A stretch of 64,000 nucleotides of DNA, taken from an uncultured Gammaproteobacteria bacterium. Its GTDB lineage: Bacteria > Patescibacteriota > Microgenomatia > Levybacterales > GWA1-39-11. Position numbers and translations under genes: made by a program. The stretch is from NCBI GenBank assembly GCA_964406795.1, contig CAYOTA010000007.1, forward strand, positions 5,898-69,897, in the 5' to 3' direction. How positions within the stretch are numbered: the first letter of the stretch is position 1; each line of letters begins with the position of its first letter. The notes beneath the pieces are model-generated. The model did not search any database. It was not told where the DNA came from and saw only the letters and a list, made by a program, of their open reading frames with translations. This document shows, piece by piece, positions 1 through 64,000 of the stretch.

Positions 1-1
1 A

Positions 2-1156
2 AATAAGGTAGGAAAAGACGGAATTGTAACTGTAGAAGAGGGAAAAGGAGTTGAATTTAGCATAGATTACAAAGAGGGAATGGAATTTGATAAGGGTTAC
101 GCGTCATCTTATTTTGTAACAAATACTGACCGCATGGAGGCTGAAATCAATGACGCATACATTTTAATAACTGACAAAAAAATTACAAACCTTTCAGAAT
201 TGCTTCCGTTCCTCGAAAGCTTTATTAAAGTTTCCAAAAATTTAGTTATCATTGCAGATGACATAGAAGGTGAAGCACTTGCCACCTTGGTACTCAACAA
301 ATTAAGAGGCTCATTTAATGTGTTAGCTCTTAAAGCACCTGGATTTGGTGACAGAAGAAAGGCAATGTTAGAAGATATCGCAGCACTAACTGGTGCAACT
401 GTTATTTCTGACGATTTAGGCCGCAAGTTTGACTCAGTAACTATTGAAGACTGTGGAAGAGCTGAAAAAGTAAAATCCACAAATGAAAATACTCAAATAA
501 TTGGAGGTAAGGGTGAAAAAACAATGGTTAATGCTCGTGTTGGGCAAATAAAAGCAGAATTAGAACGATCAACTTCAGAATTTGACCGCGAAAAACTTCA
601 GGAAAGACTTGCTAAATTATCAGGCGGAGCTGCAGTAATAAACGTAGGAGCAGCAACTGAGGTTGAGATGAAAGAGAAAAAAGAACGCGTTATTGATGCA
701 GTTGCGGCTACTAAAGCAGCACTTGAAGAAGGAATAGTTCCTGGTGGTGGAGTAACACTATTAAAAGCAAGTAAGGTTCTTCCTAAACTAAAAGCGTCAT
801 TAGCTTCTGATGACGAGAAACAAGGAGTACAAGTCTTATATGAAGCACTAGCTCAGCCTGCATCTTGGATTGTCAAAAATGCCGGAGAAGAGCCGGGAGT
901 TATCATGCGGGACCTAGAAGCGTCAAAAGAAGATGATTATGGATTTAATGTAATGACCATGAAATATGGCTCTATGATAGAGGCAGGAATTGTGGATCCG
1001 GCAAAAGTAACCCGCACCGCAGTTCAAAATTCAGCATCTGTTGCCATGATGGTACTCACCACAGAGGCACTTATTTCAGATATTCCAGAAAAGAAAGATT
1101 CTCCAGCAGGCGGAATGCCGGGCGGCATGCCAGGCATGGGCGGCATGGATTTCTAG
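2..1156 (+). CDS. groL: Chaperonin GroEL (60 kDa), 5-prime truncated by window edge
   Basis: The frame stays open from nt 2 and reads [33 protein letters not shown]..., matching the GroEL apical/intermediate region. The C-terminal [15 protein letters not shown] tail is typical of GroEL. Confidence 0.95.
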
Positions 1157-1198
1157 TTAATCCTCGTTTTTCATCTTCCAACAAGGTAAAATAAACAC

Positions 1199-2071
1199 AT
1201 GATAGATGTGCATTGCCATTTAAATTTCTACAAGTTTAATAATGATTACGATCAGGTAATTAAAGATGCATTAAACGCTGGTGTTTCAAAAATTGTGAAT
1301 ACCGGTACTTCTATTGAATCCAGTGCCAAAGCTGTGGAATTAGCCTCAAAATATCCAGAACTGTATGCAATTGTGGGAATCCACCCACACCATGCAGATA
1401 AGACCGAAGCTTCGTTCTTGCAGTCCTCGGCTGCGCCTGCGGGCTTAAAAACAGACGCAAAATATGAGGGGATTCCAGCTGAGAATTGGCTGGAACAACT
1501 AGAGATTTTGGCCAAAAAGCCAAAAGTAATTGGAATTGGAGAAATAGGCATGGACTATTTTAGATACAAGTCTAATGGAATAGTTGAGAAAAAACTTCAG
1601 GAAGACGCATTTAGAAAACAGATAGAATTATCAATAAAGCTTGGATTACCGCTTCAAATACACAATAGGTTGGCGTGGGATGATACTTTAAACATGCTTT
1701 TAGAATACAAAAATCAGTTACAAAGGGTTCCGGGAATGTTCCATTGCTATTCGGGAAGCATAGGATTTACCAGGAAAGTTTTGGATGCGGGATTTTACCT
1801 GGGCTTTGATGGAAATTCCACCTATCCGGGAATTCCTCCCGGTGAAAGTACGTCACTTTCAGATCTTATAAAGTATGCACCCATGGATCGGATCCTTACA
1901 GAAACGGATAGTCCGTTTTTATCCCCACAAGAACTTCGCGGGACTCGCAATGTTCCTCAAAATGTTATAATTGTAGGAGAGCACATAGGGCATCTTAAAG
2001 GTATCTCAAAAGACGAAGTAAAGGCCGCAACTGAGGCTAATTTTAAAGCAGTTTTTGGAAAACATATATGA
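1199..2071 (+). CDS. TatD-family metal-dependent hydrolase/DNase
   Basis: N-terminal IDVHCHLNF (HxH metal site), a GIGEIGMDY motif and C-terminal TETDSPF are TatD/YabD hallmarks. The stop overlaps the next start in an ATGA junction. Confidence 0.85.
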   Translation: MIDVHCHLNFYKFNNDYDQVIKDALNAGVSKIVNTGTSIESSAKAVELASKYPELYAIVGIHPHHADKTEASFLQSSAAPAGLKTDAKYEGIPAENWLEQLEILAKKPKVIGIGEIGMDYFRYKSNGIVEKKLQEDAFRKQIELSIKLGLPLQIHNRLAWDDTLNMLLEYKNQLQRVPGMFHCYSGSIGFTRKVLDAGFYLGFDGNSTYPGIPPGESTSLSDLIKYAPMDRILTETDSPFLSPQELRGTRNVPQNVIIVGEHIGHLKGISKDEVKAATEANFKAVFGKHI

Positions 2072-3567
2072 TTAACACGTATCTTAATAAGTTTTTTACC
2101 CGTTACCCCAGAAAATCAATTCGTCTTCTTGAAATACTACCTCCGTTAACAGCGTTATTTTTAATCAGTATTCCGTTCTGGGGAGCGCTCATTTTTCCTG
2201 TAGAGTTAGCTTATTTTATTATTTTTTTTGACATATATTGGCTTTATAAATCATTAAATCTTGCTATTTGTTCATTTACTGCATCCCGGAAAATTAAAAA
2301 GGCAGAGAACACTAATTACGCAGCATTAGCAGCCCTTCAGCCAGACTTTAAAAAAGTGCATCACGTGGTAGTAATTCCAACATATAAGGAATCTGTAAGT
2401 AAATTATCAGACACCATTGAAAGCTTAAAAGCTCAAACTCTGCCATTATCCCAAATTCACATATTTTTAGGATTTGAAGTTCGTGAAGAAGAAGCACATT
2501 CTAAAGCAGAAGAGTTGATTAGTAGTTATGGAAAGATATTTGGTACGGTTCATGCTTCTTACCATCCGGATATAGAAGGCGAGTTAAAAGGAAAAGCGTC
2601 TAATCAGGCTTTTGCGGCTCGTGAGGCATATGACATGCTTGTTACAAGGAAAAAAATGGACGTAGATTTTATGACTGTGTCCTCCGTTGACGCAGATTCT
2701 ATATTTGACCCTCAATACTTTGCATATCTTACCTATGAATTTTTAATCTCCCCGGAAAGACACTTAAGATTTTTCATGTCAGCAAATGTGTATTACAATA
2801 ACTTCTGGAAGGTTCCAGCTGGAACACGCGTGTTTGCGTTTTTTGGAAGCTTGGTAAGAACGTCTTTATTAGTTCAAGGAATTCGTTTAATTCCAAATTC
2901 CACGTATACGTTATCTTTTAAGCTTTTGCATGACATAGATTTTTGGGATACCGACGTTATACCTGAAGATTATAGAGTATTCTTTAAGGCTTTTTTTCAA
3001 AAAAAAGGTCGGGTATCTGTGGTTCCAATTTTTCTTAAAACCTCCATGGACTCTCCTCAATCCATGACGTATTTTGGAAGTCTTATGAATAAATATAATC
3101 AAGAAAGACGTTGGTCATGGGGAATTTCAGACGACGCAGTATTTATAAAGTGGTGGCTAACAGTAAAAGATGTACCATTTTTGAAAAAAACATTCTTAGT
3201 TTCCAACGTTATGATGGATCACATTTTGTGGCCTGTGAACTGGTTTTTAATTACAATATCTGCAAATTTAGTAGTATTTTTAAATCCGGAATTCTCACGT
3301 ACAGCGCTAGGATACACGCTTCCTCATTTGTCAGGTTTCATTTTAACTATTTGTTTATTTGCACTGTTTGTTCTTATTTACGTTGACTTTGATTTGCGCT
3401 CTAATAAATATGCGTCTCCTCCTAAAATGAAACAATTTATGTTTCCGCTAGAATTTGTATTAATGCCTATAGCCGGCCTGTTTTTATCCACAATTCCAGC
3501 GTTAATCTCTCACATACAATTAATTCGCGGAAAACGCCTAGAATATAAGGTCACCGAAAAGGTGTAA
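2068..3567 (+). CDS. Membrane-embedded processive family-2 glycosyltransferase (CesA/PgaC/NodC-like)
   Basis: N-terminal TM helices, then VVIPTYKE (GT2 nucleotide-binding start), a SSVDADS D-x-D motif and QERRWSWG (the QxxRW motif of processive beta-glycan synthases), followed by C-terminal TM helices. Confidence 0.7.
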   Translation: MINTYLNKFFTRYPRKSIRLLEILPPLTALFLISIPFWGALIFPVELAYFIIFFDIYWLYKSLNLAICSFTASRKIKKAENTNYAALAALQPDFKKVHHVVVIPTYKESVSKLSDTIESLKAQTLPLSQIHIFLGFEVREEEAHSKAEELISSYGKIFGTVHASYHPDIEGELKGKASNQAFAAREAYDMLVTRKKMDVDFMTVSSVDADSIFDPQYFAYLTYEFLISPERHLRFFMSANVYYNNFWKVPAGTRVFAFFGSLVRTSLLVQGIRLIPNSTYTLSFKLLHDIDFWDTDVIPEDYRVFFKAFFQKKGRVSVVPIFLKTSMDSPQSMTYFGSLMNKYNQERRWSWGISDDAVFIKWWLTVKDVPFLKKTFLVSNVMMDHILWPVNWFLITISANLVVFLNPEFSRTALGYTLPHLSGFILTICLFALFVLIYVDFDLRSNKYASPPKMKQFMFPLEFVLMPIAGLFLSTIPALISHIQLIRGKRLEYKVTEKV

Positions 3568-3573
3568 TACAAC

Positions 3574-5109
3574 GTGAAAAAACTTATTCATTCATTTTGC
3601 AGATTGGAAATTGCGCCTCACGCATATGACTTCTTTTTATTAGGAGCTGTATTTGTTTTTTCTTTGCTTAGAATCCCATCCCTAATAGAACCCGAATGGT
3701 ATGGTGATGAAGGGATATATCAAGTAATTGGGGCAGCGTTAAATCAAGGCAGTCTGTTGTACCGTGACATATGGGACAATAAGCCTCCGCTTTTATATGT
3801 GTATTACGCATTAGTTAATGGAGATTTATTTGCCATTAAATTTATGTCTTTACTGTTTGGACTTGCCGCAGTTATTTCATTTTTCTTCCTTGCAAAAAGT
3901 ATCTTCCAAAATAAAAAATTACCTACGTTTGTTTCGACCAGCGTATTTGTGTATTTATTTGGTGCGCCAGTTCTGGAGGGAAATGTAGCAAATGCAGAAA
4001 ATTTTATACTTTTCCCCATTATTCTGTCTCTTCTATTAATTACTAAACTTACTTCAAGGTCAAACTTTTTAATACCCGTAGTATCCGGACTGTTACTGTC
4101 AATTGCCTTTTTAACAAAGATAGTTGCAGTTTTTGATCTTACTGCATTTTTGGTTATTCTTTTTTGCTTAAGGTTTTATAACAAAAATATTTTAGACATA
4201 AAAAGACACGCATTGTCCAAGCCAAAGGAATTTCTAGTAGCTATCAAACAAGAATTGTTGATTTTGGGTGCGTTTATAATTCCTATTTTTCTTACCTGGT
4301 TATATTTTGTTTTTATGGGTTCGTCATCAGAATTTTTAAGTGCAACATTTTCAAATAACGTTGGATATGTTGGATGGAAAAATTATTTTGTCATGCAAGT
4401 AGGAACTATAAATATTTCAATTCCTCAAGGATTACTTATTATAAAAATTATCTTACTGATAATAAGCACGTTAGGAATAATTATTTACAGAAAGAAGTTT
4501 TCCATCACATCGTTAATTGTGTATACGTGGCTTATATTTAGTTTATTTAATGCGTTTTTCTCAGGGCGCCCTTACACACATTATGTATTAACATTTGTTC
4601 CGGCATTCAGTTTGCTTATAGGACTAATATTTCTTCAGCGAAAACGGTTTGTTGCGCACGCAATAGTTGCATTTCTTGTGTTACTTCTGGTACGTGAGAA
4701 TTTTGATATATATAAAAAGAATTTTGCATACTATGTAAATTATACTGATTTTGTAATGGGAGAAAAGTCGGTTTCAGATTATCAGAAATTTTTTGATGGA
4801 GATACTCCCAAAAATTATGCTATCGCAGAATTTATTAAAGACAATACAAGCATCAACGAAAACGTTTTTCTCGTATCAAATAGTTCTACTATTTATTATA
4901 TGGCAGGTAAGTTTCCTCCAGGCCGATATATTGTAGGCTACCATATAGAGTCTTATAAAGAAGCTGTTCTTGAGACACAAAAAGCTTTAGTAAAGTCTAA
5001 GCCAAAATATATAATAAGCACTAATGATAGTTTAGCCAAAAATTTTATTGACAATTATCAATTGCAGTATATACTCTACAATGTAAAGATTTATGAGAAG
5101 CAATTTTAA
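3574..5109 (+). CDS. GT-C fold glycosyltransferase, ArnT/PMT (GT39/GT83)-like polytopic membrane protein
   Basis: N-terminal YGDEGIY...IWDNKPPLLY loop-1 motif typical of dolichyl/undecaprenyl-phosphate-sugar dependent GT-C enzymes, about 11 TM segments, and a soluble C-terminal domain. Confidence 0.65.
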   Translation: MKKLIHSFCRLEIAPHAYDFFLLGAVFVFSLLRIPSLIEPEWYGDEGIYQVIGAALNQGSLLYRDIWDNKPPLLYVYYALVNGDLFAIKFMSLLFGLAAVISFFFLAKSIFQNKKLPTFVSTSVFVYLFGAPVLEGNVANAENFILFPIILSLLLITKLTSRSNFLIPVVSGLLLSIAFLTKIVAVFDLTAFLVILFCLRFYNKNILDIKRHALSKPKEFLVAIKQELLILGAFIIPIFLTWLYFVFMGSSSEFLSATFSNNVGYVGWKNYFVMQVGTINISIPQGLLIIKIILLIISTLGIIIYRKKFSITSLIVYTWLIFSLFNAFFSGRPYTHYVLTFVPAFSLLIGLIFLQRKRFVAHAIVAFLVLLLVRENFDIYKKNFAYYVNYTDFVMGEKSVSDYQKFFDGDTPKNYAIAEFIKDNTSINENVFLVSNSSTIYYMAGKFPPGRYIVGYHIESYKEAVLETQKALVKSKPKYIISTNDSLAKNFIDNYQLQYILYNVKIYEKQF

Positions 5110-5446
5110 AATAGTATTTGCCGACAGGGTTATTTTCTACGCATTGCTAATTTCCATATTGGGAATTTTGCTGCAAATTGCGCTATCCGGTTTTCAATTT
5201 TTAAACTTACCTCCTGTTATTCCGTTATTTAATAGTCTGTCATGGGGGCAAGAACGACTTATTCACAAAATCTTTTTATTTGGTGTTCCTCTATTTTTAT
5301 TACTTATTTTAATCTTAAATCTTTCATGGGCTGCAAAGCTGTATAAAAAAAATGCCTTGTTGTCTAGAGTTCTTGTATTCAACGTTCTATTGGGCGTTTT
5401 TCTTTCTTGTATTGCTCTTGTGCAAATATTTTTTCTTGTATTTTAA
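5093..5446 (+). CDS. Small polytopic membrane protein (3-4 TM), possible GtrA-like flippase accessory
   Basis: Strongly hydrophobic 117-aa ORF that overlaps the GT-C gene end by 17 nt and ends 2 nt before the WecA-like start. No diagnostic motif. Confidence 0.3.
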   Translation: MRSNFKIVFADRVIFYALLISILGILLQIALSGFQFLNLPPVIPLFNSLSWGQERLIHKIFLFGVPLFLLLILILNLSWAAKLYKKNALLSRVLVFNVLLGVFLSCIALVQIFFLVF

Positions 5447-5448
5447 AA

Positions 5449-6492
5449 ATGAATTTTTTAACTTTTTTTGCTCCTTTTTTAGTTGCACTTATTATAGCAC
5501 TTGTGTCCGTACCAATTACTATAAAGTTTGCCAACAAATTTAAGTTAGTGGACGATCCTAAGACTCATAAGCATCCTGCTATAATTCACAAGAAACCAAC
5601 TCCCAGAGCTGGTGGACTACCTATATATATAGCTGTTTTTGTATCTTCAATTATTTTTCTTCCTTATAGTTTTCAGCTCTCAATGATTTTACTTTCCGGC
5701 TTGGGCGTTATAACAGTTGGCTTACTAGATGATAAGTATGATCTGTCTCCCTACATTCGTTTTGGCACAAATATTTTATTTGCCGCTATTGTAGTTTTTT
5801 CAGGTATTACTATCCCCTTTGTAACAAATCCTTTTGGAGGTATTCTTCAATTTTCAAGCGCAGACCTATCTGCATTTTTCATTCCTCAAATACTTGCTAT
5901 CATTTGGATTGTCTGGGTCATGAACATGCTAAATTGGAGCAAAGGGGTAGATGGGCAGATGCCAGGAATCGCGACAATATCAGCGATTGTTATAGGGATT
6001 GCATCACTTCGTTTTCCAGCGCTAGCCGAAGGAAATATTGTTGTTGCAGAATTAGCATTTCTGACGGCAGGTGCCTCCTTAGGTTTTTTGTTTTTTAATT
6101 TTTACCCTGCAAAAATATTTCCCGGATATAGTGCAACTTTATTAGGATTTTTGATTGGTATCCTTTCCATATTGTCAGGTGTAAAGCTTGCAACTGCAGT
6201 GTTAGTGATGGGCATACCTACGGCAGATGCACTTTTTACAATCTTACGGCGGACTATGTCAAAAAAGTCCCCCTTTTGGCATGATAAAGGGCATTTACAT
6301 CACCTTCTCTTGCAGCTAGGCCTGTCTCAACGAAGTATAGCCATGTTTTATTGGTCTATGTCAGCTGTGTTAGGTGCTATAGCATTAACACTATCTAGTA
6401 AAGGTAAACTTTTTGCTATAATTTTATTAGTAGTCTTGGTTACTGGCGGAATATTGTTCTTGCGTTTTGTAGCACGAAAAAAAGCAGCATGA
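5449..6492 (+). CDS. Polyprenyl-phosphate sugar-1-phosphate transferase (WecA/MraY family, GT4)
   Basis: VDDPKTHKHP...RAGGLPIY, LLDDKYDL (DDxxD) and NMLNWSKGVDGQMPG are MraY/WecA signatures. The ATG at 5449 follows the upstream stop; the ORF-track start at 5407 is probably an over-extension. Confidence 0.85.
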   Translation: MNFLTFFAPFLVALIIALVSVPITIKFANKFKLVDDPKTHKHPAIIHKKPTPRAGGLPIYIAVFVSSIIFLPYSFQLSMILLSGLGVITVGLLDDKYDLSPYIRFGTNILFAAIVVFSGITIPFVTNPFGGILQFSSADLSAFFIPQILAIIWIVWVMNMLNWSKGVDGQMPGIATISAIVIGIASLRFPALAEGNIVVAELAFLTAGASLGFLFFNFYPAKIFPGYSATLLGFLIGILSILSGVKLATAVLVMGIPTADALFTILRRTMSKKSPFWHDKGHLHHLLLQLGLSQRSIAMFYWSMSAVLGAIALTLSSKGKLFAIILLVVLVTGGILFLRFVARKKAA

Positions 6493-7427
6493 CAAACTCT
6501 TTGGGTTTTTATATTTTTAAATTAATGCGTCCACGTCAGTGGATTAAAAACTTTGCATTATTTGCAGCTCCCATGTTTGGAGCGCAACTATTCGTAGAGG
6601 ACTTGCTGTTTAAAATCAGTATGGGTTTTATAGCATTTTGTTTATTGTCCTCATCAACATATATCATAAATGATTTGTTAGATGTTCAAAAAGATAAACT
6701 GCATCCGTTTAAGAAAATGAGGCCGATAGCCAGCGGACACGTTTCTGTAAACCAAGCAATAGTTGTATTTGCAATCTTAATATTTTCGTCCCTTTTTGTT
6801 TCATATCAAATATCCGTATTCTTTCTTTTAATTTCTATTCTGTATTTAATACTTCAACTCTCTTATTCATTACTTTTTAAAAGCTTAGTAGTTTTTGATA
6901 TTCTGTTTATAGCAGCAGGATATATATTACGTGTTTTAGCAGGAGAAGTTATTTCAGGGTATCACATTTCTGTATGGTTGCTGTTGACCACCGTATCTCT
7001 TTCACTGTTCTTGGCTGTTGGAAAACGTCGCTCAGAGTTAACGCTTTTAAGAAATCAAACTGGCGCACATATAGCCAATGTCAGGAAAAGCCTATCTCAT
7101 TATTCGGATCATTTGCTTGATGCGTACTCAATGATGTTTGCGACCACAACTTTGATTTTTTATTCATTATTTACGTTTCTTGAAAGTACGAGGAGTGTTC
7201 AGCTGCCGGAAATATTATTGCCTGAATTTTTGCCTGAATACCTTCAGCGTAAGTGGCTCATGATTACAATCTTGCCCGTAATTTATGGCGTCATGAGATA
7301 TTTACAGGATATATATGAAAAAAGTGAAGGAGAAAGTCCAGACCGAGTATTGCTTTCAGACAAAGCGCTTTTGGCGGCAGTTATTTTGTGGGGAATACTG
7401 GTTATGTTTGTAATTTACGTGTTATAG
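6489..7427 (+). CDS. UbiA-family prenyltransferase, decaprenyl-phosphate phosphoribosyltransferase (DPPR synthase)-like
   Basis: N-terminal MRPRQWIKNFALFAAPMFG and NDLLDVQKDKLHP (Asp-rich motif), with about 8 TM. Resembles Rv3806c-type UbiA enzymes. ATGA overlap with the upstream gene. Confidence 0.75.
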   Translation: MTNSLGFYIFKLMRPRQWIKNFALFAAPMFGAQLFVEDLLFKISMGFIAFCLLSSSTYIINDLLDVQKDKLHPFKKMRPIASGHVSVNQAIVVFAILIFSSLFVSYQISVFFLLISILYLILQLSYSLLFKSLVVFDILFIAAGYILRVLAGEVISGYHISVWLLLTTVSLSLFLAVGKRRSELTLLRNQTGAHIANVRKSLSHYSDHLLDAYSMMFATTTLIFYSLFTFLESTRSVQLPEILLPEFLPEYLQRKWLMITILPVIYGVMRYLQDIYEKSEGESPDRVLLSDKALLAAVILWGILVMFVIYVL

Positions 7428-8264
7428 CTTCTTTTCAGCAAAGCTGCTGCTTATCCAGCCTTCGACTCCATTTTTCAGTTGTATTTTATACCAATCATTT
7501 TCTTCAGCTACAAGTACCAATTCATCTTTAGGAAGCACTCTCCCAATTTCTAAAGACGCGATATTTGGTTCCTGCCGTACTCGCAAAAAGCCGGTAGGGG
7601 TTGCGAGTATGGTAACTAGCCGCTGAATGGTTGTAGGTGTTGGACTTGGGGAACCAAGGCTCCCGGGAAGCACCTCTTCTGCTTCTGGCTGTGTTCCCAA
7701 AAGTGCTTCAATAACAAGTTTGTAGCCGGGAATAGTTTTAACACGAATCGTCTTTTTTCCATACCCTCCTTTTTGCAGTTCTACTTCATGTTCGGATGAT
7801 GATATGGGTGTGATTAAGTTTGGTGTAGCACCTGTTTCATTCCCATCCACTGAAACGAGAGCGCCTGAAGGAAGGGATGACACAAAAAGTTGCGGGTCAG
7901 TACCTGATGCCTTTTCAAGCGTAAGAATATATGAGCTCGCATAGCTTCCTGGAAGAAATGTTCTATCTACAGCTGTTAGAACACCGCGTCCTATTTTTAT
8001 TTTTGTTGAAAACTTTTCAAAGCCTCCTTCGGGTATTAATTCAAGCGTATAGTTTCCCGCATCTACCCTGTCTACCTGTTCACACTTGCACAGTGGAGTT
8101 GTCCCAAGTGTTTTTCCATTTAACACTACTTTAGCAGGTACATTTGACGTAACCTGGAGAGCTCCAGTACCTTTAGGGATAAGTGTGCCAGCAACTCGAA
8201 AGAGAAGAAAAAACCCTATGAAGATAACGAGAATAGAAAGCATACTGACGAACTTTTTTCGCAT
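7422..8264 (-). CDS. PEGA-domain / SH3b-domain membrane-anchored protein
   Basis: N-terminal TM helix. ALQVTSNVPAKVVLNGKTLGTTP and a second PEGA-like beta unit are present, plus a C-terminal WYKIQLKNGVEGWISSSF SH3b-like motif. Start taken at MRKKF (8264) rather than the ORF-track 8333. Confidence 0.55.
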   Translation of the reverse strand: MRKKFVSMLSILVIFIGFFLLFRVAGTLIPKGTGALQVTSNVPAKVVLNGKTLGTTPLCKCEQVDRVDAGNYTLELIPEGGFEKFSTKIKIGRGVLTAVDRTFLPGSYASSYILTLEKASGTDPQLFVSSLPSGALVSVDGNETGATPNLITPISSSEHEVELQKGGYGKKTIRVKTIPGYKLVIEALLGTQPEAEEVLPGSLGSPSPTPTTIQRLVTILATPTGFLRVRQEPNIASLEIGRVLPKDELVLVAEENDWYKIQLKNGVEGWISSSFAEKKL

Positions 8265-8327
8265 GTCATTATAGTAGCAAACAACTACAATCTTCTCAAC
8301 ATGCCAAAGACTAAGTTCTTGACAAAT

Positions 8328-8354
8328 TAGCACTCAATGTGATAGAGTGATAAC
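8328..8354 (+). promoter_or_regulatory. CIRCE operator (HrcA binding site) overlapping the hsp20 promoter
   Basis: TTAGCACTC-aatgtgata-GAGTGATAA against the consensus TTAGCACTC-N9-GAGTGCTAA: left arm perfect, right arm one mismatch. A TTGACA -35 hexamer lies at 8320-8325. Confidence 0.75.
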
Positions 8355-8417
8355 ATATAAAACAAAGCCTTTTTGAATTGTATCTTATACGAAAAGTAAC
8401 GAAAGGAGGTGAGCAGT

Positions 8418-8858
8418 ATGGCAATAATCAGACTAAATCCTTGGAGCATTGACCGTATATTTGATGATGACTTTAATTTTCCTACTATTCATGGAGTATC
8501 CAAATTAATGGGTCAAGGAATAAACATTTACGAAACACAAGACTCAATAGTAGCAGAAACTGCTATCCCTGGACTTTCTGAAACAGATGTAGATGTAACT
8601 TTTGAGGACGGTGTTGTTAGAATAAGCGGGACAAAAGAGGAGAAACAGGAAGAAAAAGATAAAAGAAGGTACTTCATGTCTTCAATGATTGCATCATTTA
8701 ATTATTCATTTAGAATTCCACAAGGTGTTGTAAAAATACAAGAACCTAAGGCAGAACTTGAGGATGGTATTTTGAAGCTCACCTTCAGTAAGGTTGAGAA
8801 AAAAGAACCTAAAAGAATCAAGGTTTTTAAAAAAGCAAAAGTTAAAGCAATTTCATAA
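8418..8858 (+). CDS. Hsp20/alpha-crystallin small heat shock protein
   Basis: Alpha-crystallin domain (ETQDSIVAETAIPGL...VDVTFEDGVVRISG...SFRIPQGV). A GGAGGTGA SD sits 6 nt before the ATG at 8418; the ORF-track GTG at 8409 is unlikely. Confidence 0.85.
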   Translation: MAIIRLNPWSIDRIFDDDFNFPTIHGVSKLMGQGINIYETQDSIVAETAIPGLSETDVDVTFEDGVVRISGTKEEKQEEKDKRRYFMSSMIASFNYSFRIPQGVVKIQEPKAELEDGILKLTFSKVEKKEPKRIKVFKKAKVKAIS

Positions 8859-8881
8859 TGTTTTAATGTGCTTTTATAAAA

Positions 8882-8914
8882 TGTGCCCCTGTAAATTACA
8901 GGGGCACATTTGTT
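8882..8914. terminator. Bidirectional rho-independent terminator between convergent genes
   Basis: Perfect 10-bp stem TGTGCCCCTG / CAGGGGCACA with a 7-nt loop, A-rich 5-prime flank and TTTGTTT 3-prime flank. Confidence 0.7.
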
Positions 8915-8940
8915 TAAAATCATAATTACTAAGCAAGCAG

Positions 8941-10596
8941 TTATGGTTTCCAGTTGCCGAGTAGAATGGAGAGATCCAGTGTGTTAATTGTGCCATTGTT
9001 ATTTAAGTCGGCCAGCGCATCATTACTTCCCCATCGAGATAATAAAAAGGATAAGTCTTGTACGTTCACCTTGCCGTCACGGTTTATGTCACCAATCGCA
9101 AATAGTGGAGGTGTTGGTGTACTCGTGGGAGTAGGTGTGCTGGTAAGGAATATGATTGGTGAAGCAGTGATAGGGGCTATAGTTGCGGTTGCCGTGGGAG
9201 TATTGGTTATTGTGGGAGTTGGGCTTGTGCCGCCCGTTTGTGTACTTTCCCTTGACCAAATCGCAAAATCTTTAGCAAGATATGGCCAAGCACCATTGTA
9301 CCAACTGTCTTGTGAAAATCTTAATTTTACAGTCTGAGTTCCTGCAGGAATTGGCGTCCAATATGAAGAGAATTGACCTGGTCGATGTTGTCCGGTTGCT
9401 TCTACGCTACCCAGCTGACGTGATGCAGGAGCGTAGGTTGCCCCATTATTATAGGAGACTTCAACGGTGCCCACTGCTGAAAATCGGAGATTTGCGTTTT
9501 CTGGTGCGGGTAAGTTAAATTGTAAGGTTTCAGAGTTACTGCTTATAGTTCTCTTATTCGCCTTAATCATGGTGAAGGGAACAGAACTCGAGATTTGCAC
9601 ATTATCCCAATGCCATGTGTTTGGTTTACATGTTCCATCAGGTCCCGGATGATTTGCTACAGCACAATCTTTTGTAGGGTTGTACGAGTGATGTCCTAAT
9701 TGGACAACTCCCTGGGTCCAGTCTAATTCGGGAATATCAGTATCTACCCAATAAATAGATCTGTTAGAGGTGAGTGGTTGTGGAGGTATTCCAAATTTAA
9801 TGCGATTTCTTGAAAGTTGAAGCTCAAATGTTGCTCTGTCTCTGGGACTTGGGGTAAGTATGTCATCATATTTTGAAAATTGATTAGAGCTAATCTCAGT
9901 TTCAACATAATTCCTAATAATATATGTCTTAAATATACCTTGATCTTGTTTGATGTGAATCGCGTTTTTTGGTGTTCCTTGCAGGTCGGGAAGCCAATCG
10001 TCAAGTGGTAGCTGCATGTTATCCTCATAAGGTGTAATCCATAAATCAATCCAATCACGGCTTGTTGACCGATAAGTAGACACGTCAAATTTTAGAGTAG
10101 TTGTTCCATTTGAAATATCCATTAGACGGTTAGGCGTTAGATATATAACCGCGTAACCTTCTTCGTTTATAGCAGTCATTATGTGATCTTTACACATAAA
10201 GACCGCATCCTCATATATCCCGGTGGTGAGATGAGTAACTAAGTTGCCTGCAGTATCAAGTGGAGGAGTGCATCCTATACCATGATGTGCGTCTTGTTGA
10301 TTTAATTTCTGTAATGTATCTACATCCCGGGAGTGGATTGCTACATCCCATTCATTTTGGCCAGCTTGCGTGAATGGCTGTGGGGTTGTAGGGGAACCAT
10401 CAAAAGTTTCAGTAAAAGGAGTAGGTAAGTTTTCAGCTGCATAATTTCTTATATCCTGATTTTGGGTAAACAGAAAGTATGTCACAAAAAATGCTCCTGT
10501 AATAAATAGAACCAGCAAGACGGAAAGACTCTTTTTATTCTTAATCAGTTTAGTAATTTTTTCTCTTGCACTAATTTTAGGAATAATTTTAATCAC
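8941..10596 (-). CDS. Secreted/anchored protein with Thr/Pro linker and C-terminal type-I dockerin module
   Basis: N-terminal TM/signal, a large domain of unknown function, a TPTPT linker, then GDINRDGKVNVQDLSFLLSRWG and ADLNNNGTINTLDLSILLGNWKP. These are two canonical 12-residue Ca-binding loops plus helices. Confidence 0.6.
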   Translation of the reverse strand: MIKIIPKISAREKITKLIKNKKSLSVLLVLFITGAFFVTYFLFTQNQDIRNYAAENLPTPFTETFDGSPTTPQPFTQAGQNEWDVAIHSRDVDTLQKLNQQDAHHGIGCTPPLDTAGNLVTHLTTGIYEDAVFMCKDHIMTAINEEGYAVIYLTPNRLMDISNGTTTLKFDVSTYRSTSRDWIDLWITPYEDNMQLPLDDWLPDLQGTPKNAIHIKQDQGIFKTYIIRNYVETEISSNQFSKYDDILTPSPRDRATFELQLSRNRIKFGIPPQPLTSNRSIYWVDTDIPELDWTQGVVQLGHHSYNPTKDCAVANHPGPDGTCKPNTWHWDNVQISSSVPFTMIKANKRTISSNSETLQFNLPAPENANLRFSAVGTVEVSYNNGATYAPASRQLGSVEATGQHRPGQFSSYWTPIPAGTQTVKLRFSQDSWYNGAWPYLAKDFAIWSRESTQTGGTSPTPTITNTPTATATIAPITASPIIFLTSTPTPTSTPTPPLFAIGDINRDGKVNVQDLSFLLSRWGSNDALADLNNNGTINTLDLSILLGNWKP

Positions 10597-10636
10597 ACTT
10601 TATTTTACATTGAGCCATCCTAGCCGTGTCAATGAG

Positions 10637-12103
10637 CTAAGGAAGCCGTGGGAAAAGTGGTTGGCCGGAGCGGACTATACCTTGGTTAAATTGGCTGAGT
10701 ACTTTTTTGGCGGTTGTAGGCAAAAACGGTTGTAAGTCAAAACCAATTTGCGCAATGGTAATACATAATGCGGACAGAACAGACGTTAATTTTTCGCCTT
10801 CTTTTTCCCATGGTTTTTCTTCATTTATTAATTTGTCTGACTTTTTTATCTCATCCCATATATGTGATAATGCAGTATTAAAGTTATATTCATCAAGTGA
10901 TTTTTGAACATTTTGGCTAAATGTTTTCGGAGCATATTCATTGTGGAAATTAATTTTTTCACACAGTTTGGAAACACGTGCGGTTAAGTTCCCCAATCCA
11001 TTTGCAAGATCAGCGTTGTAAACTTCTTTAAAGCGCTCTTTTGTAAAATCCCCGTCCCCATCTGTTGGAATTTGAGATAACATAAAATATCTAAATCCTT
11101 CCAGTCCATACTCATCTGAAATCTCAAATGGGTCTATAACATTTCCAAGCGTTTTTGACATCTTTTGGCCGCCTGATTGAACAAATCCATGAACAAGAAT
11201 TAATTTAGGTAGGTGTAACCCCGCTGACATAAGCATTGCAGGCCAATATACAGTGTGAAATCTATTAATATCCTTTCCAATCACATGCACATCAGCAGGC
11301 CACCATTTTTCAAACATGCTTGTGTCAGTTCCATATCCAATTCCTGTTATATAAATTGCTAATGCATCAAACCAAACATACATAACTTGATTGGAGTCGG
11401 TTGGGACCGGTACTCCAACTCCTTTAGCCCGGTCTCTTGATCTTGAGATGCTAAAATCTTCCAGACCACTTTTAATAAACGAAACAATTTCATTCTTTTT
11501 ACTTACTGGTACAACCTGTAACGTATTGGATTTGAGAAGTTCTAATAATTTTTCTTGGTAATTTGAAAGTTTAAAGAAATAATTTTCTTCGGTTATTTTA
11601 TCAGGAATTGTTAAATGGTCTGGGCACTTTCTATCTATCAATTCTTTATCTGTTTTAAAACTTTCACATCCTACGCAATAAAGTCCCGTATATGATTTTT
11701 TATAAATATCTCCGTTTTTGGCGCATAATTCCCACAACTTTTGAACACCAGGGAAATGAGATTTTGTATCAGATCCGCGTTCAAACACATCAAGTTTTAC
11801 TCCAAGTTTTTCATATGCTTCTTTGAAAACTAATGAATTTTTATCTAAAAATTCCTGAACAGGAAGCCCCTCTTTTTCGGCGGCCTGTACATTTTTTAAA
11901 GCATTTTCGTCAGCACCGGATAACAAAAGTGTTTCTTGGCCTAAAATTTGGTGGTAGTTTCGTATGGTATCTGCCTGAAAATACTCAAGTGCGTGTCCAA
12001 TGTGTGGCTTTCCATTCACATACGGGATTGCCGTGGTAATATAAAACGTTTGCTTTGCAGTGCTCGGTTGCGACTGTGCTCCTAAAAATGGCTTAGTTGT
12101 CAT
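10637..12103 (-). CDS. metG: Methionyl-tRNA synthetase (short form without C-terminal tRNA-binding domain)
   Basis: PYVNGKPHIGHALEY (HIGH) and QKMSKTLGN (KMSKS), plus a CxxC zinc knuckle in the CP domain. Confidence 0.9.
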   Translation of the reverse strand: MTTKPFLGAQSQPSTAKQTFYITTAIPYVNGKPHIGHALEYFQADTIRNYHQILGQETLLLSGADENALKNVQAAEKEGLPVQEFLDKNSLVFKEAYEKLGVKLDVFERGSDTKSHFPGVQKLWELCAKNGDIYKKSYTGLYCVGCESFKTDKELIDRKCPDHLTIPDKITEENYFFKLSNYQEKLLELLKSNTLQVVPVSKKNEIVSFIKSGLEDFSISRSRDRAKGVGVPVPTDSNQVMYVWFDALAIYITGIGYGTDTSMFEKWWPADVHVIGKDINRFHTVYWPAMLMSAGLHLPKLILVHGFVQSGGQKMSKTLGNVIDPFEISDEYGLEGFRYFMLSQIPTDGDGDFTKERFKEVYNADLANGLGNLTARVSKLCEKINFHNEYAPKTFSQNVQKSLDEYNFNTALSHIWDEIKKSDKLINEEKPWEKEGEKLTSVLSALCITIAQIGFDLQPFLPTTAKKVLSQFNQGIVRSGQPLFPRLP

Positions 12104-12140
12104 GCCGTTAAGTATAACTTATGAGGCTATATATTACAAA

Positions 12141-12473
12141 TTACTTATTTCGAAACCCCAGCTCAACTAACACAATTATTGCAAGTAATATTCCAGCATA
12201 GAGCACATTTAAAAATCCTATAATTTTTAGAAAAAACAAAGATGTTAGGAAAAATGATGTAAGTATTCCCATTCTCAAATTTGTTGTTATAAAACTTGCA
12301 ACTGAAAAAAGAAAAATAAATAAAAGAATAAAAAAGAAAAATATCGGTGAAAATGTAAAAGACCCTAAGGGAGATGTTTTTTCAGGATCTACAAAAAACA
12401 CAAAAAATAGCAATGCACATAAAGAGGCAAAACCTATAAGTAGATAGGGGAGTACGTGTTTTCTTTTTCGCAT
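12141..12473 (-). CDS. Small membrane protein, function unknown
   Basis: 110 aa with 3 predicted TM helices and no motif. Confidence 0.3.
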   Translation of the reverse strand: MRKRKHVLPYLLIGFASLCALLFFVFFVDPEKTSPLGSFTFSPIFFFFILLFIFLFSVASFITTNLRMGILTSFFLTSLFFLKIIGFLNVLYAGILLAIIVLVELGFRNK

Positions 12474-12491
12474 GTAATTATTGTACCAGAC

Positions 12492-13313
12492 CTAGCGGAA
12501 AGAATTTATTTCATTCCGTAATTTTTGTGCTTCAGCTCTGGGTGAATTAGCAAGAATAATTCCCCTTGAGGAGTTAATTATAAGTCCTTTTCCCTGAGAG
12601 TTTTTTCCAGCTTTTACAAATGTTTCAACGCTTCCTCCCTGAGCTCCCACGCCAGGAACTAACATAGTCATCTCGCCAACTAGTTTTCTTATAGCTATCA
12701 GTTCTTCAGGATATGTCGCCCCAAAAAACATCATTGAGTTTGGATTTTCTCCGTGTGTCCGTATAAGCTCTTCTGCTACTTTTTGGTAAAGTAATTGTCC
12801 GTCTACTTTAAGTTCTTGGAATTCTTTTGCTCCTGGATTTGAAGAATGAACTCCTAAGATAATTCCTTTATCTTTATAATTATAAAACACTTCTAGGGAT
12901 TCTAAACCCATGTATGGCATAATAGTAATTGCGTCTCCTTGAAGATATTCAAAAACAAACTTAGCATATCCCTTATTTGTGTTTCCTATATCTCCTCGTT
13001 TTGCATCAATGATCACCGGAATTTCAGGATAATTTTGAGTCAGATAATCACATGTCATCTTAAGGTCTGTTATTCCATCAATTCCGCGAGATTCATAAAA
13101 TGCTGGGTTTGGTTTATATGCACAGACATATTCTGCAGTTTGATCAATAATAATTTTATTAAACTCAAATTGAGGATTTGGGTAAAGGCTAATGTTTGCG
13201 GGAATTCTCTCGAGTTCGGGATCAAGGCCTACACAAAGTAAAGAATTATTTTTTTTGATGGCAGCATCAAGTTTTTCAAAGAATGTCATGTTGCGTAAAG
13301 TATACCAAACCAC
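12492..13313 (-). CDS. pyrF: Orotidine-5-phosphate decarboxylase (long type-2 form)
   Basis: LCVGLDPE and DAKRGDIGNT motifs; about 273 aa, the size of the type-2 OMPdecase. Confidence 0.85.
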   Translation of the reverse strand: MVWYTLRNMTFFEKLDAAIKKNNSLLCVGLDPELERIPANISLYPNPQFEFNKIIIDQTAEYVCAYKPNPAFYESRGIDGITDLKMTCDYLTQNYPEIPVIIDAKRGDIGNTNKGYAKFVFEYLQGDAITIMPYMGLESLEVFYNYKDKGIILGVHSSNPGAKEFQELKVDGQLLYQKVAEELIRTHGENPNSMMFFGATYPEELIAIRKLVGEMTMLVPGVGAQGGSVETFVKAGKNSQGKGLIINSSRGIILANSPRAEAQKLRNEINSFR

Positions 13314-13351
13314 GTGCTTTATTGAAATGTTAAATATGGTATTATACTAGT

Positions 13352-14428
13352 GTGAAAACCCCTTTCTACGACCCATTAAAAACCTATGAAGAAAATTACG
13401 ACTATGGTCCTTTTGGAAGTTTTGCTAATCCAGAAAAATACCAATTAATGACAGACCTTTCACACGATTTTTTAGGTCATAAAGTAAATCTTCCTTTTGG
13501 CATTCCAGCAGGCCCACTTTTAAATAGTAAATTTGTAAAAGCGGCATTTGAAAAAGGATTTGATATACCCGTATATAAAACGGTGAGAAGTAAAACTTAT
13601 CAGACTCATCCATTTCCAAATGTGTTGGGTGTTCATGTAGATGGGGACTTAACACTTGAAAAAGCTCAGCAGCCACTTATTGCGGACGATAAATATGAAG
13701 ACCCAATCTCTATTACCAACTCCTTTGGTGTTCCTTCAAAAGATCCGAGTGTTTGGCAGGAAGACGCAAAAAAAGCTATTTCATATGCAGGAGTAGGGCA
13801 AGTAATGGTTTTAAGTTTTATGGGAACAGTTCAGCCAAATCAGACAGAGCAGGAATTGATTGAAGACTTTGCGCTGGCCGCGAGATTATCATTTGAAACA
13901 GGAGCTAAAATTTTGGAAGTGAATTTATCATGTCCTAATATTGGTAACGAGGGACTAGTTTGTTACAACTTGGACATGACAAAAAAAGTGTTAGAAGCCA
14001 TTAGAAGTAAAATTGAGAATGTTCCTCTTATCGTAAAGGTTGGATACTACAAAGAGGAAAAAGATTTGGAAAAGCTAGCTGAAATAGTGCCAGGGTATGC
14101 AAATTCTATTTCAGTAATTAATACTATCAGTGCGCCAATAGTTGATAAAGATGGAAATCAAGCACTTCCAGGAAATCCCGTTAGACTCAAAAGCGGTGTA
14201 TGTGGTGCTTGTATAAAATGGGCCGGGTTGGAGATGGTAAAAAAACTTAAAAGTATTCGGGAAAAACACAGTTATAAATTTTTCATAGATGGGGTGGGGG
14301 GAGTTACAAAACCACAAGATTATTTAGAATATAAAAATGCTGGAGCAGATGCTGTGTTTTCAGCGACTGGTGCTATGTGGAATCCAGAACTTGCAATTGA
14401 AATTAAAGAAAAAGTGAAAAACAGTTAA
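13352..14428 (+). CDS. pyrD: Dihydroorotate dehydrogenase, class-1 type (Cys active-site base) with N-terminal extension
   Basis: GIPAGP...KTV...GNP-like N-terminus, LEVNLSCPN active site, and a GVGGV FMN-binding C-terminus. Confidence 0.8.
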   Translation: MKTPFYDPLKTYEENYDYGPFGSFANPEKYQLMTDLSHDFLGHKVNLPFGIPAGPLLNSKFVKAAFEKGFDIPVYKTVRSKTYQTHPFPNVLGVHVDGDLTLEKAQQPLIADDKYEDPISITNSFGVPSKDPSVWQEDAKKAISYAGVGQVMVLSFMGTVQPNQTEQELIEDFALAARLSFETGAKILEVNLSCPNIGNEGLVCYNLDMTKKVLEAIRSKIENVPLIVKVGYYKEEKDLEKLAEIVPGYANSISVINTISAPIVDKDGNQALPGNPVRLKSGVCGACIKWAGLEMVKKLKSIREKHSYKFFIDGVGGVTKPQDYLEYKNAGADAVFSATGAMWNPELAIEIKEKVKNS

Positions 14429-15051
14429 GTTTTGTTTTTAAATTCGAGGAATTTTTTTCCGTGACCTACTGTTGTATTTACCGGTTTTCCCTCTTTACAT
14501 AACGGACACTTTTCAGCTGGCCATGTTTCAACCGGCAGCTCACCTAAGCTCATAAACGGTGCGCCTACCGTATCTCCATTAACTGTTTTAGGACTCCTGT
14601 TTACCATTACAATAACTGCCACAACTCGGCCGCCAGAAGCCTTTATGGTATCTACAACTTTTTTAACTGAGCCACCTGTAGTTGTTAAATCTTCTATAAC
14701 TAGTACATTTTTATTTGCTACATACTTATCATAATTTCTGGTAAACACTTGATTTTTTGATTCATCTTTCTCTGTGTAAATTCCTAAAATTTCTTTATTT
14801 TTTAATGATGACAGGTGATATGCCGTCCAGGTTGATAAAATAATTCCACCTAGTGCCGGGCCCACTACTACATCTACGTCCAAGTTTTGTGCTTTCTTAG
14901 CAAACAACATTCCTACTTGAGATGTTTCTTCAGTGTGCGGGTAAAGTGCATCTTTATTTATGTAGATAGGCATATGAAGGCCGGAAGTTCCTACAAAATG
15001 ATCATCTGTTAATACTGCTCCTACTTTTTTTAGAATTTCTAATACTTCCAT
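14425..15051 (-). CDS. pyrE: Orotate phosphoribosyltransferase with C-terminal Cys zinc-ribbon tail
   Basis: VLVIEDLTTTGGS PRPP-binding motif and a C-terminal CPLC...H cluster. Confidence 0.85.
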   Translation of the reverse strand: MEVLEILKKVGAVLTDDHFVGTSGLHMPIYINKDALYPHTEETSQVGMLFAKKAQNLDVDVVVGPALGGIILSTWTAYHLSSLKNKEILGIYTEKDESKNQVFTRNYDKYVANKNVLVIEDLTTTGGSVKKVVDTIKASGGRVVAVIVMVNRSPKTVNGDTVGAPFMSLGELPVETWPAEKCPLCKEGKPVNTTVGHGKKFLEFKNKT

Positions 15052-15059
15052 TGTATTTA

Positions 15060-16118
15060 TTATACCGCTGGCATAAGTACTCGTCCAGAGCCGGGTTTTG
15101 CAGTTATTTTTTCATTTTCAAAAACTATAGTATTTTCTAATGTGACTTTTTTAATTTTCCCCTGCATTTCACATCCGTTAAATGGTGACCACTTACATTT
15201 TGTAAATAATTTGTCATTTTCTATTTTGTATTTTTCATCCATATCTATTTCTACATTGGATTCTATATCTGGGATTTTTAAAATACTTTTAGGATTTGTG
15301 TAGCATAAGCGTTTAATATCTTCTATTGTTAACTTTTCTTGATTCACAGCGGTTAAAAGTAGTGGAAGTGTAGTTTCTAATCCAGGAACACCAAAGGGAG
15401 TTGGATGTAATTCTTTTTCCACTTTTGTATGCGGTGCGTGATCTGACTCAACCACATCTATATGTTCTAAATTTTCCCATAAATATGACACATCGTTTTT
15501 TGATTTTAAGTATGGTTTCATTTTCCCGTATGGTCCTAATTTTTGAGCATCTTCCTGGGTTAAAAATAAATGGTGAGGGGTAACACCGCATGTTATGGGA
15601 AGCCCTTCTTCTTTAGCGCTCATTATTTGTTCTAAGTCTGAGCGCAAACTTATATGGCAAAAGTGAGTAGGTTTCTTGGTGCGTTTAACATTTTTTATAA
15701 CTTCTGCTACTGCATCATCTTCTGCGTGAACTAGAATTGGCCCCCCATTCCATGCATCAAATATCTTTGAAAGCACATCTGCATTAATTAAAAAGTTTCC
15801 AGTAGTTTCATTCAGGTAAAGTTTTATCCCAAATACTTTTGATTTTACTTTTTCAAATTCGTCTAAATTTTCTCCCTGAGATCCAAAATAAAATCCAATA
15901 GTTGAGACAATTTGTAATTTCGCAAGTTCTATTTTTTCGTTGAGTAGTTCACTAGTTTTTATAGGAACAGTATTATTCGGCATATCTATAACTGTCACAA
16001 ATCCGCCCGCCAATGCTGCTGAAGTTCCTGATAAAAAATCTTCTTTTTGTGTTTGTCCAGGAGTTCGTAGGTGGACATGCATATCTATGAGTCCCGGTAG
16101 TGTAGTAATGTTAGACAT
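15060..16118 (-). CDS. pyrC: Dihydroorotase
   Basis: IDMHVHLRTPG metal-binding HxH, an amidohydrolase fold, and an 8-nt overlap with the carB stop. Confidence 0.85.
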   Translation of the reverse strand: MSNITTLPGLIDMHVHLRTPGQTQKEDFLSGTSAALAGGFVTVIDMPNNTVPIKTSELLNEKIELAKLQIVSTIGFYFGSQGENLDEFEKVKSKVFGIKLYLNETTGNFLINADVLSKIFDAWNGGPILVHAEDDAVAEVIKNVKRTKKPTHFCHISLRSDLEQIMSAKEEGLPITCGVTPHHLFLTQEDAQKLGPYGKMKPYLKSKNDVSYLWENLEHIDVVESDHAPHTKVEKELHPTPFGVPGLETTLPLLLTAVNQEKLTIEDIKRLCYTNPKSILKIPDIESNVEIDMDEKYKIENDKLFTKCKWSPFNGCEMQGKIKKVTLENTIVFENEKITAKPGSGRVLMPAV

Positions 16119-19100
16119 ATTCGTTCCAAGATTTGATTTCTAAGTCAGTTAATTTATACTCCGTAAGAGCCTTAACATACAAATCCGCGTTTTTTCTATT
16201 TGTGATAAGTCTGATATTGTGATCAATGGCCGCTCTTCTCATAATGTATCCGTCATCAATATCACGTCGTAACTTTGAGTCAACAATGTTTATTGCAAGA
16301 TCTACTTTTCCACGGGCAAAGTAATCAAGAACATTAGGGTTTTTCTTTTCATGTATCTTGTAAAGCCGTTTGGCCGCAATACCATGAAATTTTAAAAATC
16401 TTGCAGTTTTTTCAGTTGCATAAATTGGAACATTTAGTGTGTTTAATAGTAGTGCGGAATCCAAAAATCTAATTTTATTGTCATCAGTACCCAGTGAAAT
16501 AAATATTCCTTTTTTTGGAATAACACCCTCAACTGACAGTTCAGCTTTTAGAAATGCTTCTGCCAGTGTTTTCCCAAACGCAGCTGCTTCTCCGGTAGAC
16601 GCCATCTCTACTCGCAGTAGTGGGTCTGCACCTTCAAGTCGGGAGAATGAAAATTGCGGAACTTTTACTAAATACGAATTAGGATATTCTATTTTTTTGA
16701 CAACCCCTTTTTTGAAAAATGAGTCCACTATGATATGCGCAAGGTTAACTCCAGTCGCTTTAGAGATGAAAGGAAATGTTCTGGATGCGCGCAAATTTGC
16801 CTCAATAACATGCACCTGTCCTTCACGGGCTAAGAACTGAATATTGATAGGACCCGTAATTTGCAGTTCTTTTACAATTTTTTCGGCAATTGAAATAATT
16901 TCTTTTTCATAGTGAATATACAGTTGGTGAGGCGGATAAGAAATGGATGCGTCCCCTGAATGTACTCCTGCATTTTCTATGTGCTGGGAAATAGCATATG
17001 ACAAAAGTGTTCCTTCTTGGGCTACTCCATCCAATTCTATTTCGCGTGCATGCTCCACAAATTTACTAACGGTAATAGGATATTCATTGCTGAGAATGGT
17101 TGCCTTTTTAACAAATATTTCCAAATCATACTGGTTATAGCACACACTCATAGCATCCCCTGACAAAACATATGATGGTCGTATTAAGACAGGGTACCCA
17201 ACTTTTTTAGAGAACGAAATAGCATCTTGGAGATGTTTAAATTCTCTCCATTCAGGCTGGGAAATAGATAATGTGTCAAGTAGTTTTGAAAATGTATTTC
17301 TGTCTTCAGCCCGATCAATATTTTTAGGTGATGTTCCTAATATAGGAACTTTATATAGATCAAGTTTTTTAGATAAATTATTAGGTGTTTGTCCTCCAAC
17401 TGATACAACAACTCCAAATGATTTTTCAAAATCATAAATATCCAAAACGCGTTCGAGTGTTAACTCTTCAAAGTAAAGCCGTTCTGACATATCGTAATCA
17501 GTTGATACTGTTTCAGGATTACAGTTAATAATAATTGATTTCTTTTTATGCTTCTTAAGCGCATGTGCTGTGTTAACACATGTCCAGTCAAACTCAACAG
17601 AGGAGCCAATTCTATATGGTCCGGATCCTAACACAATTACACCGTCCTGTAAAAGTGGCCGCACATCATTATGATGTGCGTGATAGGTAGTGTATAAATA
17701 GTTTGTTTTTGCAGGAAACTCTCCTGCCAGTGTATCTATTTGTAAAATTGAAGGAGTAACTTCATTCTTAATTCTTAATTCTCTAACTTGTGACTCTGAC
17801 ATATTAACTAATGTTCCAATTCGCGCGTCAGCTATCCCTAATTTTTTATACGAAAGTAAAGACTCGCGGTCCAGTTTTTTATTTATTTGAAGTTTTTTTT
17901 CAGCGAGCACTATATTTTCTATAGCATATAAAAACCATGGATCAATTCCGGTAACTTTATTAATTTCAGAAATGGAACTTCCTGTTTTAAGCGCTTCAGC
18001 AATAGCAAAAACACGTTTTGGGGTGGGAACTTTTAAGAAATGCGCTATATTTTGTTTTACATTTAAGCCTTTTTGTTTGGGAATTGAATTATCAGACACT
18101 CCATTATTTTGCGTTCCTAGCATGCGGATTGCTTTTTGAAGTGCTTCCTCAAAACTCCTTCCAATACTCATTACTTCCCCCACAGACTTCATAGATGATC
18201 CTAATTTTTCCTCCACTCCTTTAAATTTTTCCAAATCCCATCTGGGAATTTTAACAACTAAATAATCAAGCGCGGGTTCAAATGCTGATTGGGTTACAAG
18301 TGTAACCTGATTTTTAATTTCCGTAAGCGCTTTGCCAAGTGCTAACTTGGCTGCAACATATGCCAATGGATATCCAGTCGCTTTAGAGGCAAGAGCTGAC
18401 GACCTTGAAAGTCTTGGGTTCATTTCAATTACTTCATATTCTAGCGGTGGATTGTCACCTTCTGTCTTTTTAGGTTTTACCTGCCCGCCGGTCAATTCAG
18501 CTTGCTGGTGTTGCGGGCGGGGATTGAGCGCAAATTGCACATTACATTCCCCAATGATATTAAGACTTCTGACAATTTTTATAGAAATGTCACGTAAATA
18601 TTGATATTCGTAATTAGTGAGAGTTTGGGACGGTGCAACTACAATAGACTCTCCGGTGTGAATTCCTAACGGATCCATATTCTCCATATTGCATACAGTT
18701 ATACAATTATCAAACGAGTCCCGAACAACCTCATATTCAATTTCTTTCCAGTGATGAAGATATTGTTCTACTAACACTTGCGGTGAGAAAGAAAGTGCTG
18801 CCTCAACACGTTCCTCAAATTCTTTTTCGGTATAACACACGCCTGACTTTTGCCCGCCCAGCGCAAATCCAGCTCGTACCATAACCGGAAGTCCTAATTT
18901 TTTCATGACTCTTTTGGCAGCTGCCATATTTCTTGCAGCGTGTGAAGTTGGGGTTTTTACGTGAATTTTTTTAAGGTGATTTGCAAACATTTGCCTGTCT
19001 TCCGCTATAATAACGCTTTCCACAGAAGTTCCAAGTACTGTTACGCCGTACTTTTGAAAAATCTTATTTTTATATAAATTCATCCCAGCATTAAGTGCTG

Positions 19101-19371
19101 TTTGTCCTCCAAATGAGAGGCTTATAGCATCCGGTTTTTCTTTTTTGATAATTTCTTCTATAAAGTATTCGTTGACAGGCAAGAAATATACCTTGTGTGC
19201 CATAAATTCAGAAGTTTGAATAGTTGCTATATTTGGATTGAGTAAAATTACCTCAATTCCCTCTTCTTTAAATGCTTTTATTGCTTGGGATCCGGAATAA
19301 TCAAATTCTCCAGCTTGTCCAATTTTTAACGCACCGGATCCTAACAGTAATACTTTTTTTATTTTTTTCAT
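16111..19371 (-). CDS. carB: Carbamoyl-phosphate synthase large subunit
   Basis: 1086 aa with duplicated ATP-grasp halves and an MGS-like C-terminus; unmistakable CarB. Confidence 0.95.
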   Translation of the reverse strand: MKKIKKVLLLGSGALKIGQAGEFDYSGSQAIKAFKEEGIEVILLNPNIATIQTSEFMAHKVYFLPVNEYFIEEIIKKEKPDAISLSFGGQTALNAGMNLYKNKIFQKYGVTVLGTSVESVIIAEDRQMFANHLKKIHVKTPTSHAARNMAAAKRVMKKLGLPVMVRAGFALGGQKSGVCYTEKEFEERVEAALSFSPQVLVEQYLHHWKEIEYEVVRDSFDNCITVCNMENMDPLGIHTGESIVVAPSQTLTNYEYQYLRDISIKIVRSLNIIGECNVQFALNPRPQHQQAELTGGQVKPKKTEGDNPPLEYEVIEMNPRLSRSSALASKATGYPLAYVAAKLALGKALTEIKNQVTLVTQSAFEPALDYLVVKIPRWDLEKFKGVEEKLGSSMKSVGEVMSIGRSFEEALQKAIRMLGTQNNGVSDNSIPKQKGLNVKQNIAHFLKVPTPKRVFAIAEALKTGSSISEINKVTGIDPWFLYAIENIVLAEKKLQINKKLDRESLLSYKKLGIADARIGTLVNMSESQVRELRIKNEVTPSILQIDTLAGEFPAKTNYLYTTYHAHHNDVRPLLQDGVIVLGSGPYRIGSSVEFDWTCVNTAHALKKHKKKSIIINCNPETVSTDYDMSERLYFEELTLERVLDIYDFEKSFGVVVSVGGQTPNNLSKKLDLYKVPILGTSPKNIDRAEDRNTFSKLLDTLSISQPEWREFKHLQDAISFSKKVGYPVLIRPSYVLSGDAMSVCYNQYDLEIFVKKATILSNEYPITVSKFVEHAREIELDGVAQEGTLLSYAISQHIENAGVHSGDASISYPPHQLYIHYEKEIISIAEKIVKELQITGPINIQFLAREGQVHVIEANLRASRTFPFISKATGVNLAHIIVDSFFKKGVVKKIEYPNSYLVKVPQFSFSRLEGADPLLRVEMASTGEAAAFGKTLAEAFLKAELSVEGVIPKKGIFISLGTDDNKIRFLDSALLLNTLNVPIYATEKTARFLKFHGIAAKRLYKIHEKKNPNVLDYFARGKVDLAINIVDSKLRRDIDDGYIMRRAAIDHNIRLITNRKNADLYVKALTEYKLTDLEIKSWNEYV

Positions 19372-20417
19372 TTTTTGTGTGCTTGAATCATATCCAAGAA
19401 TGTATCAAATAACCACTCTGTGTCATGCGGTCCCGGATAACTTTCAGGATGAAACTGTACTGACATAAAAGGAAGCGTTTTATGTCTTATCCCTTCATTT
19501 GTGTTGTCATTTGCATTAATAAACCATTCTGTAAATCCAGGCGGAATTTTTCCTACTGCAAATCCATGATTTTGAGTAGTTATAAAACATCGTTTTGTTC
19601 CAACCTGAATACAAGGTTGATTTTGGCTTCTATGTCCAAACTTTAATTTATACGTGTCTCCCCCGGCAGCTAATGCAAGTAATTGGTTTCCCAAGCAAAT
19701 CCCAAAAGTAGGTATTTTTAAATCTAGGACTTTTTTTATTATCTCAATAGTTTTGGCGGCCATTTTAGGATCCCCAGGACCATTTGAAATCATAACACCA
19801 TCCGGTTTTATTCCGTTTGCTAAAAAATCATAATCCCATGGGACTGTTGTAACAGTTGTATCTCGCTTTAATAAACTTCTTTCAATATTGCGCTTTGCCC
19901 CACAATCAATTAAAACAATTTTCTTTTTCCCTTTTCCTTTTGTTTGTGGGGTTGTGTTTGATACTTGCGCTACTAAATTTTCTAAATTTGGATCGTATTG
20001 CTTGACGTCCTTTCCAATAATAATTTTGCCTAACATAGTACCATGTTCACGTAATTTTTGGGCGATAAACCTAGTGTCAGATATTTCTAATGCCGGAATC
20101 CCTTCTTCTTTGAGCCAGGAAGACAAGCTCATATTTCCGTGCGGATGAGAGTATTTGTCCACATAGTTGCACACAATAATTCCTTTTACGTGAATTTTGC
20201 TGCTTTCAAAAAACTTTTTATCAAAGATTCCATAATTACCTATGAGAGGGTAGGTGAAAACTAAAATCTGTCCTGCATAAGAAGGGTCTGTCATACTCTC
20301 AGGATACCCTACCATACCGGTTGCAAATACAATTTCGCCGGATGTAGAAATATCTTTCCCAAAAGAAATTCCCTCCATTACTGTTCCGTCTTCAAAGAAT
20401 AATTTTCCTTTTGTCAT
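19368..20417 (-). CDS. carA: Carbamoyl-phosphate synthase small (glutaminase) subunit
   Basis: CarA N-domain plus class-I glutamine amidotransferase (GICLGNQLL catalytic Cys, HPE near the C-terminus). Confidence 0.95.
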   Translation of the reverse strand: MTKGKLFFEDGTVMEGISFGKDISTSGEIVFATGMVGYPESMTDPSYAGQILVFTYPLIGNYGIFDKKFFESSKIHVKGIIVCNYVDKYSHPHGNMSLSSWLKEEGIPALEISDTRFIAQKLREHGTMLGKIIIGKDVKQYDPNLENLVAQVSNTTPQTKGKGKKKIVLIDCGAKRNIERSLLKRDTTVTTVPWDYDFLANGIKPDGVMISNGPGDPKMAAKTIEIIKKVLDLKIPTFGICLGNQLLALAAGGDTYKLKFGHRSQNQPCIQVGTKRCFITTQNHGFAVGKIPPGFTEWFINANDNTNEGIRHKTLPFMSVQFHPESYPGPHDTEWLFDTFLDMIQAHKK

Positions 20418-21373
20418 GTTGTTTTTCCTAATAAAAGGGCAAGTAGCGCCATTCTAACATATACACCATTTTTCATTTGTGTTGAAAGATATAATGCATT
20501 AGGATTTTTATCAACGCGGGTATCTATTTCTCCAACTCTCGGCAACGGATGCATAAAATATGTATCTTTTGAAGCGTATGTCTTGATTAATTCAGGTGTT
20601 AGGACAAGAGAATGTTTGAGTTTTTCGTACTCTTTCTCATCTGTGAATCGTTCTTTTTGAACCCGTGTCCAATACCAGAAGTCAGCACTTTTTGGAATGT
20701 CTTTCGTGCTAGTAATCTCAATAAGCTTAATTGATTTTGAAAATGCTTCCAGTTCTACTTTTTTTATTTTTAGTTTTTCAGGAGATAATAAATACAATGT
20801 GTTATTGCTAAAAAGAGAAAGCCCGCGGATTAGGGATTTAACTGTTCTTCCATTTAGCATGTCGCCAGCTAATACTCCGGTTAAGTTATCCAATTTTTTA
20901 GAGCGCTCATAAATTGTATATAAATCTAATAACGTTTGAGTGGGGTGTTCATTTGTGCCGTCTCCAGCGTTAATTATTGGAATTGTGGCGGCGTCTGCTG
21001 CAATTTTTGCACTTCCTGCTTCTGGGTGTCTTATCACAATAAGATCGGAATAGCTTTCTAAAACATGAATCGTGTCTTCAAGACTTTCTCCCTTTGCAAC
21101 TGATGTATTTGAAATTCCGTGGATGGGTAAAATTCCCGCACCTAATTGTTGAGCTGCTGATGCAAAAGATGAAAAAGTTCTAGTGGATGGTTCGTAAAAT
21201 AAAAGGGATATTATTTTTCCTGAAAGAATATCAGAAGGTTTGCCAAATTCTCGCAAAGGTTTTAATTTTTTTGCAGTTTCTAAAACTTTCTTAATATCAG
21301 CTGACGAAAACTGGTCAAGGGAGAGTATGTGGGAGTTAATAAATTTTCCTGCAATTTTATTAGTTGTTACCAT
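20414..21373 (-). CDS. pyrB: Aspartate carbamoyltransferase catalytic subunit
   Basis: STRTFSSF (STRTR) and HPLP motifs. Likely start at MVTTNK (21373), giving about 319 aa; the ORF-track start at 21481 adds 36 non-conserved residues. Confidence 0.85.
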   Translation of the reverse strand: MVTTNKIAGKFINSHILSLDQFSSADIKKVLETAKKLKPLREFGKPSDILSGKIISLLFYEPSTRTFSSFASAAQQLGAGILPIHGISNTSVAKGESLEDTIHVLESYSDLIVIRHPEAGSAKIAADAATIPIINAGDGTNEHPTQTLLDLYTIYERSKKLDNLTGVLAGDMLNGRTVKSLIRGLSLFSNNTLYLLSPEKLKIKKVELEAFSKSIKLIEITSTKDIPKSADFWYWTRVQKERFTDEKEYEKLKHSLVLTPELIKTYASKDTYFMHPLPRVGEIDTRVDKNPNALYLSTQMKNGVYVRMALLALLLGKTT

Positions 21374-21485
21374 TATTTCTCTAAAGTATGCGTTTCTTGA
21401 ATCCAACTTTATCAAAAATAGGGTATTAATACAAGGTTTATTACATTGTTCAACAAATCTTATTGAATAACCTCTTGACAAGAAT

Positions 21486-21512
21486 TAGCAGTCATGTTAT
21501 ATTATTGCTAAG
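21486..21512 (+). promoter_or_regulatory. Degenerate CIRCE-like inverted repeat upstream of hrcA
   Basis: TTAGCAGTC-atgttatat-TATTGCTAA has 3 mismatches to the CIRCE consensus but the correct N9 spacing. Confidence 0.4.
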
Positions 21513-21594
21513 TTGCTGGAAGATAGAATGTTGAACATAGAATATTGATTTTTATTAAAAATTTCTACATTCTGCTTTCTACATTCTATATTCT

Positions 21595-22317
21595 ATGTAT
21601 GACTTAACGCCACGACAGGTAGACATTTTAAAACTGATCGTAAAAGAGTACATTGACAACGCAGAGCCAGTTGGGTCAGAAACACTTGAAAAAAAACATG
21701 ACATAGGTGTTTCTCCGGCAACCATTAGAAACGAAATGGCAAACATGGTAAAGCTTGGATATTTGTCCAAGCCGCATACATCTGCTGGAAGAATTCCCAC
21801 AACCAAAGCTTTAAAACTTTACATCAATGAATTGATGAAAGAAAAAGAAGTATCAGTTGCTGACGAAGTTCAGGCGCGTGAGCATGTGTGGGACTTACGT
21901 AAAACTGAAGATAAATTTTTGCGCGAAATAACACGGGATTTAGCCGCAAAAACACATTCTTTAGCGGTTACAACCACAGATGATGGAGACATATACTATG
22001 CAGGATACGCTCACATTTTAGAAATGCCTGAGTTTTATGATATAGACATTGCTAAAAATTTGTTAGCCATTTTAGATAACAGTTCACATTTTGAGATGAT
22101 TGCAAAAAAAATTGAAAACGATTTTGGAATTTTCTTAGGAGATGAACTGGAGCTGGAATTATTTAGACCGTACAGTTTTATCTTTTCACGATTTGACACA
22201 AAAAGTCATTGTGCTGGATCAATCGGAGTTGTAGGACCGGCTCGTGTTAAATATGATTCGCTTGTTCCAACAGTCAAATTTTTTGGAGGACTAATTGACG
22301 ATGTTGCTGAGTGGTAA
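21595..22317 (+). CDS. hrcA: Heat-inducible transcription repressor HrcA (short, about 240 aa)
   Basis: N-terminal wHTH LTPRQVDILKLIVKEYIDNAEPVGSETL is a classic HrcA signature. It is followed by grpE and dnaK. Confidence 0.85.
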   Translation: MYDLTPRQVDILKLIVKEYIDNAEPVGSETLEKKHDIGVSPATIRNEMANMVKLGYLSKPHTSAGRIPTTKALKLYINELMKEKEVSVADEVQAREHVWDLRKTEDKFLREITRDLAAKTHSLAVTTTDDGDIYYAGYAHILEMPEFYDIDIAKNLLAILDNSSHFEMIAKKIENDFGIFLGDELELELFRPYSFIFSRFDTKSHCAGSIGVVGPARVKYDSLVPTVKFFGGLIDDVAEW

Positions 22318-22354
22318 TGGGAAGAGGGAAAATTTGGAATACAGAATGTAGAAT

Positions 22355-22891
22355 ATGGACACAAAAGTAATAAAACAAAAAAAGGATGAAGAGATAGACA
22401 CGCAAGATTTAGAATTGGATGACAAAAATGCAGAAGAAGAGGTAATTGTAGAAGACGAAGAAAATGTAGTGCAGGATAATGCACTTGAGGAAAAGGTGAA
22501 AAGCTTGGAAGACCAGTTAAAACGAGCAGTTGCAGATTATAGAAATTTAGAAAACCGAAACAGAGAAGAACGGATAGAATTTGTAAAGTATGCAAATAAA
22601 AATTTGATAGAACAGTTGTTGCCGGCATTTGACACGTTGTTGTTGGCCGAAAAGTATACGGATGATCAAAACTTTAAAGTAACAGTGAAACACGTTTTGG
22701 AAGTTTTAAAGCAGGCGGGAATTGAACGGGTTGAAACGTCAGGGAAAAATTACAATCCGGTGACAATGGAAGCAATAGAAGTAGTAGAAGGAGATACAGA
22801 CAAAGTAGCTGAAGAGCTGCAGCCGGGATTCACTCTATTTGGTAAAACAATAAGACCTGCAAGAGTAAAAGTAGGCGGGAAAAAAGAGTAG
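22355..22891 (+). CDS. grpE: Nucleotide exchange factor GrpE
   Basis: Acidic N-terminus, a coiled coil, and a C-terminal GrpE beta-domain (FDP...AMEP-like motifs). Confidence 0.85.
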   Translation: MDTKVIKQKKDEEIDTQDLELDDKNAEEEVIVEDEENVVQDNALEEKVKSLEDQLKRAVADYRNLENRNREERIEFVKYANKNLIEQLLPAFDTLLLAEKYTDDQNFKVTVKHVLEVLKQAGIERVETSGKNYNPVTMEAIEVVEGDTDKVAEELQPGFTLFGKTIRPARVKVGGKKE

Positions 22892-22979
22892 TAAGTAGCA
22901 GGTATTATGTAGAAAGTATATCTTGAATTTTTTCTATACTTAATACATACTACTTAATACGTAATATATTTTTAAAAAT

Positions 22980-24917
22980 ATGAGCAAAATTATAGGAATT
23001 GATTTAGGAACAACAAATTCATGTGTAGCCGTTATGGAGGGTGGAGCGCCAAAGGTTATATTCTCTGCCGAAGGCCGAAATGTTACACCATCTGTTGTTG
23101 ATCCAGTTGACCGTGTGGTAGGTGACGTTGCAAAGCGCCAAATGGTCTTAAAGCCAAAGCGCATTCTCTTCTCCATCAAAAGACTTATGGGTAGACGTTT
23201 TAAGGATAAGTCTGTCCAAGATGATTTAAAACTTTTACCATACACAGTTAAAGAAGGAAAAGAAGGAACAGCAGTTGTAGAAGTGGACGGAAAAACTTAC
23301 ACGCCTCAAGAAGTGTCTGCTATGATTTTGCAAAAATTAAAAGCAGATGCTGAATCATACTTGGGTGACAAAGTAACTCAGGCAGTTATTACAGTTCCTG
23401 CATACTTTGATGACGCAGAGCGCCAAGCAACAAAACAGGCTGGAGAAATTGCCGGACTTGAAGTGTTACGTATTGTAAATGAACCTACAGCAGCAGCGCT
23501 AGCTTACGGGTTGGACAAAAAGCATGCGCATACTATTGCAGTATATGACATGGGAGGCGGAACATTTGATGTTTCCATTCTTGAACTGGGAGACGGCGTG
23601 TATGAAGTAAAAGCAACCAACGGAGATACTCATCTGGGTGGAGATGACTTTGACCAAAAAATAATAGGATATTTAGCTGACGAATTTAAAAAGGAAAACG
23701 GAATTGACTTACGATCTGATCCTCAAGCACTACAAAGACTGAAAGAATCTGCTGAAAAAGCAAAGATTGAATTATCCAGTTCAACAGAGGCAGAAATTAA
23801 CCAGCCATTTATAACTCAAGGTCCCAACGGTCCACTTCACTTAACTATGAAGTTAACACGCGCAAAGCTGGAAGATATTGTTGGAGATCTTATCACCAAA
23901 TCATTTAAACCTGCAGCAGACGCGCTAAAAGATGCAGGCCTTAAGGCAGCTGACATAAATGAAGTTATTTTGGTGGGTGGTATGACTAGAATGCCAAAGA
24001 TTGTTGAAGAAGTTGGAAAATTCTTTGGAAAAGAACCTAATAAGTCAGTTAATCCTGACGAGGTTGTAGCTATTGGTGCGGCAGTCCAAGCAGGAGTACT
24101 AGGTGGAGACGTTAAAGACGTATTACTTTTGGATGTGACCCCATTAACACTTGGAATTGAAACACTAGGCGGAGTAGCTACCCCACTTATTAATAGAAAT
24201 TCCACAATTCCTACCAAAAAATCACAAGTTTTCTCAACTGCAGCTGATAACCAAACTCAAGTAGAAATACATGTAACCCAGGGCGAGCGTCCTATGGCAG
24301 CAGATAACAAATCACTTGGCCGCTTTGTACTTGACGGGATTCCTCCGGCTCCTCGCGGAGTACCACAAGTTGAAGTTACTTTTGACATAGATGCGTCAGG
24401 AATACTGTCAGTAACTGCAAAAGACAATGCGAGTGGTAAAACTCAGAGTATTAAGATTACAGGAGGTACAGGTCTGTCTAAAGATGAAGTAGAAAGGATG
24501 ACAAAAGAGGCTGAGGCAAATGCCGAAGAAGATGAAAAGAAAAAGGAAATGATAGATGTTAGAAATAGGGCTGATTCACTTATTTTTACCGCTGAAAAGT
24601 CATTGAAAGATCTAGGAGATAAAGTTCCAGCTGAGATTAAGACTGATGTTGAGGCAAAAATAGTTGCTCTTAAAGAGGCTATAAAAGGAGAAGATAAAGC
24701 AGATATTGAGGCTAAAACAACAGAACTTTCAGACCATTTATCAAAAATAGGAGAGTCTATGCAGCAACAACAGCCAGGAGGACAGCCTGCAGGTGAGCAA
24801 CCAGGTGCAGAGTCATCAGCAGGTGAAACAGCGAGTGCCGATACAGGTGAAGAAGCGAAAGAGGAAAAAGATAAAAAAGCAAAAGAAGAAGCAGTTGAGG
24901 GAGAAGTAGTAAATTAA
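22980..24917 (+). CDS. dnaK: Hsp70 chaperone DnaK
   Basis: [14 protein letters not shown] and DMGGGTFD; full Hsp70 NBD plus SBD. Confidence 0.97.
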
Positions 24918-25152
24918 ATGAAGTAACTGCTTGGTATCGTTATAATATTTCTCTGTGGTCTGATTATAATCGCAGTTCGTTTGATTGGTGTTGTTTCAGG
25001 TGGGGATAGTTGGAGGGATTTTATAAAAAATAGTGCTTTTGGATTCGTTTTTTTGTCAATTGGTGGAGCATTTTTATCTCGAAAAAAGAAATAATTCATC
25101 TTAGACCTCTTTTATTTATTGAATTTATTTTCTCCTGTGGTAATATATTATT

Positions 25153-25395
25153 ATGAAGAAAAAAGCAGATGGATTGGATTTAGTTACCAAAGAATATTTA
25201 GACTTTACTCTTAGTACTAGGTTTGATGATTTTGAAGAAAAAATGAGGATCCTTTTTACTGAAAATAACAGTGTCATTTTTACTCGTATCGATCCATTAT
25301 TGTCTGAGCTAGAAGATAAAAGATTGGATAGAGAAATTACTACGCAAAAATTAGAAGAGCTTGATGCTCGAGTTACAAAACTTGAGAATAGTTAA
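25153..25395 (+). CDS. Small coiled-coil protein, unknown function
   Basis: 80-aa ORF with heptad-like charged repeats and no motif. Confidence 0.3.
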   Translation: MKKKADGLDLVTKEYLDFTLSTRFDDFEEKMRILFTENNSVIFTRIDPLLSELEDKRLDREITTQKLEELDARVTKLENS

Positions 25396-25552
25396 TTTTA
25401 TAGTATAATTATTAATATGAAATTTGCATCATTACCAATGCCTACGCGAGACATCCCTATGGGAATGGGATGTCATGTGCGTGGGAGACAGATGTAGCTA
25501 ATAACTACTAACTAATAACTGAAATAGGCCTCCCACAAAGGGGAGGTTTTTT
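25379..25552 (+). promoter_or_regulatory. Putative promoter plus structured leader ending in an intrinsic terminator 12 nt before the next start codon
   Basis: TTGAGA-16nt-TATAAT at 25379-25406. An 8-bp hairpin GACATCCC/GGGATGTC sits at about 25452-25479. The terminator stem CCTCCC-acaaag-GGGAGG plus T7 is at 25527-25552. TGGGAG at about 25490 could pair with the terminator arm CTCCCA as an antiterminator. Confidence 0.45.
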
Positions 25553-25564
25553 TGTGTTTAAAAT

Positions 25565-25936
25565 ATGACTACAAAAATTGAATTAGGAAGCTATACAACT
25601 ATTCGATTGAAAAACAATGGAGTAAGGTCTGAGGAGTACAGGATATCTTCCGAACGTACTCTTATGGGTAAAATTCCTGACGAGCCTGGCGAGTATGACA
25701 TAGTAGGAGGAAAAATTTCAATGGGGTTTAGCAGTGACAATAATGGGCATAAATTTGTTGATTTAGGATTAGAAGCTAATAATAACCTTGGGCGTTTCTT
25801 AAAGGGCGGAAAAGAGAGAAGCGTGTGCATTTCAAATAAAGGGGAAGGTCATATATTTCTTCCAAAAGGAAGAGTTTTATTTGTTGCAACACAAGCAGCT
25901 GCTGAAACATTTACGGTTATTGATAGGAAAAAATAA
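25565..25936 (+). CDS. Hypothetical protein
   Basis: 123-aa ORF directly downstream of the structured leader, with no motif. Confidence 0.35.
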   Translation: MTTKIELGSYTTIRLKNNGVRSEEYRISSERTLMGKIPDEPGEYDIVGGKISMGFSSDNNGHKFVDLGLEANNNLGRFLKGGKERSVCISNKGEGHIFLPKGRVLFVATQAAAETFTVIDRKK

Positions 25937-25948
25937 TACTTAGGAAAA

Positions 25949-26371
25949 TTATTTTAGTAATTCCATTTTTCCATTTAAAATAATTGGCTCCATGGCTGAG
26001 ATTTCATCATGGAATGGATCGGATTTAGGATATTTGTTCAGTATATACATCTTAATCCCGGCATTAAACGCTATTCCCATTTCCATGAGTGCGTTTCCAC
26101 CTATGTATCCTCTCATTCCATTTTTTGTATTATTTACAATTAAGATTAAATCTGACTGGGCTATTTTATCAAAGTGAAGCTTGATAAATTTTCCTTTGTC
26201 TTTGGGTTTTAGATTTTGCCTGAAATGTTTTGGGTCATAGTCATTTTTCTCCTTCATGATCAAGGCTGAGGCGGGGTAAAGCACTTTATACCCTTTTTTC
26301 TCAAGCTTATCTCCTATTTTTAGCACCTCTTTATAAAATGACATAGAGGAGCAAATCGTAATTGTCATCAT
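25949..26371 (-). CDS. Nucleoside 2-deoxyribosyltransferase-like (Rossmann-like) protein
   Basis: LILIVNN...GNALMEMGIAFNAGIKMYIL resembles the D.GTAFE.GYA.A.GKPV core of the Nuc_deoxyrib_tr superfamily. Tentative. Confidence 0.35.
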   Translation of the reverse strand: MMTITICSSMSFYKEVLKIGDKLEKKGYKVLYPASALIMKEKNDYDPKHFRQNLKPKDKGKFIKLHFDKIAQSDLILIVNNTKNGMRGYIGGNALMEMGIAFNAGIKMYILNKYPKSDPFHDEISAMEPIILNGKMELLK

Positions 26372-26427
26372 GAAGCTAGTATAGCTTAAAAAAGATTGTG
26401 TAGTGTAAGTTTTTTATGCTACTATAA

Positions 26428-26739
26428 GTGTATATGGCTGCAGGTGTGCCTTGCAAAATTAATGAAGTGCAGACAGATTTCGGTTGTTTACCAAATGAGC
26501 CTGTTCCGTTTATCGCAAAATTTTACGGAATAGGACTGGGTCTTATTGGAGGTATAGCTATATTGTTTCTCATCTACGGCGGGTATACGGTTATGACATC
26601 TGCAGGACGCCCTGATAGACTGCAAAAAGGTAAGGAATATATTTATTATTCTATTGCAGGTTTATTATTGGCTATTTTTGGATTTGTCTTTATAGAATTT
26701 ATTGCAGGACCGTTGCTGAGAATTCCCGGATTTTCATAG
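26428..26739 (+). CDS. Small two-TM hairpin protein, VirB2/TrbC-like T4SS pilin candidate
   Basis: 103 aa with an N-terminal Cys pair (CKINEVQTDFGC), then two hydrophobic helices separated by SAGRPDRLQKGKE, matching the TrbC/VirB2-like topology. It lies immediately upstream of the VirB6-like gene. Confidence 0.4.
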   Translation: MYMAAGVPCKINEVQTDFGCLPNEPVPFIAKFYGIGLGLIGGIAILFLIYGGYTVMTSAGRPDRLQKGKEYIYYSIAGLLLAIFGFVFIEFIAGPLLRIPGFS

Positions 26740-26742
26740 TAT

Positions 26743-29157
26743 ATGAAAAAATTTCTGCCCGTATTTATAAGTCTTTGTGCTTTTTTATTCCTTATTTTTT
26801 TAGTAAGTTCTCCTACCTTTGCATCAAATGGTGCGCCTACATTGGCACCCACAATCGCAGCTGGCCAGAAATTGGGTACTGATGCAACAGATAGATTTGT
26901 GCCTGATTCCAATGTTACATTCGTTGGGAAAACTGCAAGTAGAGCAGGTGATTTTTTAGACCTAACACTCAGAAATTATGACTGGGCATGTGTGACAAGA
27001 AATCCAGTAGATAATACCTGTGACAATAGAAACAATCCGCTAGCTGTATTTTGGGCCACTATCAGAAATATTATTTACGCAATTTTGGTAATCGTAGTGT
27101 TGGCCGCAGCCTTTATTATGATTGCAACTCGTGGAAGAAGTTTGACTATCACGCGCTTCATTCCCCGCTTTATACTCATAATTCTTTTAATAACATTTTC
27201 ATTTTCACTTGTTCAGTTTTTGTATCAAATTGCAGATATTATTCAGGGGTTTTTCCTGCGTACCGGAGAGGGGGCTGCTAGGCATATTATCTCAACTCGC
27301 GACCTCATATTTATAGGGTTTGATTACAAAAACTTTACAGGACTCAGGCTCCCGGGTCCGGAAAATGATGAGTCCGCATTTATGACACTTCTTTTAGTAC
27401 GACTTACCGCTGTTACTTATTACGTTATGACAGGAATTTTGATTGTGAGAAAAATTATCTTGTGGTTTTTTATAGTCTTGTCCCCAGTCTTTCCTCTTTT
27501 ATTGTTCTTTAAGATTATTAGAAATACAGCCAAAATTTGGATTGGTGAATTTTTCAGATGGCTGTTGTATGGTCCACTTTTTGCAATTTTCTTAAACGGT
27601 TTAGTTGTTTTATGGAGTAGCGGAAGTGAGACGAATCCTGGTATTCCGCTCGGGTTTACTATGGTAGGCGTAGGGGATCCAGGAAAAGTTATTTATCCAA
27701 CAGCCGTTAATATTTTGATTGGTGGACCTGGTCAAGCATTAGGTTTTAATAATTCAGTAAATACCCAAGACACATTTGCCTTGTATGTTGTAGCTCTCAT
27801 CATGTTATGGGTTGTTATGATTTTGCCGTTTATTCTGCTTAAGATTTTTCTTGACTTTGCCTCAGGATTGTCCATCCAAAACAACAGAGCATTTAAGCAG
27901 ATGTGGAATAAAGTTTCTCCCGTAACGCCTCCTCCGCCGTCTGGCCCACCACCTCCGGCAGGAGCTGGTTTGGCTATGAAAATGCCTTTTGGAGCCTCAA
28001 AAACTATTACTATGCCGGCTAGTACCTATACCAGTACAGGCTTAGCACGTGAGTTGCCGAGATCTGAAAATATTTCAAGATCAGTTCCAACGATTGCAAG
28101 AATTCCTGAAAATATGCGTATCTTACAGCAGGCAAACATAACAATTCCAAGACTAACGGATATTGCGCGTTTCGAAAAAACCATCGAAACACGTGACACA
28201 TCCAAAATTTCTGAAGTAACGCGCATGACAACTTCTCTGCAAAGAATTTCAAACCCTAGCTCAGTTTCCTCATCTGTTGAAAGAAGCAGGTATCAGCAGG
28301 TTAGAACAGAATTGGTGAAAGAACGCCAGAAGGGTAATGTGCTGGCTACATCTATTTTGAATGCAGCAAATGTTACAAACAACACAAATAATAACACTTC
28401 AAGTTCAAGAGTGGGTGGTTTGCATACTCAGTCAATTCAAAACAATTCATCCACAATAAATAATTCTCAAAGCTCAACTCTTAATAATTCACAGAGTTCT
28501 ACTGTTAATAACAGCCAGGTTTCAACAAGTATGTCAACGGGAGTTAAAAATGCATCAACAAATGTAGTAGGAGGCCAAGTTACAAGCGACGGAGTGCCAA
28601 AGACTGCGATGACAACTCCTTCCGCTGTTCATTTACCCGCAGTAAACAAAGTTCAGCAGGTAAGTATTGAGGATTATGAAGAGGTCAAGAAAATGTGGCT
28701 TGAAACATATGAAACATCCAGTCCTCCAACTGACTTAAATGGTAAAAAATCAACCCGGGATGAATGGATTACCAATGATATGAACAATATTAATCAAGCG
28801 GTGTCACTTTTGAATTCAGTGGATCCAATTAGAGTTAATGAGGGTATGAATATGGTCTCAAATATCCTTCCGTTTTTGATGGTTGGAGGATTTTCAAAAA
28901 CAGAGGTTGTTGCCTATCTTAAAGCAAAACTTGAAGCAGGAAAACAAGTAATGTCTTCCGGAACTAATAAAAAAGATGAGGATGACACGCTTCTTGACCG
29001 TAACACTCACACAACACAAGCAAGTAAGTATATGGAAGCACAACAAGCAGCTGCAATTCCAACTGATACGCCAGGCGCCCCAAGAGAAATGAGTGATGAA
29101 ATGTATAAAACTCCTACTGCTATTCAAAATAAGACTGAAGAATCAATTAAAAAATAG
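26743..29157 (+). CDS. VirB6/TrbL (TcpH-like) polytopic membrane protein with long low-complexity C-terminal tail
   Basis: Signal peptide and a Cys-containing exodomain, then 5-6 TM helices with VirB6-like spacing. The following roughly 400-aa tail is N/S/T/Q-rich with a PPPPSGPPPPAG segment. The architecture resembles Gram-positive conjugation TcpH. Confidence 0.45.
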   Translation: MKKFLPVFISLCAFLFLIFLVSSPTFASNGAPTLAPTIAAGQKLGTDATDRFVPDSNVTFVGKTASRAGDFLDLTLRNYDWACVTRNPVDNTCDNRNNPLAVFWATIRNIIYAILVIVVLAAAFIMIATRGRSLTITRFIPRFILIILLITFSFSLVQFLYQIADIIQGFFLRTGEGAARHIISTRDLIFIGFDYKNFTGLRLPGPENDESAFMTLLLVRLTAVTYYVMTGILIVRKIILWFFIVLSPVFPLLLFFKIIRNTAKIWIGEFFRWLLYGPLFAIFLNGLVVLWSSGSETNPGIPLGFTMVGVGDPGKVIYPTAVNILIGGPGQALGFNNSVNTQDTFALYVVALIMLWVVMILPFILLKIFLDFASGLSIQNNRAFKQMWNKVSPVTPPPPSGPPPPAGAGLAMKMPFGASKTITMPASTYTSTGLARELPRSENISRSVPTIARIPENMRILQQANITIPRLTDIARFEKTIETRDTSKISEVTRMTTSLQRISNPSSVSSSVERSRYQQVRTELVKERQKGNVLATSILNAANVTNNTNNNTSSSRVGGLHTQSIQNNSSTINNSQSSTLNNSQSSTVNNSQVSTSMSTGVKNASTNVVGGQVTSDGVPKTAMTTPSAVHLPAVNKVQQVSIEDYEEVKKMWLETYETSSPPTDLNGKKSTRDEWITNDMNNINQAVSLLNSVDPIRVNEGMNMVSNILPFLMVGGFSKTEVVAYLKAKLEAGKQVMSSGTNKKDEDDTLLDRNTHTTQASKYMEAQQAAAIPTDTPGAPREMSDEMYKTPTAIQNKTEESIKK

Positions 29158-29174
29158 ACATACTATCTTTCGTC

Positions 29175-29203
29175 TTGATTAGGTTTTAAAAGTTGCATAC
29201 AAT
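29175..29203 (+). promoter_or_regulatory. Sigma70-like promoter for the clpC-like gene, probably giving a leaderless mRNA
   Basis: TTGATT (29175-80), 17 nt, TACAAT (29198-203), and the ATG at 29210 is 7 nt after the -10. Confidence 0.35.
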
Positions 29204-29209
29204 AAATAT

Positions 29210-31927
29210 ATGTTCGGAAATTTATTTACTCCAAAAAAAGACGATGTGTTAAATGGTTTACCTCAAGATGCGCCTGTAGTGTCTACTGAATCACAAGAGA
29301 CTATGAGTATGGGGCAGCAGTCGGGTATATCCAGCTCAGATCAGGACATGAATGCCGGAGGAATAGATCCCCAAAAAAGGCAAAGTATGTCAGCTCTTTC
29401 CAAACTTGATCCTCGATCTTTGCAGGTTTTGCACCATGCTGAGCAAGAAACTAAACGCGTTCAAGCCTCTCAAATTGGCTCTGAACAGCTGCTTTTAGGA
29501 ATGTTTTATGACGGTGAGATTTTTCAACTTCTAGAAAGTTTCCAAGTGGATGTGGCAAAGCTGACACAGCAAATTCAAAGCAAAGAAAAACCTGGCGGAT
29601 TTACCGGACAGCCCACCATGAGTACTGCCGTAATTCAGATATTTGATGAGGGTTACAAAAGTGCAAAAAAAAGAGGCGCTTCCTTTGTCTCCCCGGAAGA
29701 TATATTGGTTGGATTCTTTGCGGATCCCGCAACAACCTCATTTTTAAAAGCATTTGGAATTGAAAAAGGAAAACTGGATGATAAACTTTCCAAAACAACT
29801 TCTTTTGCCCAATCATCTAGAAAATCAGTGTTGGAAAAATATGGAATTGATCTGACTCAGGAGGCAAAAGATGGAAAGCTTGACCCAGTTGTAGGCCGAG
29901 ACAAAGAAACAGAGCGTTTAATTCACATTTTATTAAGACGCACAAAAAATAACCCTATTATTATAGGTGAAGCTGGAGTTGGAAAAACGGCTATTGTTGA
30001 GGCACTTGCACAAAAAATAGTAGAAGGATCAGTTCCTCATGATCTACTAGACAAAAGAATTATTCAGCTTGAATTGTCATCCCTTGTGGCAGGTGCGTCT
30101 CACAGAGGTGAGTTTGAGGAGCGACTTCAGGATGTAATTCATGAAACCCAGGCTTCAAATGGGAAAATTATTTTGTTTATAGACGAGATACACACGCTCA
30201 TTGGCGCTGGAGACACGGGCGGAGCACTTGACGCGTCCAATATCATAAAGCCATATTTGGCCCGTGGACAGCTGCAACTTATCGGAACTACCACTACGGC
30301 CGAATACAGAAAGCATTTTGAAAAAGATAAGGCATTTGAAAGACGTTTCCAGTCAGTGTTAGTAGATGAACCTGAAGAAGAAGTAGCGCAGCAAATGTTG
30401 GACGTACTGCGTCCTAAATATGAAAAATTTCACTCTGTAGTTATAACCCCAGAAGCAATTGAGGCAGCAGTTCATTTGTCAAAAAAATATATTGGTGAGC
30501 GCTATCTTCCGGATAAGGGAGTTGACCTATTGGATGAGGCTGCCGCTGAGGTAAAACTTCAGCACACTGAGGGCAAGCGTGCAGATAATAATGTGGTGAA
30601 AGCTGACATTGAAAAAGTGGTTGCAGCTTGGACCGGAATTCCTATAACCAGACTTACTGAAGATGAAAGTCAAAAACTAATTCATTTGGAAGACACAATT
30701 CACAAGCGCTTTATAGATCAAGAAGAAGCTGTAGGATCAGTATCTGAGGCTGTAAGACGCGGAAGAATTGGACTCTCGGCCGCCAACAGACCCATTGCGT
30801 CATTTATTTTCCTAGGCCCTACGGGTGTAGGTAAAACAGAGTTAGCTAAAACGCTTGCTGAAATTTTATTTGGCCGCGATGACTTACTGGTCAGACTTGA
30901 TATGTCTGAATATATGGAAAAGCATGAGGTAGCAAAGCTTATAGGTGCACCTCCTGGGTATGTAGGATATGAGGAGGGTGGACAGTTAACGGAGGCGGTA
31001 CGTGCAAAACCCTATTCTATTGTGTTGCTGGATGAAATTGAAAAAGCTCATCCTGATGTGTTTAATATTCTTTTGCAGCTTTTGGAAGATGGTCGCTTAA
31101 CTGACAATAAAGGAAACACAATTTCATTTAAGAACACTATCATAATTGCGACTTCAAACATTGGAAGCTCAGTTATTCAGCAGACATTATTAACACAAGC
31201 ATCCAACGGAACGCAAGTAGTATCCCCGGAAGAAGAAGCTAAAAAGTATTCTGAACTGTCAGCAACCCTTATGGAAGAGTTGAGAAAATTCTTTAAACCG
31301 GAGCTGTTAAATCGTTTTGATGACATAGTTATGTTTAAACCCTTACGAATGCGCGATATGGCCCAAATTGCAAAATTGGGAATAGGAAAAACACAAAAAT
31401 TACTGGAAGAGCAAAAAATCCATTTGGAAATAACAGAGAAAGCAATTGGAATATTGGCAAAAGAAGGATACGATCCAGTTTATGGTGCGCGACCTTTAAG
31501 ACGCCTTGTCCAGACCGCAATTGAAAATCCCATTGCAGTTCTATTAATCAACAAAACATTTGTGCCGGGGGATATTATTAAAATCGATTATGATGATGCA
31601 AAGTCTGAGTTTACCTTTACAAAAGGTGTACCTGCGGTTGCAGGGCCTCAACCATCTATATCTGAGACAGCACAAAATCCAGTTGTTCAGCCTCAATACG
31701 TGAATCAAGCACCTCAAGCTTCAGGTGTGTCAGCTAATCCATCAGGTATTGCCCAACCGCAACAGACTCAGCCCATGAATGCTATGCCTCAGCAGCCAGT
31801 AGATGATCCAAATGCAGGAATTTTGTCACAGATTGCGCAGGAACACACAGTAACACCTATACCATCAGCACCAAATGGTACTGCTCCTCAGCCTGGAGTT
31901 GGCGGAACCATGATGCAACCCGCATAA
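29210..31927 (+). CDS. clpC: ClpC-like class-I AAA+ unfoldase (Clp_N, D1, short linker, D2) with disordered N- and Q/P-rich C-terminal extensions
   Basis: Two Clp_N repeats; D1 Walker [10 protein letters not shown] and Walker B ILFIDEIH; D2 [12 protein letters not shown] and LLDEIEKAH; GAR sensor-2. There is no long ClpB M-domain. No [LIV]G[FL] tripeptide occurs at the ClpP-loop position ([22 protein letters not shown]). Confidence 0.85.
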
Positions 31928-31949
31928 GTATTCCTTATAATAAGGAGGT

Positions 31950-33881
31950 ATGTGGAAAGAAAAGATTTTACCGTTTCTTAAAAAATATTACCCTTTTTTA
32001 CTCCTTATTCCCCTTGTAATACTCGCATTGTTTTTTGTTCTTAGAGTGTTTGCACGTGACATAGTGGTAAATCCTGGGGGAAATCCGTTTCCCAAAGGCT
32101 CCGAGTATTCAAATGACCAAATAATTGTGAAGTATAGAAAAGGACAGTCACCTGAAGAACTTAAAAAAGATGGAAGACTGGAACAGGAAAAGTCACTTGC
32201 AGATACGCTAGTAGCATTAGGTGTGGAGTCTCAGCAAAAACTATTTACCTCAGTGGATGATTTTTTGAAAAACTATTATTTACTGTACTTAAAGCAGGGA
32301 ACAAACATTCAAGATTTATATAAGAAATTGTCAGATGTTCCTGAGATAGACTCTATAACACCTGACTATATTTTAAAAACTGATAAGCCTGATAAGGAAA
32401 CAACTAATGTACCCAGTGTGCAGTCACCACCCATCAGTGATGAAGAACCAAACGACCCGTATTTTGTGGACGGGCAGCAATGGGATATGAATTCTATAGA
32501 TATGAAAAAAGCGTGGAATATAAAAAGAGCTGGAGCTGAAACTGTAGTAGCTGTGATCGACACAGGCGTTGATTATAATCATCCTGATTTGGTGGGGAAG
32601 GTAATAAAGGGAAAAAATTATATTAATAACACAGATGATCCAATGGATGATCATGGGCATGGAACTCATGTAGCAGGGACTATAGGCGCAATTACAAATA
32701 ACGGAATTGGTATTAGCAGCGTTTCATGGGGAGCCAAAATATTAGCAATTAAAGCGTGCGATAATAATGGGGATTGTATAACATCAAACGTAGTAAGAGG
32801 CATATCATACGCTTTAAGCCAAGGTGTTAAAGTTATTAATATTAGTATTGCGGGGGTTGGGTCATGTACACGCGAAAACTTTTTTGGGGGGGACCGTGTG
32901 TATGAAGACGTTATAAAAGAGGCAAATAGTAAGGGCGCAATTATGATAGTTGCTGCCGGAAATAATAACCAAGATGCGAAAAACGAAGTTCCTGGTGCAT
33001 GTGAAGGTGTTGTAGCGGTTGGAGCCACCAACCAATCAAATGAAAGGTGGGTAAGTAGTGACTCTACGGGATCTAATTTTGGAGACAAAATTGATTTATC
33101 GGCACCTGGGTCGCCCATTCTTTCAACAAGTGTCCAAAATGGGTACAGCATAAGAAATGGTACGTCTATGGCAGCTCCTCATGTTTCCGGTGTGGCTGCT
33201 TTATTATTATCATTTAATAAAAATTTGTCATCCAGTGAACTTAAAAAATGTATAGTTGAAAGTGCTGGAAAGATAGAATCTGACCGCTACATTGGTGGGC
33301 TTTTAAATGCGTACAATGCGCTTATGAGGTGTGGTGCAAGTAATCCTCAAAGTATATCTGCGCTAACACCCACATCTATCCCCTCAATTCTTCCAACCGC
33401 GCCAGACGAGATTATTGGAGGTAACAATATAGATAATTATTCTATCTCAGGCACTATATTTATAGATCAGAATAATAATGGTTTGTTTGACAGTTCTGAA
33501 AAAACTCTGGGTGGAGTGCAGGTACTAGTCTCCCCCACAGACCCTTCAACCAGTATACTTGCCAATCCGCGTGGATTTTATTTTTTTAATGACTTAGGCA
33601 GGCCGGATGATTATTTAGTGTCATTAGTAATTCCAGGAGTAAGCGCAGTTAATCTTCCCACCAGAACTGTTACGTTAAGTAACACAATTAAATCAGCACG
33701 TATAAATATTCCTGTATCTCCCTTGGCACTTCCCTCCCCTTCCCCGAGGCCTACAAATATGGCTCAAAATGGTGCTCCTTCTCCTACCTCATCTCAAAAT
33801 GTACCGCAAGGTTGCTACTATGATCCTGGATGTTTTAGTAGTAATCAGTCGGTTCAGGCATGCTCTTTTACGTGTGACTGA
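31950..33881 (+). CDS. Membrane-anchored subtilisin-like (S8) serine protease with C-terminal SdrD-B/CnaB-like domain and Cys-rich tail
   Basis: Catalytic triad motifs AVIDTGVDYNHPDL, HGHGTHVAGT and GTSMAAPHVSG. N-terminal TM plus propeptide. C-terminal ...GTIFIDQNNNGLFDSSEKTLGGVQV... B-type fold and a CYYDPGCFSSNQSVQACSFTCD tail. Confidence 0.85.
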   Translation: MWKEKILPFLKKYYPFLLLIPLVILALFFVLRVFARDIVVNPGGNPFPKGSEYSNDQIIVKYRKGQSPEELKKDGRLEQEKSLADTLVALGVESQQKLFTSVDDFLKNYYLLYLKQGTNIQDLYKKLSDVPEIDSITPDYILKTDKPDKETTNVPSVQSPPISDEEPNDPYFVDGQQWDMNSIDMKKAWNIKRAGAETVVAVIDTGVDYNHPDLVGKVIKGKNYINNTDDPMDDHGHGTHVAGTIGAITNNGIGISSVSWGAKILAIKACDNNGDCITSNVVRGISYALSQGVKVINISIAGVGSCTRENFFGGDRVYEDVIKEANSKGAIMIVAAGNNNQDAKNEVPGACEGVVAVGATNQSNERWVSSDSTGSNFGDKIDLSAPGSPILSTSVQNGYSIRNGTSMAAPHVSGVAALLLSFNKNLSSSELKKCIVESAGKIESDRYIGGLLNAYNALMRCGASNPQSISALTPTSIPSILPTAPDEIIGGNNIDNYSISGTIFIDQNNNGLFDSSEKTLGGVQVLVSPTDPSTSILANPRGFYFFNDLGRPDDYLVSLVIPGVSAVNLPTRTVTLSNTIKSARINIPVSPLALPSPSPRPTNMAQNGAPSPTSSQNVPQGCYYDPGCFSSNQSVQACSFTCD

Positions 33882-33887
33882 TAAAAC

Positions 33888-35417
33888 ATGCATAGATTAG
33901 GTAAAAAATATTTATTCCTTAAAGATCGAAAAGCGTTTATTTTAATTAGCGTGTTTTTGTTTTTAGGTATAGTTGTCTCTACGCTTTTCTTAAGTGCAAA
34001 ACATAGTACTAATGAGCAGGGTACAGCAGATGTTAAAAGTGGAACATGGGAAATAACAGTTGCATATAAAACAGAAACAAAAAAATTAGAACTTAAAAAA
34101 CTGCAGCTGCTATCTGAAAAAATTAATTCTGACAGCCGTACTGCATTATTTTCACCGTATACACTTTCTGTGATTGGAAAAAGTAACACAGTGCTTTATT
34201 CATCTCCGGTATTTATTGCAACAGAATACATATTTAGCATTTATGCCGGCTCGCGGGAATCACCAGGATTTAGCAGTTTTTCACAAGATGTTCCGCCAGT
34301 ACTTCCCAGGCCCCCAGCTGAGTTGGAGACTGTGTTATACGCGCCTTTAATTGCAGATTCATCTGAAATGGTAATTAAAAATGACGGAAAACAAGAATTA
34401 TCTATAAATTTGCCGGGTATAACAGGAATCTCTCAAAGCTCAAAAATTGCTCAGTCAGTATGCGGACCTTTACAGGTAGTGTTTATGAGTGACGGTTATA
34501 CTGATTTTCAAAAATTTCATCAAGATGTTGAGAGATTGAAGCAGACATTCTTATCAGCAGATCCGTATACTAAGAAACCAAATATGTTTGACTTCAAGAC
34601 AGTGGATAACGCACAAAGTCTTGGTTGCATGCAGAGCCTTGGATGTATTCGTAACCCAGATGTTCCCCGTATTGGTCGGCAAGCGTTTCCTCAGGCATCA
34701 AAATTTATAGTTATTGCAGATATTTCATATAATAATCCACCTCAGGGAGCCGCACTGGGAGTTATAAATGGGATAGGGGGGAATGTTATGGCTTTTCCAA
34801 GAAGTGCATATGTGCAGGGTCGCGAACTTGTAAATGAGATAGCAGTGCATGAATTTTTGGGTCATGGGGTTGGATTTTTGTACGATAGATACGTAGTAAA
34901 AAACAACACTCAGAGTGTAAAACGTAACTGTTCCAATAATCCAGCTGGGGAGTCGTTTTGGTCAGCGGCAGGTGTAACCCAAACTTACCCTGGGTGCTTT
35001 GCTGAGTCAAGATTTGCGCCAACCCCAAATGACTGTACGACCCCGGGACATCCAACACTCGTAAGTGGTGGTTCATTAAGTTCAGTTATGAGCGCAGGGG
35101 GATGTGGAGCAACACAATTTGATACCGTTGAAAAATATTGGATTGAAAACTATATTTTTCCAAAATATTCTAGCTGTAGTGATCCCACTACCACACTACG
35201 TCCTACGATGACAAACAGTCCAAGTGTTTCTCCAACTGGAGTTGTGGTGTGTAATCCGGACGGTGTAGGAGGGATTGATTTTGCTGATTTGCGCCTGGCA
35301 AGGCGTGAAATTGCTGGCATAGCTTCTACCTCACACGCCGCATGTATGACTGGTGGGCAGAGCACAGTATTTGCTGATTTGCGCAAAATACGGCGTATAA
35401 TTGCTGGTTTGGAATAG
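33888..35417 (+). CDS. Secreted zincin-like metallopeptidase candidate (M64/IgA-peptidase-like motif) with C-terminal dockerin-like repeats
   Basis: N-terminal [18 protein letters not shown] resembles the M64 HEFGHsfggLaDEY motif but with one extra residue (HExxxH). The C-terminus [23 protein letters not shown] ... [13 protein letters not shown] looks like a dockerin loop-helix duplication. Confidence 0.45.
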
Positions 35418-35464
35418 TAATTTTCCGCCCCATTTTTAAGGCTAAATTTGATAAAATATACAGT

Positions 35465-36331
35465 ATGGCAGCAAAAAAAGATTTTTATGAGACATTGGGT
35501 GTTTCAAAATCCTCAACTCCAGAAGAATTAAAACGAGCCTACAGAAAATTAGCGCTGGAGTATCATCCTGATAAAAATAAAACAAAAGAGGCTGAAGAGA
35601 AGTTTAAAGAAATAAACCAGGCATATGAAGTATTATCTGATCCTCAAAAGCGTACCACATATGATCAAGTTGGTCATGCTGGGTTTGAGGGAGGAGCAGG
35701 GGCTGGCGGCCCATTTGGCGGCCAGGGTGGGCAATATGGTCCATTTACTTACTCGTATTCGAATGGTGGAAACGCGTCCGGATTTGATTTTGGCCAGGGT
35801 GGTGCTGATCCATTTGAAATATTTGAGCAATTCTTTGGGGGTGGATTTGCCAAAAGAAAACCAAGATACAGTATTGCGATAGATTTTCTTGAAGCAGTCA
35901 AAGGGGTTACAAAAAATGTTTCAATTGACGGAAAACCACAAAACATAAAAATTCCGGCAGGAGTGGATAACGGCTCAAGGATACAATTTCCTGAGTATGA
36001 GGTTGTTGTGTCAGTAAGATCCAATAGTAAGTTTCACCGCGAGGGAAATGACATTTTAACTGAAAAGCAAATTTCATTGTCTCTCGCAATTTTAGGGGGT
36101 ACAGTAGATGTTGAGACTGTGCATGATACGGTAAAACTTAAAGTATCAGCTGGTACTCAGCCTGATTCGCTCATTCGTATCAAAGGAAAAGGCGTACCGC
36201 GCGTAAGAGGGGGTGGAAGCGGGGATCATTTTGTGCGAATTAAAGTTGTGATTCCTGCAAAAATTTCAGGAAGACAAAAAGAACTAATTGAAGAATTTGA
36301 TAAAGAAAGCAAAAAACGCACCTGGTTTTAA
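35465..36331 (+). CDS. dnaJ: J-domain co-chaperone, class B (DnaJ/CbpA-like, no zinc-finger domain)
   Basis: J-domain with HPD (YHPDKNK), a G/F-rich region and CTD I/II. The CxxCxGxG repeats are absent. Confidence 0.8.
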
Positions 36332-36378
36332 TCTTCTAAGCTTGATTTACGCGTCACCTCCCTCTACACTATATCTAT

Positions 36379-36705
36379 ATGGGTATTCTGCTCTATCCCT
36401 TTGTAGTGCTTTTATTTTGGTATAAAGATGGTCTCTTGTCTATCTTTTCATTTTTCGGATCACTTAATGATTATTCTCTAAGGCTATTCTCACTTCCCGG
36501 TCTTTTTGCCACATACTTCAGGCCGCTTAAAAACGAATACAGAAAAAACCTTATTTTGTTTTCAATTCTATTTGGAATGGTTGTTAAAACATTTCTTATC
36601 ATAGGTTCATTGACTATTTTTTCCATAATTTTACTGTGTGAACTAATCGTCATTAGCATATATTTAATTTTCCCGCTTTTGCCAATTATTTTATTTTTAG
36701 GATGA
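36379..36705 (+). CDS. Small 3-TM membrane protein, translationally coupled to the downstream membrane ClpC paralog
   Basis: 108 aa and hydrophobic, with an ATGA stop/start overlap with 36702. Confidence 0.4.
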   Translation: MGILLYPFVVLLFWYKDGLLSIFSFFGSLNDYSLRLFSLPGLFATYFRPLKNEYRKNLILFSILFGMVVKTFLIIGSLTIFSIILLCELIVISIYLIFPLLPIILFLG

Positions 36706-39071
36706 AACTATTTAATTATTACGACTTTTATAAGTTGTACTCTCTGGTACCCATGAGGGTTTTGCGTGTTTTAATTTTGTTGGGATTAGCTAGTCTTATA
36801 ATTCTTAACTATGAAGAGTTTTTATTGTTTAGACTTTTTCTCATAATTTATACACTCTTTCTTATTAACGAGATATTTATTTACTTTAAATTAAACAAGT
36901 CTTTCCCCCGATTTTTAGTTATAGATAATAAAGCAAATTTTGAAGGCTCCACTCTTTTTAAAACAAAGAAAATTATGTCAGGAAGGAATCTTTTCTCCAA
37001 TCTTCATGACTTATTCAAAGAAATAGACGTAGCATTTCTTATAGAAAGAATTGGCGGAACCATGCAAAGTTATGAGCAGGTAGATCTAAAAATCTTATAT
37101 GAAAAATCTTTAGAAGTGGCTCGGCGATCTGGGGGAAAATACATAACATCCGCCGATGTTGCGGTCGCATATTTACTTATCACGGAAGAAAAAACAAAAT
37201 ATTTGTTTCAGCAAGAAATAACAGAAAACGATTTATATGAAATACTTATGTGGGCACGTGGGAGGTATGGTTTAGATCGAGCTAAATCAAGCACATTGCA
37301 CTTCACCGGTTATGGGGTTTTTGACTTCTTTATTTATGGATGGGATACATTAATTAAAGAATATTCGTATGACATTTCTTTAAGTGTAATCAATAAACAT
37401 GAAACGCCAATTGTTGGCCGGGAAAAAGAGTTTCATGCAATGGTATCTATATTATCTAAAAATACAGCAAATAATGTTATTTTACTTGGGGAGCCAGGTG
37501 TTGGAAGATCGGCGTTAGTGCGCAAATTTGCACTTGAAGCATATAGAGACTCTCACTTTGTGCTGGCACACACAAAAGTATATGAGTTATTGGCAGACAG
37601 ACTACTTTCAGGAGTGCAAAACACGGGGGACCTAGAGTCTCGGTTATCTCTCTTGTTAGCTGAACTGGAGCATTCAGGGAATATTATTTTGTTTATTCAA
37701 AATATAGAAAATATATTTGGTGGCGGTGGGTTTAACTTTGATATGTCAGGTATTCTGTTTCAATACTTAAAAAGTGGGCGGGTGCAGATAATTGGAACAA
37801 CAACTCAATCTTTCTATAAAACCGTGCTTGAGAAAAAACCCAGCATATCTAATTTATTTGAAAAAATAAGAATTGAGGAGCCTGACCGGGCAAATATTTT
37901 CCAGATGATTGCTTCACATGTGGATATTATTGAGCATGAGTATCAACTGTCTGTCTCATATAAAGCAATTCATGAATCCGTTGAGTTATCTTCTACATAC
38001 ATGCCTGATTTATATCTTCCGGGAAAGGCAATAAATCTTTTATCTGATGTTGCGGCCCAAGCCAGAATGAATGGACAAAAAAATGTCTCCAAAGATGACG
38101 TAACGCGTGTTATTCAGGAGAAGACAAATATAATCCTTGAAAAGCCTACGGAAGAAGAGAAGAAAACGCTATTGTCGCTTGAGGCAGATTTACATAAAAG
38201 AGTTATTGGGCAAAATGAAGCAGTTGATGCTGTTGCAAAAGCCATCAGACGACTGCGTTCAGGATTTTCTCAGCATAACAGGCCCATTTCAGTATTTTTG
38301 TTTTTAGGCCCAACAGGGGTTGGAAAAACTGAGACAGCAAAAGCACTGGCTGCATTATATTTTGGCGATGAAAATTCCATGATCAGGCTTGATATGTCTG
38401 AGTATCAAACTCAAAATGAAGTAGAGCGTTTACTCGGTGGAATTCCTGGAGGGGAAGAACTTGCTAACTCATTGCCGGAAGCAGTAAGACAGCATCCATT
38501 TTCACTCCTTCTTTTAGATGAGTTTGAAAAAGCACATCCTCGTATTTTGGATATTTTTCTTCAAATTTTTGAAGATGGACGTCTTACTGATAACCAGGGT
38601 AAAACAGTTTCATTTAAAAACACAATTATTATTGCAACTTCCAACGCTGGATCAGAACTAATAAGACAAATGGTTAAAATGGGCCTAAACGGAGATAATA
38701 TGAAAAATGACTTGGTTGAGGCATTGCTTTCAAATGGCCAATTTAAACCAGAATTACTTAATAGATTTGATGACGTTATCGTGTTTAAACCGCTTACTGT
38801 TGAAGAAGCTTCTCAAATAGCCGGTCTATTGCTCTCACATTCACTAAAAACATTAGAAGATGATCAAATATATCTTACATTTGATGCAAGTGTTATCGAA
38901 AAGATAGTAAGGGAGTCTTATGACCAGGAGGCAGGAGCACGTAATATGAGAAGGTATATAGGTTCTACAATCGAGGATTTTATATCTAAACTTATTCTTG
39001 AGAATAAACTCGCTCGAGGAACACACGCAGTAATTGGTACTGATGTAAACGGAAATTATATACTACAATAA
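36702..39071 (+). CDS. Membrane-anchored ClpC paralog with degenerate (pseudo-ATPase) D1 and intact D2
   Basis: Two N-terminal TM helices and a Clp_N-like repeat. The D1 Walker A is GEPGVGRSA (K to R, T to S), the Walker B is ILFIQNIEN (DE to QN), and the Arg-finger region is altered. D2 is intact ([26 protein letters not shown]). An MGL tripeptide sits at the ClpP-loop position (KMGLNGDN aligned to ClpC KHLGFNVQD). Confidence 0.75.
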   Translation: MKLFNYYDFYKLYSLVPMRVLRVLILLGLASLIILNYEEFLLFRLFLIIYTLFLINEIFIYFKLNKSFPRFLVIDNKANFEGSTLFKTKKIMSGRNLFSNLHDLFKEIDVAFLIERIGGTMQSYEQVDLKILYEKSLEVARRSGGKYITSADVAVAYLLITEEKTKYLFQQEITENDLYEILMWARGRYGLDRAKSSTLHFTGYGVFDFFIYGWDTLIKEYSYDISLSVINKHETPIVGREKEFHAMVSILSKNTANNVILLGEPGVGRSALVRKFALEAYRDSHFVLAHTKVYELLADRLLSGVQNTGDLESRLSLLLAELEHSGNIILFIQNIENIFGGGGFNFDMSGILFQYLKSGRVQIIGTTTQSFYKTVLEKKPSISNLFEKIRIEEPDRANIFQMIASHVDIIEHEYQLSVSYKAIHESVELSSTYMPDLYLPGKAINLLSDVAAQARMNGQKNVSKDDVTRVIQEKTNIILEKPTEEEKKTLLSLEADLHKRVIGQNEAVDAVAKAIRRLRSGFSQHNRPISVFLFLGPTGVGKTETAKALAALYFGDENSMIRLDMSEYQTQNEVERLLGGIPGGEELANSLPEAVRQHPFSLLLLDEFEKAHPRILDIFLQIFEDGRLTDNQGKTVSFKNTIIIATSNAGSELIRQMVKMGLNGDNMKNDLVEALLSNGQFKPELLNRFDDVIVFKPLTVEEASQIAGLLLSHSLKTLEDDQIYLTFDASVIEKIVRESYDQEAGARNMRRYIGSTIEDFISKLILENKLARGTHAVIGTDVNGNYILQ

Positions 39072-39075
39072 ATAT

Positions 39076-40077
39076 ATGGAAAAAATTGCGGTTTTTGAAA
39101 TAGAAGAGTGGGAAAAGGAATTTATAAAAAATGCGCTTCCTCAAAAAGAGTTTATATTTTTTGATCGTCCGTTGCGACTTGAGGATGTAGGTGCGATAAA
39201 AGACATTAGTGGGCTTGTTGTATTTATTTATTCTCAAGTTACAAAAGAAGTTATAGATGCGCTTCCAAATCTAAAATTTGTAACAACCATGTCCACAGGT
39301 TTTGACCACATTGACCTAGAAACATGTAGGCAAAGACAAATAACCGTATGTAATGTTGCTGGGTACGGAGAGATTACTGTTGCAGAGCACACGTTTGCGC
39401 TTCTTCTGGCTATTTCCAGACGACTTATTGAGTCATATACCAGGGTTAAAGATGGATATTTTTCACCAGAAAATCTAACGGGTTTTGATTTGAATGGAAA
39501 AACATTAGGAGTAGTTGGCGTAGGAAGTATAGGTGCACACGTAATTAAAATTGCGCATGGTTTTGGGATGAATGTAATAGCATACAAAAGAACACCTGAT
39601 CCCGAGTTGGAAAAAAAACTAGATTTTAAAATTGTAGATCTTGATACGCTTTATAACACATCAGATGTGGTGTCATTGCATGTTCCCTATACAAAGGAAA
39701 ATCATCATATGATTAATGCAGAAGCAGTTTCAAAAATGAAAAAAGGTGTAGTTATTCTTAATACATCTCGCGGTCCGTTAATTGATACAACCGCTTTATT
39801 AAAATTTCTTGAAGAAGGAAAAATTGGTGGAATTGGCTTAGATGTTTGTGAGAACGAACCTATGTTACGAGAGGAAAAGCAGATATTATCAAAAGAGTTT
39901 AATAAGGAAGACTTATTGTGTTTGCTTGAAGAAAAGATGCTTTTAAATTATAAAAACGTGATCGTTACTCCTCATAACGCATTTAATAGCCGCGAAGCGC
40001 TGCAGAAAATTTTAACAACCACTATTGAAAACATTAACACATGTTTAAAAGGAAGTCCTCAAAATGTAGTTTCTTAG
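39076..40077 (+). CDS. D-isomer-specific 2-hydroxyacid dehydrogenase (D-lactate/phosphoglycerate dehydrogenase family)
   Basis: GVVGVGSIGAHV NAD-binding Rossmann motif and a catalytic R...E...H arrangement (TSRGPLID, TPHNAF). Confidence 0.8.
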   Translation: MEKIAVFEIEEWEKEFIKNALPQKEFIFFDRPLRLEDVGAIKDISGLVVFIYSQVTKEVIDALPNLKFVTTMSTGFDHIDLETCRQRQITVCNVAGYGEITVAEHTFALLLAISRRLIESYTRVKDGYFSPENLTGFDLNGKTLGVVGVGSIGAHVIKIAHGFGMNVIAYKRTPDPELEKKLDFKIVDLDTLYNTSDVVSLHVPYTKENHHMINAEAVSKMKKGVVILNTSRGPLIDTTALLKFLEEGKIGGIGLDVCENEPMLREEKQILSKEFNKEDLLCLLEEKMLLNYKNVIVTPHNAFNSREALQKILTTTIENINTCLKGSPQNVVS

Positions 40078-40421
40078 TTTTTGCCGGGAGTTATTAAAAG
40101 ACTTAAGAACCAGTTCACAATTGACACAATTATACTAAAGAATAACGCTGATAAAAATCCGTTTACAAAAAATCCAGGGACAATAACTGACGCAAGTAAA
40201 ATTATCAAAGCGTTTAATACAAAGATAAATAGGCCTAACGTTATAATTGTGATAGGTAATGTCAACAAAACAAGAATTGGTTTTAATATGGTGTTTAGTA
40301 TCCCAAGAACTATAGCCAGAACAAAGACAGTTATCGCACTTTCCACAACAATTCCTGGAACAATGTATGCCGCTACAAAAATTGATACACAACTTACTAA
40401 AAGATATATAAGTAATCTCAT
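40074..40421 (-). CDS. 4-TM membrane protein, phage-holin-family-IV/YvlD-like
   Basis: 115 aa with four hydrophobic helices resembling the Phage_holin_4_2 superfamily. Last gene of the sortase operon. Confidence 0.45.
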   Translation of the reverse strand: MRLLIYLLVSCVSIFVAAYIVPGIVVESAITVFVLAIVLGILNTILKPILVLLTLPITIITLGLFIFVLNALIILLASVIVPGFFVNGFLSALFFSIIVSIVNWFLSLLITPGKN

Positions 40422-40439
40422 GAGTTAAGGATAATATTT

Positions 40440-41036
40440 TTAGCGCGGCTTGTCAACCTTGGGCACAGCAAATACTAAAAGACGCTGTAGTGACGTACCA
40501 ATGGGAGTACATGTTTGCAAAATAAGTTGGGTTTTTTGAGTGTTTTGAAGATAAGAAACTTCATTTGGCCACACTGTTTTTTTATCACTCACTATATACT
40601 TGTATTTTTTACCATTCTTAATAAGCATAATTTCATCGTTTTTTTGAAGCTCACCTAATCTATAGAATGCACTATTTTGTCTTGTGATTCTCCACGGTAA
40701 GTCGTATGAATGAGCAAAAAGGAATATAGTACCACTGGTGGATGCAATAGTTGCTGTTCCTTTTGCATGAGCTACTCCTTTTTTTAACTCTTTTTGATAC
40801 TCTGCTTCATTCCACGGATTTACATTTTCTATAATGGGCGCTTGAGCCTGAATTTTTGGTATTTCTATAAATACACCTTTTTTGGGTGAAGCTTTGATAG
40901 CAGGTGGATTAACATACACAAACAATAGTGGATAATAAATATAAAGCAATACAAGAATGGGAATTAACATCAAAGTATTTCCGATATTTTTTATGATATT
41001 TAGTTTTTGTTTTTTTGTGAGCTTGAGATTTGTCAT
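40440..41036 (-). CDS. Sortase (transpeptidase), class-E-like
   Basis: N-terminal TM anchor, a His loop (GVAHAKGTA), and a LILQTCTP catalytic-Cys TLxTC motif. It lies directly downstream of an LPXTG protein. Confidence 0.7.
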   Translation of the reverse strand: MTNLKLTKKQKLNIIKNIGNTLMLIPILVLLYIYYPLLFVYVNPPAIKASPKKGVFIEIPKIQAQAPIIENVNPWNEAEYQKELKKGVAHAKGTATIASTSGTIFLFAHSYDLPWRITRQNSAFYRLGELQKNDEIMLIKNGKKYKYIVSDKKTVWPNEVSYLQNTQKTQLILQTCTPIGTSLQRLLVFAVPKVDKPR

Positions 41037-41086
41037 GTGGGTATTATGCGTGAGAAGAGCGTGAAAGTCAAACGTTTACAAATACT

Positions 41087-42190
41087 TTATTTTCCAGGAG
41101 CAATCCCAGAGCGATAGCGCAGATACCAACCTGAGAAGAATGTTATTAGACTTGCCAAAGTAATGAAATACAAAAGATATGATCCGGTTGCCGGAAGAAC
41201 ATCTCCACCACTAGCAGCACTGGACGCTGATGCTCCCCCTACAGATCCGCTTGAAGGATGGCAATTTTCAATACATGGCTTAGGGGACGGAGCAGGAGTT
41301 ATGGTAGGTGTTGGAGACGGGTTTTCTGGTTTTTCACAATCACAATCAGCATATAAAAAATTACTGTTTGCTGAATTATTTATTTCAATAAGGGACAATA
41401 TTCCGCCTGTTTTAATATAGACGTCACCCGTATTTCCTTTTGCTGTATTTTTCCCTGTGTTGAGCAATGACATAATATTATTTGTTATAAATGAATTGTT
41501 TGAGGATGTAGAAGCTAATGTCTTAGGGTCGGAGTAAAACATTTTATTAATTGAATCAGCTGCATTATTATGAATCGCAAGCACAACTGCTTTTTGTCCA
41601 AATGACAAGTGCTGGACAGAAGAGTTAATATTTGAGTTATCTAGTTGAATACTTGAAGTAATACTTCCTGTATTTATCACCACATGTCCATTGTTGTAAC
41701 TTGCAGTATTACTTCCGGTATTTGCTTTGACGGTAATATTATTAGTAATTACAGTGTTGTTGTTTTGGTTGGAATTAACTGTCTGAGAAGTTTGAGAGTT
41801 AATAATGTTATTAGATTCGGCACCATTGTTTTCAATTTTTATAGTTGTTTCTGAATTTGTGCAGCAAGGGTTGTTAGTAGCTACGTTCGCATTTATATTT
41901 TCATTTGAAATGTTTACTTCAGATGATGTGTCACCGGTTTTGATAGCCGTATCCCCTTGGTTACTATTTGAAGTATTGTCGCCAGTATTTGCATTAGAGT
42001 CTACATTATTTTGAATCTCTGAGCTATTGTCTTGGTGTACGGCAGTGTTTTGGTTTGATTCAACACTTACTTCATTTTGGGAGTTCGCCCCGTTTCCTGA
42101 TATTACAATTTCTTCAGCGTATGCTTGTGTGAAAATCTGCAGTTGTAGTGCTACGCAAAGAGTGAGTGATACAAAAATCTTTTTTGACAT
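41087..42190 (-). CDS. LPXTG cell-wall-anchored surface protein with Asn/Thr-rich repeats
   Basis: Signal peptide, ISGNGANSxNEV...TGDN...IKTGD repeat modules with CC/CDC motifs, a PSPTPT linker, and a C-terminal LPATG plus hydrophobic stretch plus RYRSG sorting signal. Confidence 0.7.
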   Translation of the reverse strand: MSKKIFVSLTLCVALQLQIFTQAYAEEIVISGNGANSQNEVSVESNQNTAVHQDNSSEIQNNVDSNANTGDNTSNSNQGDTAIKTGDTSSEVNISNENINANVATNNPCCTNSETTIKIENNGAESNNIINSQTSQTVNSNQNNNTVITNNITVKANTGSNTASYNNGHVVINTGSITSSIQLDNSNINSSVQHLSFGQKAVVLAIHNNAADSINKMFYSDPKTLASTSSNNSFITNNIMSLLNTGKNTAKGNTGDVYIKTGGILSLIEINNSANSNFLYADCDCEKPENPSPTPTITPAPSPKPCIENCHPSSGSVGGASASSAASGGDVLPATGSYLLYFITLASLITFFSGWYLRYRSGIAPGK

Positions 42191-42226
42191 GTATTTGGGG
42201 CAAGAGTAGGCAGGGGAACAATTTAG

Positions 42227-44455
42227 CTATTTGTGGGGCAGGTATTTAATAGCTTGTGAAAGTCTTTTTTTGAATGCAAATAGTGCAATTGCTGGAATTA
42301 AAAGTAATGCCCATGCGAGATTTAAAGTAACTGCTTTTGGTATCTCTGATTTAGCAGACACACCTGCAACCATTTTTGATATTCCAGTATCATACCCTTG
42401 TGCTAGCAGTTTGGTATTCGATTTATTATTAGAATTAGCACCGGTTGTTGATGCTACTGCAGCATGTGCAGTTTTAGGTGTATTAGTTGGAGTAGCTACT
42501 GTATTAATGTTGTTGGCTTGAGCAGTTTGATTTGATGAAGAAGCACTCGTATTAGTTTTTTCTTGTCCACCTCTGTGCGATTCGTTAGATGTATTTTGTG
42601 CAACACTTTTTTCTGCTTTCTTTTGTCCTGGCATTATCAAATCCCCCATCCAGTTACCAAATACATTAACTACTGTTACCATGAGTTTTCCTCCACCTGC
42701 TACGTTGTTATTCACAAAGTTAACAAGATTTGCAACAATCTGTGCGTCTCCTGTTTTTATAACATTATCTTCACCAATGTTGTCATTAACCTGATTATTT
42801 CCTGTATTAGCTGTAAGATCCAATGTATTAGATACTTTAGCTGTATTATTTTGAACTGTTGTATTGTTTTCCGTATTGTTAATAGTAGTGTTGTTGGTAG
42901 ATCCTTCACCATTTCCGCTAGTATTAATAGCTGTTATAGTTCCATCGTCATTCACAATAAATTCTGTACCAGCACTTCCTGCCATGGTAGAACCGTCAGG
43001 ACTGCCCATTATTTTACCAACCCATTTTCCGGCTTGATTAACAATAGCCAACCACCATGTACCATCAGACGCAATGTTTGAGTTTGCAATATTTAATACA
43101 TTCGCGGTTATGTCAGTGTTTCCTGTTTGAATAAATGCTGTTCCTTTTCCGCCATTTCTCATTGCTTCGTTGCCGCCAGTGTTTCCGTCAAGAATCAAAT
43201 TATTTTCAATTACAGTGTCATTATTTTGGAATGTTAAATCATTTTGCGCGTTATTAACTGTTGTATTGTTTTGGGAATTTGCTCCATTATTAGAAGTATT
43301 TGCAGCTGTTCCATTGGCACATGTTGCACATTGAAATGCACTTTCAGGAATAATGATGTCGCCGATTAAGTTTCCAAATATATTTACAAAATTTAAGGCT
43401 ACATTTCCAGCGATGTTATTATTAACAAATGTTAATGCATTAGCTGCTACATTAGCGTCTCCCGTTTCTACATATGAGTTACCACCGCCATTTCTGTTTG
43501 CCTCATTATATCCACTGTTTGCTGCAAGAGTTAATGTAGCATCTATATCTGCACTATTTGTTTGGAATGTATTGTTACTAACTGTGTTGTTAACATCAGT
43601 ATTGTTGGTAGAATTTGCCCCGTTATTTGTGTTCGCTACCGTTGTGCCACCATTGCCGCCACACCCGATGATGCAGCTTGCTCCAAAGTCTAAGATGATG
43701 TCTCCAGTGTGATCGTCTAGTACGTTGAATTCTGAAACTGCAACCCCATCAACATTTGTATTAACACCGGTTATAACTGTTCCCGTTGTGTTTGCATTAC
43801 CTGTTTTAATGGTGGCATCTCCCATATTGTCATTGGTTGTGTTGTATCCTGTGTTGCTTGCAAGCTCCAAAGAGCTTGCTACTTGCGCGTCATTAGTTTG
43901 AATGCTGTTATTGTTAGTAGTGTTTCCGACAGAAGCGCTATTGTTAGATCCAGCAAGATTTCCCGAATTAATTACCCCAACTGATCCGCCATCCGGAGCG
44001 GTTGTGCTGGTATTATTGTTTCCTAATGTGGTTATCGCCCCTGTTTCAGTTGCGTTTCCTGTTTGAACAGTTGCATCTCCGATTTGAGCATTTTGGGAAG
44101 TACCTTGTTGTGTTGCTGGTGTTGGAGTAGGTATTGTTTGTACCTTGTTTGTTTGTTGTGTCTGACTATTATTTTCTTGGTTTTCCTGTCTTTGTTCATC
44201 TCTATTTTTTTCACGAGGAGTGCGTGTTGGCTCAGGTGTACTAGTTGGTTCACCAAAAGATGGAGAAGTTGGAGCATTTGGAGCTGTTGGTGCAGCTGGA
44301 GCTTGAGGAGTACTTGGCGCACTTGGCGCAGATGGCGCTTCAGGAGCGCTTGGCGCTTCTTGAGCAAGTGTTATAGGTGCACTTTGAGTCACAAGTAATG
44401 ACAATAATACTAAAATTACTATTCCTTTTTTAATTTTTTCTGTTATCCTGTTCAT
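42227..44455 (-). CDS. Large surface repeat protein (same repeat family) with Pro/Ala-rich N-terminal linker and C-terminal TM anchor
   Basis: Signal peptide, (A/S)P(S/T/E)AP tandem repeats, then about 8 copies of a 75-aa module (GANSxN..V.N...TGxNxA..N.G...I.TG.A...AN..NFVNNN). The C-terminal hydrophobic helix plus KKRL has no LPXTG. Confidence 0.6.
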   Translation of the reverse strand: MNRITEKIKKGIVILVLLSLLVTQSAPITLAQEAPSAPEAPSAPSAPSTPQAPAAPTAPNAPTSPSFGEPTSTPEPTRTPREKNRDEQRQENQENNSQTQQTNKVQTIPTPTPATQQGTSQNAQIGDATVQTGNATETGAITTLGNNNTSTTAPDGGSVGVINSGNLAGSNNSASVGNTTNNNSIQTNDAQVASSLELASNTGYNTTNDNMGDATIKTGNANTTGTVITGVNTNVDGVAVSEFNVLDDHTGDIILDFGASCIIGCGGNGGTTVANTNNGANSTNNTDVNNTVSNNTFQTNSADIDATLTLAANSGYNEANRNGGGNSYVETGDANVAANALTFVNNNIAGNVALNFVNIFGNLIGDIIIPESAFQCATCANGTAANTSNNGANSQNNTTVNNAQNDLTFQNNDTVIENNLILDGNTGGNEAMRNGGKGTAFIQTGNTDITANVLNIANSNIASDGTWWLAIVNQAGKWVGKIMGSPDGSTMAGSAGTEFIVNDDGTITAINTSGNGEGSTNNTTINNTENNTTVQNNTAKVSNTLDLTANTGNNQVNDNIGEDNVIKTGDAQIVANLVNFVNNNVAGGGKLMVTVVNVFGNWMGDLIMPGQKKAEKSVAQNTSNESHRGGQEKTNTSASSSNQTAQANNINTVATPTNTPKTAHAAVASTTGANSNNKSNTKLLAQGYDTGISKMVAGVSAKSEIPKAVTLNLAWALLLIPAIALFAFKKRLSQAIKYLPHK
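44255..44365 (-). repeat. Imperfect tandem 9-15 nt DNA repeats encoding an (A/S)P(S/T/E)AP linker
   Basis: Reiterated ggcgc(a/t)cttggcgc units on the plus strand, translating on the minus strand to APSAPEAPSAPSAPSTPQAPAAPTAPNAP. Confidence 0.5.
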
Positions 44456-44490
44456 ATTTGTCAGTTTGTTTATTTTTATTTTCTAATTTA

Positions 44491-44540
44491 AGCTGTAGGG
44501 TGTCTTGAATTAGGTGCCCTTCAAGTGCACCCTACAACTT
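44491..44540 (-). terminator. Intergenic nested hairpin (possible terminator/attenuator) between two repeat-protein genes
   Basis: GTAGGGTG...CACCCTAC 8-bp outer stem enclosing a GGTGC...GCACC inner stem. There is no clean U-tract, so its function is uncertain. Confidence 0.3.
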
Positions 44541-44549
44541 AATGAAGTT

Positions 44550-45809
44550 TTAGAGACCTAAAACTCTTAAAAGATCTGAAAGATCAAAATTAAGAGATAA
44601 ATCTACATTAACTCCTGGTACGTGAACACTTGGCATTTGTGTAGCTCCGAAAACATTAACGTTTCCTTCGTTGGAAACTTTAGTCCATGAATCTGCGTTT
44701 CCAGTCTTGATAGATGGATCATCATATTCTGTTCCTCCGTTTCTGTTTGCGTCGTTGTCTCCAGTTTTAGCGTTTCCGTCTACATCATTGTAAAGTTTTG
44801 CGTTGTTTCCAGCGCCTTCTCCTCCTTGGTAAACTTCTGTGTCATTGCCGAGTTTAGCTTTGATTTTATTTTCAGAATCAACAAGATTCTGTGAGATCTT
44901 AGCTGTAACATCTGTTTCACATTCGCATCCAACTTCAGCCATGTTGAAATTAACTGAATTGTCAACTTCTACTTCTGATTCTGCATTTCCTGTATCTATC
45001 ATTACAGTTCCTCCAATGTTGTCATTGGCATCATTGTATCCAGTTTTTGCATCTGAATCGATTTCGTTTTTAACTTTGGCGTCGTTGTCTTGCACAACTA
45101 ATACGTCATTGTCTAATCGTGCGTCGATACTGTTGTCTGTATAAGCACCGTTTCCAGTGATCATAAGCTTAAGTGATCCAGCGTCACCATTTCCTCCAAC
45201 TGTTGCAGAATTAACATTTGCGGTTGTTGAAACAGTAACTTCAGATGTGGCGTTTCCGGTTTTAATGGATACGTCACCACTTCCGTTTCTGTTTGCATCG
45301 TTTCCGCCAGTTTTAGTGTTAGAGTCTACGTTATTTTTAACATTAGCTTTGTTGTCTTGGTAGACAGCAGTCTCGTTACTGTTAGAATTACGTCCACTGT
45401 TAAGCTGAACTTTGTTGTCAGATCCTGCTAGGTTTCCAGAGATTTTAACTTCTGTATCCTCTGCACAATCGCAGTTGTTAACATCTGCTACGTTTTTGTT
45501 AAGGTCATTAGCAATATTTGTAGTAGATGTTGCATCACCAGTTTCGATTCTCACTTCACCTGTGATGTTGTCATTTGCTTTATTTCCTCCAGTTGAAGAA
45601 TTAGATGTAACATTATTTGTTACAACTGCGTTATTATTCTGAGTAACAGTTGTGTTGCTTGAATTATTAACTTTTACTTCATTGTTGGAATTTGCTCCAT
45701 TGCCTGTTATTTCAAGCATTGTTTCTGCGTGCGCTAATGGCGCAAATACGTTTAATAGCATTGCTGATGTTGCAACAGCTGTTGCAACTCTTTTATGTAA
45801 GTTTGTCAT
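44550..45809 (-). CDS. Secreted Asn/Thr-rich repeat protein (four 95-aa modules; CDC/CEC motif in alternate modules)
   Basis: A strong SD GGAGGAGGTGA sits 7 nt upstream. Signal peptide ...APLAHA. Repeats I[TS]GNGA..N......TG.NDAN.N.G...I.TGNA.SEV.V, with no sorting signal. Confidence 0.6.
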   Translation of the reverse strand: MTNLHKRVATAVATSAMLLNVFAPLAHAETMLEITGNGANSNNEVKVNNSSNTTVTQNNNAVVTNNVTSNSSTGGNKANDNITGEVRIETGDATSTTNIANDLNKNVADVNNCDCAEDTEVKISGNLAGSDNKVQLNSGRNSNSNETAVYQDNKANVKNNVDSNTKTGGNDANRNGSGDVSIKTGNATSEVTVSTTANVNSATVGGNGDAGSLKLMITGNGAYTDNSIDARLDNDVLVVQDNDAKVKNEIDSDAKTGYNDANDNIGGTVMIDTGNAESEVEVDNSVNFNMAEVGCECETDVTAKISQNLVDSENKIKAKLGNDTEVYQGGEGAGNNAKLYNDVDGNAKTGDNDANRNGGTEYDDPSIKTGNADSWTKVSNEGNVNVFGATQMPSVHVPGVNVDLSLNFDLSDLLRVLGL

Positions 45810-45921
45810 ATATTTAATTCACCTCCTCCCTTTTGTTCCCCGTAAAACGGGAAAGCACCTTGGAAATTCGAACTATGTCCGTTTTTTCCGTTTTCTTCCT
45901 GCCTAAACGGTTAAAAAGAAA

Positions 45922-45977
45922 ACAAAAAAAAACGGAGGCCTCTCTATCTAATTAGCTTAGATACAGACGCCTCCGTT
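45922..45977 (-). terminator. Rho-independent terminator (minus strand)
   Basis: 9-bp stem AACGGAGGC / GCCTCCGTT with a 29-nt loop. A9 lies on the plus strand upstream, which is a U9 tract after the stem on the minus strand. Confidence 0.6.
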
Positions 45978-46125
45978 TACGGTCAGCTCGTTTATTAAAT
46001 TGTCAAGGTTTCAAGTACTTTCATATTTACTATTCATCTGTCTACGAACACTAGTATAGTGTTGTAATAGCAAATCTAATATAATACACATCAAACTTCA
46101 ATGTCAATGGGTCAATATAGATCAG

Positions 46126-46290
46126 TTATGTTTTTTTCTCAGACATTTTCTTAATACTTCTTTCAGTAATTTGGACTACCATGGAATCCTGTACAAAAAT
46201 TTCAATACTTCCCCATTTGATTGTAGACAAGGCTTTTTTTATTTCGTCCAATAATTCAGTATTGGCTGTATTTGTAGAATATGCTTTCAT
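46126..46290 (-). CDS. YezD/DUF2292-like small protein (54 aa), missed by the 60-aa ORF track cutoff
   Basis: Translates to MKAYSTNTANTELLDEIKKALSTIKWGSIEIFVQDSMVVQITERSIKKMSEKKT. The pattern L..I..AL..IK.GS..I.VQD..VVQIE...K matches the YezD family. Confidence 0.4.
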   Translation of the reverse strand: MKAYSTNTANTELLDEIKKALSTIKWGSIEIFVQDSMVVQITERSIKKMSEKKT

Positions 46291-46308
46291 GAGTATCTAG
46301 AGATGAGA

Positions 46309-47028
46309 TTAGAAAGAAATTTTGATAGTTTCTTTTTTGCCGTTTATTTCTCCCACTTTTAATTCCAAATTTTTATCAGTTTCATTAATTGGAAATCCAA
46401 TTCTTGTTTGTTTTGTTGAGATTGCCTGCACCTCAACTGGGTCATTGTGAATGTCAGCTGCTACAAGTTCTTCACTGTTTCCGTTTACGGAAAGTCTAAT
46501 GTAGTCCTTACTGCTTATTTGAATACCTTGATTAAATGTATTTGTAATTTTTAAGTCTAATATAAGGAATGTTCTTCCTTGAATTGCTCGTGCACGTTGT
46601 CCTTTTACCAATATTTCATCTTGAAGTGATGCAGACTGAACAAGATATTTAATTTCACTTAACTCTTTATTGTTCTGGTCTTTAATAGGGAAGCTAAACT
46701 CTTTATTTATAACTTTTTTATTTTTAACAACTGGAGCTGCAGGTTTTTCACTACTTGCAGTCGTTGCAGTAGTAGTTTGTGTATTTTTAACAAGAACAAT
46801 TATTCCTCCTACAACCAATAGTAGAATACCAATTATAAGAAATTTAGGTGATAAGGGATTTTTGAAGTTTGTTTTTTTAGAAATAGCTGATTTAAAATTA
46901 TTCACCTGAGAAAATTTGGATCCTGTGAAGGAAAAAAGATATGTAGAGAGTGATAATGCCCTAGTTTTCATAAATTGTACTTTGGGCAGAAGTGTTGTGA
47001 TATTATCACAGGTGAAATTTACTGTCAA
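46309..47028 (-). CDS. Membrane-anchored hypothetical protein (single N-terminal TM, beta-rich ectodomain)
   Basis: Hydrophobic helix LIIGILLLVVGGIIVLV, a T-rich linker, and no motif. Confidence 0.4.
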   Translation of the reverse strand: MTVNFTCDNITTLLPKVQFMKTRALSLSTYLFSFTGSKFSQVNNFKSAISKKTNFKNPLSPKFLIIGILLLVVGGIIVLVKNTQTTTATTASSEKPAAPVVKNKKVINKEFSFPIKDQNNKELSEIKYLVQSASLQDEILVKGQRARAIQGRTFLILDLKITNTFNQGIQISSKDYIRLSVNGNSEELVAADIHNDPVEVQAISTKQTRIGFPINETDKNLELKVGEINGKKETIKISF

Positions 47029-47045
47029 GTAACTTTTGTAAGAAA

Positions 47046-47537
47046 TTAATTGAGCTTGATGGTGGTTTTGCTATCCCCTGAGTTTTTTGTTATTTCTACG
47101 TGTAACTTTTCAACACCATTATCAGCTGCCAAAACGTTTTTGACATTATCATTTGTATTAGTTGTAACGACAGAAGTAGTGTTCATATTTTTATCCTTTA
47201 TAAAGTTTTTATACCAATCTGTGACAGCTTGAGGACTGTCAGTGCTTTGATAGCTATTCTCCCCAATTGCAGTTGAATTTGGGTAAACGATATTTTGAGA
47301 ACTTGAGCTGTTTGGCGTATGAGTAATTTCTACACGTACCTCAGAATTTCCTAATTCTTTTAAGGTGTTTGTAGGTGTAGTAGTGGGAATTGAAGTTGAA
47401 TTGGCAGGAATTGTAGGGCTTATAGATTCATTTGTTCCAAGGACATCATCTTTTAGAGGTGAAGCTTTGATTGAAATATTTGTCACAACAAGTGCAGTGA
47501 TAATGAACAGAGGAACAAGTAAATTCATTATTTGCAT
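47046..47537 (-). CDS. Secreted hypothetical protein
   Basis: Signal peptide MQIMNLLVPLFIITALVVTNISIKA, Ser/Thr-rich, no motif. Confidence 0.4.
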   Translation of the reverse strand: MQIMNLLVPLFIITALVVTNISIKASPLKDDVLGTNESISPTIPANSTSIPTTTPTNTLKELGNSEVRVEITHTPNSSSSQNIVYPNSTAIGENSYQSTDSPQAVTDWYKNFIKDKNMNTTSVVTTNTNDNVKNVLAADNGVEKLHVEITKNSGDSKTTIKLN

Positions 47538-47565
47538 TGTAGACTTCTTTTATGAGTAATGCAAG

Positions 47566-48609
47566 TTATTTAATATACATCCCATCTCCAAATGAAAAAA
47601 ATCTAAAGTTATTTTTCTTTGCATGCTCATATAGTTCAAATAATTTATTTCTTCCAATAAAGGCCGCAATCAACATAAGCAGGCTTGACTTGGGTACATG
47701 AAAATTAGTTATCACAGAGTTAACAAATTTTAGTGTGTAGCTTTCTGTTATGAAAAGATCAGTTGTGCCAGTTAGTTTTTCAAGCATTCCATCGCCGTTA
47801 ACTGCTGATTCAAGTGTTCTTACTACCGTTGTTCCCACAGGAATTATGGTCCTTCCATTTTTTTTGGCATCATTTAGTGCAACGGCCGTATCTTGTGAAA
47901 TTTCAAAATATTCTTCATGAAGTTTCATTTTTTCAATATGTTCTTGTGTAAGTTTTGCAAAAGTCCCTAAATTTACATGGAGTGTTACAAAAATTATTTC
48001 ATGTCCTGCATTTTTTATTTCTTCCAATAATTTGTTTGTAAAATGTAGGGAAGCAGTAGGAGCTGCCACAGATCCTTTTTCTTTTGCAAATACTGTTTGG
48101 TACTCACGACGTAAAACATTTTCAGTTTGTGAGTTATGTTTGATATATGGAGGAATAGGAGTCGTGCCGTGTTTTTCTAAAATTTCAAAAAGTTCTGATA
48201 CATCAAATGATGGTTTTAAGATATATTCAGCTTCTTGTTTTTCTAAAACATCAAAGTTAATTGTATTATTTAATGTAAGTATTGTGTTTATGGCTAGTTT
48301 TGTATTCGCCAGTACACGGATATTTTTTTCTTCTTTTTGAAGAAACAGTATTTCTACGTTTCCACCCGTAGGTTTTTTTACATGTATTCGTGCAGGAATT
48401 ACTTTTGTTTCATTAAAGACCAATACTGATTTTGCAGGTAGATATTTGGTGATATTTTTATACGTATCAATGTCTATTTTCTTTGAATCTTTATTAAAAA
48501 TGAGAAGTTTTGCAGAGTCTCTTGGATTTGCTGGCGTTTGAGCTATAAAACTTTCAGGAAGTTCATAATCATACTCTTCTAGCGTTTTTTCAAAACTAGA
48601 TTTTGCCAT
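47566..48609 (-). CDS. queA: S-adenosylmethionine:tRNA ribosyltransferase-isomerase
   Basis: HGTTPIPPYIKH, IIPVGTTVVRTLES and a LLMLIAAF-type C-terminus; it overlaps tgt by 14 nt. Confidence 0.85.
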   Translation of the reverse strand: MAKSSFEKTLEEYDYELPESFIAQTPANPRDSAKLLIFNKDSKKIDIDTYKNITKYLPAKSVLVFNETKVIPARIHVKKPTGGNVEILFLQKEEKNIRVLANTKLAINTILTLNNTINFDVLEKQEAEYILKPSFDVSELFEILEKHGTTPIPPYIKHNSQTENVLRREYQTVFAKEKGSVAAPTASLHFTNKLLEEIKNAGHEIIFVTLHVNLGTFAKLTQEHIEKMKLHEEYFEISQDTAVALNDAKKNGRTIIPVGTTVVRTLESAVNGDGMLEKLTGTTDLFITESYTLKFVNSVITNFHVPKSSLLMLIAAFIGRNKLFELYEHAKKNNFRFFSFGDGMYIK

Positions 48610-49747
48610 TTAGAATATCCTCTCTAATTTTTGTCACTTGCTGCTGAAAAAAATATAAATTGTGGAATGATAAAAGAGTTAGCGGGGTTATTTCATGGGC
48701 TTTTAACATGTGTGCTAGATATGAAGTTTTATATTCTTGGCAAACAAAACATAAACAGTTTTTGTCCAGTGGCTCGTTATTTTTAAGTGCTTCAGCTTTT
48801 CTCATGTTTACTCTGCCTGCGGAGGTAAATACCATTCCGTGTCTGGCGTAGTGAGTTGGCGCTATACAGTCAAATGTGTCAACACCCTCATTGACGATTG
48901 GTAAGAAGTCATCAGGATGGCCAATTCCCAGTAAGTGTCTTGGCTTATTATCATCTAAATTCGGCATAACCCATGAAAGCATTTCTGTTAATGTTTTTTT
49001 GTCGTCTCCAAATTCTCCGCCAATTCCATAGCCATTAAATCCCATGCTGTTAATTGCCTTTGCACTTTCGACTCGTAAATCTTTAAACTTTCCGCCTTGT
49101 ACAATTCCATAAATTGCCTGATCAGATTTTTTAACATCAATACAAACTCTCGCCCATCTGTGGGTTTTTTCCATGGATTTTTTTGTATACTCGTAGTCAG
49201 CTACTGGGGACGTGCATTCGTCAAATGCATTAATAATATCAGCACCTAAATCTTCTTGGATTTTTATACTTTCGCGTGGACCTATAAAAACTTTTTTGCC
49301 GTCTACTGGAGATCTGAATTCTACCCCGTCTTCTGTTATTATTATTTTTTGCGGTTGTTGGCCTTCTGTAATTTTTAAATCAGACTTTTCTTTTAATATT
49401 TTTCCTACTCCGTGGTCTTCACCAAAACCTAGAGAAAAAACCTGAAACCCACCAGAGTCAGTCATAATAGGTTTTTTCCAATTTGAAAATTCATGAAGTC
49501 CACCGGCAGCTTTGACAATTTTTTCACCCGGCTTTAAATGAAGATGAAATGCGTTTTCAATTAATACTTGAGTATTTGTTTGCTCCACTAGGTCCCAAGT
49601 TAATGCTTTCATGGTTGCTTGAGTTGCAACTCCCACTAACGTAGGTGTTTCTATTTCTCCATGTGGAGTTTTGAGGATGCCAGCCCGCGCACGGGAAGAT
49701 TTGGACTTTTTAATAACATCAAATGAAATCATATTGTATTTTACCAT
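48596..49747 (-). CDS. tgt: Queuine/preQ1 tRNA-guanine transglycosylase
   Basis: TIM-barrel TGT with DSGGFQ and a C-terminal Zn site CLCFVCQEY...H. Confidence 0.9.
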   Translation of the reverse strand: MVKYNMISFDVIKKSKSSRARAGILKTPHGEIETPTLVGVATQATMKALTWDLVEQTNTQVLIENAFHLHLKPGEKIVKAAGGLHEFSNWKKPIMTDSGGFQVFSLGFGEDHGVGKILKEKSDLKITEGQQPQKIIITEDGVEFRSPVDGKKVFIGPRESIKIQEDLGADIINAFDECTSPVADYEYTKKSMEKTHRWARVCIDVKKSDQAIYGIVQGGKFKDLRVESAKAINSMGFNGYGIGGEFGDDKKTLTEMLSWVMPNLDDNKPRHLLGIGHPDDFLPIVNEGVDTFDCIAPTHYARHGMVFTSAGRVNMRKAEALKNNEPLDKNCLCFVCQEYKTSYLAHMLKAHEITPLTLLSFHNLYFFQQQVTKIREDILNGKI

Positions 49748-49822
49748 AGATTGAAGCTGAGTTGTATAAATTTAGCTTCATTGCTCTTGATATGGAATAT
49801 TTTACATGCTATAAATGCATTT

Positions 49823-50074
49823 ATGAACGAAAGATTAAAGGGTAATAAGCCAGAAAAAAGGACAAGGATTAATCTGGTTGTTAACGAGAGGTTGATGTCT
49901 GATGTAGGGAAGCTTGCTCATGATAATAATACAACGCCAAGTGAGGAGGTAAGAAGTGCGTTACTACTAAGACTTTACCTGGAGGAACTTAAAGGGCAAG
50001 GTTACTATTTAACTAGAGCACCAATTGAAGGACAAATTACCCCAGTAATTCCAGTTGAGAATTTATTGAGATAA
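49823..50074 (+). CDS. Possible ribbon-helix-helix (CopG/Arc-like) small DNA-binding protein
   Basis: From MNERL: a beta-strand RINLVV, then helices ERLMSDVGKLA and SEEVRSALLL. The ORF-track start at 49751 adds a non-coding-looking N-terminus. Confidence 0.3.
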   Translation: MNERLKGNKPEKRTRINLVVNERLMSDVGKLAHDNNTTPSEEVRSALLLRLYLEELKGQGYYLTRAPIEGQITPVIPVENLLR

Positions 50075-50079
50075 TGTCT

Positions 50080-50868
50080 TTATAAACCTAGTCCGTGTTG
50101 TTCTGACTGCTTGTTATCTTTTTTTATTTTTGGCATTTGTTCTTTAGCAAACTTACAATAATCGCATCCAAAATTATATTCCGGTGTAATGTCTGACGTA
50201 AGCAATATTCTTATTTGTGCCAATGTATCAAAAATCCAAGACGTATCACCTGCATATGGGATAATGGATAATTCAAATTCCAATTTCCCGTCAAATGTAT
50301 CTCTGTTCTTGCCTGCATTTGCAAAAACAAAATATCCGGTTCGGGATACTTTATATCCTGAGTTTCTAAATATCCATTGGTAAATTTCCATTTGTTTTTT
50401 ATAGCTACTTTTATATTCATCATTTAAATTTATATCGCGGTCAGTGCTTGTCGCCTTATAGTCCACAATCATAAGTTCCTTTTGAGGGTTTTGCCATATA
50501 TCATCAATTGCGCCAGTTACTATGAAATTATTTTCCCTTTCAAAATATTCCTTTCCTTTAAAATTTTCGCGCCACCTGTTTATTTCAGGATGTTGAAACG
50601 GAATAACGTCAATTTTATATTTCTCAAATAAAACGTGCTTCTCGCCTTTGAGACGCAATAAGTCAAATTCTTTTTTAAGTAAAAGGTCAACTGTATTATT
50701 TAGCGTAAATGATGGGATAGAGGGGCGAACAATTCCCAGCCTTCTATCTAAATAAAAACATCTGGGACACTGAAGAAATAAGTCTATTTTAGAACGAGAT
50801 AGTTTGTATGGTTCTTTACTTTCCGGGTCAAACAGAGGGGAGAAGCGGTATTTTAAATCTTTTTGCAT
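50080..50868 (-). CDS. PD-(D/E)XK nuclease superfamily protein with Cas4/RecB-like Cys pairs
   Basis: N-terminal CPRCFY, a central D...IVDYK (D/ExK) motif, and C-terminal CDYCKF. No CRISPR array or cas genes are nearby. Confidence 0.5.
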   Translation of the reverse strand: MQKDLKYRFSPLFDPESKEPYKLSRSKIDLFLQCPRCFYLDRRLGIVRPSIPSFTLNNTVDLLLKKEFDLLRLKGEKHVLFEKYKIDVIPFQHPEINRWRENFKGKEYFERENNFIVTGAIDDIWQNPQKELMIVDYKATSTDRDINLNDEYKSSYKKQMEIYQWIFRNSGYKVSRTGYFVFANAGKNRDTFDGKLEFELSIIPYAGDTSWIFDTLAQIRILLTSDITPEYNFGCDYCKFAKEQMPKIKKDNKQSEQHGLGL

Positions 50869-50896
50869 AAGAAAAAATTATAACAAAAACAGTTTG

Positions 50897-51721
50897 CTAT
50901 TTAGCAGGTATAAATGGATTTTTAGTAGGCGGTTTGGGAATCTCAGGATAAATTCTCCTCAGTGGTTTGTCTTTTTTGCCTAGATAAAGTGTTAATCCAT
51001 ACTCTTTTGACGCAAGCTTGTTCAACTTATCATAGTTTGGAGCACCTTTTCCTGGTTTGCCCATCTCACCTTTATCATCTTCACATCCTAAAAATTCCCA
51101 ATTATTTTTTCTCATCCAAGTTTCTTGAAATTGCTTTTGACTTTTTGCTGCGGTGTTAATTGACTGCGCAGTTCTTACTGCAAACACATTATCGTCCCCA
51201 TCTACAACTCCCATAATTGAATCATTAGACCCCCGGTGTACTAAGGTATAGAAATCCCCCAAGGAGAAATGTCCTGGGCCAGAATCTACAAGTCTGTCCA
51301 GAGGTCTTATCGTTTTTATTCTTGGATGAGAGTGTATATCGCCAATTCTTCCAGTTTGTTTTCCGCTAATTTGTTCCATTATGCTTCCAAACTGAAGTGC
51401 GTTGGACGTTACGCTACCAGTTGCGCTTACGAGGGGTTTATTCCTTAACCATAATCCACTTTTGTCATCCTTGTATCCAATACCTGTCCATCTTTCTCTG
51501 CCATCCTGTGCGGTGCCATCCCTCATGGTGTCAAGTGTCTCATGCCACTCAGGACTTAATTGAATCTCTGCTGGCATCTGATCCATGGGTAGTCTAAATT
51601 CCTTACCTCTGGACATTGCAAGGAGGTAGTCTTTAAAAGTTTGGTAGTCCCATTTATCCGGAAGTGTGGTTGTGGGTTTTTCGGCTGTACTAAGTTTATC
51701 CTTTACAATTGAGTCCGTCAT
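50897..51721 (-). CDS. Hypothetical protein
   Basis: 274-aa ORF containing IGDIHSHP, with no family assigned. ATGA overlap with the upstream small membrane ORF. Confidence 0.35.
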   Translation of the reverse strand: MTDSIVKDKLSTAEKPTTTLPDKWDYQTFKDYLLAMSRGKEFRLPMDQMPAEIQLSPEWHETLDTMRDGTAQDGRERWTGIGYKDDKSGLWLRNKPLVSATGSVTSNALQFGSIMEQISGKQTGRIGDIHSHPRIKTIRPLDRLVDSGPGHFSLGDFYTLVHRGSNDSIMGVVDGDDNVFAVRTAQSINTAAKSQKQFQETWMRKNNWEFLGCEDDKGEMGKPGKGAPNYDKLNKLASKEYGLTLYLGKKDKPLRRIYPEIPKPPTKNPFIPAK

Positions 51722-51954
51722 ATTTTTGGTTTTTCGCCGGTGAAGTAGCAGATAAAGGAGAGAATAATAGTAATAATTAAAAACTGTACTATGAAGTTAA
51801 AAAGAAAATCTATAACAGTGCCAGATCTATAAAATACCCATAAAAATGAAGCTATAACAGATACAAAATAAAGAAAAACAATAAGCCAGCCTTGCCAGGT
51901 GGCAGGTTTCCAGCCTATACCTCTATTAAGCGACGCAAACCATCTTTTTCCCAT
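51718..51954 (-). CDS. Small 2-TM membrane protein
   Basis: 78 aa, hydrophobic, translationally coupled to 50897-51721. Confidence 0.3.
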   Translation of the reverse strand: MGKRWFASLNRGIGWKPATWQGWLIVFLYFVSVIASFLWVFYRSGTVIDFLFNFIVQFLIITIILSFICYFTGEKPKI

Positions 51955-51975
51955 ATGCTACAATACTATCAATAA

Positions 51976-52599
51976 ATGAAACACTCTGTCAAAGAAGCAC
52001 TTTCTCATTTTAAAAAGGCAGATCCTATTTTATATAAAGTTGCAATAAGACTGGAGTTACAGGACTTAACTCCTCATGATAATTACTTTTTAGAATTATA
52101 TGATTCCATTGTAAGCCAGCAATTATCAGTTAAAGCAGCGGGGACTATTATGGAGAGGCTTAAAAAGCTATACCCCAAAGAAGAAATCACACCGGAATAT
52201 ACGTTAAAGTTAGATGACCAGAAAATGAGGGATGCAGGAAATTCTTTTGCAAAAATAAAATATCTTAAAGACTTGTCACAAAGAGTAGCGGATGGAAGAT
52301 TAAAATTGGACAAGTTTAAAGATTTGCCGGAAGATGAGATCATGAAAGAATTACTGGAAGTTAAAGGAATAGGTCCGTGGACTGCTGAAATGTTTATGAT
52401 GTGGTCCCTTGGACGTCCGGATTTATTTTCCTATGGTGATCAGGGTCTAAAAAATGCCATAAAAGCAATTTATAAATTATCAGACCGGCCAACACTGCAG
52501 GAAGCACTTGCCATATCTGCTAAATGGAGTCCTTATAGAACGTATGCATGTAAAATACTCTGGAAGTCGCTTGATAACACCCCGTTAATCAGTCCCTGA
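51976..52599 (+). CDS. DNA-3-methyladenine glycosylase II (AlkA-like HhH-GPD)
   Basis: HhH motif LLEVKGIGPWTAEMFMM followed by a GDQGL catalytic Asp loop. Confidence 0.75.
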   Translation: MKHSVKEALSHFKKADPILYKVAIRLELQDLTPHDNYFLELYDSIVSQQLSVKAAGTIMERLKKLYPKEEITPEYTLKLDDQKMRDAGNSFAKIKYLKDLSQRVADGRLKLDKFKDLPEDEIMKELLEVKGIGPWTAEMFMMWSLGRPDLFSYGDQGLKNAIKAIYKLSDRPTLQEALAISAKWSPYRTYACKILWKSLDNTPLISP

Positions 52600-53724
52600 T
52601 TCCAGTAGATCAAGTCCTTTTATTTCAGGAAGCGCGCTTCCCATAATTCCTTTTAAATCTCCTTGCATGCCAAACGTGTTATCTATTACTTGACGTATGT
52701 TTTTTTCATCCCGAGACCATTTATTTGCAAAATAGCGTTTTTCTTTTTCTATTTCTCCCTGCATGCTGGTAAAAGATTCCACAATCGCTTCAACGCGTTG
52801 TCTAAATTCTGTTCCAGTTAAATACGTATACAAGATATCCATTTTCTCATTTTTTCCCTCAAGCGACCTTTTGGCCATTGCGACTTGGATAAGATCCATT
52901 CGAAGAGCTGAGGCAAGACCTACGACAAATAAGCGTTTTGTAATCCAAATTCCTTTATAGAACTTTGCACTTGTTACATTGTCGGGGGTTGCTTCTGAAA
53001 TAATAATTCCAAATTCTGCAACAATATGTCTTTGGTCGGCTTTAAGTTTGTCTACCCACAAATCACTCCAAAGTTTTGTATTTTTGAGTTCCCAAAGTAA
53101 TTTTCCGCATGAATTTCCCTTGCTATCAACTACTTCCTGGACTATGTCACCACCCCGCGTTCCCTTGGCGACTTCCGAAATAATGTCATTAGGAAATTCA
53201 CGTTTTAATAAATCTTCAAACTCTAGCTCAAATGCTTCTCCTTGGGTTTGTTGAGAACCTTGGTTTGCTTTGCGTTGTGCATCATCTAAGGCCTTTTTCA
53301 AATCTTCTATAACTTTTTCTTTCTCTAAATCTTTTAAGTGATGTTTTTCTTCTTGGGATTTAAATACTTGCTCTTCAATTTTCTTCTTTTCTTCATCTAT
53401 CTTTCTTTCAACAGATAATTCTAATTCCTTTTCTTTTTCTTCCAGTCTTCTTTTTTCTTCCCGGAGTTCTAATTCCTTTTCTCTAAATTCATCATTTTTC
53501 TTTTTTTGTTCTCCCACCTGCTTTTGGAGATCTAGGAGTTCTGTTTTGTTTTTGTCTTCTAACTCCTTGGATATTTTATCTGTGGTTTCTTGTCTTACTT
53601 TTTCAAGTTCTTTTTTATATTCTTCTTCTGTTTGTTTTTTAATATCTGCTTCTACCTGATGGCGGAATACTTCATCTATTTGGAAATCTATTTTACAGTG
53701 GGGGCACGTTATTGTGTTTTGCAT
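52585..53724 (-). CDS. DUF2130-like coiled-coil protein with N-terminal zinc ribbon
   Basis: ITCPHCKIDF zinc ribbon, a long E/K-rich coiled coil, and a conserved C-terminal globular domain. Confidence 0.55.
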   Translation of the reverse strand: MQNTITCPHCKIDFQIDEVFRHQVEADIKKQTEEEYKKELEKVRQETTDKISKELEDKNKTELLDLQKQVGEQKKKNDEFREKELELREEKRRLEEKEKELELSVERKIDEEKKKIEEQVFKSQEEKHHLKDLEKEKVIEDLKKALDDAQRKANQGSQQTQGEAFELEFEDLLKREFPNDIISEVAKGTRGGDIVQEVVDSKGNSCGKLLWELKNTKLWSDLWVDKLKADQRHIVAEFGIIISEATPDNVTSAKFYKGIWITKRLFVVGLASALRMDLIQVAMAKRSLEGKNEKMDILYTYLTGTEFRQRVEAIVESFTSMQGEIEKEKRYFANKWSRDEKNIRQVIDNTFGMQGDLKGIMGSALPEIKGLDLLESGTD

Positions 53725-53753
53725 GTGACTTATTGTAGCAGATTAGTGAAAAT

Positions 53754-54323
53754 TTATCTGGGGACTGATTCACCGTTTGGGCAATATCCGCCGTTTATCA
53801 AAACTCCTCTTACAGACCAGGGTCCCCAATTTGCTCCGCCATCACTAATTCTTATGGCTGCTGCTACATTTCCTTCTGGGTCATATGTTGCGTCTGGGTG
53901 AACCCAAGGATTAATTTGAAACCAGCCTTTTTCTCCAATTGATCCTGTCGCGTTTTGATCCCATTTACTTTCACAAAATGAAACAGCACAGCCAGCATAT
54001 CCAAGAGCTCGAGAAATAATAACAGGACAACCAGGCATAAGTACTTCCGGCTCGGGAGCAGGTTGACGAACTGTTTCAAGTGGTCCAATGCTTACACCTG
54101 TTACCGCAATCCCATCGTGAGAAGCAGCGACAAAAAGCTTGTAAGGATGGCTATCTGCTTGTGACACTACGTTAGGAATTGGAATAGAATTGGGGTTAAG
54201 CGGGCCTTCTGCATGTGAAGGTTTTGCAAACGGGAGCATCATTACTCCTGAAGTAATTACGCCCATCGCTATTTTGTTAAATTTGTTAGGTTTTCTACTT
54301 CCTACAGATGCTTCTTTATTCAT
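53754..54323 (-). CDS. Secreted transglycosylase-like (Rpf/lysozyme-like) domain protein
   Basis: Signal peptide, then CESKWDQNATGSIGEKGWFQINPW, matching the Rpf-type motif CESggnW..n..tG..GlfQf...W. Confidence 0.5.
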   Translation of the reverse strand: MNKEASVGSRKPNKFNKIAMGVITSGVMMLPFAKPSHAEGPLNPNSIPIPNVVSQADSHPYKLFVAASHDGIAVTGVSIGPLETVRQPAPEPEVLMPGCPVIISRALGYAGCAVSFCESKWDQNATGSIGEKGWFQINPWVHPDATYDPEGNVAAAIRISDGGANWGPWSVRGVLINGGYCPNGESVPR

Positions 54324-54531
54324 AGTTACGAAAATACCTCAGAAAATTCAGAGGTCTATACATTATAGGGTAGCGTTCGTAAAATTACAAGCTCAAAAGT
54401 GTATAATTATAGGAGATATTTACTTGGAATCAATTAATTTAAGGAACACAGCGAATGTAATGAGCGAGTACCGCAAGATCATTGAGTATCAATGAGCTTT
54501 AGGAATGCAAGGTTTACTTGCATGACGCAAG

Positions 54532-55824
54532 TTAGTTGTTGTCAACTAACTTATATCCGCGGGTTTTAACAGTCACAATTTCAAAATTTGAATTCTGTTG
54601 TTTGAGCTTCACTCGTAAGCGCGCAACTAATCTATCTATTGCCCAGTCTGAAACTCCAAGTAATTCTGCTTCCGGCCAAACACTTTCAATGATTTCTTCG
54701 CGCTCGCATACATCATTTTTGTGTTTTTCCAGATATGTTAAAAGTACATGTTCTTTTTTTGATAACTCAAGTATATGATTGTCCTTTTTTTCGTTTGGAA
54801 TTTTCTCAGATAAATATGTTTCAAAAAGTGGGCTGAAAATAGAATTATTTTCTTTGATAAGTCCGGTATTAAATAAATAGTTTCCTTTTTCAGTGTCATC
54901 TGCAGTGAGTTTAGTTTTTTGAAGTATTTTTTTGAGTACTTCCTGCTCGTCTGCTGTGAGGGAATCAAGAAGCTCCTCTGACTGAAGAAGTATTCGCTCA
55001 TCTGATAACAAAAGTGTTGAAAGATCTTGCCCCTTGGAGTCTTTATTTTGCTCATGAAGCGCAATGAGTGCAAACTGAAGATACTGATTGTAACCGTCAA
55101 CAAGTGTTAACAAATCATCTTTTGAGTTATTTGAAATTTCCATATCATACTCCTTATCTGTTGTTTTAAAAATAATTTCCACATCTTCTTTTTTTGCGGG
55201 CTTAATATATAAAGTATCTGCAAATACAGATAGCGCATGTTTGGTAAAAATCTCAGAAGAAAGACTGTCAAGCGGTCTAACACTTGTAAATACAAAGCTT
55301 AATTTTCTATCCGTTGCATCAATTAGCCCCTGGAAGTTGCCAAAGAAAGTGTGTGTAGCTGATTCAATAATTCTATCAAAACGGACAAAAAATAGAGTCG
55401 GCTTATATCCAGATTCGGTTAAGAGTGTCAGGCTTTTTCTGATACCATCTATTGTTAAAAACAAATCTTGTGTTTGTATACTGTCTAAGAACAGTTGAGA
55501 TACACGTTTTTTAATCTCATTATCTTCAATAGTTTCATCCACAAAATCTGAAATCCTTTTAAAAGTAAGTATCCAAAATGGGAAAATTTCACGTTCAACA
55601 AGATCATTTAAGTCAACGGTAATAAATAGATGATTCGTGTCTTTAATGTAATGCTCTTTAATTTCTTTGTGATTGAGAAAGAATCTTAAAAAATTGCTAA
55701 TTCCTACACGTTTCATTCCAACCAGCACTACAGATCTTCTATTTTTAAGAAGTTGTCCTAATTTTTCAGAATCTTCCTGCCTAAAGGTTATGGGATATTC
55801 TGCTTCAATAATTGTTGTCCTCAT
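54532..55824 (-). CDS. Transcriptional regulator with C-terminal OmpR/PhoB-type winged-helix DNA-binding domain and large N-terminal domain of unknown function
   Basis: C-terminal LTYLEKHKNDVCEREEIIESVWP...DRLVARLRVKL...VKTRGYKLV is a trans_reg_C signature. There is no receiver domain. The N-terminal 330 aa contain a P-loop-like GMKRVGIS segment but no clear Walker A. Confidence 0.55.
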   Translation of the reverse strand: MRTTIIEAEYPITFRQEDSEKLGQLLKNRRSVVLVGMKRVGISNFLRFFLNHKEIKEHYIKDTNHLFITVDLNDLVEREIFPFWILTFKRISDFVDETIEDNEIKKRVSQLFLDSIQTQDLFLTIDGIRKSLTLLTESGYKPTLFFVRFDRIIESATHTFFGNFQGLIDATDRKLSFVFTSVRPLDSLSSEIFTKHALSVFADTLYIKPAKKEDVEIIFKTTDKEYDMEISNNSKDDLLTLVDGYNQYLQFALIALHEQNKDSKGQDLSTLLLSDERILLQSEELLDSLTADEQEVLKKILQKTKLTADDTEKGNYLFNTGLIKENNSIFSPLFETYLSEKIPNEKKDNHILELSKKEHVLLTYLEKHKNDVCEREEIIESVWPEAELLGVSDWAIDRLVARLRVKLKQQNSNFEIVTVKTRGYKLVDNN

Positions 55825-55934
55825 GCCCCTATTTTACCTGTATGTTAAGTTATTATCAAATTTGTCAGGAATATGTCACGGAGAGCGTGTAATCCAGTCA
55901 AGCTAGTGATTCACTGAAGTTATACTATAGTAGT

Positions 55935-56219
55935 ATGCCAGTTGATAGGTATTATTACAGAAACATTCAGGAACAGAGGGAACAGCCCAGTTATAAACGT
56001 GTGGTAATTGAAAAAGAGCCGCAAGAAACTCCGCCTGATCTCCTTGTAGCTTACGTAGAAAGTATAAGAGGTGGAAATGAACAAAAACTTGAAGAGTTTA
56101 GAGCAGGATATAAATCAAAGCGTGATGCTTGGAATAATTCTAGTGCAAGCACTAGGCCTTCAACCCGTGAAAGAATTTTGGCTAAATTTCGTCAGGGGCG
56201 CCAGCCTTCAAAAGCGTAG
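55935..56219 (+). CDS. Hypothetical small basic protein
   Basis: 94-aa ORF convergent with and slightly overlapping the CAP gene. Low support. Confidence 0.2.
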   Translation: MPVDRYYYRNIQEQREQPSYKRVVIEKEPQETPPDLLVAYVESIRGGNEQKLEEFRAGYKSKRDAWNNSSASTRPSTRERILAKFRQGRQPSKA

Positions 56220-56782
56220 TAGTCACCAGATCTTGCGACACAAATGAAGGGTGTGTCTTTTCGCATATTTTCTTCGTGGCCTGGGGATGCAATCCATCTC
56301 TTAACAACATCAGTATAATCTGTGTTATAGGCAATATTTTCTGTTACCTCTTGGTAAGAGGGGTATGGTAAATTCTTGTCAGTTACTCTTTTATTAAATC
56401 CATCATGTGTAAAGCTGTTTGAAATTTCCTCAGCTCTCACTTTTGCAAAACTGCATGTTTCTGTATTTGAAGATACCCTAGACAAGCCCTTTGTCTGTCT
56501 GTAACTATTTATTTCATCCAAAATATAGTTCAATGGGGAAAATGATGGGTTAGGTGCTAGTCGTGCTTTTTTTATACCAATGGATGGGGTGGGGGTTAAC
56601 GTGCTTGTAGGAGAAGGGTTACTTATTATGATGGCTGTTGGTGTTAAAGTTATGTTAATCGTTTTTGCAGCAAGTACTTGTTGTGACGTACCAGAGCTTG
56701 CATTGTCCCACAGAAAGAAAACTGCAGCTATTGAAATGATGGGAAAGATAAAGAGCACTAACAAAATTCTGCCTTTTTGCAT
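56192..56782 (-). CDS. CAP/SCP/PR-1 superfamily protein (YkwD-like), membrane anchored
   Basis: N-terminal TM, a Pro/Thr linker, and a CAP domain with SPGHEENM (SxGHxxNxL) and a C-terminal YYA...GW. Confidence 0.6.
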   Translation of the reverse strand: MQKGRILLVLFIFPIISIAAVFFLWDNASSGTSQQVLAAKTINITLTPTAIIISNPSPTSTLTPTPSIGIKKARLAPNPSFSPLNYILDEINSYRQTKGLSRVSSNTETCSFAKVRAEEISNSFTHDGFNKRVTDKNLPYPSYQEVTENIAYNTDYTDVVKRWIASPGHEENMRKDTPFICVARSGDYYAFEGWRP

Positions 56783-56854
56783 GAGTTATAGTTTTAAACT
56801 ATTTTGAAATATTTTGTCAAGAAATTTAAAGATTTTGAGGCTAATTTGCTACAT

Positions 56855-57649
56855 TTAGTTAAGAAAAATATATTCTGTTTTTATCTTTATAAATTTTTCT
56901 TTCTCAAGTTGTGCGGTGGCCGTTGAAAAATGTTCTGAGTTAATTTGTTTTTCAAGTTCTGTAATTTTCATTTTAGGATTTTTTATAAGTTGTTTTAAAA
57001 TTTTTCCTCTGACTTGTCGCACTGATCCTTCAAACTTACTTTGCTTAGTATAATGTTTACTTTTTCTGTTAGGATTTATTTCTATTTTTGAAAGAAATGC
57101 GCCGTAGTCCATAAGTGCATAATACCAATCACGCGAATTTTCGTGATCAAGAGTTGTTCCAACTAGCTGTAAGATTTCCTTATCAGTAACGCTTTTTGTA
57201 TTTTTAAAAAACTCATGAATCAAAACACGTCGTATGTTTGTCTCTATAAATACGAAAGGTTTGTTATAAGAAAATACAAAAATAGCACCAGCTGTATTTT
57301 TTCCAATACCTTTAATCTTTACTAAATTTTCCACACTAAAATCGGGATGAGTATTTAATTCTTCTGCCGCATTTTTTAAATATAAAGCACGTCTGTTATA
57401 TCCTAGTCCACTCCACAGTTTTAAAACATCGATAGTATTACCCTTTGCTAAGGATACAAGTGTAGGGAACTTTTTTATAAACTCCTCGTACTTTGAAATT
57501 ACCCGAGAAGTTTGAGTTTGCTGCAGCATAAATTCTGAAACCATAATTTTATATGGGTCGGAAATATCTCTCCAAGGGAATATGCGTTTGTTAGTTTTAT
57601 AAAAACTTAAAATCTTTTCTTGGAATTTTTTTATCTTTTCTTTTGTCAC
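56855..57649 (-). CDS. HhH-GPD DNA glycosylase, endonuclease-III-like without Fe-S cluster
   Basis: MLQQTQ motif and an HhH IKGIGKNTAGAI with Lys at the Nth catalytic position. There is no C-terminal Cys4 cluster. Confidence 0.7.
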   Translation of the reverse strand: MTKEKIKKFQEKILSFYKTNKRIFPWRDISDPYKIMVSEFMLQQTQTSRVISKYEEFIKKFPTLVSLAKGNTIDVLKLWSGLGYNRRALYLKNAAEELNTHPDFSVENLVKIKGIGKNTAGAIFVFSYNKPFVFIETNIRRVLIHEFFKNTKSVTDKEILQLVGTTLDHENSRDWYYALMDYGAFLSKIEINPNRKSKHYTKQSKFEGSVRQVRGKILKQLIKNPKMKITELEKQINSEHFSTATAQLEKEKFIKIKTEYIFLN

Positions 57650-57668
57650 AAAAAGATTATAACAGTCT

Positions 57669-60600
57669 TTAGTTTTTCTTTTTTAAATTTGCAGGAGTAA
57701 ACCAGGAGTAATACACAACCGGTATAAAAAGCAGCATGATGGTTCCTGAAAAGAAAAGGCCTGCGATAATTGCGCCCCCTAGCCCTCTCCAGAGAGGGTC
57801 AGAGAGTGTAATAGGTATTAACCCCATGATTGTTGCAAATGATGTAAGCGCAATAGGTTCAAGCCGTGATTCAGTTGCATCAACTATTCCTGCAACGAAT
57901 GGCATATTTTGTTTTTCATTAGCAGTTATTTTGTCCACAATTAGGATTGAGTTTTTAACAACAATTCCAAATAATGCCAAAATTCCAATAAGTGCCGGGA
58001 AAGAAAGTGGGGTTGCAGATATAGCAAACAAAATAAATACTCCCGAAATAGATAGGGGAATAACCAACATAACTATAATTGCTTTTCTGAATGAGGCAAA
58101 TTGAATTACCATTGTGGCTAAAATTAATACGAATGACAGAAGCATTGCTTGAAGCATGGAATTAACTGATTGTTGGTTCTCTTCATTTACGCCTCCGGTT
58201 TTCCATGAATATCCAGCAGGTAAGTTTAATCCTGAATTTGCATACTCTTCAAGCCCAGCATTTACCTCTGTAGTAGTGGCACCTCCCGTTACTTTGGCGG
58301 AAACAGACACGGTACGTTGCCCATCCTCGCGCGAAATAAGTGTAGGATTTGGTTTTAGTTCAAATCTTCCAAGAGCAGTTAGGGGAACATTGCCTGTTTG
58401 TGTAAGGATAGAAAGACTATATAGATCTTCTATGTTTTGTTCTCCTGTTCCAAGCCGCAAGGTTATGTCTTGTTCTTCATTTTTGTCGCCTGTAATTTTT
58501 GCATCATCTAACTTCATTCCTGATGCAAATGTTCTCATCCAAAGACCTAAGCTGTCTGAAGTAATACCATATGAAGTCATAATCTCAGCGTTTGGGACAA
58601 AAGATACTTTTGAAGTTCCTTCTTTTATAGATTTTTTGGCATCAATTACACCTTCTTGGGATTTAAGGTATGAAACTATTTTATTAGCATAGGTATCAAG
58701 TACCGATAAATCTTCTCCTAGTAATTTAATTTGGATATCTGCTCCTGCAGGAGGTCCTCCACTTACTTCCGTTACTGTAATTGTACCCTTTTTGTAATCA
58801 GAAAGATTATCCCGTAAGTCTTGTGCAATTGTAATTGAGTCTTTTGAACGCTCAGATCTTTCAGGAAGAGTAATTGAGAAAAGAACATTATTGCCTCCTG
58901 CTCCTGCACTTCCACCCATATCTGACATTGCCTGTCCAACGTCTGCCGTAATATAGAGAAGTTCAGGTACTTTTCTCAATTTCTCGAGTATGGCCTGAGC
59001 TTCATTTTCTGTAGTAGTGCTATTTGTTCCGGCGGGAAGTTCAAGAGAAACATATAGGTTATTTTGATCGCTACCCGGGAAAAATTCATTTTTTACAAAT
59101 CCAAATGGAACAAGTAAGTATGAGAAAATTGAGAACAAAACAACCATTACAATAACCCGCCTTCTGTTTGTTTTACTATCTAAAATACGCTCTAAAATTC
59201 GTTCATAACGCGCTCCAATTTTTTCAAAACTGATAAACCCGTGATCTATGTAGTAAGGGATTTTTTTGAATAATGGATTTTTTTGGCCTCTTTTTTGAAA
59301 CACAGCTTTTGAATTTGCAACAAGCGTTAGCCATACAATAGTAGTTATAAATACAGCTGCCAACAGTGCCATAATTGAGAAGATTAAAAATATTCCTTTT
59401 GGGGCAACTACAAAGAACACTATAAGGAGAACTACAAAAAGTAAGATTTTAAGAAATATGGAAACGCGTTTAGGAATTTCTGGTTTTAATAAAAATACCA
59501 TGAATGGAAGGGTTAAAAACATAGCAACAAAGAATGATGCAATAAGCGTGCTTGATACCACAATTGGGATTGATTTAATAAACTCACCGATAAGTCCGCT
59601 GGCAAGTAAAAGTGGTAAAAATGCCCATACGGTAGTTAATGTTGTAGTTAAGATTACCACTAAAAAATCTTTCCATACTAAAATTCCTGTTTGAAGTGGG
59701 GTAAATTTTCCCGATCTAAAATATGAAGTCATGGCAGAAATTACTACAATCGCATCATCCACTAATAGTCCAAGGGACAAAAGAAGGGAGAACATGGACA
59801 AAAAGTTAAGAGACAATCCGCTCAGGCTCATAACGGTAAATGAAATAAGAAATGTTAATGGCACTGCAAAGAAGGATACAATTGCCTGCCTTAGTCCTAG
59901 AAAGATAAATAATACAGCAAATACTAAAATAATTGTGAACGTAAAGTCCTTAAATAAGTTACTGAATTCTTCATCAATTTGTTCTGCAGAATTTTGAATA
60001 CTTCTTGTGTAAAACGAATTACTGTGCGGCTCTACAGTTTCGGCTACCACTTCTTCTGCATCGTTTGCTGCCTTATCTATATTTGTTGCGTTTGTTTTAT
60101 ATACTTCAAATAAAATAGCTTTTGTTGTTTTTTGATTATTAGAGGCAAAATATGTGGCCCGAGAGTCTGGTTTTGATCGTTCTGAAATGGAGGCAACTGC
60201 TGAAAGTGGAACAATTTGATTATTTATCTGAAGCTTTAAATCCCTCAGATCCTCTATGGAGTTAACCTGGCTGTCAATTGACAGTGTAAATGATGAATTC
60301 TCTGTTCTAATTGTTCCTGATGGGAATGAAGATAGGGATCTACTTACAAGTTGGGACAGAGTAAATGGATTAATGCCGTACGCTGCTGCTGTGGTAGGGT
60401 CAATGAGTACACTTATTTCCTGAGTATCTAGTCCTCCGGTTCTGACTTTATCAATTGTAGGGAGCTCTTCAAGTTTATCGGTAAGTGTTTTTGATAGACG
60501 GGCAATACTCGCGTAGTCTCCCGTTCCAATTAACACAAATGACCAGACTGGAGCATTTTCAAAATCAATTTTTTGAACCTGCGGATTTAGTGCGTCCTCT

Positions 60601-61007
60601 GGAAGTGCTACGGAGTCAATCGCGCCTTGCACGTCAGTTTTTGCTTTTTCTGGGTCAACGCGTGACGAGAACTCAATTTGGATAATGGATGCATTGTCTT
60701 GTGAAGTTGACGTAACAGTATTTACATTATCCAAGGATCTAACAGTGTTTTCCAGCGGAACAGTAACTAAGCTTTCCACGTCCGCTGGTCCTGCTCCTGG
60801 AAGTATAGTGGACACAATAACAAGTGGAATTTTAACTTCGGGGTTAAGGCGTCTTGGAAGGTTAATATAACTTATAACACCAATTCCAACAACCAGTATA
60901 AGCAGCAAAAGAGCAAGCCGAGGATTACTAATATATTTTGCAATCCACGAATTCTCTAATTTTGGATCAAACTTTAATTTGTGAAGATATGATAAGGTTT
61001 TTTTCAT
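57669..61007 (-). CDS. RND-family efflux transporter permease (AcrB-like, 12 TM, two large extracytoplasmic loops)
   Basis: 1112 aa with a duplicated 6-TM architecture and large loops after TM1 and TM7. It is adjacent to an adaptor gene. Confidence 0.85.
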   Translation of the reverse strand: MKKTLSYLHKLKFDPKLENSWIAKYISNPRLALLLLILVVGIGVISYINLPRRLNPEVKIPLVIVSTILPGAGPADVESLVTVPLENTVRSLDNVNTVTSTSQDNASIIQIEFSSRVDPEKAKTDVQGAIDSVALPEDALNPQVQKIDFENAPVWSFVLIGTGDYASIARLSKTLTDKLEELPTIDKVRTGGLDTQEISVLIDPTTAAAYGINPFTLSQLVSRSLSSFPSGTIRTENSSFTLSIDSQVNSIEDLRDLKLQINNQIVPLSAVASISERSKPDSRATYFASNNQKTTKAILFEVYKTNATNIDKAANDAEEVVAETVEPHSNSFYTRSIQNSAEQIDEEFSNLFKDFTFTIILVFAVLFIFLGLRQAIVSFFAVPLTFLISFTVMSLSGLSLNFLSMFSLLLSLGLLVDDAIVVISAMTSYFRSGKFTPLQTGILVWKDFLVVILTTTLTTVWAFLPLLLASGLIGEFIKSIPIVVSSTLIASFFVAMFLTLPFMVFLLKPEIPKRVSIFLKILLFVVLLIVFFVVAPKGIFLIFSIMALLAAVFITTIVWLTLVANSKAVFQKRGQKNPLFKKIPYYIDHGFISFEKIGARYERILERILDSKTNRRRVIVMVVLFSIFSYLLVPFGFVKNEFFPGSDQNNLYVSLELPAGTNSTTTENEAQAILEKLRKVPELLYITADVGQAMSDMGGSAGAGGNNVLFSITLPERSERSKDSITIAQDLRDNLSDYKKGTITVTEVSGGPPAGADIQIKLLGEDLSVLDTYANKIVSYLKSQEGVIDAKKSIKEGTSKVSFVPNAEIMTSYGITSDSLGLWMRTFASGMKLDDAKITGDKNEEQDITLRLGTGEQNIEDLYSLSILTQTGNVPLTALGRFELKPNPTLISREDGQRTVSVSAKVTGGATTTEVNAGLEEYANSGLNLPAGYSWKTGGVNEENQQSVNSMLQAMLLSFVLILATMVIQFASFRKAIIVMLVIPLSISGVFILFAISATPLSFPALIGILALFGIVVKNSILIVDKITANEKQNMPFVAGIVDATESRLEPIALTSFATIMGLIPITLSDPLWRGLGGAIIAGLFFSGTIMLLFIPVVYYSWFTPANLKKKN

Positions 61008-61022
61008 GAGTTAACATATTGT

Positions 61023-62477
61023 TTACGGCATCACTTCAATTTTCTGCCCTTCTACGACATTTCTGTTGACAATAACTTTGTCTCCGTTTTTGATTCCGGA
61101 AGTTATCTCTACATAATTTCCATATACCTCACCAAGTTTTATATTTCGTACTTTTGCCTTATTTTTTTCAGCCACAAAAACATATGAATTAGTTTGTGAC
61201 TGGAATACACTGTCAATCGGAATAAATGGAACTGACGCAAGCGTATCAGCGTAACCAACTGGAACCTCAATGGATATAAAGCTGTTATTTGCGACTTTTG
61301 AAATATATTCTTCCGGAATGTTATAGGTTATCGAGTAAAGTAGTTTATTGGTTGCAACAGTTGAAACATATGAAGGCACAACTTTAACTTCTTTCCCATT
61401 AATGTGAAGCGTACTTGGCTCAGTTCGGGATACACCTTGTGCAATATTTTGAGGAATGAGTACATTTAGTGTAGCCTTTGGATTATTACTTGAGACAACT
61501 GCAAGTACTGTTCCTGGATTTACATTTTGTCCAGGAGACACTAATACTCGTTCTACCGTTCCGTTAAATGGTGATGCTGGGTTCATAAGGGAGGCTTGTA
61601 CTAGTGCTAAGTTATACTGGATTTTAGAAACCTCTTTAGATAATTCTAGCGCTCTGCCTTGAACATCTAGCTGTTTTAAAGAAATATCTTTTTGAAGATT
61701 TGCAAGAGCGGTTGGTGGGTTATCTGTATTTGTAGAATACTCTAAGCCTCTCAACGCCCCTCTTAATTGATTAACTCCGGCTTGAACCTGTGCAACTGCG
61801 CCTTGTGCTTGCAAAACTTCTTGTGGGGTCGAAGCAGGATTTTGCTTTACCGACTCTAGCCCACTTCTTAACGTGTCGAGCATTGATTCATTTAAGCTAA
61901 GAAGGCTAGATGTGTCTCCCTCTGCTTTATCTGATATTTTTCGTAGTTCTTCTGTGTTGTTGCCAGTTTTTTCAGCAATTTCGCGCTGCTTTCCAATTAT
62001 TTCTTTCTGAGTATCAAATGTGTCTTTTACATTTTTATATTGTGTATAAGCTAGTTGTGCTTGAAGCCCCGGTGCATTTCCGCCTTGATAGTTGGAAGAT
62101 AAGGACACAATTGTGCTTCCGGCTCCTACCTGTTGGCCTTCATACACGTGAACATTTTGTACAATTCCTGGAGTTTGGGCAACTATCTCAATTACCCCTT
62201 CTTGATTTACTTCTGCTTGTAAGGAAACTGTTGGAGATGTCCCTATAGAGTACGTTTTAACTTGTGCAACAGCCTCTTTTACGACCGGGGTAGTTTTTGA
62301 AAAGCTGGAGATAACCTGACCAAGTAGTATGACTAGCAAGAGGAGGCCTAATGCACTAAAAAATGCAGCATAGGGATGAGCTTTTAAATATGCTGAAGTT
62401 TTTTTATACCTTCTGCTTTTTAAAGGATTCCTGGTTGCGTAAGTTTTTTGAATAGACTTTTTTACACGATTAAACAT
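61023..62477 (-). CDS. Efflux periplasmic adaptor (membrane fusion protein, HlyD family)
   Basis: N-terminal TM, a long coiled-coil hairpin, a lipoyl/beta-barrel region and a C-terminal GDKVIV...G motif. Confidence 0.7.
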   Translation of the reverse strand: MFNRVKKSIQKTYATRNPLKSRRYKKTSAYLKAHPYAAFFSALGLLLLVILLGQVISSFSKTTPVVKEAVAQVKTYSIGTSPTVSLQAEVNQEGVIEIVAQTPGIVQNVHVYEGQQVGAGSTIVSLSSNYQGGNAPGLQAQLAYTQYKNVKDTFDTQKEIIGKQREIAEKTGNNTEELRKISDKAEGDTSSLLSLNESMLDTLRSGLESVKQNPASTPQEVLQAQGAVAQVQAGVNQLRGALRGLEYSTNTDNPPTALANLQKDISLKQLDVQGRALELSKEVSKIQYNLALVQASLMNPASPFNGTVERVLVSPGQNVNPGTVLAVVSSNNPKATLNVLIPQNIAQGVSRTEPSTLHINGKEVKVVPSYVSTVATNKLLYSITYNIPEEYISKVANNSFISIEVPVGYADTLASVPFIPIDSVFQSQTNSYVFVAEKNKAKVRNIKLGEVYGNYVEITSGIKNGDKVIVNRNVVEGQKIEVMP

Positions 62478-62691
62478 ACATGAGGGGCAGGTGAGAGAAT
62501 GGCAGAGTTGAGAGTATATAGTATGTAGGTGTGATAAGTCAACCTATAATTATTCGTAACGGGTTTATCTCCTATATGGTAGTTGGTATAATTTGAATAC
62601 ATTGTATTTCGTCCATTGGTCCTAAAAGACCGCGTGCTCACTTGTTATGGCTTTGTGCATGGTGTATAATAGGGAAAGTAAAAGAAGTTTT

Positions 62692-62720
62692 GAGGTGGGA
62701 CGAAAAGCCCACCTTTTTTT
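62692..62720 (+). terminator. Intrinsic terminator-like hairpin in the nusA leader (possible autoregulatory attenuator)
   Basis: AGGTGGG-acgaaaag-CCCACCT followed by T7, ending 28 nt before the nusA ATG at 62749. There is no plus-strand gene upstream. Confidence 0.5.
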
Positions 62721-62748
62721 AAGCAAATGGTTCTTTTATCAACATATT

Positions 62749-63813
62749 ATGGCAGTCGTACAAAGATCAGAATTCGCATTAGCGCTTAATCAAATTGCCT
62801 CCGAACGGGGAGTTGATGCTTCTGTGATTATAGACACCATGAAGGGCGCTATTCTAGCTGCCTTTCGAAAAGATAATCCCTCTGACGAAGAAGACGATGT
62901 TTTCTCAGTAAGTTTAAATGATAACACCGGTGAAACACGCATTATTAAAGACGGAAAAGATATAACACCTCCTGGATTTGGACGTATTGCAGCGCAAACC
63001 GCAAAACAAGTTTTGCTTCAAAAAATTCGCGAAAAGGAAAAAGACGCAATTATTGACGAATACACAAAGAGAGTTGGAACAGTGGTAAATGGTATGATTT
63101 TGCGTTTTGCAGGCCAAAATATCATCGTTGATATTGGAAAAGCCGAGGCAATTTTGCCTTCTTCTCAAAGAATTCCTAATGAGCAATATTTCTTAAACAA
63201 GAAAATGCCTGTATATATTATGGAAATTTCAGAAGAAAAAGGCCGTGAGGTTTTAGTATCACGTGCAAGTATTGGGCTAATTGAAGGGTTATTAAAGCGT
63301 GAGGTACCGGAAATTGCCTCAGGTGCGGTTGTTATTGATAAAATTGTACGTGAGCCAGGAAGTAGAACAAAGATCTCAGTTTCATCTAAGCAATCAGGAA
63401 TTGATCCGGTTGGTTCTTGCGTAGGACAAAAGGGAGTACGTATTCAGGCCGTTATTGATGCACTTGATGGGCTTGAAAAAATTGATGTAATCCAAGGAAG
63501 TACAGACACCGTAAAGCTTATAACAAATGCTCTGTCTCCTGCAAAAAACCTTGAAGTTGTAGTTGATGAAAAAGAAAAAATTGCTCATGTTACAGCTCCA
63601 AAAGAAGAATTACCGCTGATTATTGGCCGTGAAGGACAGAACGTGAGGCTTGCGTCAAAACTTACCGGTTATAATATTGAAGTAAAAGATATTGCACCAG
63701 TTGAGGTAATTGAAGAAGTTGAACCAGTTGTTGAAGAAACTGCTGAAACACTTGAAAATCCTGAGCCAGAAGTGGTTAAGGAATCAGAAAATGAGCCTAA
63801 AGCTTCAGAATAA
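62749..63813 (+). CDS. nusA: Transcription termination/antitermination factor NusA
   Basis: NusA N-terminal domain, S1 and KH1/KH2 (GSCVGQKGVRIQAV, IGREGQNVRLA), and an acidic C-terminal tail. Start taken at MAVVQ. Confidence 0.9.
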   Translation: MAVVQRSEFALALNQIASERGVDASVIIDTMKGAILAAFRKDNPSDEEDDVFSVSLNDNTGETRIIKDGKDITPPGFGRIAAQTAKQVLLQKIREKEKDAIIDEYTKRVGTVVNGMILRFAGQNIIVDIGKAEAILPSSQRIPNEQYFLNKKMPVYIMEISEEKGREVLVSRASIGLIEGLLKREVPEIASGAVVIDKIVREPGSRTKISVSSKQSGIDPVGSCVGQKGVRIQAVIDALDGLEKIDVIQGSTDTVKLITNALSPAKNLEVVVDEKEKIAHVTAPKEELPLIIGREGQNVRLASKLTGYNIEVKDIAPVEVIEEVEPVVEETAETLENPEPEVVKESENEPKASE

Positions 63814-63839
63814 TATACTTATGAGAAGCTATTTTTACT

Positions 63840-64000
63840 ATGAGTACAGATCAAAAGAATCAAGAACAAGCCGCTTTATCTAATTTCCCCCCTGTTGTCT
63901 CTGTTTTGGGACATGTTGATCACGGTAAAACCTCACTTTTAGACGCAATCCGTAAAACAGATATTGCCTCAAGCGAGCACGGCGGAATTACCCAGCGTAT
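63840..64000 (+). CDS. infB: Translation initiation factor IF-2 (short N-terminus), 3-prime truncated by window edge
   Basis: MSTDQKNQ... then [25 protein letters not shown]...GGITQR, which is the IF2 G-domain G1 motif. Its position after nusA matches the conserved nusA-infB order. Confidence 0.85.

Follow-up and report, generated by a model that had tools for sequence, protein, structure and literature searches.

Organization of the locus

The DNA analysed is a 64,000-nt (64-kb) window of contig CAYOTA010000007.1, whose host belongs to the Levybacteria (Microgenomates, CPR) and has a tiny genome. The ORF listing of the window shows five co-directional ORFs on the + strand at 2068–7427, exactly where the preliminary description of this DNA had placed five co-directional genes. 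Together with their two neighbours, the features are:

1199–2071, + strand: TatD-family metal-dependent hydrolase (Pfam TatD_DNase, 243 bits)
2068–3567, + strand: membrane-embedded GT2 glycosyltransferase, 499 aa (Pfam, motifs, Foldseek)
3574–5109, + strand: predicted GT-C glycosyltransferase (protein B), 511 aa (ortholog Pfam matches, AlphaFold model)
5093–5446, + strand: three-transmembrane membrane protein, 117 aa (alignments; no Pfam family)
5449 or 5407–6492, + strand: GT4, WecA/TagO-like PNPT by sequence, 347 aa (ATG 5449) or 361 aa (TTG 5407) (Pfam Glycos_transf_4)
6489–7427, + strand: predicted UbiA-superfamily polyprenyl-phosphate 5-phosphoribosyltransferase (PPPRS/DPPRS, Rv3806c type), 312 aa (NF008978, PDB 8j8j)
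7422–8333, − strand: membrane-anchored protein with two PEGA domains, a Pro/Thr-rich linker and SH3b (Pfam PEGA, SH3_3)

The TatD and GT2 genes overlap by 4 nt, the GT2 and GT-C genes are separated by 6 nt, and overlaps of 17 nt and 4 nt join the GT-C gene to the 117-aa gene and the GT4 gene to the UbiA gene, respectively. The mechanical GT4 ORF begins at TTG 5407; start-codon analysis showed that ATG 5449 agrees with homologs of 348 aa, and this start leaves a gap of 2 nt after the 117-aa gene.

The UbiA-family protein and its probable phosphoribosyltransferase activity

The last gene of the block encodes a member of the UbiA superfamily (Pfam PF01040, 79 bits). The protein scored 221 bits against NF008978, the NCBIfam equivalog model for DPPR synthase (cutoff 207), and 179–221 bits against the DPPRS models overall, two of the three NCBIfam models staying below their own cutoffs, whereas models of quinone, chlorophyll, haem and archaeal-lipid prenyltransferases each gave 53 bits or less. 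Its best PDB match was 8j8j, a structure of Rv3806c (E 1e-39, residues 9–301; next family 3e-7). Eleven residues of Rv3806c are listed as PRPP/Mg ligands (PMC10994848), and all 11 are identical in the window protein. Across 83 orthologs, nine of the 11 never vary; Q123 is present in 72, and Y145 in 76, the other 7 having F. The conserved ligands include the equivalents of K28, Y70, Q135 and Y157, which are phosphoribose-specific and not conserved in other UbiA enzymes (PMC10994848). These data strongly support the assignment of the protein as a genuine Rv3806c-type polyprenyl-phosphate phosphoribosyltransferase, as its resemblance to DPPR synthase had suggested, placing it in the DPPRS clade and not with MenA, UbiA or DGGGPS. 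That it might instead be an ordinary prenyltransferase of the aromatic or isoprenoid kind, serving quinone, haem or lipid synthesis, and the cluster a generic collection of membrane proteins, would agree with the superfamily membership and with the two models that fell under their cutoffs; however, this reading is hardly credible given an NF008978 score above cutoff, the low scores of all other prenyltransferase models and the conservation of every ligand, phosphoribose-specific ones included. Model scores, PDB match and ligand conservation effectively refute an ordinary prenyltransferase identity. The protein does not group with the quinone enzymes, nor does the GT-C protein group with generic DUF-type membrane proteins.

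The glycosyltransferases and the small membrane protein

The GT2 protein matched Pfam Glyco_trans_2_3 at 35 bits (cutoff 27) and consists of two N-terminal transmembrane helices, a GT-A domain and C-terminal transmembrane helices. The QxxRW motif noted earlier is QERRW at residues 345–349; D208xD210, E300-D301 and Q345/R348/W349 (DxD, ED and QxxRW) are invariant in 70 of 70 orthologs. The top Foldseek matches of its model (pLDDT 82) were BcsA 5ej1 (E 2e-8), Chlorella virus HAS 7sp7 and PcManGT 6yv7, the last being a minimal synthase-like enzyme, a non-polymerising mannosyltransferase. As modelled, the fold is cellulose/hyaluronan-synthase-like and not GtrB/DPMS-like. The GT4 protein matched Glycos_transf_4 at 92 bits; it scored 93 bits against TIGR02380 WecA (cutoff 326) and 55 bits against MraY (cutoff 192), and matched MraY in the PDB (E 1e-12). 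Residues D108-D109, N173/N176/G180/D182/G183 and H296-L-H-H299 are conserved in 78–80 of the 80 orthologs. The Pfam match and the DD and HLHH motifs bear out an initiating transferase of the WecA/MraY family, and the protein is, judged by its sequence, a diverged WecA/TagO-like polyprenyl-phosphate N-acetylhexosamine-1-phosphate transferase (PNPT).

The window GT-C protein itself gave no significant Pfam, NCBIfam or PDB sequence match; orthologs at 43–57% identity to it exceed the Pfam PMT_2/PMT thresholds. Its AlphaFold model (pLDDT 90) has a GT-C fold, for which Foldseek returned AglB 7e9s (E 2e-7) and ArnT 5f15 (TM 0.53/0.50; E 3e-6), then PglB, STT3, DPY19 and PMT; the Emb arabinosyltransferases were weak matches (E about 0.1). 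Of 71 orthologs, 70 retain the pair D45-E46, which follows the first transmembrane helix and lies in the first outside loop; the C-terminus is an extracytoplasmic alpha/beta domain. On the basis of the predicted fold and the Pfam matches of the orthologs, protein B is placed among the GT-C glycosyltransferases, in the ArnT/PMT/OST-like GT-C_A class, in line with the earlier ArnT/PMT-like label. It is predicted to draw on a sugar linked to polyprenyl phosphate, its donor and acceptor both being putative.

The 117-aa protein has three transmembrane segments, with the N-terminus inside and the C-terminus outside, and carries a conserved motif, LPPxIPLFNxLPWGxxRL, in its outside loop (alignments). 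Its relatives form 843 clusters at 50% identity, and the best 150 are all stand-alone proteins of 105–171 aa. No Pfam family, GtrA (PF04138) included, was matched by 33 members at E≤10; the suggestion of a possible GtrA-like protein was consequently dropped, the more so as there are three transmembrane segments and not four. The protein is a candidate flippase or accessory subunit, and its gene remains beside GT4-UbiA even in loci without GT2 or GT-C.

Conservation of the block

Strict gene order is retained in 62 of 70 evaluable loci of different species (Levybacteria and other Microgenomates, CPR), the five genes being contiguous with overlapping or near-touching ends. As protein identities among these loci fall as low as 28–45%, the recurring order is not due to chance. 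The flanking GroEL and MetRS genes switch sides between loci while the block order holds. Much of the surrounding Levybacteria genome is syntenic, however, so that conserved adjacency is weaker functional evidence here than in more rearranged genomes; the block is most likely a core-genome feature of Levybacteria/Microgenomates. Among the variant loci, L029 and L082 keep GT2 and are missing GT-C, L085 has GT-C without GT2, and L076 and L077 have neither; in the distant loci L081 and L086, the gene immediately following UbiA is a second, different GT-C of the PMT type. The minimal conserved core is 117-aa protein-GT4-UbiA-PEGA.

Search for epimerase, phosphatase and flippase genes

Neither the 64-kb window nor the 86 related loci (±10 kb, about 20 kb per genome; 1.56 Mb in total) contained a DprE1/DprE2-like ORF, even at E≤10, and Pfam scans of the window gave no SDR or FAD_binding_4 match. 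No Pfam-recognisable PAP2 (Rv3807c-like) or HAD phosphatase was detected in the window or in three Pfam-annotated related loci, and no recognised flippase (SMR, MATE, GtrA, Wzx) in the block or window, GtrA having been checked on the 117-aa protein family. Since neither a 5-phosphatase (HAD PRP/PAP2) nor a recognised flippase lies in the block or window, two pathway steps have no recognised candidate; genes for an epimerase and a phosphatase could lie in other parts of the genome. The search for dprE1/dprE2-like genes had been proposed in the preliminary description, and because it found none in the window and the 86 loci, polyprenyl-phospho-ribofuranose is a likelier donor than DPA (decaprenyl-phospho-arabinofuranose). 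The original "arabinan/DPA-type" designation is further at odds with the PAP2 result and with a GT-C that is ArnT/OST/PMT-like and not Emb-like.

A proposed lipid-linked ribose pathway

We propose, with a probability of roughly 60%, that the operon makes a lipid-linked ribose donor from PRPP, which is used extracytoplasmically in cell-envelope glycosylation. Because UbiA shares an operon with GT-C, the WecA-like GT4 and the synthase-like GT2, the best reading is a donor of the polyprenyl-phospho-pentose type, as suggested earlier for GT-C, that is used on the outer side of the membrane. At the cytoplasmic face, UbiA would move ribose-5-phosphate from PRPP to polyprenyl phosphate, yielding polyprenyl-P-ribofuranose-5-P, a step with strong homology support. 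Some phosphatase, without a candidate in the block, would take off the 5-phosphate, and the donor would most likely remain ribofuranose, as no 2'-epimerase is linked to the block. The lipid-linked sugar would be flipped across the membrane, speculatively by the 117-aa three-transmembrane protein, and GT-C would put the pentose on an outer-face acceptor. The most likely acceptor would be a polymer primed by GT4 on polyprenyl-PP-HexNAc and elongated and exported by GT2, Ser/Thr-rich surface proteins being the alternative. Inferred in this scheme are which sugar is carried, what flips it and what accepts it.

The PPPRS step is common to ribose and arabinose routes and could therefore open a true DPA pathway, in which DprE1/DprE2-type enzymes encoded elsewhere would epimerise polyprenyl-P-ribose and GT-C would be an arabinofuranosyltransferase for an arabinan-like glycan or for proteins, comparable to TfpW on Pseudomonas pilin. 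In M. tuberculosis, dprE1/dprE2 are not immediately next to ubiA, and the view of each genome here spans only about 20 kb. We nevertheless regard arabinose as quite improbable, given the empty epimerase search of the window and 86 related loci, the Emb matches so much weaker than that to ArnT, and the finding of Kelly et al. (PMC11127046) that each Araf or Xylf cluster they examined contained the epimerase genes. Also unlikely is an operon of two modules, in which GT2 would make a polyprenyl-P-hexose or polymer for GT-C (Gtr/YfhO- or PMT-type) and the phosphoribosyl-lipid of 117-aa-GT4-UbiA would feed another GT-C elsewhere. Such a division would suit the minimal core, the loci with only one of GT2 and GT-C (L029, L082; L085), the extra GT-C after UbiA in L081 and L086, the non-polymerising PcManGT among the best GT2 structural matches, and a near-consensus promoter-like site at 5048–5075 ahead of the 117-aa gene. 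However, the promoter scan as a whole was not above shuffled expectation, GT2 resembles BcsA and HAS, with an invariant QxxRW, and not GtrB/DPMS, and the five genes are contiguous in most loci. Because GT-C and UbiA are separable (L029, L082, L076 and L077 being without GT-C), GT-C could use another lipid-linked donor.

Relation to known systems

Systems of PPPRS, flippase and GT-C add pentofuranoses outside the cytoplasm, and Araf- or Xylf-adding clusters carry epimerase genes (PMC11127046). As the operon logic fits these three-component systems (Kelly et al. 2024, PMC11127046), the view that it is unusual outside Actinobacteria is outdated; here, at least 574 species genomes have a close relative. 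Other bacteria are already known to have systems of this kind; none had been described in the CPR group, and the block represents a version specific to that group. In Citrobacter youngae O1/O2 (ORF15-ORF14-ORF12; Kelly et al. PNAS 2024, PMC11127046), a UbiA-family PPPRS gene likewise adjoins a GT-C gene, the GT-C is closest to ArnT, and in systems of this type without an epimerase gene the added sugar is ribofuranose. In contrast, the Levybacteria PPPRS is not fused to a HAD phosphatase domain, nor is a stand-alone phosphatase gene linked to it; a three-transmembrane protein of no known family stands in the position of the EmrE/ArnE-like or SMR flippase; GT-C falls in the PMT_2/PMT sequence family and has no CBM; the genes of the module stand in a single operon together with those for a WecA-like initiator and a synthase-like GT2; and the block is conserved in the CPR core genome, not a variable serotype-modification locus.

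With the mycobacterial DPA/arabinan pathway (Rv3806c, Rv3807c, DprE1/DprE2, Rv3789, Emb/Aft) the block shares the first committed enzyme, identical in all PRPP/Mg ligands, and, with WecA-primed arabinogalactan, the combination of a WecA-type primer and a cytoplasmic GT2 with a GT-C step outside the cytoplasm that draws on polyprenyl-P-pentose. It differs in having no DprE1/DprE2 (window and 86 loci), PAP2 (window and three relatives) or GtrA-like Rv3789 (117-aa family), in a GT-C that is ArnT/OST/PMT-like and not Emb or Aft, and in a GT2 of the membrane-embedded synthase type, not the soluble GlfT2 type. Pseudomonas aeruginosa group IV pilin arabinosylation (TfpW GT-C and PsPA7_6246-6249) also combines PPPRS and GT-C outside Actinobacteria, with a protein as possible acceptor; genes for surface proteins with Pro/Thr-rich linkers lie beside the Levybacteria block. 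The Pseudomonas cluster, however, has DprE1/DprE2 homologs and a phosphatase, and no pilin gene is linked to the Levybacteria block. In the ArnT/ArnC/ArnEF and Gtr/YfhO-CsbB hexose/Ara4N systems, a GT-C of ArnT-like fold similarly uses a polyprenyl-monophosphate sugar made on the cytoplasmic face; their donor synthase is a GtrB/ArnC-type GT2 acting on a UDP-sugar, whereas here it would be PRPP-dependent and UbiA-type, and the operon GT2 is synthase-like, not GtrB-like. Salmonella O:54 (WbbE/WbbF) assembles its O-antigen by a synthase-dependent, WecA-primed route with no pentofuranose module. Both it and the Levybacteria block combine a WecA-type initiator with a membrane GT2 of the HAS/cellulose-synthase-like type, which would extend the polymer and export it, the GT4-GT2 link in Levybacteria being putative.

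Flanking genes

The PEGA/SH3b gene (Pfam PEGA 70 bits, SH3_3 45 bits; true start likely the Met at about 8264) is convergent and is the next gene after UbiA in almost all loci, even where GT2 or GT-C is absent; its product may be an acceptor or wall-binding partner. At the other end the block opens with TatD, which is conserved in this place and adjoins GT2 in nearly all loci. MetRS is directly upstream of TatD in most loci; the two genes are probably an ancestral pair, and TatD is probably not part of the glycan pathway.

Organization and conservation of the gene block

Five co-directional open reading frames occupy 2068-7427 of the forward strand, exactly where the preliminary description had placed them. 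With the genes that adjoin them at either end, they are arranged as follows.

Genes of the block and their junctions
1199-2071 (+), TatD gene; overlaps the GT2 gene by 4 nt
2068-3567 (+), GT2 synthase-like protein; 6-nt gap to the GT-C gene
3574-5109 (+), GT-C protein; overlaps the 117-aa gene by 17 nt
5093-5446 (+), 117-aa membrane protein; 2-nt gap to the GT4 gene if the latter starts at ATG 5449
5449-6492 (+), GT4 protein; overlaps the UbiA gene by 4 nt
6489-7427 (+), UbiA-family protein
7422-8333 (-), PEGA/SH3 protein; convergent, overlaps the UbiA gene by 6 nt

The ATG at 5449 gives a GT4 protein of 347-348 residues, as in its homologs. The G+C content of the window is about 36%, and its housekeeping genes, among them GroEL, TatD, MetRS, pyrimidine synthesis, hrcA-grpE-dnaK, ClpB, sortase and Tgt/QueA, are those usual in Patescibacteria (the candidate phyla radiation, CPR). 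The nearest named relatives of its proteins are found in Candidatus Levybacteria. When each GTDB species was represented by a single genome, at least 574 genomes were found to hold a close relative of the UbiA protein. The best 80 of these relatives all belong to Patescibacteria: Levybacteria, other Microgenomates, Gottesman- and Woesebacteria, and a few labelled Parcubacteria/Paceibacterota. Many of the related loci (L008, L010, L013, L015-L018 and others) come from TPA metagenome-assembled genomes whose titles read 'uncultured Gammaproteobacteria' or 'Pseudomonadales' and which bear the Patescibacteria block and Patescibacteria-like neighbours; these titles appear to be placeholders or wrong taxonomy.

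The window proteins were mapped onto the related loci, of which 70 distinct ones were evaluable. The strict order TatD-GT2-GT-C-small-GT4-UbiA was retained in 62 of the 70, with the convergent PEGA/SH3 gene then nearly always following, and three more loci hold the complete set, modified by divergence of the small ORF or by an insertion. This block of six to seven genes is kept across at least several hundred species. GroEL and MetRS flank it on differing sides depending on the lineage, indicating at least one relocation of the block as a whole; in the lineage of the window, the whole segment from TatD to PEGA is inverted between GroEL and MetRS. The loci that depart from the common layout are the following.

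Loci with a different composition
L029 and L082: without the GT-C gene
L085: without the GT2 gene; order GluRS, then GT-C-small-GT4-UbiA
L077: small-GT4-UbiA-PEGA only
L076: GT4-UbiA only
L081 (7577-8968) and L086 (3583-4986), distant relatives: an additional bona fide PMT-type GT-C gene (PMT + PMT_4TMC) directly after UbiA

These exceptions define small-GT4-UbiA(-PEGA) as the tightest core, beside which GT-C enzymes recur and to which GT2 is usually, not always, attached. A near-consensus sigma-70-like site (TTGACA-16 nt-TATACT, 11 of 12 matches) lies at 5048-5075 (+), inside the 3' end of the GT-C gene and just upstream of small-GT4-UbiA, a position that fits the minimal core of the distant loci. 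Promoter and terminator scans gave counts not above the shuffled expectation, so that operon boundaries cannot be claimed; tRNA and Rfam scans of the window returned nothing.

The UbiA-family protein is a predicted phosphoribosyltransferase

The UbiA-family protein scored 221.3 bits against the NCBIfam model NF008978 ('decaprenyl-phosphate phosphoribosyltransferase', DPPRS), above its cutoff of 207, and 220 and 179 bits against two sister DPPRS models (cutoffs 234 and 474, respectively). Prenyltransferase models outside this group (quinone, chlorophyll, haem and archaeal lipid) reached 53 bits at best. In a search of the PDB, the Mycobacterium tuberculosis enzyme Rv3806c (8j8j) was matched with an E-value of 1.3e-39 over residues 9-301, the next family being chlorophyll synthase at 3e-7. 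The residues of Rv3806c that bind PRPP and magnesium are R22, K28, Y70, N73, D77, K87, R90, Q135, Y138, K143 and Y157, among which the phosphoribose ligands K28, Y70, Q135 and Y157 are not conserved in other UbiA enzymes (PMC10994848). Alignment with 8j8j placed these eleven ligands at R14, K20, Y58, N61, D65, K75, R78, Q123, Y126, K131 and Y145, and all eleven are identical in the UbiA-family protein.

Conservation of these positions was followed in 83 orthologs sharing 45-84% identity. The Mg2+/pyrophosphate ligands N61 and D65, together with the cluster R14, K75, R78, K131 and Y126, are invariant (83/83), as are the phosphoribose-specific residues K20 and Y58. The other two vary slightly: Q123 is kept in 72 orthologs and replaced by His in 10, and Y145 is kept in 76 and replaced by Phe in 7, as in some mycobacteria. 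Assignment of the protein to the polyprenyl- or decaprenyl-phosphate phosphoribosyltransferases (PPPRS/DPPRS) is as strong as a sequence-only test allows. With 312 residues, the protein has no extra domain, including no fused HAD domain that would act as the phosphoribose phosphatase.

The GT-C protein has a predicted ArnT/PMT-like fold

The GT-C protein of the window gave no Pfam, NCBIfam or PDB sequence match of its own, and PMT_2 and PMT were not found even at E≤1. Orthologs in the same slot of the block (43-57% identity) scored 28-49 bits against PMT_2 (cutoff 26.1) and 26-37 bits against PMT (cutoff 22.7). An AlphaFold model (pLDDT 90, pTM 0.89) has a GT-C_A fold. Foldseek matched it to AglB (E 2e-7) and to ArnT (5f15, E 3e-6), the latter with the top TM score (0.53/0.50), and further to PglB, STT3, DPY19 and PMTs, with a probability of 1.00 for all of these families; the mycobacterial Emb proteins came at E-values of about 0.1-0.9. 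A conserved WYGDE motif holds the acidic pair D45-E46, which is kept in 70 of 71 orthologs. This pair directly follows transmembrane helix 1 and opens the first extracytoplasmic loop, the place of the catalytic acid in GT-C enzymes. The protein thus combines, as far as the model predicts, the multi-pass membrane domain, the acidic residue in the first extracytoplasmic loop and the fold by which the GT-C family is recognized. Taken together, the NF008978 score of 221 bits, the presence of 11 of 11 Rv3806c ligands and the GT-C fold uphold the core of the preliminary description, in which a DPPR-synthase-like enzyme would feed a GT-C transferase.

The GT4 and GT2 proteins resemble a WecA-type initiator and a synthase

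The GT4 protein belongs to the PNPT superfamily, with 92 bits against Pfam PF00953 (Glycos_transf_4; cutoff 27). All 80 orthologs have D108-D109, and H296-L-H298-H299 is kept in 78-80 of them; we take these to be the cytoplasmic-loop DD and HxHH motifs with the meaning they have in WecA. In 69 of the 80 orthologs, the NxxNxxDGxDG motif has Lys in place of its first Asp. By sequence, the protein is nearer to WecA (TIGR02380, 93 bits) than to MraY (TIGR00445, 55 bits), yet it scores far under both equivalog cutoffs (326 and 192, respectively). That it is the housekeeping MraY of the cell was rejected as the primary reading, given this MraY score (55 bits; cutoff 192) and the WecA-like motifs.

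The GT2 protein matched Pfam Glyco_trans_2_3 and has a GT-A domain between transmembrane helices. The residues of its DxD motif (D208xD210), of its ED catalytic base (E300-D301) and of its QxxRW motif (Q345, R348 and W349) do not vary in any of the 70 orthologs. Its model (pLDDT 82) was nearest to cellulose synthase BcsA, the hyaluronan synthases (HAS) of Chlorella virus and Xenopus, and the minimal synthase-like PcManGT, the Foldseek matches to BcsA and HAS having E-values of 2e-8 to 1e-7 and TM scores of 0.44-0.50. Motifs and fold support a synthase-like enzyme, which is presumably processive. PDB profile searches with the GT-C and GT2 families returned nothing significant, and it was fold comparison alone that linked both to solved structures.

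The 117-aa protein and the search for partner genes

The length and position of the 117-aa protein are kept in nearly every locus. Exhaustive searching with a profile yielded 843 relatives, counted as 50% clusters, the best 150 of which are all stand-alone proteins of 105-171 residues and so offer no 'Rosetta stone' fusion clue. The protein has three hydrophobic segments; the positive-inside rule places its N-terminus inside, its C-terminus outside and its conserved loop, LPPxIPLFNxLPWGxxRL, outside. When 33 members of the family were compared with Pfam at E≤10, no family was matched, GtrA (PF04138) included. The small protein had been guessed to be GtrA-like, that is, of the Rv3789 type with about 120 residues and four transmembrane helices; with 0 of 33 members matching and three segments instead of four, this guess is ruled out. 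As a speculation, the protein could be a flippase or an accessory subunit.

Neither a FAD-dependent oxidase, an SDR or a PAP2/HAD phosphatase, nor an SMR, MATE, GtrA or Wzx transporter or an LCP ligase, was found in the block, in the 64-kb window or in the Pfam-annotated ±10 kb of three relatives (L001, L003 and L005). DprE1 and DprE2 probes, verified as identical to chains A and C of PDB 21gq, had no match at E≤10 among the stop-to-stop ORFs of at least 70 residues from the window and 86 related loci (1.56 Mb in total). The absence of epimerase, phosphatase and flippase genes holds for the neighbourhood, that is 64 kb here and about 20 kb per related genome, and not for the genome. In L003, an MFS transporter gene (13883-15058) lies between the UbiA and PEGA/SH3 genes and could encode a lineage-specific flippase.

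A proposed pathway and its relation to known systems

In the systems described by Kelly et al. (2024), PPPRS leads from PRPP to polyprenyl-P-ribofuranose after removal of the 5-phosphate, the lipid-linked pentose is flipped by a small transporter, and a GT-C enzyme transfers it onto a glycan on the extracytoplasmic side; DprE1/E2 or an ORF13-type epimerase is encoded in the clusters whose added sugar is Araf or Xylf, and epimerase-free clusters add Ribf (PMC11127046). We infer the functions of all steps proposed here from sequence and predicted structure. The UbiA enzyme would, with strong support, produce polyprenyl-P-Ribf-5-P from PRPP. Dephosphorylation and flipping would follow, neither having a recognisable candidate gene, and the three-transmembrane 117-aa protein might, speculatively, be the flippase or a subunit. 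Because the block has no linked epimerase, ribofuranose is most likely retained as the donor sugar. The GT-C protein, ArnT/PMT-like in its modelled fold, would then transfer the pentose on the outer face of the membrane to a presumed acceptor.

That acceptor would be a polymer primed as polyprenyl-PP-HexNAc by the WecA-like GT4 protein and made by the synthase-like GT2 protein. Synthase-dependent O-antigen assembly that starts from WecA is a precedent for this combination, and arabinogalactan synthesis is one in outline. A protein acceptor is a possible alternative, since Pro/Thr/Ser-rich linkers occur in the PEGA/SH3 protein and in the protein encoded at 8941-10596, and the GT-C family is that of the protein O-mannosyltransferases. 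Returning to the glycan acceptor, we give a chance of roughly one in four to the joint reading that Levybacteria and related Microgenomates universally make a WecA-primed, GT2-polymerised secondary cell-wall glycopolymer, which the ArnT-like GT-C enzyme would extend or decorate outside the membrane with ribofuranose from a polyprenyl-phospho-ribose donor, the 117-aa family being either the flippase of the lipid-linked pentose or an obligatory subunit of the GT4/PPPRS pair. If true, these CPR bacteria would possess a minimal version of the logic by which mycobacteria build arabinogalactan, and the 117-aa proteins, with 843 clusters, would be a previously unrecognised family.

The block resembles the three-component system of Kelly et al. 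in that PPPRS and a GT-C enzyme are encoded in one co-directional block (62 of 70 loci). In contrast to that system (PMC11127046), it lacks (i) a fused or linked phosphatase and (ii) an SMR/EmrE/ArnE-like or other recognised flippase family; moreover, (iii) its GT-C orthologs are from the PMT_2/PMT sequence family and (iv) the module stands in one block with an initiator and a synthase-type GT2. The known systems lie in variable serotype loci, whereas the block is part of a conserved core genome. It differs from the mycobacterial DPA/arabinan pathway in that the DprE1/DprE2 pair was not found in the window and the 86 loci, and the neighbourhood thus lends no support to the 'arabinan/DPA' label initially proposed.

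The survey by Kelly et al. covers Burkholderia, Escherichia coli, Rhizobium, Xanthomonas, Bacillus and a phage, and no CPR organism (PMC11127046); the earlier view that such an enzyme pair is unusual outside Actinobacteria had been overtaken by this survey. Full-text literature searches found no prior description of the block in Patescibacteria. All the enzymes are members of known superfamilies and the logic of the pathway is published, so that no new principle is involved; the block brings a new major clade, with a differing composition, into the range of the PPPRS/GT-C pentofuranose systems. The genomes of Patescibacteria are very small, their envelopes have for the most part not been described, and their epibiont life depends on surface contact. 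That a block retained in at least several hundred species would commit PRPP and polyprenyl-phosphate carrier to a surface glycan suggests that a pentofuranose-containing glycoconjugate is a core component of the envelope in this lineage. The UbiA, GT-C and 117-aa proteins are clonable targets for existing in-vitro assays.

Neighbouring genes

The TatD gene always heads the block and overlaps the start of the GT2 gene. MetRS lies directly upstream of it in most relatives (L016-L075), a pairing that B. subtilis metS-yabD also shows. A role for TatD in the pathway, for example as the missing 5-phosphatase, would be pure speculation, and the MetRS-TatD pairing in most loci is a simpler cause of its position.

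The product of the convergent gene at 7422-8333 (-) is anchored in the membrane and carries two PEGA domains, a linker rich in Pro, Thr and Ser, and an SH3 domain of the bacterial type. The gene stays with the block in almost every related locus, those without GT2 or GT-C included, and the protein may be an acceptor or a wall-binding partner. The next gene, at 8941-10596 (-), encodes a secreted-type protein of 551 residues with a long Pro/Thr-rich linker, of the kind typical of O-glycosylation sites, and a C-terminal dockerin/EF-hand-like module.

Elsewhere in the window, 26743-29157 encodes a TrbL/VirB6-like membrane protein of 804 residues, and two ClpB-type AAA+ paralogs (29210-31927 and 36702-39071, +) surround a subtilase, an M64-like protein and DnaJ. 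At 40440-45809 (-), a sortase gene lies beside three large ORFs (367, 742 and 419 residues) without a Pfam match, which probably encode sortase-dependent surface or pilus proteins. From its sortase and SH3b wall-binding proteins, this CPR genome otherwise looks monoderm; an AcrB-type RND transporter (1112 residues) and a HlyD-like adaptor are nonetheless encoded at 57669-62477 (-).

What the first reader, a model, noticed from the sequence alone, without database searches (positions are those of the whole stretch)
8941..9100. Canonical type-I dockerin module at the C-terminus of a large secreted protein
The last 48 residues, GDINRDGKVNVQDLSFLLSRWG ... ADLNNNGTINTLDLSILLGNWKP, contain two 12-residue EF-hand-like loops (D/N at positions 1, 3, 5, 9 and 12), each followed by an amphipathic helix. 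This is the defining dockerin duplication. Dockerins imply a cohesin-bearing scaffold or an alternative cognate receptor on the cell surface. The M64-like peptidase at 33888-35417 carries a related tail, suggesting a shared docking mechanism for exported enzymes in this organism.
Basis: seen in the sequence. Interest (0 to 1): 0.55.

Follow-up and report, generated by a model that had tools for sequence, protein, structure and literature searches.

The report
Compact dockerin on a CPR surface protein
The end of this exported protein is a real but unusually short dockerin, a calcium-binding plug that probably clips the protein onto a matching cohesin on the cell surface; this docking system is already known in this group of ultra-small bacteria, so the finding is correct but ordinary.

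Summary
The 551-aa ORF on the minus strand (8941-10596) ends in two 12-residue D/N loops, each followed by a helix. It passes Pfam Dockerin_1 (29.6 bits against a cut-off of 22.9). The loop pattern is expected about 0.01 times in the window and occurs twice, 27 residues apart. AlphaFold models the module at pLDDT about 95.

It is a compact 50-aa dockerin. Only 7 residues link the two halves and there is no middle helix, so "canonical" is overstated. The same form is conserved in 13 homologues.

The rest of the protein is an N-terminal signal or anchor helix, a ConA-like jelly-roll core from an unnamed, highly conserved family, an Ig-like sandwich and a Thr/Pro linker. The core resembles GH16 enzymes and L-type lectins in fold but lacks the GH16 catalytic glutamates.

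The window holds no cohesin. Relatives do: a 71% homologue lies beside cohesin proteins, and Microgenomates carry LPxTG-anchored single cohesins. The window encodes a sortase and one LPATG substrate. Cohesin and dockerin genes in Microgenomates are already published.

The M64-like peptidase tail fails Pfam Dockerin_1. It is nevertheless a divergent, cysteine-containing dockerin-like module by fold search and profile comparison.

Verdict: a new member of a known kind, of low to moderate interest.

The parts
8941..10596 (-). Whole gene: 551-aa exported modular protein (signal/anchor, ConA-like core, Ig-like sandwich, Thr/Pro linker, dockerin). The stop codon TAA is at 8941-8943.
   Evidence: ORF list. 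Sequence. About 1000 homologues. AlphaFold mean pLDDT 88.5. The GTG start agrees with the N-terminus of homologue P0003.
10432..10596 (-). N-terminal region, residues 1-55: a basic stretch followed by a hydrophobic helix (about residues 24-43, nt 10468-10527). It is either a Sec signal peptide or a signal anchor.
   Evidence: Sequence. Modelled as a long helix over 21-55. Homologues share a motif after the helix, Q.(R/K)Q..R..A(A/S). Cleavage was not tested.
9577..10428 (-). Core domain, residues 57-340: a ConA-like beta jelly roll from an unnamed conserved family, probably glycan-binding or glycan-cleaving.
   Evidence: pLDDT above 94. Foldseek PDB hits to GH16 beta-glucanases and L-type lectins: E about 1e-6, TM 0.5-0.6 on the target, about 10% identity. 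No Pfam or NCBIfam hit. 18 invariant residues, including R180, D181, R254, Q299, H302, H303, Y305, K309, H329 and D331; no glutamate is conserved at 90% or more.
9253..9573 (-). Second beta-sandwich, residues 342-448 (Ig-like or CBM-like).
   Evidence: Strand pattern and pLDDT above 92. Only a weak Big_3_5 match, E 0.04.
9109..9231 (-). Thr/Pro-rich flexible linker, residues 456-496.
   Evidence: Sequence. pLDDT below 50.
8944..9093 (-). Compact dockerin, residues 502-551. Ca loop 1 is D503-D514 (nt 9055-9090), followed by helix 512-520, a 7-residue connector, Ca loop 2 D530-D541 (nt 8974-9009) and helix 539-547.
   Evidence: Pfam Dockerin_1 above the gathering cut-off. Pattern search and shuffles. 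Conserved in 13 homologues. pLDDT 94-96.
8879..8911 (.). Strong hairpin between the convergent HSP20 gene (ends 8858) and this gene. It is a likely terminator serving both genes.
   Evidence: RNA fold -25.4 kcal/mol, z -6.7, 0 of 200 shuffles fold as well. The simple terminator scan missed it.
35241..35414 (+). C-terminal 58-aa tail of the M64-like metallopeptidase (ORF 33888-35417). It is a divergent, internally duplicated dockerin-like module with conserved C455 and C486. Ca loop 1 is partly kept and loop 2 is lost.
   Evidence: No Pfam hit. The two halves match each other at 93% hhalign probability. AlphaFold pLDDT 80.8 with three helices. The top 21 Foldseek PDB hits are all dockerins. The profile hits Pfam-confirmed dockerins. 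hhalign 97% against canonical dockerins.
40440..41036 (-). Sortase gene, the machinery needed to anchor LPxTG surface proteins such as the single cohesins seen in relatives.
   Evidence: Pfam Sortase, E 4.7e-23.
41087..42190 (-). 367-aa Asn/Ser/Thr-rich surface protein ending in LPATG, a hydrophobic helix and a basic tail. It is a sortase substrate and is not cohesin-like.
   Evidence: Motif search. Sequence. No Pfam hit. No match to the cohesin profile.

Best explanation
The gene encodes an exported modular protein of a Microgenomates-group (CPR/Patescibacteria) bacterium.

After Sec export, the ConA-like jelly-roll core and the Ig-like sandwich are held on a flexible Thr/Pro linker about 45 residues long. 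The final 50 residues form a compact dockerin.

Each half of the dockerin would bind one Ca2+ through its D/N residues at loop positions 1, 3, 5, 9 and 12. The two helices (512-520 and 539-547) pack antiparallel and present nearly symmetric DLS(F/I)LL faces.

The most likely function is non-covalent, Ca-dependent docking onto a cohesin domain of a small cell-surface protein, either LPxTG/sortase-anchored or membrane-anchored. This would keep a glycan-binding or glycan-cleaving module on the surface of an ultra-small cell.

Shown here:
- dockerin identity, spacing and predicted fold;
- conservation of this subtype in homologues;
- cohesin proteins next to a 71% homologue and elsewhere in Microgenomates;
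- a sortase and one LPXTG substrate in this window.

Inferred, not shown:
- Ca binding and cohesin binding;
- the presence of a cohesin in this genome;
- surface display;
- the substrate of the core domain.
For: Dockerin identity:
- Pfam Dockerin_1 scores 29.6 and 35.5 bits against a cut-off of 22.9.
- The two full loops are the only matches in six frames, with about 0.01 expected.
- pLDDT is 94-96 with two helices.
- The same 48-50-aa form sits after Pro/Thr linkers in 13 homologues.

Partner in the lineage:
- Homologues P0006, P0022 and P0088 carry an extra module whose profile hits 220-235-aa proteins that pass the Pfam Cohesin threshold at 39.7 and 30.3 bits against 24.1.
- Those small proteins have a signal peptide, one cohesin, a linker, LPxTG and a C-terminal membrane helix.
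- One is named "cohesin domain-containing protein [Ca. Shapirobacteria]".

Gene cluster in a relative. On the contig of the 71% homologue P0002, 10 kb holds:
- three enzymes bearing this dockerin;
- a 206-aa cohesin protein (E 1.6e-13);
- a membrane-anchored cohesin-like protein;
- a 521-aa protein with two cohesins and a dockerin.

In this window: a sortase (E 4.7e-23) and an LPATG substrate.

Literature:
- Ca. Shapirobacterales expresses cohesin and dockerin genes, and a "cellulosome" is reported in a Roizmanbacterium (PMC9123182).
- A dockerin-domain protein is essential in a cultured Saccharibacterium (PMC10633639).

Glycan-related core:
- The core has a ConA-like fold.
- Homologues fuse it to GH5, PA14, PF16841 and Laminin_G_3 modules.
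Against: - No cohesin was found anywhere in the 64-kb window. I tested 41 ORFs with Pfam and ran two lineage cohesin profiles over all six frames.
- The positional orthologue P0001 (75% identity, syntenic) has no cohesin within 10 kb either side.
- The rest of the source genome could not be retrieved.
- The contig holding the cohesin cluster (L011) may belong to a different genome from the syntenic one.
- The cohesin-like modules on L011 do not reach Pfam Cohesin on their own. They are linked only through a profile built here.
- From my own knowledge (Peer et al. 2009, not read here), many non-cellulosomal dockerins occur in genomes with no recognisable cohesin.
- Ca binding and partner binding are untested.
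- If the N-terminal helix is not cleaved, the protein is already membrane-tethered and would need docking less.
Confidence: 0.65

Rival explanations
1. This is an orphan dockerin with no cohesin partner. The module acts on its own as a Ca-dependent stabilising or adhesion module, for example binding a host-cell glycan or protein or mediating self-association, as proposed for many non-cellulosomal dockerins.
For: - No cohesin was found in the window or around the syntenic orthologue.
- The CPR literature treats dockerin proteins as possible binders of host glycans (PMC10633639).
- The core is lectin-like in fold, which fits an adhesin.
Against: - The same dockerin subtype sits beside cohesin and cohesin-dockerin adaptor genes on the contig of a 71% homologue.
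- Some family members carry a cohesin and this dockerin in one chain.
- Cohesins are common in Microgenomates.
- Strong conservation of the helix faces (DLSxLLsxW in both halves) suggests a specific protein partner.
Confidence: 0.27
2. This is a generic EF-hand-type calcium sensor or structural Ca site that regulates the enzyme, unrelated to docking.
For: The isolated 58-residue module reaches the EF-hand_1 gathering score (26.9 bits against 25.4) and falls just short for EF-hand_6 and EF-hand_5. In the whole protein all three are below cut-off.
Against: - The EF-hand scores are at or just around their cut-offs, whereas Dockerin_1 scores 35.5 bits against 22.9 on the same module.
- Each loop is followed by a helix but not preceded by one, which is the dockerin F-hand form.
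- The module is C-terminal, sits after a long disordered linker and is exchangeable among unrelated catalytic domains. That is typical of docking modules, not regulators.
Confidence: 0.05
3. The match is chance or an artefact: the ORF is not a gene, or the motif is a low-complexity coincidence.
For: None found.
Against: - About 1000 homologues, with the top hits at 71-75% identity.
- A syntenic orthologue.
- A high-confidence model.
- Shuffles give about 0.01 expected matches against 2 observed.
Confidence: 0.01

Closest known systems
Clostridial/ruminococcal type I dockerins (Pfam PF00404; e.g. C. thermocellum Xyn10B dockerin, PDB 1OHZ)
   Same: - A tandem duplication of a 12-residue Ca loop (D/N at positions 1, 3, 5, 9, 12) followed by a helix.
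- A C-terminal position after a Pro/Thr linker on an exported modular enzyme.
- Near-symmetric halves.
- A Pfam score above threshold.
   Different: - It is much shorter, 50 aa against roughly 60-70 (typical length from my own knowledge).
- The connector is 7 residues and no middle helix is predicted.
- The contact positions 10 and 11 are V-Q and T-L rather than the Ser-Thr pair (Ser-Thr from my own knowledge).
- The host is an ultra-small CPR bacterium with no cellulases in view.
- The partner in relatives is a single LPxTG- or membrane-anchored cohesin or a two-cohesin adaptor, not a large scaffoldin.
Cohesin-dockerin genes reported in Microgenomates (Ca. Shapirobacterales, Bell et al. 2022, PMC9123182; a Roizmanbacterium cited there)
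   Same: - The same superphylum.
- The small cohesin proteins found here include sequences named from Shapirobacteria and Roizmanbacteria.
- Dockerin-bearing exoproteins accompany them.
   Different: - That paper reports domain annotations and expression only.
- The protein family carrying the dockerin here (an unnamed ConA-like core) and the compact dockerin subtype are not described there, as far as I read.
- A cohesin in this particular genome is not shown.
GH16 beta-glucanases and L-type lectins (ConA-like jelly roll; PDB 5dxd, 4xdq, 2a71, 2e6v)
   Same: The core domain shares the fold: Foldseek E about 1e-6, TM 0.5-0.6 relative to the target.
   Different: - Identity is only about 10%.
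- No glutamate is conserved at 90% or more, so the GH16 ExDx(x)E catalytic motif is absent.
- The invariant set is instead rich in His, Asp, Arg, Gln, Tyr and Lys.
- There is no Pfam or NCBIfam model for the core.
Canonical dockerins with RRYIAGL-type helices (e.g. P0210, P0211; Pfam Dockerin_1 E 1e-13 to 1e-14), as comparator for the M64-like tail
   Same: - The helix motifs match ([12 protein letters not shown] and [14 protein letters not shown] against DLVQLRRYIAGLE and DLVKIRRMLAGLE).
- Both are internally duplicated.
- Both are C-terminal after a Pro/Thr linker.
- The predicted three-helix fold matches.
- hhalign gives 97% probability.
   Different: - The tail fails Pfam Dockerin_1 even at E<=10 in all 15 members tested.
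- Loop 2 has lost four of its five Ca ligands. Loop 1 lacks position 5 in the window protein.
- Two invariant cysteines (C455, C486) are present.
- The family is very rare: 21 clusters among 1.84 billion representatives.

Membership tests
Dockerin (Pfam PF00404 Dockerin_1) | Profile HMM score at or above the curated gathering threshold | tested here: met
   29.6 bits for the whole protein and 35.5 bits for the isolated module, against a cut-off of 22.9.
Dockerin (Pfam PF00404 Dockerin_1) | Two tandem segments, each a 12-residue Ca loop with D/N at positions 1, 3, 5, 9 and 12 followed by a helix | tested here: met
   Loops are D503-D514 and D530-D541. Helices are 512-520 and 539-547 at pLDDT 94-96. 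The halves are 10/21 identical.
Dockerin (Pfam PF00404 Dockerin_1) | Canonical length with a linker or helix 2 between the repeats (what makes it "canonical" type I) | tested here: not met
   44 residues span 51 model positions. The connector is 7 residues and no middle helix is predicted.
Dockerin (Pfam PF00404 Dockerin_1) | C-terminal or terminal module on an exported modular protein | tested here: met
   N-terminal hydrophobic helix, Thr/Pro linker, module at the extreme C-terminus.
Dockerin (Pfam PF00404 Dockerin_1) | Ca2+ binding and Ca-dependent binding to a cohesin | not testable with these tools
   This needs ITC or ELISA, or a complex prediction with ions.
Type I (as opposed to II or III) dockerin | Specificity for type I cohesins, or phylogenetic placement with type I | not tested
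   No partner is known. The Pfam family name does not discriminate between types. The NCBIfam dockerin_GC model gives only a sub-threshold match (25.1 against 29).
Cohesin-dockerin system (cellulosome-like) | A cohesin-bearing protein encoded in the same genome | tested here: inconclusive
   None was found in the 64-kb window. The rest of the genome was not retrievable. Cohesins are present in relatives, including next to a 71% homologue.
Cohesin-dockerin system (cellulosome-like) | Multi-cohesin scaffoldin with a cellulose-binding module and dockerin-bearing cellulases | tested here: not met
   The window has no scaffoldin and none of the 41 ORFs scanned with Pfam has a CBM or cellulase hit. 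The relative's cluster has at most a two-cohesin adaptor, plus one weak arabinofuranosidase-C hit.
Glycoside hydrolase family 16 | ConA-like beta jelly-roll fold | tested here: met
   Foldseek hits to GH16 structures, E about 2e-6.
Glycoside hydrolase family 16 | Conserved catalytic ExDx(x)E motif | tested here: not met
   In 121 aligned homologues no glutamate column reaches 90% conservation. There is no Pfam GH16 hit.
Dockerin, applied to the M64-like peptidase tail (35241-35414) | Pfam Dockerin_1 HMM match | tested here: not met
   No hit at E<=10 for the window tail or for any of 15 family members. A profile of this lineage's dockerins does not detect it.
Dockerin, applied to the M64-like peptidase tail (35241-35414) | Dockerin fold and remote homology | tested here: met
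   The top 21 Foldseek PDB matches are all dockerin chains, TM 0.60-0.68 except one at 0.53, though each E-value is only 0.4-4. The profile reaches Pfam-confirmed dockerins at E 7e-4. hhalign gives 97% probability and E 4.8e-11.
Dockerin, applied to the M64-like peptidase tail (35241-35414) | Two complete Ca-binding loops | tested here: not met
   Loop 1 keeps positions 1, 3, 9 and 12 but has Val at position 5. Loop 2 keeps only position 12 (alignment).
Peptidase M64 | Pfam PF09471 score above the gathering threshold | tested here: not met
   19.9 bits against a cut-off of 26, covering residues 194-241 only. A zincin HEFLGH motif is present, and two distant homologues carry a precomputed PF09471 hit.

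The most novel reading that the evidence does not exclude
This Microgenomates genome displays its exoenzymes through two separate docking tags. One is a minimal 50-aa Ca-dependent dockerin on an uncharacterised ConA-like glycan-active family that may be a new CAZyme family. The other is a rare cysteine-containing dockerin derivative that has lost its second Ca loop and may be Ca-independent. The second tag sits on metallo- and serine proteases. Each tag would recognise its own small sortase- or membrane-anchored cohesin, giving a minimal surface-display system that an episymbiotic cell uses to work on host envelopes.
Probability: 0.2. Interest if true: 0.55.

Novelty: new member of a known kind. 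Interest (0 to 1): 0.28.

Why it matters
Dockerins outside cellulolytic clostridia are common, and cohesin and dockerin genes have already been reported in Microgenomates. The finding therefore adds one more member rather than a new principle.

Its modest value lies in three points.

1. It shows that an ultra-small, host-dependent bacterium spends part of a tiny genome on surface display of glycan-active and proteolytic enzymes. That bears on how CPR cells feed on or attach to hosts.

2. It flags a large, strongly conserved ConA-like domain family that has no Pfam model and could be a new carbohydrate-active family.

3. It identifies a rare dockerin derivative with degenerate Ca loops and two conserved cysteines. 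This derivative could show how dockerins evolve new or Ca-independent binding modes.

Tried and rejected
- **Cohesin in the window.** Pfam on 41 ORFs and two lineage cohesin profiles over all six frames found nothing.

- **Retrieving the source contig or genome.** Exact look-ups of three window proteins failed. The single genome-contig scan returned only distant relatives: a Microgenomates MAG at 30% identity, and dockerin-only hits in Saccharibacteria, Ruminococcus and others.

- **Linking the extra module of P0006, P0022 and P0088 to solved cohesins by sequence.** There was no PDB hit and no direct Pfam Cohesin hit. The link came only through the homologue search.

- **M64 tail as a dockerin by direct tests.** Pfam, the lineage dockerin profile and a first hhalign (8.6% probability) were all negative. 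Fold and deeper profile evidence later changed the picture.

- **GH16 membership of the core.** Rejected for lack of conserved catalytic glutamates.

- **Profile of the family against PDB sequences.** It gave only a match in the linker region.

- **The LPATG protein and the neighbouring 742-aa repeat protein as cohesin carriers.** Neither shows any similarity to cohesins.

- **RNA genes.** No tRNA or Rfam family was found in the window.
Full report
**1. Observation**

The plus strand of the interval reads only as stop codons. The TAA stop lies at 8941-8943.

The module runs from G502 to P551 (nt 8944-9093), which is 50 residues rather than 48.

- Loop 1 is DINRDGKVNVQD (D503-D514).
- Loop 2 is DLNNNGTINTLD (D530-D541).
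- Both have D/N at positions 1, 3, 5, 9 and 12.
- Each loop is followed by DLS(F/I)LL..W.

A strict pattern for such a loop matches only these two places in all six frames. Nucleotide, codon-block and residue shuffles give 0.005-0.012 expected matches.

Pfam Dockerin_1 matches residues 502-545 at E 8.3e-7 and 29.6 bits against a gathering score of 22.9. The isolated module scores 35.5 bits. For the whole protein the EF-hand families stay below their cut-offs. For the isolated module EF-hand_1 just reaches its cut-off (26.9 bits against 25.4), far below the margin of Dockerin_1.

An AlphaFold model built on 121 homologues gives pLDDT 94-96 for residues 500-550. Its helices at 512-520 and 539-547 begin inside the loops, as in dockerin F-hand motifs.

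**2. What kind of dockerin**

The 44 aligned residues cover 51 positions of the Pfam model. Only seven residues (G523-A529) join helix 1 to loop 2, and no middle helix is predicted. This is a compact form, so "canonical type I" overstates the case.

The form is not an accident of this gene. Thirteen homologues end in the same 48-50-residue module:

GDxNxDGKVdvqDLSyLLsxW-(5-6 aa)-aDlNxDGxvNtlDLSiLLsNW

In every case it follows a Pro/Thr-rich linker. A profile of these modules finds no second copy in the window.

The two halves are 10/21 identical and present the same DLSxLL face. A dual binding mode is therefore conceivable, but this is inference.

**3. The protein that carries it**

The model has mean pLDDT 88.5. 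It shows, in order:

- a long N-terminal helix (21-55) covering a basic stretch and a hydrophobic segment;
- a beta-rich core (57-340);
- a second beta-sandwich (342-448);
- a disordered Thr/Pro linker (456-496);
- the dockerin.

Foldseek against the PDB places the core among ConA-like jelly rolls. The matches are GH16 beta-glucanases (Rv0315 orthologues, gut O-glycanases) and L-type lectins (Emp47p, VIP36, legume lectins). Scores are E about 1e-6 and TM 0.5-0.6 on the target, at only about 10% identity.

The core has no Pfam or NCBIfam model. It is nevertheless very well conserved. About 1000 database proteins match. The top 120 share 36-72% identity (mostly 40-50%) over 62-100% of the query.

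These homologues are fused to various partners: dockerins, PA14, GH5 cellulase, PF16841 (CBM60, name from memory), Laminin_G_3 and others.

Eighteen residues are invariant, among them R180, D181, R254, Q299, H302, H303, Y305, K309, H329 and D331. Two cysteine pairs are nearly invariant. No glutamate is conserved at 90% or more. The GH16 catalytic motif is therefore absent and the protein is not a GH16 member.

I take the core to be a glycan-binding or glycan-cleaving module of an undescribed family. Its substrate is unknown.

**4. Source and gene context**

The window has 37% G+C.

Named relatives of window proteins come from Levybacteria, Daviesbacteria and "Patescibacteria group". The nearest genome hit for the core is a Microgenomates MAG. 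The organism is therefore a Microgenomates-group CPR bacterium.

The gene lies between an HSP20 gene and methionyl-tRNA synthetase. A full pyrimidine-synthesis cluster lies beyond that.

The closest homologue, P0001 (75% identity in alignment A2), sits in the same gene order on a 427-kb contig. It is followed by a dockerin-less paralogue that carries PA14.

A strong hairpin at 8879-8911 (-25.4 kcal/mol, z -6.7) separates this gene from the convergent HSP20 gene. It probably terminates both.

**5. Is there a partner?**

None is present in the window. Pfam on 41 ORFs and two cohesin profiles run over all six frames found nothing.

Relatives tell a different story.

- Homologues P0006, P0022 and P0088 carry an extra module of about 134 residues between the core and the dockerin.
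- That module has no direct Pfam or PDB hit.
- Its profile retrieves small proteins of 220-235 aa, most with a precomputed Cohesin hit. One is named [quoted passage not shown] and another comes from Roizmanbacteria.
- Two of these pass Pfam Cohesin here, at 39.7 and 30.3 bits against 24.1, and also hit the LPXTG anchor model.
- Their layout is signal peptide, one cohesin, Thr/Pro linker, LPxTG and a membrane helix. They are sortase-anchored single cohesins.

The contig of P0002 (71% identical to the window protein) holds, within about 10 kb:

- three proteins with this compact dockerin, one being P0002 itself;
- a 206-aa cohesin protein (profile E 1.6e-13);
- a 314-aa protein with a cohesin-like N-terminus and a C-terminal membrane helix;
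- a 521-aa protein with two cohesins and a different dockerin.

In another CPR contig, an LPxTG cohesin overlaps the start of a gene whose product carries two cysteine-bracketed DYNKDG loops.

The window itself encodes a sortase (E 4.7e-23) next to a protein ending in LPATG.

The literature agrees. Ca. Shapirobacterales expresses cohesin and dockerin genes, and a Roizmanbacterium is cited as having cellulosome components (PMC9123182). A dockerin-domain protein is essential in a cultured Saccharibacterium (PMC10633639).

**6. Mechanism**

The best-supported reading is that the dockerin tethers this glycan-active protein, in a Ca-dependent way, to a small cohesin protein fixed to the cell wall or membrane. 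My confidence is about 0.65.

Shown: the dockerin features, their conservation, cohesins in the lineage and beside a close homologue, and sortase machinery in this window.

Inferred: Ca binding, cohesin binding, the presence of a cohesin in this genome, and surface display.

The main rival is an orphan dockerin that acts without a cohesin, with confidence about 0.27. It stays open until the whole genome is searched.

**7. The M64-like tail**

The ORF at 33888-35417 has only a sub-threshold Peptidase_M64 match (19.9 bits against 26) and a HEFLGH zinc motif. Its last 58 residues give no Pfam hit at all, and neither do 14 related tails. The profile of compact dockerins misses it as well.

Yet the tail is a module in its own right.

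- The same sequence, C(D/N)[16 protein letters not shown]...[15 protein letters not shown], follows Pro/Thr linkers on at least three unrelated catalytic domains in Levybacteria-like genomes.
- Its two halves match each other at 93% hhalign probability.
- An AlphaFold model has pLDDT 80.8 and three helices.
- The top 21 PDB matches of that model are all dockerin chains from cohesin-dockerin complexes, with TM 0.60-0.68 in all but one (0.53). Each E-value alone is weak, 0.4-4, as expected for 58 residues.
- A profile search of 1.84 billion representatives finds just 21 proteins. All carry the module at or near the C-terminus. Two are bona fide dockerins at E 7e-4 over the same residues that Pfam calls Dockerin_1.
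- Profile-profile comparison with such RRYIAGL-type dockerins gives 97% probability and E 4.8e-11. The compact dockerin gives 95% against the same set.

The template set for that last comparison was partly chosen from the tail's own hits, so the E-value is optimistic.

However, loop 2 has lost four of its five Ca ligands, loop 1 lacks position 5, and two cysteines (C455, C486) are invariant. The subtype differs from the compact dockerin, so I would expect a different partner rather than a shared one.

**8. Comparison with what is known, and novelty**

The module is a member of the dockerin family by HMM score and by its defining loops. It is a compact variant of that family.

The system it implies is not a cellulosome in the strict sense. 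There is no scaffoldin, and no CBM or cellulase hit in the ORFs scanned. It resembles the small non-cellulosomal cohesin-dockerin pairs known across many lineages.

Because cohesin and dockerin genes have already been reported in Microgenomates, I rate it a new member of a known kind, with interest 0.28.

The less ordinary by-products are the unnamed ConA-like family and the rare cysteine-containing dockerin derivative.

Noticed in passing
window 35241-35414 (+), tail of ORF 33888-35417: A rare C-terminal module (21 clusters among 1.84 billion representatives) that is a divergent dockerin. It is internally duplicated, has two invariant cysteines and has lost its second Ca loop. It occurs on at least three unrelated catalytic domains, and some proteins carry it together with a canonical dockerin.
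   Followed up: yes
window 9577-10428 (-), core of the dockerin protein: A ConA-like jelly-roll domain with no Pfam or NCBIfam model. About 1000 homologues match; the top 120 share 36-72% identity (mostly 40-50%) and include Chloroflexota-named proteins. There are 18 invariant residues (His, Asp, Arg, Gln, Tyr, Lys) and no conserved Glu. It may be an undescribed carbohydrate-active family.
   Followed up: partly
window 40440-44455 (-): A sortase gene, a 367-aa Asn/Ser/Thr-rich protein ending in LPATG plus a membrane helix, and a 742-aa Asn/Thr/Gly-rich repeat protein with a C-terminal membrane helix. Neither of the latter two has a Pfam hit. This is probably a surface-fibre or pilus-like locus.
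   Followed up: partly
window 33800-33881 (+), C-terminus of the S8 subtilase ORF 31950-33881: The subtilase ends in a four-cysteine tail (GCYYDPGCFSSNQSVQACSFTCD). Many homologues of the neighbouring M64-like peptidase end in the same C..DP.C....Q.C.L.C motif instead of the dockerin-like tail. This is a third interchangeable C-terminal module in these exoproteins.
   Followed up: no
L011 5206-14797 (contig ena:ERZ27297427:k119_881971): A compact cohesin-dockerin gene cluster in a relative. It holds three dockerin enzymes (793, 770 and 551 aa), a 206-aa cohesin protein, a membrane-anchored cohesin-like protein (314 aa) and a 521-aa protein with two cohesins and a dockerin.
   Followed up: partly
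L013 10001-11400: An LPxTG single-cohesin gene overlaps the start of a 240-aa gene. That gene's product has an FN3-like domain and two separate cysteine-bracketed loops (C..DYNKDGxINSxD...CL), which may be a split or half-dockerin variant.
   Followed up: no
N-termini of the window protein (nt about 10432-10470) and of homologues P0001-P0088, P0200-P0206: A conserved motif directly after the N-terminal hydrophobic helix, Q.(R/K)Q(D/N).R..A(A/S), is shared by otherwise unrelated exported proteins of this lineage. It may be a lineage-typical signal-peptide processing region.
   Followed up: no
window 12492-21481: An apparently complete de novo pyrimidine pathway sits in one cluster: OMP decarboxylase, DHO dehydrogenase, a phosphoribosyltransferase, a dihydroorotase-like amidohydrolase, carbamoyl-phosphate synthase large and small chains, and aspartate carbamoyltransferase. 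This is notable for a CPR bacterium, a group usually described as poor in nucleotide synthesis.
   Followed up: no
window 80-1156, 8409-8858, 21595-24917, 29210-39071: Chaperone genes are dense here: a GroEL fragment, HSP20, hrcA-grpE-dnaK, two ClpB-like ATPases and a putative dnaJ at 35465-36331 (called from the sequence only, not scanned). The two secreted proteases (S8 and M64-like) sit between the first clpB and that ORF.
   Followed up: no
window 8879-8911: A 15-bp perfect hairpin (-25.4 kcal/mol, z -6.7) lies between the convergent HSP20 and dockerin-protein genes. It is a likely terminator serving both genes. The simple terminator scan missed it.
   Followed up: yes
window 26428-29157 (+): An 804-aa multi-pass membrane protein with a weak TrbL/VirB6 match (E 7e-4, below cut-off) is preceded by a small membrane protein. 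It may be a type IV secretion component.
   Followed up: no

Follow-up and report, generated by a model that had tools for sequence, protein, structure and literature searches.

The ESX/type VII loci, which carry EccA, EccD and mycosin, provide a precedent for an operon that joins a membrane subtilisin with an AAA+ ATPase and a polytopic membrane protein. In canonical type IV secretion systems (T4SS), membrane dislocation is ascribed to VirB4, and in the solved R388 system VirB6 is a pilus-assembly platform at the base of the pilus and not a stand-alone protein channel. Within the Saccharibacteria, the Clp ATPase of Southlakia is distant from the T4SS and non-essential. A survey of T4SS in Patescibacteria placed virB4 near dnaA in Microgenomatia, where VirB6 was described as 'scarce' (PMC12102498), and in TM7x the levels of both the T4SS genes and most of the chaperones were raised when the host was first encountered (PMC10768705). 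In the literature searched, we found no link of Clp/Hsp100 with CPR pilin or VirB6 genes, nor the combination of a heat-shock operon with pilin, VirB6, Hsp100 and protease genes. The initial annotation of the locus described here had stated that no operon of this mix was known, which agrees with that search, although the ESX/type VII loci are a partial precedent.

Gene layout and heat-shock context

The stretch of DNA analysed (64,000 nucleotides, hereafter the window) contains, according to the ORF calls, a co-directional run of nine tightly spaced plus-strand genes at 26428-40077, within which the terminator scan detected no strong internal terminator. The pilin gene is followed after 3 nt by the VirB6-like gene, which is separated by 52 nt from the gene of a 905-aa Clp protein; spacers of 22 nt (Clp to S8 protease), 6 nt (S8 to zincin) and 47 nt (both zincin to dnaJ and dnaJ to the gene of a 108-aa membrane protein) come next, the latter gene overlaps that of a Clp paralog by 4 nt (ATGA), and a gap of 4 nt precedes a 2-hydroxyacid dehydrogenase gene. 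These coordinates, with gaps of 3-52 nt and one 4-nt overlap, agree with the very short spacers and ATGA coupling reported initially; the fourteen plus-strand genes then counted from 25153 are reduced to nine, starting at 26428 and ending at 40077, with a terminator and a minus-strand gene intervening upstream. The last gene of the run (D-2-hydroxyacid dehydrogenase, 39076-40077, plus strand; Pfam 2-Hacid_dh_C, 192.9 bits) adjoins the paralog gene in four of the 13 GTDB loci with enough sequence, as well as in loci L001 and L003, and is a neighbour often present but not constant. A plus-strand ORF at 40081-40428 was rejected as spurious, the actual gene being a minus-strand Phage_holin_4_2 (Pfam, 103.8 bits).

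Upstream, on the plus strand, lie hrcA (21595-22317), grpE (22355-22891) and dnaK (22980-24917), which matched Pfam HrcA, GrpE and HSP70 (851 bits for HSP70). A CIRCE-like HrcA operator (21485-21511, plus strand; consensus match with three mismatches) precedes hrcA and is overlapped by the best sigma-70-like promoter of the promoter scan (21475-21503, score 11/12). Two CIRCE-like matches were observed in the window against 0.01 expected, the second of which (8327-8353) precedes an Hsp20 gene. This context had been overlooked in the initial annotation: the block extends an HrcA/CIRCE heat-shock operon. Of 80 related loci, 48 show a CIRCE-like site <400 nt ahead of hrcA, and such sites never precede the pilin or Clp genes; no CIRCE site precedes the pilin gene of the window either, so that any control of pilin and Clp would be exerted by read-through.

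Between dnaK and the pilin gene there is a lineage-specific insert (25153-26371, mixed strands) comprising orf80 (25153-25395, plus strand), a promoter-like site, a structured RNA, orf123 and orf140. The structured RNA (25412-25558, fold z -4.06; no match in Rfam) includes a terminator with a 9-bp stem (25526-25549) located 3' of orf80; orf123 (plus strand) lies between this terminator and orf140 (25949-26371, minus strand, 140 aa), which weakly matched Nuc_deoxyrib_tr (E 0.01). The insert lies outside the conserved system: orf140 was found in the three closest relatives, and orf80 and orf123 are absent from almost all relatives (present in none and in one, respectively).

Synteny in Levybacteria and in more distant lineages

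Synteny, the test set beforehand, was surveyed in 80 GTDB species representatives (species-level relatives), with denominators that vary by locus. In 75/76 loci the pilin and VirB6-like genes are neighbours (median gap 3 nt), the gene of the 905-aa Clp protein (Clp905) is next in 68/68, and hrcA upstream and dnaK no more than 6 kb ahead of the VirB6-like gene were each found in 60/62, whereas aspartate carbamoyltransferase, an outside flank, was adjacent in only 6/62. The genes are therefore syntenic across many related genomes and the flanks are not, so that the block passes the test and is shown to be a supra-operon conserved in the Levybacteria (Microgenomatia, CPR), a group of uncultured bacteria of very small size. 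In it, hrcA-grpE-dnaK(-dnaJ) precedes a triad of pilin, VirB6 and ClpC-derived Hsp100 that does not vary, after which come a protease slot and a miniprotein with the Clp paralog. The dnaJ gene is located directly after dnaK and before the pilin gene in 38 relatives, and after the protease slot, as in the window, in 29; the pilin start lies <100 nt after dnaJ in 26/37 loci and after dnaK in 10/34.

In a Daviesbacteria locus (L086) the order is Clp905 orthologue, pilins and VirB6-like gene, with no dnaK operon nearby. In metagenome contigs with a Clp <60% identical, from a clade bearing Roizmanbacteria/Microgenomates names, a pilin gene follows the Clp gene at a distance of up to 1.5 kb in 27/41 cases, and its start overlaps the Clp stop in 15/32 of these contigs; three of four downstream genes tested exceeded the Pfam PF18895 cutoff. 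The deepest link of the cluster is that of Hsp100 and pilin, which survives rearrangement in Davies- and Roizmanbacteria-type contigs.

Proteins encoded by the cluster

The first triad gene (26428-26739, plus strand) encodes a leaderless VirB2-type pilin (PF18895), which passed the Pfam T4SS_pilin cutoff (28.9 bits, cutoff 26.6) and scored 33.4 bits against the NCBIfam Mbov_0395 pilin-like model, below its cutoff. It is a two-TM hairpin (TM segments 32-50 and 79-97); in the ortholog alignment a pair of N-terminal Cys is conserved, as is the basic loop on the cytoplasmic side, the C-terminus bears an IPGF motif, and no signal peptide was observed in the window pilin. The second (26743-29157, plus strand) encodes a VirB6-fold polytopic membrane protein with a signal peptide, an exposed N-domain, a five-helix membrane core (residues ~100-375) and a ~430-aa tail in which a low-complexity linker accompanies two conserved helical subdomains, with no recognisable adaptor fold; by topology, the tail is probably cytoplasmic. 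HMM and fold tests upheld both the pilin and the VirB6 assignments made initially. Relatives have arrays of pilins as well as fusion proteins with a pilin domain, as is typical of surface filaments that vary, and tblastn detected extra pilin-domain genes divergently upstream of hrcA in six relatives (3/3 tested confirmed with Pfam).

Clp905 (29210-31927, plus strand) is a ClpC-derived Hsp100 with a Clp_N domain and two intact AAA+ rings. Pfam domains AAA, AAA_lid_9, AAA_2 and ClpB_D2-small are present in both Clp proteins; Clp905 scored below every equivalog cutoff (Pfam and NCBIfam), and its best PDB match was S. aureus ClpC (6em9). It has low-complexity tails (N-terminal, ~70 aa; C-terminal, ~95 aa) and neither an M-domain nor a ClpP-docking loop, the tripeptide being absent as initially described; the pore loop of D1 has His in place of Tyr, and that of D2 retains GYVG. 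Both ATPase sites, the D1 replacement and the loss of M-domain and ClpP loop are kept in 66 orthologues. Clp905 may be a general ClpB-like disaggregase of these genomes, in which case its closeness to dnaK would be ordinary.

The 108-aa miniprotein (36379-36705, plus strand; conserved motif FKPxKNEYRKGL), for which no Pfam family was found, is translationally coupled to the membrane-anchored Hsp100 paralog, ClpTM (36702-39071, plus strand), with a median gap of 1 nt in 23 relatives. ClpTM consists of a two-TM hairpin, a family-specific N-domain (its N-terminal 235 aa matched only 60 of 1.84 billion cluster representatives) and Hsp100 rings with ClpC as best PDB match. Its D1 in the window is hydrolysis-dead by motif (GVGRS, IQNIEN), as had been proposed along with the coupling; in the motif survey the D1 Walker B was QN in 64/64 family members, among which the D1 pore loop has no conserved aromatic residue, and a 2-residue deletion takes the tyrosine out of the D2 GYVG loop in 64/64. 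Walker A/B and sensor 2 of D2 are intact, and there is no conserved ClpP loop. Since both pore-loop tyrosines are absent family-wide, ClpTM is not a canonical unfoldase and cannot be presumed to have the role first given to it. The pair is present in about two thirds of the genomes, and 14/38 relatives lack it in the cluster. It also occurs by itself in neighbourhoods of another kind, and the miniprotein precedes the paralog in the unrelated contexts L003, L004 and L005.

Two proteases occupy the slot in the window. The first (31950-33881, plus strand) is the membrane-anchored S8 subtilisin of the initial annotation (Pfam Peptidase_S8, 189 bits; N-terminal anchor), with D/H/S motifs visible in its translation, an SdrD_B-like domain and a Cys-rich C-terminus; its best NCBIfam model was mycosin (184.5 bits, below the cutoff of 278.75). 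The second (33888-35417, plus strand; N-terminal anchor, TM 17-35) is an HExxH zincin whose likeness to M64 is weak (Pfam 19.9 bits, below the cutoff of 26; PDB 3p1v, E 0.004, spanning the HEFxGH stretch) and whose supposed dockerin-like tail found no Pfam match even at E<=5; about 10 loci have homologues of it in this position. Across relatives the slot holds zero to three proteases of the S8, M64-like, M4 or M28 families, which replace each other (S8, 15/40 proteins), and is empty in five genomes; nearly all of these non-orthologous enzymes have signal anchors. The exoproteases are thus no constant component of the cluster. The DnaJ encoded downstream (35465-36331, plus strand) matched DnaJ (100 bits) and DnaJ_C (108 bits) without a zinc-finger match and is therefore of class B, as previously called.

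Alternative readings and a possible role for Clp905

A chance gene order frozen by vertical inheritance in one lineage would agree with the origin of all 80 best loci in a single clade at order level (most titles read Levyibacteriota or Patescibacteria), but is very improbable: the core persists (95% or more) amid shuffled flanks, dnaJ moved yet stayed inside the cluster, protease families were swapped within one slot, and Davies- and Roizmanbacteria-type contigs show the Hsp100-pilin pair again, differently ordered and in other surroundings. By the synteny counts the block is more than chance, and chance juxtaposition is disfavoured. The machine envisaged in the initial annotation, in which Clp unfoldases feed a VirB6-like channel and exported proteases process the products, is backed by the synteny of all its parts in many Levybacteria, by Clp905, in which the two ATPase sites and the pore-loop tyrosine of D2 are retained, and by slot proteins anchored outside the membrane. 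It is nevertheless unlikely, because the tethered paralog lacks pore-loop tyrosines and D1 hydrolysis motifs and is frequently absent from the cluster or placed elsewhere, the proteases are not fixed, and VirB6 is a pilus-base platform where solved; no link was found to the dockerin or LPXTG genes of the window, whose products had been suggested as substrates.

A somewhat less improbable alternative, although still a doubtful one, is that the PF18895 protein is a two-TM receptor that recruits the Hsp100, and not a filament subunit, with the 108-aa protein likewise recruiting or regulating the paralog, for the quality control of membrane proteins (extraction, disaggregation). Each Hsp100 gene has the gene of a small membrane protein as its partner, in many cases with an overlap of codons, the window pilin has no signal peptide, and its short conserved basic loop is its sole cytoplasm-facing part; against this, the protein exceeds the T4SS_pilin cutoff, a VirB6-fold protein, the pilus-assembly platform of R388, follows at a median of 3 nt, and relatives have the arrays and fusions of variable filaments. 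Co-regulation without physical or mechanistic coupling is possible, though not probable: housekeeping chaperone and surface genes would be co-transcribed as a stress or host-contact regulon, with a VirB4-type T4SS elsewhere. Heat-shock regulation is common for Hsp100 genes, and the restriction of CIRCE to the region upstream of hrcA (48 loci) leaves read-through as the means of control. The location of virB4 near dnaA and the scarcity of VirB6 fit a VirB6 encoded apart from virB4 (PMC12102498), and the TM7x genes raised at host encounter (PMC10768705) point the same way. However, the triad is intact in Daviesbacteria without a dnaK operon, the overlaps of Clp stop and pilin start in distant lineages suggest linked, co-ordinated synthesis and not a loose co-regulation, and the specialisations of Clp905 (D1 pore Tyr to His, loss of M-domain and ClpP loop) are conserved.

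The reading that we tentatively favour, with less than even confidence, is based on gene context: a ClpP-independent Hsp100 would service a VirB2/VirB6 surface-filament module, co-expressed with DnaK/DnaJ/GrpE and surface proteases. Against it, the terminator and the reverse gene part the triad from dnaK in the window, where the pilin gene has no CIRCE site before it; Clp905 may be just the general disaggregase considered above, the VirB6 tail has no recognisable adaptor fold, the Southlakia Clp ATPase is remote from the T4SS and non-essential, and a VirB4 elsewhere in the genome, if there, could power the pilin/VirB6 module instead of the Hsp100. Under the favoured reading, Clp905 would be a remodelling motor dedicated to the membrane module, acting from the cytoplasm on the conserved basic loop of the pilin and/or the VirB6 tail. 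Pilin subunits would thereby be extracted, recycled or passed on at the VirB6 platform, which is the task of membrane dislocation that VirB4 is credited with in canonical T4SS. DnaK, DnaJ and GrpE from the same locus would assist, ClpTM and the miniprotein may form an ATP-driven regulator or scaffold at the membrane rather than a threading unfoldase, and the anchored proteases would be surface enzymes, expressed along with the rest, that serve either in the maturation of surface proteins or in the breakdown of nutrient proteins or proteins of the host surface.

Gene run, conserved core and heat-shock operon

The window comes from the chromosome of a CPR bacterium and includes housekeeping genes (groEL, metG, tgt/queA, nusA and genes of pyrimidine synthesis), and the closest relatives of its proteins were Levybacteria/Levyibacteriota entries. 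The run under study comprised nine tightly spaced plus-strand genes (26428-40077). A 103-aa pilin (26428-26739) was followed by an 804-aa VirB6-like polytopic protein (26743-29157), the 905-aa Hsp100 named Clp905 (29210-31927), an S8 subtilase (31950-33881), a HExxH zincin (33888-35417), a class-B DnaJ (35465-36331), a 108-aa membrane miniprotein (36379-36705), a 789-aa membrane-anchored Clp paralog (36702-39071) and a 2-hydroxyacid dehydrogenase (39076-40077). The spacers were, in order, 3, 52, 22, 6, 47 and 47 nt, then a 4-nt overlap between the miniprotein and paralog genes, and 4 nt.

The initial annotation had proposed a co-directional block beginning at 25153; its gene content was sustained, but its boundaries and some details were not, as non-conserved inserts, a terminator and a minus-strand ORF precede 26428. 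Downstream of dnaK lie a non-conserved 80-aa ORF, a promoter-like site, a structured RNA, a 123-aa ORF and a minus-strand 140-aa ORF (25949-26371), inserts that were absent from almost all relatives. The 140-aa ORF, which interrupts the co-directional run, gave a weak nucleoside 2-deoxyribosyltransferase-like match (E 0.01) and was found at the same position, with 65-67% identity, in the three closest relatives (loci L006, L008 and L009). At 25382-25558, a promoter-like TTGAGA-16-TATAAT site (11/12) was followed by an RNA of ~147 nt that contains a long stem and ends in a GC-rich terminator hairpin of 9 bp accompanied by a T-run (25526-25549); its predicted fold reached -46.3 kcal/mol (z -4.06 vs shuffles). 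This RNA, for which Rfam had no counterpart, sits in a lineage-specific insert missing in most relatives; it may act as a small RNA or serve the 123-aa ORF as an attenuator-type leader. Nor did Rfam or tRNA scans over the entire window give any match. At the other end, a plus-strand ORF that had been called at 40081-40428 was spurious, the true gene there encoding, on the minus strand, a 115-aa Phage_holin_4_2 membrane protein (40074-40421, 103.8 bits). Opposite-strand tblastn matches to this stretch recurred near the cluster in several relatives (L003, L034, L050 and L066).

To survey the synteny, an alignment of the N-domain of the VirB6-like protein was used as query against GTDB species representatives, the best 80 of 205 relatives were kept, and the window proteins were mapped by tblastn onto their loci, covering 10 kb on either side of each match. 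Taxon labels were taken from the record titles, many of which carry the placeholder "uncultured Gammaproteobacteria". Among these best 80 of 205 relatives, the pilin gene adjoined the VirB6-like gene in 75/76 loci (median gap 3 nt) and Clp905 came next after the VirB6-like gene in 68/68 loci (median gap 50 nt), with dnaK at most 6 kb upstream in 60/62 loci and hrcA upstream in 60/62. An S8 or M64-like protease after Clp905 was detected in 28/38 loci and the miniprotein in 24/38; the left flank (aspartate carbamoyltransferase) was kept in 6/62 loci, and the dehydrogenase followed the anchored paralog in 4/13. Two layouts were distinguished in the same best 80 of 205: dnaK, dnaJ and pilin in succession (38 loci, with a dnaJ-pilin gap of at most 95 nt in 26/37), and dnaJ placed after the variable exoprotease position that follows Clp905, the protease slot (29 loci, as well as the window). 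These computational results show a conserved, layered cluster, in which the invariant core consists of the pilin, the VirB6-fold protein and a ClpP-independent Hsp100; in Levybacteria this triad is attached to the heat-shock operon and followed by the protease slot, and the anchored Hsp100 paralog without pore loops, together with its small partner, is a frequent but optional component. In some relatives (L032, L047, L048, L062, L163, L166 and others), the VirB6-like protein and the Clp are very long, with lengths of up to ~2000 and ~1760 aa, respectively.

The genes hrcA, grpE and dnaK, which the initial annotation had left unmentioned, lie immediately upstream of the run (21595-24917). A CIRCE-like operator with 3 mismatches was detected before hrcA, overlapping the best promoter match, and the window's best match to CIRCE (1 mismatch, 8327-8353) lay ~55 nt upstream of an Hsp20/alpha-crystallin gene (8409-8858). 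This organism therefore appears to possess a functional HrcA system, with a regulon that seems to include hsp20. CIRCE-like sites were found 5' of hrcA in 48 loci of the best 80 of 205 relatives, some of them further upstream. No CIRCE-like site preceded the pilin operon in the window, and none was found directly before the pilin or Clp905 in the loci of the best 80 of 205 relatives, so that HrcA control of these genes would need read-through. The arrangement shares with the Gram-positive hrcA-grpE-dnaK-dnaJ operon its gene order, the CIRCE-like operators before hrcA and the Hsp20 gene and, in 38 of the best 80 of 205 relatives, a dnaJ directly after dnaK. In contrast to that operon, it continues into genes for membrane proteins, Hsp100s and proteases; in the window, dnaJ lies 10 kb downstream within the extension, and a terminator and a reverse gene split the two halves.

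Two divergent Hsp100 proteins

Like the ClpC/ClpB proteins, Clp905 has an N-domain and two AAA+ rings with intact Walker A/B motifs (Clp_N, AAA, AAA_lid_9, AAA_2 and ClpB_D2-small), which place it among class I Hsp100s, and a GYVG loop in D2; its best PDB match was S. aureus ClpC (6em9). In 66 orthologues, the Walker A/B motifs of both rings and the GYVG loop of D2 were conserved. Unlike ClpC and ClpB, Clp905 has a 12-residue D1 pore loop with His replacing Tyr, as in these 66 orthologues; it scored below every NCBIfam equivalog cutoff (the ClpB model matched in two pieces, with 883.6 against a cutoff of 1232), and it lacks the long coiled-coil M-domain of the ClpB type, with ~20 residues from DLLDEAAA to WTGIP in all orthologues. 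The reported loss of the ClpP-docking (I/L/V)-G-(F/L) loop was borne out, since the AGF position of S. aureus ClpC reads QASNGTQ in Clp905, and the loop is absent in the orthologues too. ClpB and ClpV are also devoid of this loop, and ClpV/TssH shows that an Hsp100 can be dedicated to a secretion apparatus, although type VI genes were absent here.

The association of this Hsp100 with pilins extended beyond Levybacteria. On a Daviesbacteria contig, a Clp905 orthologue with the same pore loop and no M-domain was followed by a pilin gene (4-nt overlap), more pilins and a VirB6-like gene, with no dnaK operon near this locus. A scan of metagenomes for a DNA pattern encoding a 12-residue sequence yielded 120 contigs. 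Among those whose Clp was <60% identical to that of the window and which extended at least 1.5 kb downstream, 27/41 had a same-strand pilin-HMM match within 1.5 kb 3' of the Clp gene. These contigs formed 28 clusters at 80% identity; the Clp stop was overlapped by the pilin start in 15/32, by exactly 4 nt in 11, and 3/4 of the downstream genes tested in them exceeded the Pfam PF18895 cutoff. Source names assigned this divergent clade to Roizmanbacteria/Microgenomates. Its Clp proteins have no ClpP loop, keep an M-domain of ClpC length and have gained a C-terminal zinc ribbon, and the absence of the M-domain was accordingly rejected as a definition of the whole pilin-linked family. The neighbours of the Roizmanbacteria-type Clp-pilin pairs were housekeeping genes (EF-G, RpoC, recF-like and UMP-kinase-like genes). 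A ~360-aa Peptidase_C39_2-like protein, another peptidase family beside the Hsp100-pilin pair, is encoded divergently from it (Pfam, loci L089 and L181) and followed by small unknown proteins; the same ORF pattern was seen in L130 and L202. The Hsp100-pilin link is the furthest-reaching module of the cluster, and the evidence for it is confined to Microgenomatia.

The motifs of the anchored paralog were surveyed in 64 full-length homologues (41-100% identity). In all of them QN replaces DE in the D1 Walker B (IQNIEN in the window), and GYVG in D2 has become PG--G by a two-residue deletion that removes the tyrosine. The stretch ERRF of D1, where ClpB/ClpC have their arginine finger, is replaced, and no conserved aromatic residue was seen in the D1 pore loop. 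The D2 Walker A/B and the sensor-2 GAR motif were intact in the 64 homologues, and the window paralog keeps NRFD at the D2 arginine-finger position. The description of its D1 as a dead ATPase thus stood as regards the family-wide loss of Walker B, whereas the GVGRS Walker A of the window is an exception, most members keeping the lysine. Hsp100 threading unfoldases are characterized by aromatic pore-loop residues and ATP hydrolysis in the rings; the paralog has neither pore-loop tyrosine and a D1 with a degenerate Walker B and, as judged by its motifs, is not a standard unfoldase. An MGL tripeptide aligned with the ClpC AGF loop was considered as a ClpP-docking site and rejected, being not conserved in the family.

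The N-terminal 235 residues of the paralog, a two-TM hairpin and a unique domain, had 60 matches among 1.84 billion cluster representatives; the full-length matches carry the same region N-terminally and measure ~780-830 aa. The miniprotein and paralog also occur as a pair on their own, always with overlapping codons, in one case beside type IV pilus genes and in another among glycosyltransferases. Functional analogies, treated also in reviews, are Torsin with its membrane cofactors LAP1/LULL1, and membrane-anchored AAA+ proteins of the Msp1 type. The paralog shares with them an ATPase at the membrane resembling Hsp100 D2, the lack of an aromatic pore-loop residue and a gene accompanied by that of a small membrane partner. 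It differs in being bacterial, in having two rings with a degenerate D1, in its own two-TM anchor, which puts the ATPase in the cytoplasm, and in a D2 that keeps NRFD and GAR; the analogy is functional and no homology is claimed.

Protease slot and other surface genes

The protease slot, bounded by Clp905 on one side and by dnaJ or the miniprotein on the other, was surveyed in 40 loci, and 40 slot proteins were scanned with Pfam. Almost all had an N-terminal signal anchor; S8 proteases accounted for 15/40, thermolysin M4 for 3/40, M28 for 1/40 and proteins with cohesin domains for 3/40, together with the M64-like family, and the slot was empty in five genomes of the 40 loci surveyed. The presence of differing protease families at one position argues for selection on a surface protease at this place, and also indicates that the protease is not a fixed subunit. 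The subtilase call for the window protein was upheld (Pfam, 189 bits), with an N-terminal anchor, the DTG, HGTH and GTSMAAP motifs in the translation and the Asp/His/Ser triad of peptidase family S8. The assignment of the second protease to an M64-like zincin was weak (19.9 bits against a Pfam M64 cutoff of 26, and a weak match to PDB 3p1v spanning the HExxH stretch), and its supposed dockerin-like tail did not withstand the search, no Pfam family being matched by the last 65 residues at E<=5.

Loci of the ESX/type VII system contain an EccA AAA+ ATPase, the polytopic EccD and a membrane-anchored subtilisin, mycosin. In the present locus, too, an AAA+ ATPase is encoded together with polytopic membrane proteins and an S8 protease anchored in the membrane, and this protease matched the mycosin model best; nevertheless, it scored 184.5 bits against the TIGR03921 cutoff of 278.75, and no ESX genes were found in the window. 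Moreover, the anchor is N-terminal here and C-terminal in mycosin, neither an EccC/FtsK-type ATPase nor WXG100 was matched in the Pfam scans of the window, and the protease is replaceable and dispensable.

Other surface genes in the window encode a SLT_3 lysozyme-like protein (53754-54323, minus strand), a 551-aa protein with a Dockerin_1 domain (8941-10596) and a PEGA and SH3_3 protein (7422-8333). The cohesin domains in the slot proteins of three relatives hint at cohesin-dockerin surface assemblies in the lineage. On the minus strand, a sortase (40440-41036) was followed by proteins of 367, 742 and 419 aa, extending to 45809, with no significant Pfam family; these are probably sortase substrates or surface proteins. 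The LPXTG anchor-motif match of the 367-aa protein was at chance level (E 0.33).

Comparison with type IV secretion and interpretation

The window pilin scored 28.9 bits with PF18895 (T4SS_pilin), over a cutoff of 26.6, and forms a two-TM hairpin, which places it among the VirB2-type pilins. In its orthologues, which lack a signal peptide, two N-terminal Cys and two TM helices are accompanied by a conserved basic loop and by the motif IPGF at the C-terminus. The 804-aa protein corresponds to the VirB6/TrbL polytopic platform of T4SS. No T4SS ATPase family such as VirB4 was matched among ~60 larger ORFs scanned in the window, nor was a coupling protein or relaxase matched there by Pfam, and the genes mapped in the best 80 of 205 relatives explained the whole of their clusters. 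Some relatives have additional ORFs that separate dnaK from the pilin; these were considered as ATPases and rejected: those inspected by eye in L060 had N-terminal hydrophobic anchors and no P-loop motif, and are anchored surface-type proteins. Upstream of hrcA in the relatives, where VirB4 and further T4SS genes were sought, only additional pilin-domain genes, metG and tatD were detected. The extra pilin-like genes, detected by tblastn in L073, L077, L079, L082, L083 and L085, adjoin metG and tatD and are divergent from hrcA at ~1-4 kb upstream, thus placing pilin genes on both sides of the heat-shock operon in those relatives. A C-terminal PF18895 domain was confirmed by Pfam in the four proteins tested (151-441 aa; L077, L079 and L082), and the pilin-domain protein of one relative also gave a weak TrbC/VirB2 match.

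The patescibacterial T4SS, which is related to the conjugation systems of monoderm MPF-FATA type (Southlakia SEML1_0006-0019; PMC12102498), has in common with this cluster the pilin family PF18895, a VirB6-fold gene directly after the pilin, a chromosomal location with no relaxase or coupling protein found nearby, and, in relatives, pilin arrays and pilin-domain fusions. In contrast, VirB4, VirB3 and VirB8 were not found here, either in the window or in the relatives' cluster, and Hsp100 ATPases and the dnaK operon take the place of dnaA/dnaN as neighbours. The survey of Patescibacteria T4SS reported VirB6 as scarce in Microgenomatia and virB4 near dnaA, and never mentioned Clp or chaperones (PMC12102498). 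In Southlakia (Saccharibacteria), the only lineage tested genetically, the T4SS genes and pilin array were essential and an essential Hsp20 gene abuts the array, while the genes for the Clp ATPase and ClpP lie far away from the T4SS and are not essential (Southlakia genetics paper).

The reading that we tentatively favour from gene content and motifs is that the Hsp100 would act upon the pilin/VirB6 module or in concert with it: it would extract, recycle or hand over pilin at the VirB6 platform, possibly assisted by the DnaK system, with the proteases as putative co-expressed surface enzymes and the anchored paralog as a candidate regulator or scaffold. The main rival, itself rather unlikely, is co-regulation without physical coupling, the pilin/VirB6 pair serving a VirB4 system encoded elsewhere; it fits the survey, in which virB4 lay near dnaA and VirB6 was "scarce" in Microgenomatia (PMC12102498). 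A membrane-adaptor variant appears improbable. Less probable still is the machine for unfolding and translocating substrates put forward in the initial annotation, which had recognized a real, conserved and apparently undescribed cluster but whose mechanism needs revision. Chance juxtaposition of the genes, set beside a core kept in nearly every locus mapped among the best 80 of 205 relatives, is very improbable.

Returning to an Hsp100 that would act on the pilin/VirB6 module, a bolder form of the proposal, to which we give little credence, is a VirB2/VirB6 surface filament of Microgenomatia built or run by a ClpC-derived, cytoplasmic Hsp100 motor that would replace VirB4 or work alongside it, with the anchored Hsp100, devoid of pore loops, and its miniprotein as a new kind of membrane-bound regulator, the whole wired into the heat-shock operon; such a system would amount to a type-IV-like apparatus powered by an Hsp100. 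The cluster is built of known kinds, namely a T4SS pilin/VirB6 module, an Hsp100 and an HrcA operon, and their combination is apparently undescribed: a tie of Clp/Hsp100 or the dnaK operon to CPR pilin/VirB6 was not found in the Patescibacteria T4SS survey, the Southlakia genetics paper, the FESNov paper or further literature searches, nor was a membrane-anchored bacterial Hsp100, the coverage of this literature being incomplete.

In Levybacteria, the VirB6-fold protein has its place wedged between the dnaK operon and an Hsp100. The anchored Hsp100, with a D2 ring of active type by its motifs but no pore-loop tyrosines, defines a small, sharply delimited family and poses a clear question of AAA+ mechanism. 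CPR/Patescibacteria represent a large, mostly uncultured share of bacterial diversity, and their cultivated members live attached to host cells. If the coupling of Hsp100 and pilin is functional, ClpV of type VI secretion would be joined by a second Hsp100 that is dedicated to a surface apparatus, and the assembly or recycling of surface filaments by genome-reduced bacteria would become testable.
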